From the NCBI GenBank assembly GCA_964402035.1, contig CAYOAM010000002.1:244964-281348 (forward strand): 36,385 bases of DNA, in the 5' to 3' direction. Below are positions 1 to 36,385 of the stretch, piece by piece. The DNA is from an uncultured Candidatus Saccharibacteria bacterium (GTDB lineage: Bacteria; Patescibacteriota; Minisyncoccia; Phycocordibacterales; UBA918). The position numbers and the translations under genes were made by a program. Every line of letters begins with the position of its first letter. Within the stretch, counting starts at the first letter, position 1. Under the pieces are notes generated by a model. That model did not search any database and was not told the DNA's origin. It worked only from the letters and a program-made list of their open reading frames with translations.

Positions 1-1
1 A

Positions 2-454
2 GTGGAAACGCAAGACCGCTGCAAAATGTCCCGGCAGTTTTTCTAATATGCGTTCAATCTCATCGGTGTCTTCTTTTTGTGCTTGATGCTCTGTCTTGTC
101 CCGCACCTGTTGCTCATATTCTGGATCGAGCGCTATAGTGCGCTCTCCCATATGTTTGCGCTTCATATAGCGCGTGAGTGCCGTATTGATCAAAATAGTA
201 TATGCCCACGAAGAAAAACGTGCTCCTGTTCTCACCTCAAAACGATCCATGTACATATAGACCTTGGTAAACGCGTCTTGTACGACTTCTTCAGAATCAA
301 GTGGGCTATGAAGGATTGATTCTGCTTTGCGCAAAAAAGCATCCTGATAGCGATCAAGAAGTATTGAAAAGAGCCATGGCTCACCACGTGAACGAAACAA
401 GATTTCTTCGTCGCGTAGTGACTGACTGCCCTCGTCACCTAATAGCTCAAACAT
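2..454 (-). CDS. RNA polymerase sigma-70 family factor (ECF-type), partial; the C-terminus lies beyond the left window edge
   Basis: The ORF is not in the supplied track because it runs off the edge. My manual translation from the ATG at 454 is open to the edge: MFELLGDEGSQSLRDEEILFRSRGEPWLFSILLDRYQDAFLRKAESIL...VQDAFTKVYMYMDRFEVRTGARFSSWAYTILINTALTRYMKRK...LPGHFAAVLRFH. This fits a region-2 pattern (DAF...Y...F.......F..W...I..N), with the start of region 4 at the end. Confidence 0.8.
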   Translation of the reverse strand, partial: MFELLGDEGSQSLRDEEILFRSRGEPWLFSILLDRYQDAFLRKAESILHSPLDSEEVVQDAFTKVYMYMDRFEVRTGARFSSWAYTILINTALTRYMKRKHMGERTIALDPEYEQQVRDKTEHQAQKEDTDEIERILEKLPGHFAAVLRFH

Positions 455-586
455 AGTAGATACACGATACCATATGACCAAAAAAGCTGCTCCTTACTCA
501 AATCTGCTGTCCCGTGACATTACACCACCTCACGGGGTATACTACATCCTCATTATTAAAACTAGGTATTCGACGCGGATGTTTCT

Positions 587-1162
587 ATGGCCACACTTGC
601 ATACAACGAAATATTGCCAAAATCAGTTATCGTCATAAATGACGAGCCCTTTCTCGTACTTTCAGCACACGTTTTTAGAAAGCAGCAGCGCAAGCCTGTC
701 AATCAGACCAAAATGAAGTCCCTCAAAACCGGCCGCGTAATTGAGCAGACATTTCATCAAAATGAAAACGCCATCGAGGCAGATATTGAAAAGCGTCCTA
801 TTGAGTTTATATACGAAAACCGCGGAGCGTATTGGTTTTGCGAGGTAGGAAAGCCCGGTAATCGATTTGAATTGTCGACGGATGTCATCGGCGAACAGCG
901 GCAGTTTATCAAAGCAAAATCAGAAGTTGAGGCACTCGTTTTTAACGACGAGATCATCGGCATCAAAATACCCATTAAAGTAGAGCTCATGGTAAAGGAA
1001 GCAGTGCCATCGGTCAAAGGCAATACTGTGCAAGGGGGTAGTAAAGAAGTAACTCTTGAAACCGGTGCTCGTATCCAAGTCCCAATGTTCATTAATGAAG
1101 GAGACGTGATTCGTATCAACACTGAGAATGGTGAGTATACTGAGCGTGTCTCAAAAGCCTAA
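587..1162 (+). CDS. efp: Translation elongation factor P
   Basis: The 191-aa product is colinear with EF-P over three domains (…KTGRVIEQTF…, …GDVIRINTENGEYTERV at the C-terminus). The start is ATG. A hairpin terminator follows directly. Confidence 0.93.
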   Translation: MATLAYNEILPKSVIVINDEPFLVLSAHVFRKQQRKPVNQTKMKSLKTGRVIEQTFHQNENAIEADIEKRPIEFIYENRGAYWFCEVGKPGNRFELSTDVIGEQRQFIKAKSEVEALVFNDEIIGIKIPIKVELMVKEAVPSVKGNTVQGGSKEVTLETGARIQVPMFINEGDVIRINTENGEYTERVSKA

Positions 1163-1175
1163 CATCAACTAAAAA

Positions 1176-1204
1176 AGAGCCGGACGCCTTGGGCGTCCGG
1201 CTCT
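1176..1204. terminator. Bidirectional rho-independent terminator between convergent efp and rpsR
   Basis: Perfect 13-bp stem AGAGCCGGACGCC / GGCGTCCGGCTCT with loop TTG. It is flanked by an A-run upstream and a T-run downstream. Confidence 0.8.
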
Positions 1205-1216
1205 TTTTTATGATTC

Positions 1217-1432
1217 TTAACGAGAGAGATATGGCATGAGTGCCATAAATCGCGCGCGCTTCACTGCCTGTGCAAAGAGGCGCTGTTCACGACCCTTAAA
1301 GGCTGTGCGACGACGGCTATGCATACGAGCATGCGGATTAATATTTTTGCTCAAGAGCGCAACATTCTTGTAGTCAAAATGTATGCTTCCACGCTCCTTT
1401 TTTTCTTCACTTTTTGTAACTGTTTTTTCCAT
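1217..1432 (-). CDS. rpsR: 30S ribosomal protein S18
   Basis: …FDYKNVALLSKNINPHARMHSRRRTAFKGREQRLFAQAVKRARFMALMPY matches the S18 signature (DYK..LL….RR.T....QR.L..A[IV]KRAR..AL[LM]PY). I take the start at internal MEKTV (1432) rather than the longest ORF start (1456). Confidence 0.9.
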   Translation of the reverse strand: MEKTVTKSEEKKERGSIHFDYKNVALLSKNINPHARMHSRRRTAFKGREQRLFAQAVKRARFMALMPYLSR

Positions 1433-1458
1433 AGTAATAAATGTGTAAGTAATCAATT

Positions 1459-1902
1459 TTAGAACGGTATATCATCAGGATTAATCTCTTCTTCAGGATA
1501 TTCCATACTGTCAGAACCGGCTTCCTTTGGTGGGGCCTTTTGACCTCCATCTGATGGAGCGGTACTTCCACCTCCCGTACCCTTTGGTCCAAACTGCATT
1601 CGGTCAGCAATAATCTCGGTACGGTACTGTTTAACGCCATCCTTATCCCAGCTGCGTGTCTGCAAGCGCCCCTCAATATATACTCCACTCCCTTTCTTGA
1701 GGTATTGCGCAGCGATCTCTGCTTGCTTTCCAAACAGTGCAATATTGTGATAATCAACAGACTCTTGTTTTTTTCCATCGCGGTCTTTGTAGACTCGGTT
1801 TGTGGCGAGAGAAAATGAACAGACCTGAATACCCGATGGCAATGCGCGGACCTCCGGGTCGCGCGTGAGATTGCCGTAGATCATTGCTTTGTTGAGGTAC
1901 AT
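1459..1902 (-). CDS. ssb: Single-stranded DNA-binding protein
   Basis: It has an OB-fold N-terminus (MYLNKAMIYGNLTRDPEVR…), a Gly/Pro-rich linker and the acidic C-terminal tip …DDIPF. It sits in the classic rpsF-ssb-rpsR arrangement. Confidence 0.93.
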   Translation of the reverse strand: MYLNKAMIYGNLTRDPEVRALPSGIQVCSFSLATNRVYKDRDGKKQESVDYHNIALFGKQAEIAAQYLKKGSGVYIEGRLQTRSWDKDGVKQYRTEIIADRMQFGPKGTGGGSTAPSDGGQKAPPKEAGSDSMEYPEEEINPDDIPF

Positions 1903-1905
1903 AGT

Positions 1906-2412
1906 TTATGAAGTTATGACTTCGATTGATTTATTAAGATCTTCATCAGACACATCGGCGACAACCGTGTCTGCATCAGATTCACTTAATACTACTGTAG
2001 CAGGTTCTGCCTTTTTTTCGAAGAACCGCTGCGGGTGAGATGACTCCTCCTTGGTCAAACGAATCAGCAAATAGCGCAAAATATCGTGTCGATGTCCAAG
2101 CTCGGTATTGATATGTGCTAGCTGATCACGCGAAATTGAAAAGCGTATCCATCCAAACCATGAGCTGTTAAAGTGCTGTGAATGCCCTTCTTTGGTCTTC
2201 GTGATTTCGTAAGCAAGGGTACAACGCTGAGGCATTTCCTCATCGATCTGTGTCCCTCCGGCCTGTATGAACAAATCCTTAATGGCGTCGGTCACTCCTT
2301 TGACTTCCCCATCAGCAACCGTTGGAAGTAGGTGGAAAGCACACTCGTACTGATCGCGCTCACCGCTCTCGGTACCCATGGCCTCGGTCGCTGGCATTGT
2401 TTCTTCTGTCAT
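1906..2412 (-). CDS. rpsF: 30S ribosomal protein S6 with an acidic C-terminal extension
   Basis: Its position upstream of ssb-rpsR supports the call. The body (YECAFHLLP…LAYEI…GWIRF…ILRYLLIRL) is S6-like. I chose the ATG at 2412 (MTEETMP…); the longer ORF start at 2526 would overlap the divergent VanY-like gene. Confidence 0.8.
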   Translation of the reverse strand: MTEETMPATEAMGTESGERDQYECAFHLLPTVADGEVKGVTDAIKDLFIQAGGTQIDEEMPQRCTLAYEITKTKEGHSQHFNSSWFGWIRFSISRDQLAHINTELGHRHDILRYLLIRLTKEESSHPQRFFEKKAEPATVVLSESDADTVVADVSDEDLNKSIEVITS

Positions 2413-2524
2413 ATTGTTTCTTATGTGTAATGTGTGAGCACGGTACCATGGAAATCCTACCTCCGCAACAATAACATGAGGTGCCCTCTGCCACAGGGCC
2501 CTAAATGGTATACTTATCCTCATC

Positions 2525-3448
2525 ATGAAGACACTTCCCTATATTTTGCTCATCGCTATTGCGGCCTTTGGTATTGGCGGCACTTGGTGGTTCATGGACA
2601 ATCAATCAGCCATGAGACTCCAAGCACTTGAAGGACAGCGGACCGATGAAATACGGCAGGCAGCACTTGCTTATGCTGACCTTGTAAAAGAAAAAGAAGC
2701 GCTCGAGAGTACACTCCGCGATCAAAGTGCTGTTATCGACTCGCTGACTGACGATCGCAACGACTTGAAAGATGATCTACGAAAAGCAGAAGACAAACTC
2801 GAAGCGTATGAAGAACGTGTCGGCACGGCACTGAAGACCGTGGATACCTTGGATAAATTGAGTCGTATCGATCCAGAACTCCTCCAAAAATATTCAAAAA
2901 TATTTTTCCTCAATGAGCACTACGCGCCTCCACGGACGCGAGCCCTGGATAAAGCATTCCTCTACCACGAAAACAAGGCAGAATTTCTCCATACACAGGT
3001 CATCCCATTTTTTGAAGACATGATTAATGACGCCAAAGATGACGGTGTGGATCTTTTTGTCGTATCAGCATTCAGGTCATTTGAGACACAGGCCTCACTC
3101 AAGGGCAACTACACCGTACAGTTTGGTAGCGGTGCCAATGCTTTTTCTGCAGATCAAGGCTACTCGGAGCACCAGCTCGGGACGACGATCGATTTTACTA
3201 CGACCGGCCTCAATGGCGAACTGACTGGCTTTGAGAAAACAAAAGCCTATGAGTGGCTTTCCACAAACGCACATAAATACGGCTTTATACTTTCCTACCC
3301 CGAAAACAATGCCTACTACATTTTTGAACCATGGCACTGGCGTTTCGTAGGCAAAGACCTAGCACGCGAACTCCATCGAAAAGACACGCATTTCTATGAT
3401 ATGGACCAGCGGAGTATTGATAAGTACCTCGTCTCTATCTTCGACTAA
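2525..3448 (+). CDS. Membrane-anchored D-alanyl-D-alanine carboxypeptidase (VanY / peptidase M15B family) with an N-terminal TM helix and a coiled-coil segment
   Basis: TM segment: LPYILLIAIAAFGIGGTWWF. This is followed by a heptad-rich, charged segment. M15 motifs are present: …VVSAFRSFETQ…, SEHQLGTTIDF, …YGFILSYPENN…EPWHWRFVG. Confidence 0.85.
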   Translation: MKTLPYILLIAIAAFGIGGTWWFMDNQSAMRLQALEGQRTDEIRQAALAYADLVKEKEALESTLRDQSAVIDSLTDDRNDLKDDLRKAEDKLEAYEERVGTALKTVDTLDKLSRIDPELLQKYSKIFFLNEHYAPPRTRALDKAFLYHENKAEFLHTQVIPFFEDMINDAKDDGVDLFVVSAFRSFETQASLKGNYTVQFGSGANAFSADQGYSEHQLGTTIDFTTTGLNGELTGFEKTKAYEWLSTNAHKYGFILSYPENNAYYIFEPWHWRFVGKDLARELHRKDTHFYDMDQRSIDKYLVSIFD

Positions 3449-3622
3449 AATCGCATTTTAAAATACGTATCTATTTCTTTGCCTGTGTCGATCAAATCAC
3501 TTGGCACGAGGATCGTGAAATATGTTCCCAACATATTTCACTGCCTCGGGTTTTCACTCCTATGAAATATGGCTTAATGTCATATTTCACCATCGTATAT
3601 ACGCATTTTTAAGATACGATTT
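3449..3622. repeat. Hairpin-cassette repeat element, copy in inverted orientation (CCC loops)
   Basis: It starts right after the VanY stop codon. The imperfect ends are aatcgcattttaaaatacgtat and atacgcatttttaagatacgatt. Hairpin 1: GTGAAATATGTT-CCC-AACATATTTCAC (3515-3541, 12 bp). The linker contains cctcggg. Hairpin 2: TGAAATATG-(9 nt)-CATATTTCA (3563-3589). Confidence 0.6.
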
Positions 3623-3648
3623 CTTACTTAGGCATTTTTTGCAAAATC

Positions 3649-4506
3649 TTACTGGAGGTTGATGCCAAATATCCGCTCTGTGTTTTTGAGTAATTGCTCA
3701 CAGACGACTTCCTCATTTTCGCCTCGGATCTCTGCAATTTTTTTCACAACTTCAATCACATACACAGGTTCATTGCGCTTGCCACGAAAAGGTACTGGCG
3801 TGACGTACGGAGCGTCGGTCTCTGCGTGGAGCATAGAAAGGGATGCATGCTTGACGACCTCGTCATAATCATGAGTAAACGTGATCACACCCGTAAATGA
3901 CGTCGTGTAGCCCATATCCCAAAAAAGTTTGGCATCCTCTAGGCTCCCAGCAAAAAAGTGCACGTTCCCCAAGACCTTCGCGTGTGTTTTTAAAATCTCC
4001 CATGCGTCACGATACGCATTTTTATTTTCGCCACTCCTGATATGGAGCATCAATGGCTTCCCTACTTCATTGGCCAATTCTATCTGCTCGATAAAGGCGG
4101 TTTTTTGTAGTTCAAGTGAACTCTCTTCAGTGCGAAAATAGTCGAGCCCACACTCACCTATCGCTACAACCTTCGGATCGTGCGCAAGCTTTCGATAATA
4201 TGCTGGATCAAAAATCTCACCACGTGAAGTAAATCCTTGCTCAACATCAGTAAATTCTTTTGGGTCATGATACGACTTGCAGGTATGCACAGGATGGAGC
4301 CCCACAACAGCATAGACTCCAGACCCATACGCATGCGCAAGATCGACGGCTTTCTGTGCCGTGTCATGCTGAGTACCGACGTTAATCATCGCAACCCCCG
4401 CTTCCTGCGCACGAGAAATCACCTCCGCAGCATCGTCCTTGAAAGCAGAAAGATTTACGTGTGTGTGGACATCAATGTAGGAAAATTTAGAAGACATAAC
4501 AAACAT
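3649..4506 (-). CDS. tatD: TatD-family metal-dependent hydrolase (DNase)
   Basis: YIDVHTHVN (HxH), …AIGECGLDY…, …PLMLHIR…, …VHFFAGS…, …LHAETDAPY… is the TatD motif series. The start is ATG 4506 or 4497. The long ORF extension to 4809 overlaps the upstream gene and is rejected. Confidence 0.88.
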   Translation of the reverse strand: MFVMSSKFSYIDVHTHVNLSAFKDDAAEVISRAQEAGVAMINVGTQHDTAQKAVDLAHAYGSGVYAVVGLHPVHTCKSYHDPKEFTDVEQGFTSRGEIFDPAYYRKLAHDPKVVAIGECGLDYFRTEESSLELQKTAFIEQIELANEVGKPLMLHIRSGENKNAYRDAWEILKTHAKVLGNVHFFAGSLEDAKLFWDMGYTTSFTGVITFTHDYDEVVKHASLSMLHAETDAPYVTPVPFRGKRNEPVYVIEVVKKIAEIRGENEEVVCEQLLKNTERIFGINLQ

Positions 4507-4588
4507 GTGGACGACTAGGATGCGTATTTTTTGAAAACGTCGTTGGGGTGATGGGCAAAGACAAACATATATCCTGGCCTCTATTCTT

Positions 4589-5233
4589 CTACCAGTGGTT
4601 ATTGATAGTAAGTATAAGCCGTTCTCCGACCTCAATAGGTTCAACTCCGTGAAAAGTCCGATCACCAAAAAACAAACAGAGATCATTTGGCTTTGACCGT
4701 ACAACAATATGCGGAAATAGTCGTCGCGAAAGTGGAATATACCGCAACATTCGTGATAAACAATATGCCACAATGCTGTTTTGACTGATACGCAAGTTGG
4801 GAAAAGCAATAAGCTCGCCTCCTGTAGGCGGCATGGTAATTGCGAGCGTTGTATTCACATATGCACCGTCATAATGATAATCTGTTTCTTCTGTTTTCTT
4901 TCCGTCACGAGCATCTTTATAAGGAAACCCAATACGCTGTCGAGCTTCAGAGAGCGGTATGTATTCCTTACCTTCCTGCCGACAACGCTCCTTGTAGATA
5001 GCCTGAAACATTTCAAAAAAAACTGGTGCATGTGCGAGTTCAAACGCAAAAGAATCTTTAAGCACACCCGTCTTCTTGTTGCCCTTACCTTCCGCAGACT
5101 GTTTCAGTTCTAGAAATGCTTCAGGTGTCAAAAAATCAGACAACACAACATAACCATTTTTTAAGATTGTTGAAACGGTTGCACTAACCCATTGAGAATC
5201 AACAAACTGTGATCGGTAGAGCGGATTGATCAT
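4589..5233 (-). CDS. Putative 2-oxoglutarate/Fe(II)-dependent oxygenase (prolyl-hydroxylase-like double-stranded beta-helix)
   Basis: It has an HxD…H…R arrangement: …TDYHYDGAYVN… (H-x-D), then …GDRTFHGVEPIEVGERLILTI (distal His followed by G-x-R). No closer family call can be made by eye. Confidence 0.55.
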   Translation of the reverse strand: MINPLYRSQFVDSQWVSATVSTILKNGYVVLSDFLTPEAFLELKQSAEGKGNKKTGVLKDSFAFELAHAPVFFEMFQAIYKERCRQEGKEYIPLSEARQRIGFPYKDARDGKKTEETDYHYDGAYVNTTLAITMPPTGGELIAFPNLRISQNSIVAYCLSRMLRYIPLSRRLFPHIVVRSKPNDLCLFFGDRTFHGVEPIEVGERLILTINNHW

Positions 5234-5253
5234 GACTCTCTAATAGTACACCT

Positions 5254-6690
5254 CTAGTCCTTTCGTAAAAAGAGTGGCTCCGGCATTTTATTCTCTCGCA
5301 CCGCAACACGGATTTTTTCAGCGGTCGCAGGCATAAAGGGTGCTAGGTGTGTCGCAATCTTGTAAATATGGCGGACCATCTTCTCAATATCCTGCTTCCC
5401 GTCGACTACGATAGTAGGATCATCGGACTTTACTTTTTTATACGGTTCGGTTTTTTGGATATACTCATCACCCAACTGTATATGCGAGAACATAATATCC
5501 ATCGCTTCATTGATGGCGTAGCGATCAAGGGCTACACAAAAGGCCTCCTCCAGAGGTTCATCCGAGACGGCCACGGGTTCCAAAAGATTACTTTCAGCAA
5601 GACGCATCACCCGTGAGACCTGATTGCCGAGACCATTCGCCAGATTGGCATTGTACACTTCCTTGAAACGCTCCATAGTGAAATCACTGTCTTCAAATGG
5701 ATGGATGTGACGTGCGAGATAGTAGCGCAATGCTTCAACGCCATATTCAGCAACAATCGTGAGTGGGTCGACAACATTACCTAGCGACTTTGACATCTTC
5801 TGCCCCCCAGACGTAATAAAACCGTGTATGAGAATTTGCTTCGATGGTGGAAGTGCTGCGGACATCAACATCGCTTGCCACATCGCAGCCTGCTGACGAA
5901 CCTGATCTTTTCCTGCCATTTGTGTTCCAGGCCAAAAACCATCAAAGTCTTCTCTTTCGGGCCAACCAGTCGTTGAAATATAGTTAATCAAAGCATCAAA
6001 CCACACATACATCACATGTGCGTCGTCTCCTGGGACCGGTATACCCCATGACATTTTTTCTTTGAGGCGCGAAATTGAAAAATCTTCGAGACCACGCGCG
6101 ACAAAAGCTTTGATCTCATTGAACCGCACATCGGGCACGACAAAATCTGGTTGTTCTGCATAGAGAGCAAGGAGCCTTTCTCCATATTTTGAAAAACGAA
6201 AGAAGTAATTTTCCTCTTCTCTGTTTTCTAGTTCCTTGTTGGGGTGTAGTGGACACCGTCCTTCTACGAGTTCCGAGTCAGTCTTTTCTAGTTCACAACC
6301 CACACAATAGCGCACCTTGTACAGTTTTTTATAAATATCCCCTGCGTCCATGCACCGCTTCCAAAACTCTTGTGCTGCCGCTTTGTGATGTGGATCCGTC
6401 GTACGGATGAAATGCAATATACTCACATCCAATCCAAGGATATTCATTATTTCACGGAACTTTGCAGCATATTCATCGGTATATGCCTGCGTATCTTTTC
6501 CTTGTGCTTGCGCTACCTCATAAATCTTTTGCCCATGTTCATCGGTACCGGTATTAAAGAACACTTCAAATCCGCGAAGTTTTTTATATCGCGCAACAAT
6601 GTCAGCGTGTACAAACTCAAGTGCATGCCCCATGTGTGGCTTATCATTCACGTAAGGTAGCGTCGTCGTAAGATAAAATTTTTCTTGCAT
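5254..6690 (-). CDS. metG: Methionyl-tRNA synthetase (short form, no C-terminal Trbp111 domain)
   Basis: [19 protein letters not shown] (HIGH-type motif), a Cys-knuckle (CVGCE…CPLH) and KMSKSLGN. Confidence 0.95.
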
Positions 6691-6695
6691 GAGTA

Positions 6696-8069
6696 TTATG
6701 CGCGAAGCATGTTAGCAAGCTCCGCTATCGCGACACGCACCTGTTCTCCACTATCTCGATCACGCACCGTCACCGTATTATTTTCCAATGTTTCAAAATC
6801 AATAGTCACACAATGTGGTGTACCGATCTCATCTTGTCTGCGGTAGCGTTTGCCGATATTTCCATTATCATCCCATTCACACATCATCTCTTTTTTTAGC
6901 ATCAGATACACTTCTCGTGCTTTTGCTACAAGCTCTGGTTTATTTCGCAAGAGTGGCGATACCGCAGCCTTGATCGGTGCAAGAGATTTTGGCAGACGAA
7001 GCACGGTGCGCTTTTCTCCGCCCAATTCGTCTTCAGCATAAAATTCAGTGAGCACCGCAAGGAAGGTCCGGTCAAGACCAACCGACGTTTCAACAACATG
7101 CGGAATGTAACGCTCTTTCGTCTCCTGATCAAGGTACGAAAGATCCTTTCCAGAAAAAGTCTGATGTTGTGTCAAATCGTATGCACCGCGTGCGTGCACC
7201 CCTTCAAGCTCCTTAAAACCGAATGGGAATTTGTACTCAATGTCCCACGCTGCCTTGGCATAAAAGACCAAATTTTCATGCTGGTGCCACTTGAGATTTT
7301 CCGCATTAAAACCAAGATCAATATAGTACTGCATGCGTTTCTCGCGCCACACCTCATAGACAACCATCTCTTCTACGGGAGAGACGAACATTTGCATCTC
7401 CATTTGCGTCAATTCCCTCAAGCGAAAAATAAACTGTCGTGGAGCAATCTCATTGCGAAATGCCTTACCGATCTGCGCAATACCAAACGGAACCTTTACA
7501 CGCGAGCTATCAAGTACATTTTTAAAATTGATATAGATCCCCTGACAGGTCTCGCCACGCAAATAGGTAGGCTCCTTTGTCCAATCATTCGAAAAGTTTC
7601 CCAGATTTGTTTGCGCCAGAAGATTGAATCGCTTGACTGCGGTAAAGTTTTTCTTTCCACAGTTATTGCATTTCAAAAGTTCACGCTTCGAATCAAAAAT
7701 AGTATTGATCTCTTCGTCTGACATTTTTTCATCAGCAAAAGCATCGACCGATTCCAAGAGGTGATCTGCCCTGAAACGCGCATGGCATTCTTTGCATGCA
7801 ACCAGAGGATCAGAAAAACCTGATACGTGACCTGAAGCTTCCCACACCTTTGGATGCGTAACAATAGCAGAATCGAGTCCTACAATATTATCTTCATCTT
7901 GCACCATGCTTTTCCACCATGCTGCCTTTATATTGTTTTGGAGCAGTACGCCATAGGGGCCGTAGTCATACACACCACCAAACCCACCATAGATGTCTGA
8001 ACCTGGATACACAAAGCCACGACGCTTTGCGAGAGAGACAATAGTTTCAAGTAGTTGATCCTTTTCCAT
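6696..8069 (-). CDS. glyQS: Glycyl-tRNA synthetase, alpha2 dimeric (GlyQS) type
   Basis: …[25 protein letters not shown]…, class II motifs (FRNEISPR-like FRNEIAPRQ, …GLDR…) and an anticodon-binding C-terminus. Confidence 0.95.
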
Positions 8070-8098
8070 GGCAGAGTTATAGCATATTTCTCCGAAAA

Positions 8099-10066
8099 CT
8101 ACCTGGACTTTCGATTGACACGGCCATCACTATCTTCATATTCAGGATCAGCGAAGAGCTGTGTGGTGAGCGCTGGGGCTTCCGCACGTATGGTTGTACC
8201 AGTAAAGCGATCGACGGCACGAAGCCGCTGCTCATTGAGCAATGTGACGACCTGCCCGACCTGCGTGAGACTTGGACGTATGGACACTTGAAAAGAAGCC
8301 TCACGATCTTCACCTGCTTTCAAATCACCCACTTTCCATGTTACCTCACGAGCATCAGGATTATATGAAAATACGGGTGCAGTGGTGGTGAGATCGAGCC
8401 ATGTGACATACGCAGGAATAGTGGCGGTAACAATACCATCAGTGATAGCATTGGTACCATTTTTGACGTACCACACCATCGTATAGGTAGTGACTTCTTC
8501 GGCGCGCGGCGGCACTGGACCAGTATTTGGAAAAGCGCCCGTGCTATAGAGAGCTCTCGATAAGAGCTTGGCGACACTTTCGACCTTGATTGTCTTACTA
8601 ATGGCGCCCGTTAAACGTTGCGAGACCTGATCTTCGGATACGCGATCACCCTCCGCATTTACCGTGAGCGAAATCTGCGGAGTCCGATCTGCCACCGATG
8701 CGCCATGCGGAGTCACAGAAAACGTCACGGTACTGGAGCGGCCGGGGGCAAGAGCGCTCAATGAATCGGTGGTGTTTTGATCCCAGGTCGCAATATTTGT
8801 CTTTGAGTCATAGAACCCACCCCCTTCAACACGCACCTCCGATTCATTGAGCCCATTTCCTGAAAGATCGACGCTAATCTTGCCATCGTAGAGTGTGGTT
8901 GAGAGCGAATTGGTGAATACAATAGAAATCTGTGTTAATGATTCTGGCGCTATGACGGGTGTTGCATCCTCTTTTCCATCTACCAAAACAGCAATATCAA
9001 GAAATGGTGCCTCTATCGAAATCTCTTTTGATTGTGTTGTAAATATGGATGCCAAACTATAGCGATCACGCTCATTGGGTACGCCAACAGAAAACTTGAA
9101 CGACTGCGTATCATCTTGCTTCCCGATCAAAAGTCCTTTTATTGTGATCGTCTTTTTTTCTTCCGGCTTGAGATTGCTGATCGTCCACGTATCACGTCCA
9201 GATACCGGTTCAGGTGTTGCGCTCGAAAAATCAAAACCAAATGGATACTCCGCTTTAAGTAAGATATCTGAAATAACACTCGGTGCATTTGAAGAAATGG
9301 TCACTGCAAGCTCCACCTCCTGCCCAGAAGCAGTCTTTGTCACATTATCAACCGACAACACAACTGGCGATGAACTGATCTTAAAACGCAATGGTTCTGC
9401 CTCTTTATAGAACGTTGCATTTGAACCCTGAACACGGTACTCAATCGACGCAAGTACAGACTTCTCTTCATTTTCTTCACCAAAAACACGTGCTTTCAAC
9501 GGAACATTGAGCACCTCGCCCGGCTTTATAAGTTCCAGCTGTTTTCGATCGCGAAAGAGTTCCTTACCGTCCTCTGTCGCAGACTGTGTGCCAAAAGGAT
9601 ATTCAATAATGAGTGTTGCAGACTCAATTGGCACAGCATTCTTATTTGCAATCGTGATTTGTATCGGTATCTCCTCACCACCACCAACCGCAAATGGCCC
9701 GCTTGTTTGTATGGAAATATTGTTTCCAGAAATCATGTTTTTTCCAAAGAAAAGAAACGATCCTGAAAGTAGCAGGGCTACGACAAAAAAGATCAGTCCC
9801 GCAAATATTGCTGTTATACGAAATGAACGTCGTCTACTACGCATACTGTTTGAAAGATTTGGAATAACTTCATCGCGTGGAGCCACGACCGCTGGTCCAC
9901 GAGGAGCAGGGGGTTCCACCCCCATATCCCAATTTTTCTTTACTACCTGCGGTGTGTCGGGCAATATTTCGCGTGCATGCTCGCGTGGTGGGGCCCCACG
10001 AGAGTACAAACGCTCGCGCATGCTCTGCAGGCGTTCTTCATAGCTCCCTTCCTCCTTGTTCGGCAT
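8099..10066 (-). CDS. Hypothetical single-pass membrane protein with about five tandem beta-sandwich (CARDB/Ig-like) repeats
   Basis: It has a charged, Pro-rich N-terminus and a TM helix (ITAIFAGLIFFVVALLLSGSFLFF). Repeated modules follow, ending in …EYPFG… and similar. I prefer the ATG at 10066; the track start at 10069 is TTG. Confidence 0.6.
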   Translation of the reverse strand: MPNKEEGSYEERLQSMRERLYSRGAPPREHAREILPDTPQVVKKNWDMGVEPPAPRGPAVVAPRDEVIPNLSNSMRSRRRSFRITAIFAGLIFFVVALLLSGSFLFFGKNMISGNNISIQTSGPFAVGGGEEIPIQITIANKNAVPIESATLIIEYPFGTQSATEDGKELFRDRKQLELIKPGEVLNVPLKARVFGEENEEKSVLASIEYRVQGSNATFYKEAEPLRFKISSSPVVLSVDNVTKTASGQEVELAVTISSNAPSVISDILLKAEYPFGFDFSSATPEPVSGRDTWTISNLKPEEKKTITIKGLLIGKQDDTQSFKFSVGVPNERDRYSLASIFTTQSKEISIEAPFLDIAVLVDGKEDATPVIAPESLTQISIVFTNSLSTTLYDGKISVDLSGNGLNESEVRVEGGGFYDSKTNIATWDQNTTDSLSALAPGRSSTVTFSVTPHGASVADRTPQISLTVNAEGDRVSEDQVSQRLTGAISKTIKVESVAKLLSRALYSTGAFPNTGPVPPRAEEVTTYTMVWYVKNGTNAITDGIVTATIPAYVTWLDLTTTAPVFSYNPDAREVTWKVGDLKAGEDREASFQVSIRPSLTQVGQVVTLLNEQRLRAVDRFTGTTIRAEAPALTTQLFADPEYEDSDGRVNRKSR

Positions 10067-10072
10067 CAAAAA

Positions 10073-10078
10073 AGTATA
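10073..10078 (-). promoter_or_regulatory. Candidate -10 box (TATACT) placed for a leaderless mRNA of the 8099-10066 gene
   Basis: On the minus strand, TATACT ends 6 nt before the ATG at 10066. There is no SD. No good -35 is visible. Confidence 0.3.
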
Positions 10079-10090
10079 GCACAGAGCACC

Positions 10091-10285
10091 TAGAACATGT
10101 TTAAAAACCTACAGATACGGACAAACATGCTGGGAGCATGTTTGTCCAAGAAGCGAGGGCCCGAGCCAGAGAAATATGCCGGGGGCATATTTCTCAATCT
10201 TCTATGTGAGCGGTCCGAGCGACGCAGGTAGTGAAGTATGCTGGGAGCATACTTCACGGTAGATGTGGTTTTTAAACATGTTCTA
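10091..10285. repeat. Hairpin-cassette repeat element (MITE/BIME-like): 19-bp perfect terminal inverted repeats enclosing three GGG-loop hairpins
   Basis: TIRs: tagaacatgtttaaaaacc (10091-10109) and ggtttttaaacatgttcta (10267-10285). Hairpins: GGACAAACATGCT-GGG-AGCATGTTTGTCC (10119-10147), GAGAAATATGCC-GGG-GGCATATTTCTC (10169-10195) and GTGAAGTATGCT-GGG-AGCATACTTCAC (10231-10257). The element ends directly against the recO stop codon. Confidence 0.65.
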
Positions 10286-10876
10286 CTAGAGCTGGCTTAC
10301 TGCAAGCGCTTCTTCAACAACCCGCTTCACATACTTTTTAAACGCCATCTCTTCGGAACAGAGTGCGTACGCCTCTTCAAGGGTCTCGGCGTGGACCATT
10401 GACACGTACTCCTTGTGCGGAGCAACATAGCCAAGTCGATGGAGAACCCGCAGATAAAAGAGTGCTTCATGCGTACCTTCTGTCTCCTTTCGAGTGAGTA
10501 GCTCTAAACCATCAAGAACAAGTGCAAAGAGTTCATGCTGTTGTTGTGCGCCGCCCCCCCGCATCAAACGCCGAATAAAACGCATGGCAGACAGAAGCGA
10601 CTTTCGTGAGGCTCGTGAGCGTGCAGCGTAGTAAAAATTGTCTTTCGCAACAGCGCCAACCACACGCCACTCATACCGACCATGTACCAACGATACCGTA
10701 GAGTAGGAAAAATCCTGCAGCGCGTACCGAAGCTTTGATTGATGCGCGCGAATACCTCCCGCACGCGCATATATCATGCCTGCTTCTTTGGTATAGAGAC
10801 GCAACGTACAATCATGCTCACTCCGCCCACTTCTGCCGCAGACGATTGCTTCTGTTGTGTATGTTTCGTATGCCAC
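10286..10876 (-). CDS. recO: DNA repair protein RecO
   Basis: The N-terminal OB-fold pattern is typical of RecO (…TEAIVCGRS..SEHDCTLRLYTKEAGMIYARAGGIR…SKLRYALQDFSY…), followed by a helical C-terminus. The start is GTG at 10876, overlapping the ileS TAG stop (TAGTG), which suggests translational coupling. Confidence 0.75.
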   Translation of the reverse strand: MAYETYTTEAIVCGRSGRSEHDCTLRLYTKEAGMIYARAGGIRAHQSKLRYALQDFSYSTVSLVHGRYEWRVVGAVAKDNFYYAARSRASRKSLLSAMRFIRRLMRGGGAQQQHELFALVLDGLELLTRKETEGTHEALFYLRVLHRLGYVAPHKEYVSMVHAETLEEAYALCSEEMAFKKYVKRVVEEALAVSQL

Positions 10877-13800
10877 TATTGTTTAGTGATATCAACTTTA
10901 TACGTACGCGATGGCAATGCCAGCACACCGCCCTCGACACCTGCAAATGAAACTGTGTCTGCATTGACCGTTCGCAACAAAACACTCTGATGTGCGAGCA
11001 CATGCGCCTGCCCTTCAGGGTCAGTATCTACACGCAGCACAATACGATCTCCTGGGACTAACCCCATCTCTTTTCGCATATCCTGGATATGACGCATAAG
11101 TTCTCGTACCTCCCCTTCAGCTTGGAGTGCTGGTGTTATATTCCAATCAAAATCTGCCGTATCACTACCTTCAACATCATTTCGTAACATCACTTCTTTC
11201 ACATTGAGCTCATCCTGCAACAGGAGCTTGCATTCATTCCAATATTTCGGCTCCTCCCCATCGTGCTTGATCGTAAGAGAGGCGAGTGGTTGTTTAACGT
11301 GTATGCCCTTTTTAGTACGGAGCATAAGACCGATAGTCGCTTGTGTACGCACAAATGACATGGTCTCTAAAAGTTCGGTATCGATGGCAGCAAACGTAGG
11401 CCAAGTCGCAAGATGTACACTTAGGACATCATACTCCTCACGAACAGACTGCCAGATATACTCTGCAAAAAATGGCATTGAAGGCGCCGAAACCAATGCA
11501 AGCGTCTTTAATACAAAACGGAGTGTCGCCAATGTGTATCGCTGATCGTCAGGCGTACCATATTTGAGGCGCTCTCGTGACCGACGAAGATACCACACCG
11601 AAAGATCGTCAATGAAGTCAGTGATCGGGCGCGTTGCGCGGTCAAGTTCATAGTGCTCCATTCCTTCGGTAGCACTATGCACCACTGCATCTAGGCGCGA
11701 TAGAATCCAGCGATCCAACACATGTGTCGACTCTCGAGCATCTATCGATTGTACATCCGCAGCCTTGTACAGCTCATAAAACGAGAGCACGTTTGCAAGA
11801 CGCCCGATATTTTTGCGCGCGAGTTCCGCCAAACCCTTTTCAGAAAAATTGAGATCTTCACCACGAATAATTGGCGAAGAAAGAAGATAAAACCGAAGCG
11901 AGTCAGCACCATATGCATCGACAACGTCCATGGGGTCAGGATAGTTTTTGAGCTTTTTTGACATCTTGCGTCCATCTTCCGCAAGTACCAAGCCATTGGT
12001 GATCACATGTTTGTATGGTGACACACCAAACAGCGCCACACCCAAGACGAGGAGCGAGTAAAACCACCCGCGTGTCTGATCAACACTTTCAGCAATAAAA
12101 TCTGCGGGATACCCCATCGATTGTGTTGGATCAAAAACATCGATGTGTTCAAACGGATAGTGTTGCTGCCCGTATGGCATCGATCCCGACTCAAACCAAC
12201 AATCAAAAACATCAGGCACACGCACAAGCGGTGTACCATCGGTATCCACCAGTTTTATTTCATCTATATATGGTCGATGAAAGTCGAGGGTAAAATTTTT
12301 GTTGTGCGGTAACGGCGTAAAGGAAAACTCCCGCACTTCGGCATTTTGCAAATAGCCGCCGGATTCATGTACACGCCATGCTCCTTCTACATCAGCCCCT
12401 TGTGCTGCACACTGGATCGCGAAACCGGGCCCCGCATGGGTAATAATCAGGATTCTCTTGCCCGCATATTGTGTTTCGAGTGAGTAGAGGAATGCTCCCA
12501 TGCGCTCTTGCACATCACGCCTATTTTCAAAACCTGGTATGACTTTAGTAAAGCGATCCTTCCACGGACCAAAGAGATTGTTGTATTCGTCCCATGTCTT
12601 GCCCTCAAAAGCTTCAGGGATTTTTAATTCCACAATACGATCATCTTCAACAAGTGCCGCGTCAGGTAAACGAAGCTCTTCCTTGATAATTTCTGCAGTT
12701 TTTTTGGTACGCACAAAACCCGAGTGAATAATGATATCAACTGGAGAAAGTTTTTGTGCTGCGGCCCGTACCTGTTCGATCCCCTTTTCTGTCAACAGAT
12801 CATTATTATCTTTTTTACTGCTGATAATGCCTGTGAGATTTGATGTCGCTTCCCCATGACGCATCAAAAAATAGGTATTTCCGGACTTGGGTACATGTGC
12901 CTTGAGTTCATCAAGCGAACCAAACACTTTGTAGGTATTGGTTTTTTTATTTCTCCAGACCGGCAGTGGCGCACCCCAATACCGCTGGCGAGATACCGCC
13001 CAATCACGTGCTCCTTCGAGCCAATTGCCAAATCGAGCCTGTCCCACATGTTCCGGCACCCACCCGATCTTTTTATTTTCTGAAACAAGTTGATCCTTGA
13101 TATCAGTCACGCGGACAAACCATGACGACGTCGCGTAGTTAAGAAGCGGCGTGTCACAGCGCCAGCAATGCGGATAGCTGTGCACAATGTTTTCTTTTGC
13201 GAACAATCGTCCTTGTTCTTTAAGCAGCTTAAGCACTGCGACATCAGCATCGGTATGTAGTACTTTTTTATCTGCATCATCTTTTGGTTTCACCAACATA
13301 CCCGCAAAGTCAGTCACATGCGACATAAAGTGTCCTTCTGCATCGACATGATGCACAATCGGTATCCCCTTTTCTTTAGCAAGGACCATGTCTTCTTCTC
13401 CATATGCAGGTGCCAAATGCACCGCACCTGTACCGTTTACTAAATCAACATACGGCGCAGCGTACACTTTCCACGCATTCGCCCTTCCTTCAATGTCTCT
13501 GTCTTTATAGTATTCAAACGGTGGCACATATGATTTTCCTACAAGATCCTTTCCCTTCATCTCTTCTAAGATTGTGTACACATCTTGCCCAAACACAGCA
13601 GCGAGGCGATCTTTCGCAAGAATGAATGTGCCCTCCTCACCTTCTTTTGAAACACGGACATACGCAAAATCAGCATTGACCGCCGCAGCCATATTGCCCG
13701 GCAACGTCCAAGGAGTTGTCGTCCAAACAAGAAGCGACGTGTCCGTTATAATCCCCTTTTCGTCCAAAAGTGGAAGCTTTACCGTGACGGCAATATCCTT

Positions 13801-14409
13801 AATATCTTTGTACCCTTGATTAACCTCAAAGTTTGAAAGTGTCGTACCGCAACGTGGACAGAGATGCATTGATTTGTATCCTTCATAGACTAGTCCCTTG
13901 CGATTGAGTTCTGCAAACACCCACCACACACTTTCGGTGTAGGTGCTGTCCATCGTCTTGTAGTCCTGATCCATGTCTACCCAGCGACCCATGCGAGGAA
14001 TGATCCGCTTCCAATCATCAGCGTATTCCAAAACCGCATCACGTGCCGCTTCATTAAATTTTTCAACACCCAACTCTTCGATATCGCGTTTGGTCTTAAG
14101 ACCAAGCTTTTGCTCAATGAGGTTTTCGAGCGGCAGACCATGGCAGTCCCACCCCCACTTTCGCTTTACATGATACCCCTGCATCGTTCGATAGCGCGGT
14201 ATCGTATCTTTGATCGTCCCTGCTAAAATGTGCCCGTGATGTGGAAGTCCGGTCGCAAACGGTGGTCCATCATAAAAAACGTACTCGCCTTTTGGAGACT
14301 CTTTCTCGAGTGTCTTTTCAAAAATACCCTCCCGCTCCCAAAAAGCCAGAATTTCCTCCTCGCGCTTCGCGATATCGCTTATAGGCTTTTTTTCAGTGTT
14401 TTCATTCAT
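10876..14409 (-). CDS. ileS: Isoleucyl-tRNA synthetase (type 2, eukaryote-like) carrying an internal histidine-phosphatase domain insertion
   Basis: …YDGPPFATGLPHHGHILAGTIKD… (HIGH), a CP1 editing region (…TTTPWTLPGN…), …WAVSRQRYWGAPLPVW…, …VPDVFDCWFESGSMPY… and KMSKKLKNYPDP (KMSKS). At 1177 aa it is about 195 aa longer than the colinear core. Confidence 0.95.
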   Translation of the reverse strand: MNENTEKKPISDIAKREEEILAFWEREGIFEKTLEKESPKGEYVFYDGPPFATGLPHHGHILAGTIKDTIPRYRTMQGYHVKRKWGWDCHGLPLENLIEQKLGLKTKRDIEELGVEKFNEAARDAVLEYADDWKRIIPRMGRWVDMDQDYKTMDSTYTESVWWVFAELNRKGLVYEGYKSMHLCPRCGTTLSNFEVNQGYKDIKDIAVTVKLPLLDEKGIITDTSLLVWTTTPWTLPGNMAAAVNADFAYVRVSKEGEEGTFILAKDRLAAVFGQDVYTILEEMKGKDLVGKSYVPPFEYYKDRDIEGRANAWKVYAAPYVDLVNGTGAVHLAPAYGEEDMVLAKEKGIPIVHHVDAEGHFMSHVTDFAGMLVKPKDDADKKVLHTDADVAVLKLLKEQGRLFAKENIVHSYPHCWRCDTPLLNYATSSWFVRVTDIKDQLVSENKKIGWVPEHVGQARFGNWLEGARDWAVSRQRYWGAPLPVWRNKKTNTYKVFGSLDELKAHVPKSGNTYFLMRHGEATSNLTGIISSKKDNNDLLTEKGIEQVRAAAQKLSPVDIIIHSGFVRTKKTAEIIKEELRLPDAALVEDDRIVELKIPEAFEGKTWDEYNNLFGPWKDRFTKVIPGFENRRDVQERMGAFLYSLETQYAGKRILIITHAGPGFAIQCAAQGADVEGAWRVHESGGYLQNAEVREFSFTPLPHNKNFTLDFHRPYIDEIKLVDTDGTPLVRVPDVFDCWFESGSMPYGQQHYPFEHIDVFDPTQSMGYPADFIAESVDQTRGWFYSLLVLGVALFGVSPYKHVITNGLVLAEDGRKMSKKLKNYPDPMDVVDAYGADSLRFYLLSSPIIRGEDLNFSEKGLAELARKNIGRLANVLSFYELYKAADVQSIDARESTHVLDRWILSRLDAVVHSATEGMEHYELDRATRPITDFIDDLSVWYLRRSRERLKYGTPDDQRYTLATLRFVLKTLALVSAPSMPFFAEYIWQSVREEYDVLSVHLATWPTFAAIDTELLETMSFVRTQATIGLMLRTKKGIHVKQPLASLTIKHDGEEPKYWNECKLLLQDELNVKEVMLRNDVEGSDTADFDWNITPALQAEGEVRELMRHIQDMRKEMGLVPGDRIVLRVDTDPEGQAHVLAHQSVLLRTVNADTVSFAGVEGGVLALPSRTYKVDITKQ
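12295..12893 (-). other. Inserted histidine-phosphatase (phosphoglycerate-mutase superfamily) domain within IleRS (about aa 507-705)
   Basis: YFLMRHGEATSN (the RHG codons are at 12861-12853), HSGFVRTKKTAE (S-x3-R-x3-TA), VELKIPEAFEGKTWDE and LIITHAGPG (His codon at 12438-12436). The domain is in frame and bounded by IleRS sequence on both sides. Confidence 0.75.
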
Positions 14410-14567
14410 GGATATGCAGCTACTCGATAGTACATCGTACCATCAAAAAGAATGAAGGGAAAAGCCCCTTAAAGTAGGCTATTAAACTTATCCAAGGGCT
14501 ACCCTTGGAAACACCAACAAAGTCAAACTCCAATGTACGTCTTTTGAGAATGCGCTATCATAGATAG

Positions 14568-14864
14568 ATGAGCTTTGACATTGGATATAACGTATTCAAC
14601 ACTCTTGAGGCGATCTTCTGGCTTATTAGTGCACTTATTTTATTTGTACGCATACGGTATATTCCCCTCGCATACAGAAGAAATACGCTGTGGGGTGGGC
14701 TGTTTTTTACACTTTTTGGTCTCAGTGATATCGCTGAAATCATCATTGGCGGTATATTTGCTCCAAACCAACTATGGCTATTTGCAATCAAGGCAGGATG
14801 CGTCCTCGCATTTATTGTCCTCTTTATTCGGTACGTACAAATACGAAAACGCGAGGGGGTGTGA
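14568..14864 (+). CDS. Small hydrophobic membrane protein (about 3 TM helices), hypothetical
   Basis: The 98-aa ORF starts with ATG. It has strongly hydrophobic segments (AIFWLISALILFV, LWGGLFFTLFGL, LWLFAIKAGCVLAFIVLFI). It fills the only gap between ileS and the next minus-strand gene. Confidence 0.5.
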   Translation: MSFDIGYNVFNTLEAIFWLISALILFVRIRYIPLAYRRNTLWGGLFFTLFGLSDIAEIIIGGIFAPNQLWLFAIKAGCVLAFIVLFIRYVQIRKREGV

Positions 14865-14877
14865 TCAACAGAATATC

Positions 14878-15957
14878 CTATTCAACAACACTCAAAAGAT
14901 CAGGTGCGCGTGTCGCGGTGACGATCGTGAAGCTCTCTCGTCCCAACGCTTGCCCACGTTCTGTTTCAACCGTACAACGCCATGCGCCATCGTGTGCATT
15001 TTCAATGTAGGTGTACCCGCGATACCCACGATCACTTCCCCCTTCGATACGGTACGGAATGGTACTTTGGGTCACCCACACGCTCTTTGTTTCGTCATAA
15101 TACTCCCACCGATGCACCACATCGAGTGCAAATGCAGTTGGTGCAAATACCGACGCGTAGCAAAATACTTTTTCTCCTGCCACGCGGCGATACGTCGTGT
15201 CAGCGGTACGCCAAAACTTGTACCACGGAGCTTTTTCATACATCAGTCGATACCCACCTTCAACTCGTTCGACTTGATGGTAGATATCAATGTGTTTCAG
15301 TGAAAGTGGGATCGGCGGGATTACATTGCCAAAGTAGAGAAAATTGAGAACTGCAAAAATCATCCCCAAAGAAAATATGATGCCCCGCACATGGAGTTCA
15401 ATAAAGTTTGGAATAATACGTCGCAGCAATCGCACATAGAGCGCGATAACTACCAGCGCGACCGCACCACTACCAACAAATACCCACGCTCCCATGTTTT
15501 TTAGTAGGACGGGAATAAAAAGAATGCAGTATGAAAAAATACCTAAAAAATAAATAGAGAGATTGAGCAAAAGCCGCTGTGTGCGGTTGTGGACCATCTC
15601 ATTACCGATCATCACACCGACGACGAGTACTAAAAATGGCCACGATACTGACCATGACCCACTCTGACTATAAAAAACAAGGGTTCCCGATAGGAGCGAG
15701 CCAAAACTAAACTGGACAAGGAGTGGCGCAAAGCGAAGGACGCGTGCGCACATCTGTTCCGGGAGGCGCTCCGCAGACACCGCATAGAGGAGTGCGAGTG
15801 AAACACCAGCATTCACGATATGGAGAAATAGCATGATCATTGCAAAAAGCTGATCGACGCGCCCCAAGGTAATCGCGTCAAGAAAAAAACCACCCACAAA
15901 CGCAATCGTGAGCCAGTAGTGTTTAAGACTTTTTGCTTTTTCAATAACGTGCTTCAT
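14878..15957 (-). CDS. Polytopic membrane protein with a C-terminal soluble beta-rich domain (DUF2914-like)
   Basis: About 8 hydrophobic helices are followed by …VVHRWEYYDETKSVWVTQSTIPYRIEGGSDRGYRGYTYIENAHDGAWRCTVETERGQALGRESFTIV. The DUF2914 assignment is from memory of that family's pattern. Confidence 0.6.
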   Translation of the reverse strand: MKHVIEKAKSLKHYWLTIAFVGGFFLDAITLGRVDQLFAMIMLFLHIVNAGVSLALLYAVSAERLPEQMCARVLRFAPLLVQFSFGSLLSGTLVFYSQSGSWSVSWPFLVLVVGVMIGNEMVHNRTQRLLLNLSIYFLGIFSYCILFIPVLLKNMGAWVFVGSGAVALVVIALYVRLLRRIIPNFIELHVRGIIFSLGMIFAVLNFLYFGNVIPPIPLSLKHIDIYHQVERVEGGYRLMYEKAPWYKFWRTADTTYRRVAGEKVFCYASVFAPTAFALDVVHRWEYYDETKSVWVTQSTIPYRIEGGSDRGYRGYTYIENAHDGAWRCTVETERGQALGRESFTIVTATRAPDLLSVVE

Positions 15958-16008
15958 AGCTTTTCTATGTACTCATTGTATGTGGAAACATAACCGAATC
16001 AAAGAAAA

Positions 16009-16033
16009 AGAGCGGGACTTAGTGTCCCGCTCT
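16009..16033 (-). terminator. Rho-independent terminator ending the tmk-containing transcript
   Basis: AGAGCGGGAC-(5 nt)-GTCCCGCTCT, followed on the minus strand by TTTTTCTTT. Confidence 0.75.
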
Positions 16034-16138
16034 ATGTAGATGTTGTGCTCGAAAGCTATCCCAGGAGAGCTTTCATACTCGTAAGAAGTGCGTCTACTTC
16101 TGACACTTCTTTTGACGCGAGCACTGCGTCGATTTCTG

Positions 16139-16414
16139 CTATGCGCTTTGAGCATTCTGCTCGCTCGGCATGAAGCGCATCACAGAAAAGCCTTTCGTGT
16201 GTGAACTCCCGCGGATACGTTCCGTAAGGATGATGAGGAAATTCCCTCCAAAACCTGCTTTGGTGAGAAGCTCGGTAACATCAAACTCAGCTTCATCTCT
16301 GTCCTTTATGTAAGCCAAGAGCTTCGCATCCCCACGAATATCGACGAGAGGGGGTATCAGTAGTGTCCTACGTTTAAGCAGTTGCCCAAACGTTTCTTGA
16401 CCATTGAGACGCAT
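16139..16414 (-). CDS. Hypothetical protein (91 aa)
   Basis: The ATG at 16414 is preceded by GGAGGA 7 nt upstream; the track start at 16468 is TTG. I recognise no motif. The gene lies downstream of tmk on the same strand. Confidence 0.45.
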   Translation of the reverse strand: MRLNGQETFGQLLKRRTLLIPPLVDIRGDAKLLAYIKDRDEAEFDVTELLTKAGFGGNFLIILTERIRGSSHTKGFSVMRFMPSEQNAQSA

Positions 16415-16482
16415 CGGCGCTTCCTCCGTTGTTGAAGAACGTGGTAAGTACCAAAGGGCACTTTTCAAAAAATACCATACTA

Positions 16483-17103
16483 TTAATGTAACAAACTGTC
16501 AACTTTGAGCGCTTTAAGCACCTCTTTATGAACCTCCGCAACATCGGTGGTCGCATCTATGGTGTGTTGATTTTTGTAGTCTCCTATATGCTCCTGATAT
16601 CCCCTCCTCACACGCTCATGGAATGCCAATTTTTCTTCTTCCATGCGATCGGGCGCGCCAACTTGTGCAGCACGCTTGAGACCAATCTCTGGCGGAACAT
16701 CAAGAAAGATGACAACATCGGGAGAAATACCACCGAGTGCGTAGCGTGAGAGTTCCATCAAAAATGGCAGCAGTTCCATACGCTCTCGTCCGTAGATCTG
16801 ATACGCGATCGTGGAGAGATCAAAGCGATTTGAGACAACCGTCTTCCCTTCTTTGAGCGCTGGCTTTATTTTCTCTTCGACAAGCTGCACACGTGCCGCA
16901 AGATACATCAAAAGCTCCGCACGTGGCGTGACGCGTTTGTCATGTAGCAGTATGGCTCGTAGAGCCAAGCCAATATCGGTACTTCCCGGATCACGGACAA
17001 AGAGATAGCCTGCAGGATCAACCACTTTTTGCAGCATGGCAATCTGCGTATCTTTCCCTGCCCCATCACCCCCTTCAAAGACAATGAATTTTCCTGATAA
17101 CAT
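16483..17103 (-). CDS. tmk: Thymidylate kinase
   Basis: KFIVFEGGDGAGKDTQ (P-loop), a DR(F/Y)-type segment (…VSNRFDLSTIAYQ…) and a LID region. Confidence 0.93.
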   Translation of the reverse strand: MLSGKFIVFEGGDGAGKDTQIAMLQKVVDPAGYLFVRDPGSTDIGLALRAILLHDKRVTPRAELLMYLAARVQLVEEKIKPALKEGKTVVSNRFDLSTIAYQIYGRERMELLPFLMELSRYALGGISPDVVIFLDVPPEIGLKRAAQVGAPDRMEEEKLAFHERVRRGYQEHIGDYKNQHTIDATTDVAEVHKEVLKALKVDSLLH

Positions 17104-17106
17104 TTT

Positions 17107-18375
17107 CTATACAAACGAGTCAGGGACGGGGTGTGCAAGACAAATCTCTTTTATTTCTTTGTGAAGTTTTGTTTTTATCACTGCATCATCTTTATGTCGC
17201 AAGGTCTCAATCATAATTTCAGCAACACGAGACGCTTCTTTTTCCTTCATATTTCGAGTGGTCATCGCGGGTGTGCCAAAGCGGATGCCTGAGGGATCCA
17301 TGGGGGATCGTGTATCATCTGCGATCGCATTCATGTTGAGCGAAAGCCCCACTTCATCAAGCACTTTCTGTGCATCTTTGCCACCAACACCTAGGGAACC
17401 GAAGACATCGGCGAGAATAAGGTGATTTGAGGTGCCGCCCGTGATCATACGCACACCCTCTCGTCTAAAGACTTCTTCCATCGCTTTCGCATTTTTCAAA
17501 ATCTGCGCGGCATACGCTTGAAACTGTGGTGTTGCTGCCTCACGAAATGCTATCGCTTTTGCTGCTGTGATATGCATATGTGGCCCTCCCTGAAGTCCGG
17601 GAAACACCGCCTTATCAATCTTCTTTGCATACTCTTCGCTTTCGCGCGTGAGGATCATGCCGCCGCGTGGACCGCGCAGCGTCTTGTGTGTCGTTGTCGT
17701 GATGACATCAAAGCCATCGTCAAATGGATTGCGCGCTGCTTTTCCTGCGATAAGGCCTGCAATATGCGCCATGTCAGCAACCGTGATCGCTCCCACCTCT
17801 TTCGCTATTTCTACGAACTTTGCATACGGCAATTCTCGCGGATACGCAGAAAAACCAGCGAGTATCATCTTGGGCTTTTCACGGAGCGCCGTCTCTCTTA
17901 GGTCATCAAAATCAATCTCTCCCGTCTCGATATTTTTCATCTTGTAACGCACAAAACGAAACACTTTTGCGATAGCCGTCACCGGATGTCCGTGGGTCAA
18001 GTGACCACCATGCGAGAGATCCATGCCAAGGATCGTATCTCCTGGTTCGAGGAGTCCAAAATACATAGCGACGTTCGCGGGAGCACCTGAGAGCGGCTGC
18101 ACGTTTGCAAAATTGCAATTGAAAAGACTCTTCGCTCGTGCGATCGCAATACGCTCGACCGCATCGGTGTATTCTTGCCCGCCATAGTAGCGGCGCCCGG
18201 GATATCCTTCTGAATATTTGTTCGTGAATACCGAACCATTGGCCTCGCGTACCGCACGGGAGACGTAGTTTTCAGAGGGAACAAGTTCAAGTCCTTCTCG
18301 TTCACGCTTCTCTTCCCCCACGATCGTCGCGTACACTTCACCATCTTCTTTTTCAATGAATGGATATTCTGACAT
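17107..18375 (-). CDS. glyA: Serine hydroxymethyltransferase
   Basis: …LELVPSENYVS…, …YSEGYPGRRYYGG…, …VITTTTHKTLRGPRGG (PLP-lysine motif). The start is taken at MSEYPF (18375). Confidence 0.95.
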   Translation of the reverse strand: MSEYPFIEKEDGEVYATIVGEEKREREGLELVPSENYVSRAVREANGSVFTNKYSEGYPGRRYYGGQEYTDAVERIAIARAKSLFNCNFANVQPLSGAPANVAMYFGLLEPGDTILGMDLSHGGHLTHGHPVTAIAKVFRFVRYKMKNIETGEIDFDDLRETALREKPKMILAGFSAYPRELPYAKFVEIAKEVGAITVADMAHIAGLIAGKAARNPFDDGFDVITTTTHKTLRGPRGGMILTRESEEYAKKIDKAVFPGLQGGPHMHITAAKAIAFREAATPQFQAYAAQILKNAKAMEEVFRREGVRMITGGTSNHLILADVFGSLGVGGKDAQKVLDEVGLSLNMNAIADDTRSPMDPSGIRFGTPAMTTRNMKEKEASRVAEIMIETLRHKDDAVIKTKLHKEIKEICLAHPVPDSFV

Positions 18376-18469
18376 ACAAAATAAATGAAAAAATAAAAAT
18401 CGCTGCAATTCTCACACTACTTTGTTGTGTACATCAGATCATAAAGATGGTTTAAGACTTTTGTATAGA

Positions 18470-18799
18470 CTACCGCGTATCACCAGCACCACCCAACACT
18501 CCACGTGATTTTCGCGACGCAAGCTTTTCAATGTTTTTTTCTGCGACCGCATCAAGATCAAGTCCGAGCTCTGTTGAAAGTCGGGCAACGTACCACAAGA
18601 GATCACCAAGCTCAGCTTCGACGATGCCCCGTACTTCATCATTCACCACGCCACCAAAATCTCGTTCGATCTTTTTTATTTTATTGGCAATTTCACCCGC
18701 CTCTCCAGCGAGTCCCAAAGTGGGAAAAATAAAATTGTTGCCCGCATTTGCATAGTGCGCTGTATCACCCGCTCGAGCCTGATATTCTTTAAAATTCAT
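18470..18799 (-). CDS. MazG-like all-alpha nucleoside triphosphate pyrophosphohydrolase
   Basis: …LGLAGEAGEIANKIKK… and …ELGDLLWYVARLS…LGLDLD…NIEKL… give an EEXX(E/D)-type helical pair typical of small MazG/dUTPase-like NTP-PPases. The start is at MNFKEY (18799). Confidence 0.8.
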   Translation of the reverse strand: MNFKEYQARAGDTAHYANAGNNFIFPTLGLAGEAGEIANKIKKIERDFGGVVNDEVRGIVEAELGDLLWYVARLSTELGLDLDAVAEKNIEKLASRKSRGVLGGAGDTR

Positions 18800-18892
18800 A
18801 TGTCGGTAGCATTCACTAATATACAAAATATCATACCACCTCCTTCATAGGTTGGCGTTGGCATAACGCACTATGCTATATTTTCCTTACCT

Positions 18893-19399
18893 ATGGAACC
18901 CTTCAATACCCGCACCTACCTCCGAAATCTACGGAACTTCAAACTGTACTGCCTCTATCGCAAGAGACTGGAAGTCGGAGAATGCCAGTTTTGCAACCCT
19001 GATCAGATGGTAAATGAACAACTTCCCGGTTCAAATGAATACTGGATGACATGGTTCAATATTCGCCCGTACGACAATACCAAGAAACATATCGTCATAA
19101 TCCCCCGACGGCACGTGACTACGCCACGGGATCTGACCCAGGAAGAACGACTGAGTCTGTGGGATGTCATCGATTGGGCGAGCAACTTTTTGGATATACG
19201 TGGAGCAGCATTCGCCTTTCGCTGGGGCGACCCAACACTCACCGGCGCAAGCGTGGACCACCTCCATGCCCACATACTCGTACCTGATGGCACCGGACAA
19301 GCAGTATTCCCACTCGGTAGATCAAAAGAAGATCTCGAAAAGCAACAGGCGCTCCTTATGGGCTGGGAAGAGCGCTACGATCGCGGAGAACGAGAATAG
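18893..19399 (+). CDS. HIT (histidine triad) family nucleotide hydrolase/transferase
   Basis: Histidine triad …VDHLHAHILVP, with an upstream CQFC motif as in the GalT/Ap4A-phosphorylase-like HIT branch. Confidence 0.8.
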   Translation: MEPFNTRTYLRNLRNFKLYCLYRKRLEVGECQFCNPDQMVNEQLPGSNEYWMTWFNIRPYDNTKKHIVIIPRRHVTTPRDLTQEERLSLWDVIDWASNFLDIRGAAFAFRWGDPTLTGASVDHLHAHILVPDGTGQAVFPLGRSKEDLEKQQALLMGWEERYDRGERE

Positions 19400-19435
19400 A
19401 GACACATTCGATAACACCGCACAAAACTATTTGGG

Positions 19436-20416
19436 TTACCTTTTTTCTGGCGCTGCTTTTGCGGTATGCAGATCGCTATTGAACCCACCGGCAACAGTGA
19501 GCTCCGCTTTTATTGATGCTTCAGGGCTATAACCGACAAGTTCTACAAACTCCGGTCTAAAACTCTCGAGTGAATCAAAAGAATTGGTGAATTTTATTGT
19601 CGGAAAATCATGTGGTTCACGGGTCAGCTGTTCTTTCGCTTGTTCAATATGATTTTCATAAATATGCACATCACCAAAGGTGTGTATGAATTCTCCGGGT
19701 TCATAGCCGGTGATTTTGGCAAGCACCAAAGTCAACAGAGCGTAACTACCAATATTAAACGGAACGCCAAGGAAAATATCTGCGGAACGTTGATAGAGCT
19801 GGAGACAAAGCCTGCCGTTCTTGATATTGACCTGATACATATTGTGACAGATTGGAAAACGGCATGCCTTGCCGGGTGCTGCCATCGCATAGAGATACTC
19901 AGGATTCCATGACGACACAATCGCATTGTGACAGTCGGGATCTTTTTTGATTTCAGAGACGACCCACCCAAGCTGATCGACTGCGCGCCCGTCGTGAGCT
20001 GGCCAACGGCGCCACAATTCTCCGTAGATATGTGGAAGCTCCCCGTGTGCTTTCGCAAAATCAGCATCGGATTTGACCTGTGCTATAAATGCATCTTTCT
20101 CGATCGGTGGCACCTCACCCGCGTCGGATTTTCCTTTATAGATTTTATATGGATAGTCGTCCCAGATGTGTACGTCATTATCGACGAGGTATTTGATATT
20201 TGATTGACCAGACAAAAACCAATAGAGTTCATGGAGCACTCCTTTCCAATAGACGCGCTTAGTGGTGAGGAGCGGAAATCCATCCTTAAGATCAAAACGC
20301 ATCTGTCCTCCAAATTGACTATACGTCGCAACACCGGTCCCCTTGTCGACCTGTTTATCGCCCTTCTCAACAAGGCTGCGCATCAGGTCAAGATATTGAT
20401 ATTCAGGATGTTTCAT
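19436..20416 (-). CDS. thyA: Thymidylate synthase (ThyA, long form with a small-domain insert)
   Basis: …FPLLTTKRVYWKGVLHELYWFLSG…, catalytic …PICHNMYQ…, …LYQRSADIFLGVPFNIGSYALL…, …GDVHIYENH…. Confidence 0.95.
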   Translation of the reverse strand: MKHPEYQYLDLMRSLVEKGDKQVDKGTGVATYSQFGGQMRFDLKDGFPLLTTKRVYWKGVLHELYWFLSGQSNIKYLVDNDVHIWDDYPYKIYKGKSDAGEVPPIEKDAFIAQVKSDADFAKAHGELPHIYGELWRRWPAHDGRAVDQLGWVVSEIKKDPDCHNAIVSSWNPEYLYAMAAPGKACRFPICHNMYQVNIKNGRLCLQLYQRSADIFLGVPFNIGSYALLTLVLAKITGYEPGEFIHTFGDVHIYENHIEQAKEQLTREPHDFPTIKFTNSFDSLESFRPEFVELVGYSPEASIKAELTVAGGFNSDLHTAKAAPEKR

Positions 20417-20428
20417 ATATAAGAAATA

Positions 20429-20623
20429 GAGTGTGTTTAAAATCTCACAGGTACGAGGCGATAAGGAGCGAGGACCCGAGTCGTACTTGATGTACGGTGT
20501 GAGAAAGCGAATACGTGGAGCTTTCGCAAGACCTTTTGTGTTTCTACAAAAGGTGTACAGCTTCTGTAAGAAGTGGTCCGAGCGACGAAATCAACGACGT
20601 AGATGTAGATTTCAAACATACTC
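20429..20623. repeat. Hairpin-cassette repeat element, diverged copy in the same orientation as 10091-10285
   Basis: The ends are gagtgtgtttaaaatct (20429-20445) and agatttcaaacatactc (20607-20623), complementary at 15 of 17 positions. It shares ggtccgagcgacg (identical 13-mer), gtagatgt and gagcgagg(a/g)cccgag with the 10091 copy. It has an internal hairpin ACCTTTTGT-(6 nt)-ACAAAAGGT (20531-20554). It ends directly against the dcd stop codon. Confidence 0.6.
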
Positions 20624-21202
20624 TTATTTGCGTCGAATGCGGGCGATCCTGGCAAGTGGTCCTGTCTTTGGCGGAACATACCCGCGAAGGTTGTCGGTCG
20701 AATAGCGGCCAGTTGAACGGTAGTTGCGCTTGGTCTCGCGCGAGAGCGTGCTAAAGGTGAGCTGCGCGATCTCCATCCCAGGACGCAGGATAATCGGCAC
20801 ATTGTTGAGGTTACAGAGTTCTAAAGCGACATTGAGAAAATGTCCGGGGTTAATGAGCGAAGCAGAGTTATGGACCAACAGCCCGATGCGTGCGAGTGAA
20901 CTTTTGCCATTGACTTCGATCATGTATTTGTCAGAACCAAAACGCTCTTTGGAATAGCCTAAAATAGACACACCGGGATGGAGCACAAACGATTCGCCGT
21001 CTGCAACATCGATCTCAACTGCTTTGGGGTAAAGTCCGCGCACGGGGTCAATCACGGTCGTCGTGTGTGCATCATTGACGATAAACTTATTGCCCAAATG
21101 AATGTCATAGCTTGCAGGCTGCAGGCGTTTTTTATCAAATGGTTCAAGAATAATCTCCCCTGCCTTGACCGCACCCTCTATATCTACATCTGAAAGAAAC
21201 AT
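20624..21202 (-). CDS. dcd: dCTP deaminase (dUTPase-superfamily trimer fold)
   Basis: MFLSDVDIEGAVKAGEIILEPFD…LQPASYDIHLG…, …GKSSLARIGLLVHNSA.LINPG…, …LELCNLNN.PI.L.PGM.IAQL.F. The start is at 21202. The longer ORF would overlap the upstream CYTH gene. Confidence 0.88.
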   Translation of the reverse strand: MFLSDVDIEGAVKAGEIILEPFDKKRLQPASYDIHLGNKFIVNDAHTTTVIDPVRGLYPKAVEIDVADGESFVLHPGVSILGYSKERFGSDKYMIEVNGKSSLARIGLLVHNSASLINPGHFLNVALELCNLNNVPIILRPGMEIAQLTFSTLSRETKRNYRSTGRYSTDNLRGYVPPKTGPLARIARIRRK

Positions 21203-21209
21203 GATTTTG

Positions 21210-21884
21210 CTATTCAATGATAAACACCTTGTCCGTGCCGTAATACTGAGGCCAATGCTTGTTGTAGTACGCAAACATCCGCTCGAGACGATCTTGCGAA
21301 AGCTCATGCATAGAAAGGGCTGACATAAAATCAACGATCTCCCCTCGTGCAGCTGCTGCTGCCTCTTCAGTTTCAACAACCTTCTCTACTTCGGCAAGAT
21401 AGCCATATCCGGCATTGAGATCCAAGCATACATTGAAACCACTACAGACATATTCCTCACGAACGCGCGACCACTTTGCCTGATAGGTAAAACCCGCATC
21501 AATCACTTTTTGATCGAGCTCCCCTAGCGTGAGCGCAACCTTCTCTTCAAACTCAAGCCGCGACACGGTGTTTTCACTTGATCCCGCATCAATTGATGCT
21601 TTGAGGACCAACAGCACCACACCGTCTTTCTCTCGTGTGCGTACTGAAAAATTTTTTCCCTTTACCATCATGTGCAATAGCTTCTGCCGTGCCTCCGCAT
21701 CAAAAAGGCCCTCTACGGCATGTGCGAGCACTGTCACATCTCCACCTTCAAAATAATGATTGAGTTGACTGTTGGTTGAAACAAGTTTTGTTGCAGGATC
21801 ATGCGCATGCATTTTCTTTCGCAATGCGTCGGCATTTTCTTTGCTTCCTAAAAGCGATTTTATTTCTACTTCATAGTGCGCCAT
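21210..21884 (-). CDS. CYTH-domain protein (triphosphate tunnel metalloenzyme; CyaB/ThTPase-like)
   Basis: The N-terminal EXEXK signature is present (HYEVEIKSLL). Alternating beta-strand charged residues run through the rest (…FSVRTREK…, …LVLKASID…, …YLAEVEKVV). Confidence 0.7.
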   Translation of the reverse strand: MAHYEVEIKSLLGSKENADALRKKMHAHDPATKLVSTNSQLNHYFEGGDVTVLAHAVEGLFDAEARQKLLHMMVKGKNFSVRTREKDGVVLLVLKASIDAGSSENTVSRLEFEEKVALTLGELDQKVIDAGFTYQAKWSRVREEYVCSGFNVCLDLNAGYGYLAEVEKVVETEEAAAAARGEIVDFMSALSMHELSQDRLERMFAYYNKHWPQYYGTDKVFIIE

Positions 21885-21892
21885 AGTGAGAA

Positions 21893-21898
21893 AATTGT
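21893..21898 (-). promoter_or_regulatory. Candidate -10 box (TACAAT) for the CYTH-dcd(-thyA) transcript
   Basis: On the minus strand, TACAAT lies 9 nt upstream of the ATG at 21884. This implies a very short leader with no SD. Confidence 0.3.
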
Positions 21899-21948
21899 AG
21901 CATGCGTGCGAGATGACACGAAAGAGAGACGCATGCGTTTTTTAATGT

Positions 21949-21954
21949 CATAAT
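21949..21954 (+). promoter_or_regulatory. Candidate -10 box (CATAAT) placed for a leaderless folA mRNA
   Basis: CATAAT ends 6 nt before the folA ATG at 21961. There is no SD. Confidence 0.3.
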
Positions 21955-21960
21955 GACGCA

Positions 21961-22458
21961 ATGAGTATACGTATCAGCATGATCGCCGCTATTGGAAAAA
22001 ATCGTGAACTAGGAAAAGGAGGGGAGCTTATTTGGCGGATACCCACTGACCTCAAGCGCGTACGTGCGCTCACCATGGGTCACACGCTTATTATGGGACG
22101 AAAAACCTACGAATCGATTGGCAAACCACTACCGGGACGCACTACCATTGTCGTATCGCGAACGGCGTTTGATATCCCTGGAGCGATTGTCGTGCACAGT
22201 TTTGAAAACGCCCTTACACGTGCGCGCGGTATTGAGAAAGAAAAAAAAGATGGGGAGATTTTTATCTTTGGCGGTGCGCAAATATATGCGGCTGCACTCC
22301 CACATGCGGAGCGTATCTATCTCACGCTCATTGATGCAGAGGATCCGACGGCTGATACTTTTTTTCCAGACTACACACAATTTTCAAAAGTTATTGAAGA
22401 AAAAAAGCAGGATGGTGATCCTGCTTATACTCTTACGACGCTTGAGCGCGCGATCTAG
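21961..22458 (+). CDS. folA: Dihydrofolate reductase
   Basis: ISMIAAIGKNRELGKGGELIWRIPTDLKRVRALTMGHTLIMGRKTYESIGKPLPGRTTIVVSR… and …IFIFGGAQIY… are the canonical DHFR motifs. Confidence 0.93.
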   Translation: MSIRISMIAAIGKNRELGKGGELIWRIPTDLKRVRALTMGHTLIMGRKTYESIGKPLPGRTTIVVSRTAFDIPGAIVVHSFENALTRARGIEKEKKDGEIFIFGGAQIYAAALPHAERIYLTLIDAEDPTADTFFPDYTQFSKVIEEKKQDGDPAYTLTTLERAI

Positions 22459-22861
22459 CAAGTGGAAACCGGCGCCAGTATACCTGCTCAGCCAAAAACC
22501 TTCTTACCGCATCGTTTGTCTGATCACAGGTACGTAAATGCAAACACGCAGTTTCGTAATCGGGTATCCGTATCATGGACTGGTACCATCGATTCTTTGG
22601 ATCGATATACGTCGTACAGACACGTCCCCAGACCCACAGGACTTTACCCCTGTATCCAACCCTTTCCATAAGCTGAAAGCTTGGAATGCCATAGTCTGAC
22701 TCCAATGCTAATGCAGTCGTGTCCGACAATTTTCTCTCATCTGCAAACACGAATAGGAGTGTCTGACTAGGCAGTATAAAACTGCCGTCCAAATCAAACA
22801 TTATGATGCCAACGGGACGAAACGTTTTTCTGTTGCTTACCACACCCATTGCAACCCCCAT
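22433..22861 (-). CDS. Hypothetical protein (142 aa); weak HAD-like DxDG motif only
   Basis: The first ATG is at 22861; the track start is TTG. It contains GIIMFDLDGSFIL, which resembles HAD motif I, but no further HAD motifs are visible. It overlaps the folA 3' end by 26 nt in convergent orientation. It may not be expressed. Confidence 0.35.
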   Translation of the reverse strand: MGVAMGVVSNRKTFRPVGIIMFDLDGSFILPSQTLLFVFADERKLSDTTALALESDYGIPSFQLMERVGYRGKVLWVWGRVCTTYIDPKNRWYQSMIRIPDYETACLHLRTCDQTNDAVRRFLAEQVYWRRFPLARSRAQAS

Positions 22862-22918
22862 CAATGTAGTCAACGAACAAACTCACACAAGTAAAGCATG
22901 GGACTGGCAATAAAAAAA

Positions 22919-22941
22919 GGCGAGGGTGTTGACCCTCTGCC
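22919..22941 (-). terminator. Rho-independent terminator after the Nudix-like gene
   Basis: GGCGAGGG-(TGTTGA)-CCCTC(T)GCC, with a T-run on the minus strand (plus-strand A7 at 22912-22918). Confidence 0.6.
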
Positions 22942-22948
22942 TCGTCAT

Positions 22949-23494
22949 TCAGCTCTGAAATAAAGTCCCAGACCTCACAAGGTCGTAGGCTTCGTCAAGT
23001 GCAGAGAGAGTGAGCTCTCTTTTTTCCGGCGATGCAGGTGCAAGACGCGCTGTGCGGTCTGGCCATGATACAAAGCGACATGATGTCAGATTTCGCCCCG
23101 GCCGCGGATCAGCAGATGAAGCAATCTCGACCGCCACAAAATTCAGCATCTTCCCCTGCGTCCACCCGCGAACTCTGTTGAGATTGCCAAAACTCCGATT
23201 GGCAGACCCGAGATAAGTCGGTCGGAGAATATGCTTCTTGCTGATACGTGCCTCCTCAAGGAGAATACGCGTTACAGCAGTATCCAAACCTTCTCTCTCT
23301 TCGATCGATCCCTGCAGCAAACTCCAAGCTCCGTTCTTTCCCTTCGCTTCCTGCCCCATCAATATCTGAGGAAGCGTAGCGGGGCCTCTCCGCAATCCCA
23401 CAATTGCCAATGTTGGACGGAAGTCCCTGGCCACGTGATGAGCCGCGACGCGCCCAAGCAGGTCAGGGTGTGCAACAAGATTGACTTCGAGCAT
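22949..23494 (-). CDS. Nudix-like hydrolase with a partly degenerate Nudix box
   Basis: GSIEEREGLDTAVTRILLEEARI fits G-x5-E-x7-R, then R-I-L-L-E-E-A-R-I where REUXEEXGU is expected. The key EE pair is kept, while the E after R and the G are lost. GC content appears higher than in the neighbouring genes. Confidence 0.5.
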   Translation of the reverse strand: MLEVNLVAHPDLLGRVAAHHVARDFRPTLAIVGLRRGPATLPQILMGQEAKGKNGAWSLLQGSIEEREGLDTAVTRILLEEARISKKHILRPTYLGSANRSFGNLNRVRGWTQGKMLNFVAVEIASSADPRPGRNLTSCRFVSWPDRTARLAPASPEKRELTLSALDEAYDLVRSGTLFQS

Positions 23495-23552
23495 ATCTTT
23501 CCCCTTTTGTACTGTGAATCTAGGTACCGTAATACCATGAGCTAGTCAAAAA

Positions 23553-23580
23553 GAAAAGCGGCGCATAAGCGCCGCTTTTC
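23553..23580. terminator. Rho-independent terminator (12-bp stem), probable end of the secE-nusG-rplK transcript
   Basis: GAAAAGCGGCGC-ATAA-GCGCCGCTTTTC, with T-rich tracts on both strands. Confidence 0.75.
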
Positions 23581-23624
23581 TTTAAAAAATTCATTCTGCC
23601 GAGTCAAGTGTAATTTGAGTTTGC

Positions 23625-23818
23625 GTTGACCCTCTACGAGGGCAGTACACCTTTGCGATATTTTAAGGAGCAAAGCTCCAAAAATATCTGCAAAGGTCCG
23701 TTGAAGTGCCTATCGCACTTCACTCCCTACGGGAGCAGTACACCTTGTGGCTACTTTTCTGCGCAAGCTTGAAAAGATAGCTCACAAGGTCCGTAACTGT
23801 GCTTATTGCACAGTTACG
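23625..23818. repeat. Two tandem 93-bp hairpin modules of the same repeat family, overlapping the rplK stop codon
   Basis: Module A: CCCTC-TAC-GAGGG (23630-23642), then cagtacacc, a long interrupted hairpin (23649-23697), ccgt and TGAAGTGC-CTATC-GCACTTCA (23702-23722). Module B: CTCCC-TAC-GGGAG (23723-23735), then cagtacacc, a long hairpin (23742-23790), ccgt and CGTAACTGTGC-TTATT-GCACAGTTACG (23792-23818). Confidence 0.6.
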
Positions 23819-24225
23819 CCCATTGACCTTGCCGTGCCTTCGATGATCTTCATTGCAGCCTCGACAGAACCGGCGTTGAGGTCGGGCATTTTTTCTTCAG
23901 CAATCGTGCGCACTTGTGCTTTTGAAATAGTTCCTGCTTTTACCGTCGTATTTTTTCCTGATCCTTTTTCCACACCCAATGCCTTGAGAATAAGACGTGA
24001 CGCTGGAGAAACCTTGAGTATGAAACTAAAGGTACGATCGTCGTAGACCGAGATCTCAACCGGAATAATAGAACCCATCTTATCGCGGGTCTTTTCATTG
24101 AATTGGCTCACAAACTCGCCGATATTGATACCAGCTTGTCCAAGCGCAGGACCAACAGGAGGCGCCGGAGTTGCTCGCCCGCCGGCAATCTGGAGTTTGA
24201 GCTTTTTTACTACTTTCTTAGCCAT
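23803..24225 (-). CDS. rplK: 50S ribosomal protein L11
   Basis: …[34 protein letters not shown]… and …PDLNA… are canonical L11 sequence. Confidence 0.95.
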
Positions 24226-24278
24226 ATATTTAGATTAGTTACTATACTTATTTTTATTGAGTATGCAAGGGGTACAGC

Positions 24279-24824
24279 CTATACCTTCTTAACTTGGAGG
24301 AAATCGAGTTCAACAGGTGTCTCTCGACCAAACATAGAGACCAAAACCTTGACCTTACCGCGTTCTTCATCAATCTCACCCACCTTCCCTTCAAGCTCTC
24401 GAAATGGCCCGTCGACGATTGAGACGGCGTCATCGATAGCAAGATCAACCTTATGCTTAACCACATCGGTACTCATACGCTTCATCAGCGCATCAAGCTC
24501 ATCCTGACGCAAGGGCACTGGCTGCGTACCACTACCCACAAAGCCGGTCACACGCGGTGTGTTGCGTACCACATACCATGACTCATCGGTCACGATCATA
24601 TCGACAAGTACGTAGCCCGGATAGACACGCTCTTCCTCCACCACACGCTTACCACCTTTTACCCGGATCTTTTTTTCTATAGGAACCACCACATCGAAGA
24701 TCTGGTTTTGCATACCCAACGACTCAATACGCTGTTTGAGATTTCGTGACACAGCGTTTTCATACCCCGAGTAGGTATGGATTGCGTACCAGTGTCGTTC
24801 ATTATCACCGAGCTGTTTTGCCAT
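24279..24824 (-). CDS. nusG: Transcription termination/antitermination factor NusG
   Basis: …HWYAIHTYSGYENAV… is the NGN domain. …PGYVLV… follows, and the KOW motif is …GPFRELEGKVGEIDEERGKVKVLVSMFGRETPVEL. Confidence 0.95.
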   Translation of the reverse strand: MAKQLGDNERHWYAIHTYSGYENAVSRNLKQRIESLGMQNQIFDVVVPIEKKIRVKGGKRVVEEERVYPGYVLVDMIVTDESWYVVRNTPRVTGFVGSGTQPVPLRQDELDALMKRMSTDVVKHKVDLAIDDAVSIVDGPFRELEGKVGEIDEERGKVKVLVSMFGRETPVELDFLQVKKV

Positions 24825-24832
24825 AGAAAATA

Positions 24833-25018
24833 TTATTTATTGATAAACCATGCAAGCGCTTTTGAAAACAGGAAGTCTGCAAATCCCAAGAGGAGCGCTA
24901 TAGCGACTGAAAAACCAATAACAAGCGCGGTGAAGACGATCGCCTGGTGCTTGGTTGGCCATGCAACATGCTTCATTTCTGCTTTTGTGTCCTTGAAATA
25001 ATTACTGAGACTACTCAT
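24833..25018 (-). CDS. secE: Preprotein translocase subunit SecE
   Basis: The 61-aa product reads …KAEMKHVAWPTKHQAIVFTALVIGFSVAIALLLGFADFLFS…, a single TM helix. It lies immediately upstream of nusG. Confidence 0.85.
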   Translation of the reverse strand: MSSLSNYFKDTKAEMKHVAWPTKHQAIVFTALVIGFSVAIALLLGFADFLFSKALAWFINK

Positions 25019-25091
25019 AGATGTGATTTAACCGGCAAAATTAAAACGCCTCGAGGGCGATTTCAAAGATGATACCACATAAAAGGATCCC

Positions 25092-25147
25092 GGGTCAACA
25101 TCACGCAAAAACCCGCTATTGAGCGGGTTTTTGCGTGATGTTGACCC
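25092..25147. terminator. Very long perfect hairpin (26-bp stem, 4-nt loop); terminator of the SIMPL gene, upstream of secE
   Basis: GGGTCAACATCACGCAAAAACCCGCT-ATTG-AGCGGGTTTTTGCGTGATGTTGACCC. The inner part is a classic A-run/T-run bidirectional terminator. The outer 15 bp extend the stem. Confidence 0.7.
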
Positions 25148-25160
25148 TCAAAAATTCGTT

Positions 25161-25955
25161 CTACCGAATTTGAAAGACCAACGTAACCGTAGAGACAACC
25201 TCATTTTCCCCGGGAGTAATGTCAGGTGCGACAGCTGCGTCCATAGCCATAGCCTGCTTCTCCATACCACCATAATTGTACATAGGCATCGGAACGTTTT
25301 GATTGTTGTCACTAAAGTTTATGAGTTTGCCGAGTCGTATGCCCAGACTCTTTGCCAAACGATCTGCTTTTTCTTTTGCATCAGCAATAGCCTCCTCACG
25401 AACATCTGCACGCACTCCGTCAACGTCATCAATCGTAAAGACAAGACCGCTAATATTGGTTGCGCCGTTATCACCCACTCCTCCGACCAAATTACCCGCT
25501 TCTTCAATCTTGCGTATTTTGACCGACACCGACTGATCTACCGTATACCCAACAAGGTTCTGCTTGCCAGGAGGACAAACACCCCACTGGTTGCAGACCG
25601 AATTGGTGTATTCATATTTTGGATACAGATTATACCCTTCAGTCTTGATATCTTTTTCCTCAACACCCTTTCCTTTTAAATACTCTAGTATTGCATTATA
25701 TGCTTTTGCAGAATTTGTCTGTGCAGTTGTGGCATCTTTAGCATCAGCAACGACAGAAAACGTGAACGTCGCAATATCAGGACGTACAAATCGCTCTGCT
25801 TTTCCAACAACTGAAATACTCGACATGCCACCACTCATCATTTTTGCTTGCGTATATGCAAGATAGGTATATGCCGCAATTCCAATCGATGCCAAAAGCA
25901 ACACCAGCAACACTAAAGCTTTAAATCGTCGATCACTTCCTAATTCCTGTAACAT
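25161..25955 (-). CDS. SIMPL-domain (DUF541) periplasmic/secreted protein with an N-terminal anchor
   Basis: It has a TM/signal anchor (ALVLLVLLLASIGIAAYTYL). The body reads …ISVVGKAERFVRPDIATFTFSV…, …AKAYNAILEYLKGKGVEEKDIKT…, …GYTVDQSVSVKI…, …AIADAKEKADRLAKSLG…, ending …TVTLVFQI. Confidence 0.8.
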   Translation of the reverse strand: MLQELGSDRRFKALVLLVLLLASIGIAAYTYLAYTQAKMMSGGMSSISVVGKAERFVRPDIATFTFSVVADAKDATTAQTNSAKAYNAILEYLKGKGVEEKDIKTEGYNLYPKYEYTNSVCNQWGVCPPGKQNLVGYTVDQSVSVKIRKIEEAGNLVGGVGDNGATNISGLVFTIDDVDGVRADVREEAIADAKEKADRLAKSLGIRLGKLINFSDNNQNVPMPMYNYGGMEKQAMAMDAAVAPDITPGENEVVSTVTLVFQIR

Positions 25956-26017
25956 AATATATTTAATTATCTACTCGTAATGGTCACCCTTCAGTATACT
26001 CCGTCCTACAGACCTTG

Positions 26018-26908
26018 CTATCGTGCACCGCACACCCGCTTGTATTCCGCTACATCGTCTGTCGAAAGGGCAAAATCGGCATTTTTCCCCTCCATGAGGT
26101 AGTGCATGATTGATGTCGCTCCCGCGACATGGTCAAGTGAGAGCGCGTGACCCAATTCGTGAGCCAAGACTCGCTTGAGTTCGGGAACGTCATCATATTG
26201 ATAGATGTTAATACGATCACCGAGATACTCCCCTTGTGCAAACTCTTCTCCATGCCCAAACATGTCGTTGTACCAGGCCACATCCTTGTTGTAGTCCTCT
26301 ACCGCCTCGGTACCTTGCGTACTAATTTTATTGATCCCCTCAACAAGTGCGTTTAAATCTTTTGCGGTTTTGTTGAGACTTTGCATTTCAACCTGCAATG
26401 ATTTCTGCCGCTCGTTGAGTTCTGTATACACCTCTTGCGGAGCGCCGCCCTTAGTATTCCACCGTTCAACATCAGCATTATACGCAGCAAGATGTTTCTC
26501 GTAGAGAGCGACGCGGGCCTCATATTTTTTCTTGAGTACCTCGTACTTTGACACCATATCCTGATAGGCCTCTTTCAGATCTGCGCTTGCTCCTTCTTTG
26601 AGGTCAAGAACCGAACGCATCTGTGCCTCTTTGACCGCGGTCTCTTGCCGTGCATCAAATACAAAGTTGATCTTGAAATCTGCACCAGCATCGTACGTGA
26701 AGAGATTTTCGCTCGTCGCATCCTCCCAAAGCGATTCAGCATCAGTAATGGCAGCACGAGCGGCATCAGGAGTAAGTGCAAATCGTTCATCGATAGTACC
26801 GAGCGCATAGTAGACAGGAGTGTCACACTTTGACTCTGCAAAACGATACCAATAGCCGCCCGCTACAATAACGGCAAGGACAAATGACGCAGCAAATATA
26901 GGACGCAT
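26018..26908 (-). CDS. Membrane-anchored zinc metalloprotease, matrixin/metzincin-like, with a coiled-coil insert
   Basis: HELGHALSLDH is the HExxHxxGxxH-type metzincin zinc site (here HELGHxxxLxH), followed by …SIMHY (Met-turn). It has an N-terminal TM helix and a long charged helical segment. The start is at MRPIF (26908). Confidence 0.75.
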   Translation of the reverse strand: MRPIFAASFVLAVIVAGGYWYRFAESKCDTPVYYALGTIDERFALTPDAARAAITDAESLWEDATSENLFTYDAGADFKINFVFDARQETAVKEAQMRSVLDLKEGASADLKEAYQDMVSKYEVLKKKYEARVALYEKHLAAYNADVERWNTKGGAPQEVYTELNERQKSLQVEMQSLNKTAKDLNALVEGINKISTQGTEAVEDYNKDVAWYNDMFGHGEEFAQGEYLGDRINIYQYDDVPELKRVLAHELGHALSLDHVAGATSIMHYLMEGKNADFALSTDDVAEYKRVCGAR

Positions 26909-26962
26909 ATCTTTAACTATACAGAATTGCACCACTTTCGACCATATAGAGCGTTAGGGAGC

Positions 26963-26968
26963 TATAAT
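26963..26968 (+). promoter_or_regulatory. Candidate -10 box (TATAAT) placed for a leaderless mRNA of the EEP-family gene
   Basis: A consensus TATAAT ends 7 nt before the ATG at 26976. There is no SD. Confidence 0.35.
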
Positions 26969-26975
26969 AGCCCTC

Positions 26976-27707
26976 ATGTCACTACGCCTCATACAACTCA
27001 ATATACAAGGGAGCAAACATCTTGATCGCTTTCTCCCCTTTCTTTTACACTGCGCTCCTGATGTTGTCTGTGTACAAGAACTCCGTGATACTGACATCGA
27101 AAGGATTACAAATACCCTCACGATGTCACACCTGTTTATGCCAATGGCACGCATCGCACAGGAGAACACGCAGATCTATTCTGGCCTTGGTATATTTTCG
27201 CGGATGCCCATGGTGCACCACGACATACAGTACTACGCGGGATGTAGCGAAATCGTAACAGATTTTGATGGCACCAGCGCAGAAAGCAAACGCACCTCAC
27301 AACGTTTTGGTGTACTTTCGTGTGATATTAAAAAAGAAGATGTCACCTATCGGATCGCAACCACCCACTTCACCTGGTCACCCGACGGTCTGACCACCGC
27401 AGATCAGCTCGAAGATGTTCAGAAGCTCCTCACGGTGTTGGCAGACCATAAAGAATTCATACTCACTGGCGATTTTAACGCACCCCGTGGAAAAGAGGTG
27501 TTTACAGCACTCGCCAGCCGCTACACCGACCACGTACCCAAAAAGTACACCTCGAGTATCGACCCCACCCTTCATCGTGCGGGACCACTCGAGCTTATGG
27601 TTGATGGAATCTTTAGCACTCCACACTACCAGATTTCAGATGTACACATGGTCTGCGGCCTTTCTGATCACTGTGCGCTCACCGCTACTATTTCAAAAAT
27701 TGGATGA
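26976..27707 (+). CDS. Endonuclease/exonuclease/phosphatase (EEP) family protein
   Basis: …LIQLNIQG…, …DVVCVQEL…, …LTGDFNAPRG…, …SDHCALTATI is the EEP catalytic motif series. Confidence 0.85.
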   Translation: MSLRLIQLNIQGSKHLDRFLPFLLHCAPDVVCVQELRDTDIERITNTLTMSHLFMPMARIAQENTQIYSGLGIFSRMPMVHHDIQYYAGCSEIVTDFDGTSAESKRTSQRFGVLSCDIKKEDVTYRIATTHFTWSPDGLTTADQLEDVQKLLTVLADHKEFILTGDFNAPRGKEVFTALASRYTDHVPKKYTSSIDPTLHRAGPLELMVDGIFSTPHYQISDVHMVCGLSDHCALTATISKIG

Positions 27708-27712
27708 TGCGA

Positions 27713-27749
27713 AAATCCCCGTGGCGACCCTTGGTCGCCACGGGGATTT
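27713..27749. terminator. Bidirectional rho-independent terminator between the EEP gene and nrdB
   Basis: Perfect 17-bp stem AAATCCCCGTGGCGACC-CTT-GGTCGCCACGGGGATTT. Confidence 0.8.
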
Positions 27750-27772
27750 ATATGTCTTTTGATGCAGGTATC

Positions 27773-28807
27773 CTACCACTGCAACGCACCGCCCGTCTGA
27801 TACTCAATCACACGTGTTTCAAAGAAATTTTTCTCTTTTGAAATATCCACAGCCTCACTCATCCAGGGGAATGGATTGACGACATTGAACTGTTTAGCAA
27901 GACCCACGCGCTCAAGTCTGCGATCTGCGACATACTCAATGTACTGTTTGAAGCCTGCGGCGTTCATGCCAAAAATACCATGCGGGAACACTTCGGCAGC
28001 ATAGGTGTACTCAAGGCGTGCTGCCTCCTTTACCCAGCCAATGATGCGCGCTTGAAACTCTGGCGTCCACAGCTCTGGATTTTCTTCTTTGATCGTATTG
28101 ATAAGCTTGATACCAAAATTGAGGTGCATCGATTCGTCACGCATGATGTACTGAATCTGCTCTGCTGAACCGGTGAGTTTATGCTGGCGCTGGAAACCAA
28201 ACATCACCGCAAACGAGCTATAGAAGAAAATTCCTTCAAGGATGAGTGAGAAAACACAGAGATTCTCAAGAAACTTCTGATCATTGGCAAATGTACCCGT
28301 CTTGAAATTAGGATCAAAAATACCATCGTTGAAATTGAGGATGAAACTTGCCTTGTTGTAGATCGCATCACGCTCGCGATACATGTTAAAGATCTTTGAT
28401 TCATCAAGTCCAAGTGACTCGACGATGTATTGGTACGCATGGGTGTGAATCGCCTCCTCATATCCCTGTCGCAACAGGTACATACGTATTTCAGGGCTTG
28501 TAATATGACGATAGGTTGCAATGACAATGTTGTTTGCTGCTATAGAGTCTGCAGTGGTGAAAAAGCCAAGCACCGTTTCGAAAGCATGTCGCTCATCAGG
28601 CGTGAGCGCTGTCGGAGATTTCCATTGCTCGATATCAAGCTGCATCCCGATCTCTGTTGGCAACCAGTGATTGGCATTTGCATTGTTGTAATATTCCCAC
28701 GCCCACGCATGTTTCATCGGGTAGAGCTGGATAACATCAGCATCAGCGCCATTGATGACGCGTCGCTTGTTGATATCAACTGGTGCTGCTCCCCGTTTGA
28801 TGCTCAT
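27773..28807 (-). CDS. nrdB: Ribonucleoside-diphosphate reductase beta subunit (class Ia R2)
   Basis: Di-iron and radical-site motifs are present: …YEEAIHTHAYQYIVE (E, H, Tyr at +4), …LILEGIFFYSSFAV…, …IMRDESMHLNF…. Confidence 0.95.
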   Translation of the reverse strand: MSIKRGAAPVDINKRRVINGADADVIQLYPMKHAWAWEYYNNANANHWLPTEIGMQLDIEQWKSPTALTPDERHAFETVLGFFTTADSIAANNIVIATYRHITSPEIRMYLLRQGYEEAIHTHAYQYIVESLGLDESKIFNMYRERDAIYNKASFILNFNDGIFDPNFKTGTFANDQKFLENLCVFSLILEGIFFYSSFAVMFGFQRQHKLTGSAEQIQYIMRDESMHLNFGIKLINTIKEENPELWTPEFQARIIGWVKEAARLEYTYAAEVFPHGIFGMNAAGFKQYIEYVADRRLERVGLAKQFNVVNPFPWMSEAVDISKEKNFFETRVIEYQTGGALQW

Positions 28808-28911
28808 TTTCTCAGTGGCTAATATTACTAATCGTCACAACTTTTTTCGTATAAGGGATCTCTAGTGTACCACCTTTTCTTTTTTTCCAACGTATAACAC
28901 CTACAACATCC

Positions 28912-31779
28912 CTATTGACACGCCTCACAGATGGCGTCTTCTGCAATATGCAACCGCGGTGCAGTTTTTGTTGCAGCAACCGTGACGTGCGCTGCCGCAA
29001 TCGCTTCTTGGGTCAATGGTGACGGAGTACTCATGGGCGATGGTACCGCGCCTTCAAATGGATGTGCCGCAGGAGCAGTACCTATGACGACCATCGTCTC
29101 TTTTTGTGCACCATCGTCTCGCTTGCGCATATGGGTATCACTCTCACCCATGGTGGATTTTTCTACCTGTGAAGCGGCCAGTGTACGGAGATAGTAGGTT
29201 GTCTTGAGTCCCATTTCCCATGCATAAATATAGAGGTCAGCAAGCTCGCGCCCTGACGTGCCTGCAAAGAAAATATTGAGAGATTGTGACTGATCAATCC
29301 ACTTGCCGCGTACAGCAGCCGCCTTGATGAGCCAGCGCATATCAATCTCAAAGGTCTCACGATAGCGCTCTTTGATGTAGCCCGGGATTTCTGCTATCGC
29401 CTGCACACTGCCGTCGTTGTATTTGATCTTATTCAACATTTCTTCGTTCCAGAGTCCTAGTTTCTTTAAATCAGAGACAAGGTATGGGTTCACGATCACA
29501 AAATCACCCGAGATATTTGCTTTAACGTAGATATTCTTGTAGATCGGCTCAATGCCCGGCACTGATCCCGCAATATTTGAAATCGTCGCCGTTGGTGCTA
29601 TCGCCATACAGTTGCTGTTGCGCATACCGTAGTGCTTTATAGCGTCACGTACCTCATCCCACGGCAGACGCTCAACACGATCAACACCCGTTGAAATCTC
29701 GCGTTCCGCCTCAAGAAGTGCAATCGTGTCGATCGGCAAAATATTGCGGCTCCACTTTGATCCTGCAAAACTCTCGTACGCACCACGCTCACGCGCAAGC
29801 TCGGTTGATGCGCGAATAGCGTAGAACGATACGATCTCCATCGACTCATCCGCAAACGTGACGCACTCCTCAGAAGAAAAGTTAATACCAAGCTCATAGA
29901 GCGCATCATGAAAGCCCATGACACCAAGACCTACCGGTCGGTGACGCATGTTTGACGTGCGTGCCTCCACCGTCGGATAAAAGTTGAGGTCAATAACGTT
30001 GTCGAGCATACGCATCGCAATCTCCACCGTCTCCCGCACCATGTCCTGACTAAAGACTCCTCCCACGACGTGCTTGACCAAATTCACCGAACCCAGGTTG
30101 CAGACGGCAGTTTCGGTAGCTGACGTGTTAAGCGTGATCTCCGTGCAAAGATTCGATGCGTGCACCACACCCGTATGATCCTGTGGTGAGCGAATGTTCG
30201 ATGGATCTTTGAACGTAATCCACGGATGCCCCGTCTCAAAAAGCATACCCAACATTTTTTTCCATAGATCACGCGCCTTCATACGCTTAAAGAGCACAAT
30301 CTCACCGCGATCCGCCATCTCTTCGTACTTGATATACAGCGCTTCAAACTTCTTGCCGTATGTTTCGGTGAGATCTTTTGCTTCATCAGGTGAAAGCAGC
30401 GTCCAATCACCATCTTCCTTCACGCGCTTCATAAAGAGATCTGAGACCCATGATGCCGTATTCATGTCGTGTGTGCGTCGACGTTCATCTCCCGTATTTT
30501 TGCGCAGTTCAAGAAAATCTTCAAAATCATAGTGCCAGTTTTCAAGATACACACAGGTAGCGCCACGTCTGCGTCCTGAGCGATTGATAGCAACCGTGAC
30601 GTCGTTTGCAATCTTCAAAAACGGCACGATACCCTGACTCGTAATACCAGCAGGCTTAATGAGAGCTCCGGTACCGCGCAACTTGCTCCACGACGTACCA
30701 ATACCGCCCGCCCACTTTGAAAGCTGTGCATTATCGCCAAATACCTTGAAAATGTGATTGAGATCATCTTCAACCACATTGAGATAGCATGACGAGAGTT
30801 GTGGGTGTGGCGTACCGGCATGGAAGAGCGTCGGGGTCGACGGCACAAAACGCAAGGTCGACATAATGTCGTAAAACTGTTCAACACGCATTTCTTTTTG
30901 CGCCTCATTGATCGCAAGCCCCATCGCTATACGCATCCACATATATTGCGGTGTCTCCAAGACCACCTTCTTCTTGTCACGAATAAAATAGCGGTCATGG
31001 AGCGTCTCAACACCCAAATACTGAAAGAGATCATCGCGTTCAGGTTTCAAGAGTTGTGACAATTTTTCAAGATCAAATGAAAGTAGTCGCTCGTCGAGTT
31101 TTTTCTCTTCCACACCATGACGTATGTTGCGCACAAATGCCGCACGATACGCAGGATCAAACTGTTCGGCGGCCAAAGAATCTTTGCCGATCGCTTCTTT
31201 GTAGAGACGCGCACAGAGCTGTCGCGCGGACACCGACGCGTACGCTGGATCACTTTCGATACGCGAACGCAATACGAGTGTAATGAGTCGAGCAAGCTCG
31301 GTTGTCTTGATGCCGTCATAGACCTCAAGCTCTACCTGACGCACAATCGATGGGAGATCAATCTCTCGCTCATACCCACGCACAAAAAACTGAAGCGCTA
31401 TCTGCACCTTATCTTTTGAAAACGGTTCAGTACGTCCATCACGCTTCTCAACCATCAAACGATTTTGCTCAATGTCTTTGACAACCTGCTCCTTGCGCTC
31501 CTTGGTATGTTCAAAACGATAGAGAATATATGCTTTTGCAACCTTAAAATATCCACGCTCCATCAAGGTCTCCTCAACAGCATCCTGCACATGCTCAACG
31601 GTTGGGTGAGCGTCAGAACCCGTCTCAATTTTCGCAACAACACGATCTGCCATCTGTGACACAACCTCCTCATCAATAGACACATGCTCAGCAGCAAATG
31701 CCTTTTTCATAGCAGTAAAAATTTTCTGCCGATCAAACGGGACCATGTCCCCATTTCTCTTTCTGATCTCCGTAATCAT
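28912..31779 (-). CDS. nrdA: Ribonucleoside-diphosphate reductase alpha subunit (class I) with an N-terminal ATP-cone
   Basis: ATP-cone: IRKRNGDMVPFDRQKI…KAYILYR, with a second cone-like start VEKRDGRTEPFSKDKV. Also …LSSCYL… and …ASNLCTEITL (catalytic Cys/Glu). The C-terminal tail ends …CEAC. Confidence 0.95.
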   Translation of the reverse strand: MITEIRKRNGDMVPFDRQKIFTAMKKAFAAEHVSIDEEVVSQMADRVVAKIETGSDAHPTVEHVQDAVEETLMERGYFKVAKAYILYRFEHTKERKEQVVKDIEQNRLMVEKRDGRTEPFSKDKVQIALQFFVRGYEREIDLPSIVRQVELEVYDGIKTTELARLITLVLRSRIESDPAYASVSARQLCARLYKEAIGKDSLAAEQFDPAYRAAFVRNIRHGVEEKKLDERLLSFDLEKLSQLLKPERDDLFQYLGVETLHDRYFIRDKKKVVLETPQYMWMRIAMGLAINEAQKEMRVEQFYDIMSTLRFVPSTPTLFHAGTPHPQLSSCYLNVVEDDLNHIFKVFGDNAQLSKWAGGIGTSWSKLRGTGALIKPAGITSQGIVPFLKIANDVTVAINRSGRRRGATCVYLENWHYDFEDFLELRKNTGDERRRTHDMNTASWVSDLFMKRVKEDGDWTLLSPDEAKDLTETYGKKFEALYIKYEEMADRGEIVLFKRMKARDLWKKMLGMLFETGHPWITFKDPSNIRSPQDHTGVVHASNLCTEITLNTSATETAVCNLGSVNLVKHVVGGVFSQDMVRETVEIAMRMLDNVIDLNFYPTVEARTSNMRHRPVGLGVMGFHDALYELGINFSSEECVTFADESMEIVSFYAIRASTELARERGAYESFAGSKWSRNILPIDTIALLEAEREISTGVDRVERLPWDEVRDAIKHYGMRNSNCMAIAPTATISNIAGSVPGIEPIYKNIYVKANISGDFVIVNPYLVSDLKKLGLWNEEMLNKIKYNDGSVQAIAEIPGYIKERYRETFEIDMRWLIKAAAVRGKWIDQSQSLNIFFAGTSGRELADLYIYAWEMGLKTTYYLRTLAASQVEKSTMGESDTHMRKRDDGAQKETMVVIGTAPAAHPFEGAVPSPMSTPSPLTQEAIAAAHVTVAATKTAPRLHIAEDAICEACQ

Positions 31780-32062
31780 GTTGTGCGCATACCCTAAATT
31801 CTCATAATGTTTGTACAGGAATATCGAAATTTTGAGTGAGCAGACAAGCCTTCCATGTTATTTCAACATGGATTGTTTGTATGCTCCCGTCACCACACGA
31901 AGAGCAACGTGTGTTGACTCAATTTTAGCACGTCAAAAGAGATCTGTATTTAGGGTTGCGGCAACCAAAAAGATAAGAAATGTTTAAAACTATGACTCTT
32001 TTTCCATGTCGTGCTGCACAACCTGTCCATAGCACTGTGGATAACAATGGACAGAGAAAAAA

Positions 32063-32080
32063 GCAAGTCTTGAGACTTGC
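32063..32080 (-). terminator. Rho-independent terminator after mscL
   Basis: GCAAGTC-(TTGA)-GACTTGC, followed on the minus strand by TTTTTTCTCT. Confidence 0.65.
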
Positions 32081-32108
32081 CCCTTTGTGTGTCCTAAGGC
32101 TACTTTTT

Positions 32109-32495
32109 CTAGTTTTTTCGCAGCAAATCTCGAATTTCGGTGAGCAATTTTACCTCCTCTGGCACAACGGGAGTTTCGTCCTTTTTCTCCTCCACCGACG
32201 CATGCTTGATACGGTGCAACGCTTTGATGGCGAGGAAAATAACAAATGCGATGATAACGAAGTCAATGATACTTTGTACAAAAACCCCATACTTAAAGAT
32301 GGTACTGCCGAACGTGAAGGTCAAACCAGAAAAATTGACCCCACCAAGCAAGATACCAATAACCGGCATCACCACATTGTCGACAAGCGATGAAACAATT
32401 TTTCCAAATGCAGTACCGATGATGACCGCGACTGCCAAGTCCATCACATTCCCTCGTATCGCAAATGCCTTAAACTCGTGTACAAAATTCTTCAT
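32109..32495 (-). CDS. mscL: Large-conductance mechanosensitive channel
   Basis: …FKAFAIRGNVMDLAVAVIIGTAFGKIVSSLVDNVVMPVIG… is the canonical MscL TM1 and loop. Confidence 0.95.
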   Translation of the reverse strand: MKNFVHEFKAFAIRGNVMDLAVAVIIGTAFGKIVSSLVDNVVMPVIGILLGGVNFSGLTFTFGSTIFKYGVFVQSIIDFVIIAFVIFLAIKALHRIKHASVEEKKDETPVVPEEVKLLTEIRDLLRKN

Positions 32496-32736
32496 AGAGC
32501 CATCAATCTGTTACTAGTATATGTACCCAGCATACAATCTGTAGAACGAAATACAAGCTTAGCGCTTGTTATACAAAATTTCCTTGAGCATAACACATTA
32601 AAAAATCGTACACAGATAAAACCCAAACCCTGCTCCAATAGCAAAAGAAAAAAGGCAGACGAAGATAATGTCATTTTTACCCATATTGTAGCGTCGGTTA
32701 TACTAGCAAATGAAACCGTAGTACGTATAAAAAATA

Positions 32737-32766
32737 CCCACAGATGCTCCGAAGAGCACCGGTGGG
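32737..32766 (-). terminator. Rho-independent terminator after the two-ORF cassette
   Basis: On the minus strand: CCCAC-CG-GTGCTC-TTCG-GAGCAT-CT-GTGGG, then TATTTTTTA. The stem has two tiers and a UUCG loop. Confidence 0.65.
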
Positions 32767-32769
32767 CGT

Positions 32770-32994
32770 CTACTTCTTCCGCTCAAGCTTGATGCTGCGG
32801 ATCCTCACCTTCTTGGGTGTGGTACCCACACCACGATCAATATTGTAATCCCAGATTGAAAGTGGCTTGAATGTATTACCATTCAATGAAAACTCGTCTG
32901 ATAGACCAACATCACTCGGTTGGTCCAGCGGCACAAACTCCACACCATCTGGTCCCTCCAGGATCGTATAGTCTTCAGGAGTAGCTCTACTCAT
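32770..32994 (-). CDS. Hypothetical small protein B (74 aa), with an acidic N-terminal half and a basic tail
   Basis: The ATG at 32994 has GAGGGA 8 nt upstream. The product is MSRATPEDYTILEGPDGVEFVPLDQ…NIDRGVGTTPKKVRIRSIKLERKK. It lies 15 nt downstream of ORF A. Confidence 0.45.
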   Translation of the reverse strand: MSRATPEDYTILEGPDGVEFVPLDQPSDVGLSDEFSLNGNTFKPLSIWDYNIDRGVGTTPKKVRIRSIKLERKK

Positions 32995-33008
32995 CAGACA
33001 TTCCCTCT

Positions 33009-33239
33009 CTATTTGAAAATGTGAATGGCGGATTTCCTCACTGGAGAACGCTCCCATTCGGGATTTTTTATAAGAAATTCTCGCAAACGACGAGGATCGA
33101 TATAGGCGGAATGGGCGAGCTTTTTGAAACGCTCACCGGTCTGATGACGAGAGATCGTTGGCTCTCGTCCCACCCCCCTTTCACGGTTGATAAACCCTCG
33201 CAATTTTCTTCGAACTTCTTTTGACACTGATTTTTTCAT
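33009..33239 (-). CDS. Hypothetical small basic protein A (76 aa)
   Basis: The ATG at 33239 has AGGGGG 5 nt upstream and its own sigma70-like promoter. The product is MKKSVSKEVRRKLRGFINRERGVGREPTISRHQ…. Confidence 0.5.
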   Translation of the reverse strand: MKKSVSKEVRRKLRGFINRERGVGREPTISRHQTGERFKKLAHSAYIDPRRLREFLIKNPEWERSPVRKSAIHIFK

Positions 33240-33280
33240 CGTACCCCCTAAAAGCCTACAAAAAGAACACCACCTCGCGC

Positions 33281-33309
33281 ATCATGAACGATCAAAAAAC
33301 ATTTGTCAA
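33281..33309 (-). promoter_or_regulatory. Candidate sigma70-type promoter of the A/B cassette
   Basis: On the minus strand: TTGACA (33309-33304), a 17-nt spacer and CATGAT (33286-33281), about 40 nt upstream of the ATG. Confidence 0.45.
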
Positions 33310-33336
33310 AATGTGGATAAAAAATCTACAACTTCA

Positions 33337-34143
33337 CTATAGCGAAAATGTCGTATATTCTTTAACCACAAAACCACCTATACCTAAAATAACTTTCTCA
33401 ATTTTTTCTTTGTCCGTGGTCGGACAAACAACAAGCTCAAGTGCTGCGTACATTTCTTTCTCTTTATCTCCATAGTACTTGGAAAATCCTTCATAGCAGG
33501 GATAGAGATCGCGAGTGTACTGATGCGACCGCTCCATGACCAATTCAAAACCGCTACGCACAATGCGTTTCATAATCCATGAACACATATGTTTAACCCG
33601 CGCTTCTGATACATTTTCTTCTTTCAAAGATTCTAAGGTCTCTTCAATCTCCTCCTCGAGACGTGGTAGATGCTGGATTGTATTCGAACCCGGCTTCATC
33701 TTTTGTGTAAGATCTGCCAAATTTTCACCGTAGAGACAAATGCTCTGTGTCTTGATTAAGACCCCCTGAGCTTTTCTTTTTTCAAACCCCAAAAGAGGGC
33801 TGATTTGCATCTCGACACCTTTTATAAATGGATACTTGGCCATAAGCTGCATTTGAAAACTCTTGACCCAACTCCGATCGATCTTACCGTTTGGTCGGGC
33901 AACAATAGCAATCGTATCAAGGTCTGAAATCCCTTCTATAGCAGCGCCACATGCAACAGAACCACGGACATACACACTATGGAGACCGTCTCCATAGTGG
34001 GTTTTGTATACTGCCACAATCTCCTCAACCGCATCTTTCCACAGAGGCTGCACCAAATCTTTCGAAGTGGTATTCACAATATATCCCTCGGCATCGATTG
34101 TGAGATACCCACCAATCTTTTTTATTTCACAGTCAGTTTTCAT
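33337..34143 (-). CDS. Pol-beta-superfamily nucleotidyltransferase, aminoglycoside adenylyltransferase (ANT/AadA)-like
   Basis: …SVYVRGSVACGAAIEGISDLDTIAIV is a G-S…D-x-D motif spaced as in AadA (LYGSAV…SDIDLLV). A helical C-terminal half follows. The start is taken at MKTDCEI (34143). Confidence 0.7.
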   Translation of the reverse strand: MKTDCEIKKIGGYLTIDAEGYIVNTTSKDLVQPLWKDAVEEIVAVYKTHYGDGLHSVYVRGSVACGAAIEGISDLDTIAIVARPNGKIDRSWVKSFQMQLMAKYPFIKGVEMQISPLLGFEKRKAQGVLIKTQSICLYGENLADLTQKMKPGSNTIQHLPRLEEEIEETLESLKEENVSEARVKHMCSWIMKRIVRSGFELVMERSHQYTRDLYPCYEGFSKYYGDKEKEMYAALELVVCPTTDKEKIEKVILGIGGFVVKEYTTFSL

Positions 34144-34229
34144 GGGGTAAGTATAACAACGTCCTGTAATGGAGTAGAAATGAATACCGATGAACAAAAA
34201 ATCCCACGGCACGGTGCAGTGGGAGAGGC

Positions 34230-34613
34230 TCAATCGGCTGCGACTTGCTCTATTTCGCGCATACGAACCACATGGACGTCGCGCAATTCTTGTTTGACGC
34301 CACCACCAGGAAACGCCACTACAATAACTGGATCCACCCTCGTGATGCGCCATAATTCGTTCATGACTCCAATCACCCTACCCACCACCATGTCTTCCGT
34401 GTAAGGGATTCGCGCAAGAAAAGAGTGATTACTTGTCACAATTGCGAACATAATTACTTTTGTAACTTTAGTCGCTTCCATTGCTACCCCCAAAAAAAGC
34501 ATGCGAAGAAGACGAACGTCGTTTTGAAAAGCTCCAAAAAGATCATGGTCCCTGCGCATGATGCACCCGTGAAAATCTTTTGTCAAAATGTGAATACTAA
34601 TGTCTGAAATCAT
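34230..34613 (-). CDS. Hypothetical protein; possible truncated LOG/TIGR00730-like Rossmann remnant
   Basis: Starting at MISDIS (34613), the product is 127 aa. …EDMVVGRVIGVMNELWRITRVDPVIVVAFPGGGVKQELRDV loosely resembles the LOG …M..R…M…D.fIalPGGxGTxEE region. The N-terminal GGGxxG motif and the C-terminal third are missing. Confidence 0.35.
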   Translation of the reverse strand: MISDISIHILTKDFHGCIMRRDHDLFGAFQNDVRLLRMLFLGVAMEATKVTKVIMFAIVTSNHSFLARIPYTEDMVVGRVIGVMNELWRITRVDPVIVVAFPGGGVKQELRDVHVVRMREIEQVAAD

Positions 34614-34703
34614 CTCCAGTAAATATTGCTGGTATTTATCTAACTTTTGCTGTATAACGCTTTCGGACTTAGTTACCACGAAACTATCAAAGGAGAAGGT
34701 ATC

Positions 34704-35258
34704 GTGAACTCGACAGAAAAGCCACACTATTCGTTCGGTCACCCGCTCACTCCCGATTTTGCGGGACACAGAGCGGCTGGCAAGGTAGGAATCATTATGG
34801 GGAGCCAGTCCGACTGGACATTCATGCAACCATGCGCCGACGAACTGGAAAAACTTAAGATTCCGTTTGAGTTTGGCGTGGTATCAGCTCACCGTACGCC
34901 AGAGCGTATGGTGCTGTATGCGCACACTGCATATGATCGTGGACTTCTTGTCATCATCGCGTGCGCTGGCGGTTCTGCTCATCTTCCGGGAATGGTAGCA
35001 TCAGAGACACTGCTGCCAGTATTGGGAGTCTCACCGAAGAAGGACGACATCCACGCAGTCGGCTCAATGATCGCTATGCCTGCGGGCAAACCGCTCGCCT
35101 ACATGGGTGGCGGCAGTGGCCCAGGCAAGAATGCGGGGGCTACGAATGCCGCCTTGATGGCAGCAAACATTCTCGCTCTCAGCGACCTCAATCTGCGCCA
35201 TCGCCTGATGGGGTACCACACCAACCTGCGGGACTCTGTCCCGTTCAACTGCTTCTGA
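34704..35258 (+). CDS. purE: N5-carboxyaminoimidazole ribonucleotide mutase / AIR carboxylase catalytic subunit
   Basis: …VGIIMGSQSDWTFMQPCADELEKLKIPFEFGVVSAHRTPERM…, …VIIACAGGSAHLPGMVASETLLPVLGV. I prefer the GTG start at 34704, with AGGAGAAGG upstream; the ATG at 34647 is also possible. Confidence 0.88.
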   Translation: MNSTEKPHYSFGHPLTPDFAGHRAAGKVGIIMGSQSDWTFMQPCADELEKLKIPFEFGVVSAHRTPERMVLYAHTAYDRGLLVIIACAGGSAHLPGMVASETLLPVLGVSPKKDDIHAVGSMIAMPAGKPLAYMGGGSGPGKNAGATNAALMAANILALSDLNLRHRLMGYHTNLRDSVPFNCF

Positions 35259-35270
35259 AGGAGGAGCGTC

Positions 35271-36104
35271 ATGACTCACGAACAGATCGAAGGCAAAACC
35301 AAGATCATTCGGCGACTGCCTGGCATTCGGGCGATTGGTATCGTCGAATCCAAGGACGACATCACCGCTGGCGACGGTGCCAAGCGCAACATCATACCCG
35401 GCAAAGCAGCGCTCGCGACACGGACGACCTGCAATGTGTTTGAGCTGTTGCGACGCCACCAAATCCCCTGCGCCTACACCGGTAGGGGTCATACCGAGAC
35501 CACCTTCCTCACACGGATCTGCGAAATGGTTCCTGTCGAAGTGGTGGTACGCAGAGTTGCCGTGGGTTCATTTCTCAAACGCAATCCACGCGTGCCAGCT
35601 GGCACGACGTTTTCGGAACTGAGAACCGAATTCTATTACAAAACTTCCGGGAAAGAGACACACGGCGTTAAATTGCCGTGTGACGATCCATTCATGGAGT
35701 ACGACAAAGATGAGGGGTGGTATCTCCACGATCCGAGAAAACCTCTCAATCGGAAGGACGCCATTAAGCTTCCATGCAACGGACCGCGGTACGATGAGGT
35801 CCTCGCTCAAACGCTCGAAATTGCAGGACGTAAGGCACACAAAGCTTTTGAAATACTTGAAAAGGCGTGGGGAGACATTGGTGGCAAGCTCCAAGACTTC
35901 AAGTTGGAATTTGGTTCACATGAAGACCCCACACCTCCCGACACCCTACTCATCGCCGATGTCGTCGATTGTGACAGCTGGCGCGTGATGTGGGAAGGCA
36001 TCCAACTCTCGAAGCAAGGCTATCGAGAAGGCGACGACTTGGAGAAAGTGCTTGCGGTCTATCGGCTGGCAGCATCGCTCACCGATCGCTTCCGTAACTT
36101 CTGA
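35271..36104 (+). CDS. purC: Phosphoribosylaminoimidazole-succinocarboxamide (SAICAR) synthase
   Basis: …EGKTKIIR…, …SKDDITAGDGAKRNIIPGKA…TTCNVFELL…, …VPVEVVVRRVAVGS…, …IADVVDCDSWRV. A strong SD (AAGGAGGAG) lies 6 nt upstream of the ATG. Confidence 0.9.
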   Translation: MTHEQIEGKTKIIRRLPGIRAIGIVESKDDITAGDGAKRNIIPGKAALATRTTCNVFELLRRHQIPCAYTGRGHTETTFLTRICEMVPVEVVVRRVAVGSFLKRNPRVPAGTTFSELRTEFYYKTSGKETHGVKLPCDDPFMEYDKDEGWYLHDPRKPLNRKDAIKLPCNGPRYDEVLAQTLEIAGRKAHKAFEILEKAWGDIGGKLQDFKLEFGSHEDPTPPDTLLIADVVDCDSWRVMWEGIQLSKQGYREGDDLEKVLAVYRLAASLTDRFRNF

Positions 36105-36129
36105 AGTGACGTGAGTATGGGACGACCAA

Positions 36130-36150
36130 GGCCGACGCAATGCGTCGGCC
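36130..36150 (+). terminator. Rho-independent terminator after purC
   Basis: GGCCGACGC-AAT-GCGTCGGCC followed by ATTTTCTTTTTT. Confidence 0.75.
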
Positions 36151-36165
36151 ATTTTCTTTTTTGCG

Positions 36166-36385
36166 TTACACCCTCTCCGAGCAATTCACCATCCATCGCA
36201 CACCAAACTTGTCGGTGCAGGAGCCGAAGTAGTCGCCCCAAAACATGACCTGGAGCGGCATCTCTACCTTTCCTCCCACACTTAAAGCAGCAAAAAGTCG
36301 ATCGGACTCTGCGCGCGTATCGGGCTGCAAATTGATATACATATTATTTCCCTGCTTCACCATAAAGCCCATCGACTCCGGTGCG
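36166..36385 (-). CDS. VOC (glyoxalase/PhnB-like) family protein, partial; the N-terminus lies beyond the right window edge
   Basis: …YINLQPDTRAESDRLFAALSVGGKVEMPLQVMFWGDYFGSCTDKFGVRWMVNC is the typical C-terminal half of PhnB/YjdN-type VOC proteins. The frame stays open to the window edge. Confidence 0.75.
   Translation of the reverse strand, partial: APESMGFMVKQGNNMYINLQPDTRAESDRLFAALSVGGKVEMPLQVMFWGDYFGSCTDKFGVRWMVNCSERV

Follow-up and report, generated by a model that had tools for sequence, protein, structure and literature searches.

The isoleucyl-tRNA synthetase (IleRS) encoded in the window, the 36,385-nucleotide stretch of DNA from a Parcubacteria-type bacterium that we analysed, carries within its CP3 subdomain an insert that, as judged from residue conservation and a predicted structure, folds as a histidine phosphatase, has all the catalytic residues of one and is under purifying selection at its active site. 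It belongs to a phosphatase family specific to the Paceibacteria that occurs in two forms, either fused at this exact site in CP3 or encoded as a ~189-aa protein by a gene immediately upstream of ileS. The embedded domain is apparently active as a phosphatase, and our leading proposal, which we hold with somewhat less than even confidence, is that it acts at the catalytic face of the synthetase, with a phosphorylated tRNA 3' end as a plausible substrate.

The host enzyme is a eukaryote-like type-2 IleRS of signature class A. The whole 1177-aa protein scores 889.2 bits against the ileS equivalog model TIGR00392 (cut-off 621.4), is matched by tRNA-synt_1 as two halves and by Anticodon_1 and DUF5915, and finds its best matches among solved structures in the human, yeast, Candida and Thermus IleRS. 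Throughout the synthetase it is colinear with type-2 enzymes of known structure (Thermus thermophilus 1ILE, yeast 7D5C/8WND, Priestia megaterium IleRS2 8C8U), with which it shares the HIGH, KMSKS and editing motifs, both Zn knuckles, the anticodon-binding domain and the C-terminal DUF5915, but it has in CP3 199 extra residues that make up a complete enzyme domain. In alignments to solved IleRS, query residue 503 pairs with human and yeast residue 489 and query residues 705-709 pair with 496-498, so that ~197-199 residues stand where the solved enzymes have ~8, the short linker that had been expected at this junction. The HIGH, KMSKS and CP1 editing motifs are all intact in the 120 phosphatase-bearing homologues compared, including a conserved GTGAVH editing motif at aa 326-331. 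The original prediction of an intact, in-frame phosphatase inside IleRS is borne out, as is its reading of the gene as a bifunctional-looking single polypeptide, in that what appears to be a complete phosphatase catalytic set is combined in one uninterrupted frame with intact synthetic and editing motifs. Against the exception models for mupirocin-resistant IleRS of the MupA/MupB type (NF000257/NF000258) the protein scores 653 and 707 bits, well below the cut-off of 1900. The window contains no match to an Rfam family and no tRNA gene. The features of the locus are collected in Table 1, with IleRS domain boundaries transferred from the yeast enzyme (PMC7955072).

Table 1. Features of the ileS locus and of the phosphatase embedded in its product (window coordinates).
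Feature	Position	Strand	Remarks
ileS ORF, 1177 aa, type-2 IleRS with embedded phosphatase domain	10876..14409	-	single unbroken reading frame
IleRS N-terminal part, aa 1-506	12892..14409	-	first Rossmann half, CP core, CP1 editing domain, CP2, CP2-3 linker, first CP3 strands
HIGH signature HHGH, aa 57-60	14230..14241	-	H57, G59, H60 invariant across 120 homologues
Editing-site motif TTTPWT, aa 230-235	13705..13722	-	invariant in 120/120 homologues
CP2-3 linker ARDWAVSRQRYWG, aa 467-479	12973..13011	-	~28 residues ahead of insert
Histidine-phosphatase domain (His_Phos_1, branch 1), aa 507-705, 199 aa, nested in CP3	12295..12891	-	Pfam E=1.5e-27
RHG motif: R517, nucleophile H518, G519	12853..12861	-	R and H invariant in 120 + 81 sequences and in each tandem copy
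N524, conserved Asn of RHGxxxxN loop	12838..12840	-	invariant
R567, second phosphate-binding Arg, motif S-x3-R-T-x2-T-A	12709..12711	-	invariant
E594, proton-donor Glu, motif D-x-R-x2-E	12628..12630	-	invariant among fused forms
R636, Arg in helix alpha-3, motif E-N-R-x-D-V-x2-R	12502..12504	-	invariant
H658, second catalytic His	12436..12438	-	invariant
C-terminal connector F-T-P-L-P-H-N, aa 697-703, rejoins phosphatase to CP3	12301..12321	-	specific to fused forms
IleRS C-terminal part, aa 706-1177	10879..12294	-	rest of CP3 (LDFHRPYID), second Rossmann half, KMSKS, anticodon-binding domain, C-terminal DUF5915
KMSK signature, aa 815-818	11956..11967	-	conserved in 120 homologues
recO	10286..10876	-	overlaps ileS stop codon; part of conserved block ileS-recO-DUF11-class II aaRS

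The identity of the insert at the level of the superfamily is clear. PF00300 (His_Phos_1; gathering threshold 21.7) matches aa 514-682 with 97 bits in the context of the full protein and the insert alone with 102 bits (E=4e-29). The range first proposed for the insert, 12295-12893, is out of frame by 2 nt, and the in-frame insert spans 12295-12891. The AlphaFold2 model of the domain (pLDDT 94, pTM 0.91) has the alpha/beta fold of the histidine phosphatases, and Foldseek aligns it with a probability of 1.00 and a TM score of ~0.75 to PspA (4IJ5), PhoE (1H2E), CobC (6E4B) and GpgP (4PZ9). The full-length model has a pTM of 0.68, with the CP2-3 linker and the KMSKS loop predicted at low confidence. 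That the gene is an assembly chimera, or an ileS recently disrupted by foreign DNA, has a negligible probability; nothing was found in favour of either, and we consider both ruled out: the identical 1177-aa protein is found on three contigs of a public collection, hundreds of independent orthologues share its architecture, the reading frame is unbroken, and the GC and GC3 of the insert (0.456 and 0.417) match those of the remaining gene (0.472 and 0.449).

Mean identity is ~48% over the phosphatase domain as against 70-82% for the IleRS core, and yet R517, H518, N524, R567, E594, R636 and H658 are invariant in the 120 homologues and in 81 deeper species representatives, and the same seven residues are intact in each copy of variants that carry the domain two to four times in tandem. 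Such invariance amid divergence would favour catalytic competence. The RHG motif, second Arg, acidic Glu and second His are exactly those picked out at the outset; in an alignment with PspA, its catalytic residues fall opposite R517, H518, R567, H658 and E594, and the insert has a signature of its own, N-x-Y-x3-R-H-G-E-A-x-S-N. In a few free-standing relatives, Asp replaces the Glu equivalent to E594. The junctions are conserved as well: N511, F697, P701 and N703 are invariant in the 120 homologues and H702 is found in 119 of them, and the connector motif to which the last four belong is missing from the free-standing relatives. Because the catalytic residues are invariant, a decayed insert kept for structure only is rejected. 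It is also very improbable that the domain is a structural or tRNA-binding insert whose pocket merely binds a terminal phosphate, for example the tRNA 5'-phosphate, without turnover; CP insertions of class I synthetases often make tRNA contacts and an Arg/His pocket would bind phosphate, but binding alone needs neither the proton donor E594 nor the nucleophile H518, invariant as they are in all fused sequences and tandem copies, and the embedded domain is acidic.

Where the insert belongs within the superfamily is less easily said. Small branch-1 phosphatases (PspA 4IJ5, PhoE/YhfR 1H2E and 1EBB, CobC 6E4B and 6NRU, GpgP 4PZ9 and the riboflavin-pathway HFP 9MMH) have the same fold (TM ~0.72-0.75), the same minimal size of ~200 aa and the same catalytic residues, but are only 20-28% identical to the insert, which has its own signature and belongs to a family always fused to, or adjoining, ileS. 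The insert scores 64-69 bits against the CobC alpha-ribazole phosphatase model (TIGR03162; cut-off 162.9), 64-68 bits against archaeal-type dPGM (NF038349; cut-off 225, with 100 bits for the free-standing relative P0001) and 38-43 bits against the phosphoserine phosphatase PspA (NF045917; cut-off 350), even though PspA is its best structural match, and it is also below the NCBIfam cut-off for GpmB. With every one of these equivalog cut-offs missed, no specific metabolic role can be assigned. Two known systems resemble the fusion in part. NF040702 ('isoleucine--tRNA ligase, N-acetyltransferase domain-containing', ileS_w_GNAT) is a precedent for an IleRS with an extra internal enzyme domain, but its guest is of the GNAT fold and is judged to lie in the CP1 region (model positions ~281-447) rather than in CP3. 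This model gives the query 316 bits (cut-off 1999), and Pfam shows no acetyltransferase match in it. The bifunctional RNase H / acid phosphatase of the Rv2228c type (NF005567) joins a CobC-like histidine phosphatase to a nucleic-acid enzyme, and the insert matches its phosphatase half with 48-52 bits, far below the cut-off of 326, but in that protein the phosphatase is joined end to end with RNase HI, whereas here it lies inside a synthetase.

The fused architecture is widespread. The phosphatase domain is present in all 120 of the closest IleRS homologues, and at least 588 species-representative genomes, from Kaiser-, Nomura-, Zambryski- and Taylorbacteria among others, encode the fusion; the domain is in frame between the two IleRS halves at 80/80 species-representative loci, and at 81/81 fused loci it occupies one alignment site in CP3. 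In line with what was originally supposed, literature searches with varied vocabulary returned no description of an aminoacyl-tRNA synthetase (aaRS) with an embedded histidine phosphatase. The architecture is not, however, a one-off: it is lineage-wide in the Parcubacteria/Paceibacteria, and fused proteins are already deposited in public databases, where they go by unspecific labels, 'class I tRNA ligase family protein' among them. A word-index search with the insert alone returned three proteins and missed the family, which was recovered by exhaustive profile search and DNA-pattern scans; the genome scan for the free-standing form used an alignment of eight sequences, cut down from an over-diverse set of 18.

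A split form, which the original prediction did not have, is found in sister lineages, where the closest free-standing relatives are encoded directly upstream of ileS in the order argS-HP-ileS-recO. Among 80 loci found through the free-standing phosphatase, 78 have ileS on the same strand and 51 have it 3-150 nt downstream. The conserved block to which recO belongs makes the locus in the window the positional counterpart of these split loci. Genes for nucleotide metabolism are plentiful around ileS. In some close relatives (L175 and L180), argS directly adjoins ileS with no phosphatase between them, and in Microgenomates with the same IleRS class no phosphatase was found near ileS at any locus sampled. 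Each of the two IleRS signature classes, A and B, has fused as well as split members, and all fusions share one site in CP3. The free-standing phosphatase gene stops only 3-26 nt ahead of ileS, and yet no fusion by read-through into the N-terminus of IleRS was encountered. Bootstrapped neighbour-joining trees of IleRS require six to eight changes between the fused and split states, and the phosphatases group by fusion state and the synthetases by signature class, a discord that may stem from an old paralogy followed by reciprocal loss, from a foreign copy that took the place of ileS, or from an attraction within the trees driven by charge.

The two forms differ markedly in charge. Free-standing phosphatases carry +7 net charges per 100 aa as against +1.1 in their own IleRS cores, whereas embedded ones carry -3 as against -2.1 (p=4e-9, controlled for GC), and the gain in the free forms is located in the cap, in the RHG loop and in the strand that precedes E594. 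Such a basic protein fits an untethered enzyme that has to find a polyanion itself.

The three roles suggested at the outset, namely repair of tRNA ends, hydrolysis of a by-product or inhibitor, and a phospho-switch, are all hypothetical, but we now regard a geometry-dependent role at the synthetase as more likely than before. In the mechanism that we propose, position would matter: the module would work at the catalytic face, in cis in the fused enzyme and, when free, as a partner that docks or is bound to tRNA, and would remove a phosphomonoester from a ligand held by IleRS. The candidate we favour is a phosphorylated tRNA acceptor end, bearing either a 2'/3'-phosphate that RNA cleavage leaves behind or a (pyro)phosphate added to A76 by a toxin; a group of this kind blocks aminoacylation. 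Once tRNA-Ile is bound by IleRS, its CCA end would enter the phosphatase pocket in much the way that it enters the editing site. The phosphate would pass to H518, the departing hydroxyl would receive a proton from E594, and charging of the cleaned end could follow. A nucleotide bound in the cleft, or the phosphate of an inhibitor, would be compatible with the same anatomy. Stated in full, with dephosphorylation of the acceptor end before charging (2'/3'-phosphate or A76 (pyro)phosphate) as a third catalytic site of IleRS beside synthesis and editing, and with the sister lineages using a free, basic form of the enzyme that attaches to tRNA or IleRS, the proposal must be called doubtful.

Several observations would favour action at the synthetase. 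The unbroken association in the 120 fused homologues, taken with the free forms next to ileS, suggests coupling to IleRS, and the single CP3 site in both signature classes, the lack of read-through fusions and the invariant junctions point to position-specificity. CP3 starts right after the CP2-3 linker, and in yeast the equivalent linker (453-ARDWNVSRNRYWG-465) lines the pocket for the tRNA 3' end and reveromycin A (PMC7955072); the paper on the IleRS-tRNA complex makes no statement on contacts between CP3 and tRNA. A precedent for the substrate, by analogy, may be seen in the toxSAS toxins, which pyrophosphorylate the CCA end of tRNA and so block charging (PMC11559606; bioRxiv 10.1101/2021.04.30.441581). 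The likeness to these toxins (FaRel2, CapRel) and to small alarmone hydrolase (SAH) antitoxins is possibly one of function only and the link is hypothetical; SAH enzymes are HD-domain proteins, whereas the embedded domain is a histidine phosphatase. Other observations weigh against a tRNA end as the substrate. The close characterised relatives by sequence and fold (PspA, PhoE, CobC, GpgP, the riboflavin-pathway HFP and TIGAR) all act on small molecules, and we know of no member of the histidine-phosphatase superfamily that acts on RNA ends. Active copies in tandem point to dosage of the enzyme or to multiple substrates, and a single tRNA end needs neither; the module is dispensable, given the lineages that lack it near ileS, and there is no obvious rationale for a repair restricted to tRNA-Ile. 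Since argS and recO are conserved neighbours too, the adjacency of phosphatase and ileS could by itself be inherited gene order.

In the main rival account, which we consider unlikely on balance but a serious contender, the domain would be an ordinary small-molecule phosphatase of the PhoE, PspA or CobC kind (for phosphoserine, a sugar phosphate or a nucleotide, for example) that was once an operon neighbour of ileS, became lodged in a permissive surface loop and is kept for its own activity with no cooperation with IleRS. Metabolite phosphatases account for all of its closest relatives with a solved structure and a characterised function, and the free form is named 'PhoE' or 'putative phosphoglycerate mutase' in public sources. 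CP3 is the most structurally variable subdomain of IleRS and is therefore likely to tolerate insertions; recO and argS are equally syntenic with no known functional link, tandem duplication with intact sites fits selection for dosage, and the absence of the module from some close relatives and the abundance of nucleotide-metabolism genes at the locus point the same way. Such an origin does not sit well, however, with the observation that the simple loss of a stop codon across a gap of 3-26 nt was never seen to produce a fusion while the far harder insertion into CP3 is found in two IleRS classes at one site, nor with the invariance of the junction residues. A difference in charge near the active site would be unexpected if free and embedded forms served the same small metabolite, and the insert scores below all of the equivalog cut-offs for such enzymes.

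A further alternative, and an improbable one, is that the domain is a protein phosphatase that acts on a phosphorylated residue, either in its own IleRS (near the KMSKS loop, for instance) or in another translation factor, and thereby counters kinase toxins or regulates charging. The superfamily includes the protein phosphatases SixA, PGAM5 and Sts-1, kinases of the HipA type inactivate aaRS through phosphorylation, and the conserved position in CP3 with its rigid connector would fit a fixed target on the same protein. There is a weak match of 32-36 bits to the SixA phosphohistidine phosphatase (TIGR00249), but it covers the N-terminal half only and is below the cut-off of 74.5, and the closest folds are those of metabolite phosphatases. 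No kinase was found around ileS in the window, a phosphatase directed at its own polypeptide would hardly need two to four copies, and the strong basicity of the free form would be left unexplained.

Aminoacyl-tRNA synthetases are among the most closely studied of enzymes, and to our knowledge few extra catalytic domains are known in them beyond editing domains, with no characterised member that has a phosphatase. In hundreds of uncultivated species of Parcubacteria, an essential synthetase has conserved within its catalytic body an apparently active phosphatase, for which the split-gene counterpart provides a natural experiment. Action on tRNA ends would make the phosphatase a novel means of tRNA quality control or of counter-defence, and the first member of the histidine-phosphatase superfamily to be directed at RNA. 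Should it instead be a metabolic passenger, it would be a clear case of reduced genomes lodging one enzyme inside another, and care would be needed in metabolic reconstructions, which may count the gene as a 'phosphoglycerate mutase'. Both outcomes are directly testable with recombinant protein.

The 1177-aa open reading frame encodes an isoleucyl-tRNA synthetase with an embedded histidine phosphatase; its TIGR00392 score of 889 bits clears the cut-off of 621. Pfam recognizes tRNA-synt_1 in two halves, together with Anticodon_1 and DUF5915, and places PF00300 (His_Phos_1) between those halves at aa 514-682 (E=1.5e-27); scanned on its own, the insert matches PF00300 with E=4e-29. That match and the uninterrupted frame bear out the original prediction of a phosphatase domain inserted in IleRS, whose named residues prove exact (R517/H518/G519, R567, E594 and H658) and which had rightly read HIGH and KMSKS (here KMSK) as intact. 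The TTTPWT motif of the editing site is intact too, and so are the two Zn knuckles. Its start for the insert, 12295, stands, but its end, 12893, lies 2 nt beyond the in-frame position. In alignment with the solved IleRS of human, yeast, Candida and Thermus, query residue 503 pairs with residue 489 and residues 705-709 with 496-498, so that about 197 query residues stand in place of about 8. The GC and GC3 of the insert are those of the remaining ileS gene.

Features of the window, with coordinates on the forward strand
Feature	Position	Strand	Basis
ileS ORF, 1177 aa, uninterrupted	10876-14409	minus	ORF reading
In-frame insert	12295-12891	minus	alignment and Pfam
Short recO, 196 aa, only RecO_N detected, overlaps ileS stop	within 5254-10876	minus	
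After recO: 656-aa DUF11 surface-type protein, class II aaRS (tRNA-synt_2b and HGTP anticodon domain), MetRS	5254-10876	minus	
TatD DNase	3649-4809		
Nucleotide-metabolism gene cluster: thymidylate kinase, serine hydroxymethyltransferase, thymidylate synthase, class I ribonucleotide reductase large subunit (two ATP-cone stretches)	16483-20416 and 28912-31779	minus	

An identical protein is present on three contigs in the public collection, and PF00300 is found in all 120 of the best homologues (59-70% identical, 1158-1220 aa), the named ones being Patescibacteria, Parcubacteria, Paceibacterota or Kaiserbacteria. A scan with an insert profile, covering one genome per GTDB species, matched at least 588 genomes. 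The 80 loci fetched from it all have the domain directly between the N and C halves of an IleRS, at identities to the query IleRS as low as 43%; the taxa include Kaiser-, Nomura-, Zambryski-, Adler-, Taylor- and Vogelbacteria and RAAC4_OD1_1. The fused IleRS-phosphatase is a lineage-wide architecture, and that it is an artefact we regard as extremely improbable. In four of these 80 MAG loci (L020, L039, L047 and L059) an apparent frameshift breaks the ileS reading frame, ahead of the insert in all but L059, where it follows the insert closely; faulty assembly or sequencing is the probable cause, although pseudogenisation may be responsible instead. Among the loci collected here (L001-L240), many from TPA MAG records titled 'uncultured Candidatus Saccharibacteria' or 'uncultured Gammaproteobacteria' are typical of Parcubacteria or Microgenomates, and one record is titled 'candidate division WOR-3'; these organism labels look unreliable.

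IleRS and histidine phosphatases are each well-known families, and the IleRS with an embedded GNAT domain (NF040702) is a comparable case of a synthetase carrying another enzyme. We found no description of the IleRS-histidine phosphatase combination in the literature, but the combination is already in public sequence data under generic names, the named homologues having no annotation beyond 'class I tRNA ligase family protein' or 'isoleucyl-tRNA synthetase'.

Among the 120 homologues, mean pairwise identity is 48% for the insert as against 70-82% for the synthetase core, and only 12 of 199 insert positions are invariant. Eight of these are the catalytic set R517, H518, N524, R567, E594, R636 and H658, plus G543, and the others are junction residues (N511, F697, P701 and N703); 81 deeper sequences show no change at the catalytic residues either. 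Conservation of this kind shows the active site to be under selection, and an insert serving structure only seems barely credible. The AlphaFold2 model of the insert (pLDDT 94, pTM 0.91) most resembles, as does its sequence, the small phosphatases PspA, the riboflavin-pathway HFP, GpgP, CobC, PhoE and TIGAR (TM ~0.75), while the insert scores below every cut-off of the NCBIfam equivalog models for phosphatase subfamilies. In yeast IleRS, CP3 comprises residues 459-526, and the preceding CP2-3 linker, ARDWNVSRNRYWG, forms part of the wall of the pocket that takes up the tRNA 3' end and reveromycin A (PMC7955072). Since the insert maps between yeast residues 489 and 496, some 28 residues past that linker, it lies inside CP3, the subdomain with the greatest topology difference among the Candida, Thermus and Staphylococcus enzymes (PMC7191050). 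In the full-length model (pTM 0.68) the phosphatase has pLDDT ~86-96, and the CP2-3 linker and KMSKS loop fall below 50.

The same phosphatase also exists as a separate gene. An exhaustive profile search returned 226 representatives at E<=1e-30; among the 150 listed, IleRS sequence flanks the match on one or both sides in 110 and the rest are insert-only, many of them genuine proteins of ~189 aa with a Met start and the common signature N-x-Y-x3-RHGEA-x-SN. The closest free-standing relative with a locus examined, P0001, is encoded between argS (14-nt overlap) and an insert-free ileS of 986 aa (8-nt gap), and the downstream order at its locus, ileS-recO-DUF11-class II aaRS, is shared by the window. 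The free-standing family has more than 1000 members, generically named throughout. Of 80 loci fetched through it, from Staskawicz-, Nealson-, Wolfe- and Wildermuthbacteria, 78 have ileS on the phosphatase strand and the other two stop at a contig edge; ileS begins 3-150 nt downstream in 51, and in ~15 the domain is embedded rather than free. A single locus (L131:398-4053) has ileS on the strand opposite a free-standing phosphatase, 1.1 kb away, and so departs from the usual arrangement of these genes.

One syntenic locus occurs in three states: the phosphatase gene stands between argS and ileS, or it is embedded in CP3 of an ileS that follows argS, or it is missing and argS adjoins ileS directly. 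The insert occupies one and the same alignment position in all 81 fused loci, and N-terminal read-through fusion was not seen among the loci examined. By their signatures the Patescibacteria IleRS genes divide into three discrete classes. Class A IleRS (PFATGxPHYGH / KMSK) is fused in 45 loci and split in 18, class B (PTANGKPGIHH / KMSKS) in 33 and 9, and class C (ITANNPMGVHHAW / EMHKS) in none and 26. Phosphatase identity tracks fusion state and IleRS identity tracks signature class; neighbor-joining trees of the IleRS core require 6-8 state changes in 20 of 20 bootstraps, and there are pairs, such as fused L160 and split L111 (65% identical), whose members are nearer each other than either is to any locus of its own state. 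Repeated transposition, old paralogy with reciprocal loss, or ileS replacement may have produced this pattern. Class C enzymes (Staskawiczbacteria, Microgenomates; e.g., L082:7602-10559) have 'MGVHHAW' instead of HIGH and 'EMHKS' instead of KMSKS and still pass the ileS equivalog cut-off; for a class I synthetase that the cell cannot do without, such a changed motif is worth separate study.

In further loci picked by class C IleRS alone (L162-L240), a phosphatase lies upstream of ileS in 22 of the ~33 closest relatives and in ~11 it does not. With just 6-8 nt between the stop of argS and the start of ileS, L175 (1898-3501) and L180 (1957-3501) clearly lack the phosphatase at this point (compare L162:1285-3501), and none of ~47 Microgenomates-type loci has one near ileS. 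These loci show the phosphatase to be an accessory confined to Paceibacteria and not required by this IleRS type.

Two tandem phosphatase copies occur in four IleRS (P0195, P0197, P0207 and P0247; 1379-1468 aa) and four copies in P0126, all in CP3 of Parcubacteria enzymes and with the full catalytic set in every complete copy; P0174, P0202, P0214, P0222, P0244 and P0253 are tandem-copy fragments. Free-standing forms (L082-L161) have a median pI of 9.7 versus 5.6 for embedded domains (L001-L080), a gap larger than the shift between IleRS cores and one that persists with GC controlled (p=4e-9). Net charge per 100 aa is +7 for free forms against +1.1 for their own cores, whereas embedded forms stay close to theirs (-3 versus -2.1); the extra positive charge lies around the active-site loops (the strand before E594, the cap and the RHG loop). 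Its being so basic suggests that the untethered form acts on a polyanion. The substrate we favor, as a speculation, would be a phosphorylated tRNA acceptor end, and toxSAS toxins, which pyrophosphorylate tRNA CCA, provide a precedent for blocked ends. Nevertheless, every characterized relative works on metabolites, multiple copies in a row are better explained by dosage, conserved gene neighborhood counts for little by itself, and some lineages do without the module; we consider action on tRNA ends specifically to be unlikely. A metabolic enzyme carried as a passenger is conceivable but rather doubtful, and a protein phosphatase quite improbable. A cleft-linked role, which we favor tentatively and at somewhat less than an even chance, is broader than action on tRNA ends. 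The recurrence of one internal site, when the easy terminal fusion never appears, leads us to infer that position matters and that the module probably works at the catalytic face of the synthetase. What the sequences show is that this phosphatase keeps its catalytic set intact and conserved and stays linked to IleRS throughout, either fused at one site or encoded beside it.
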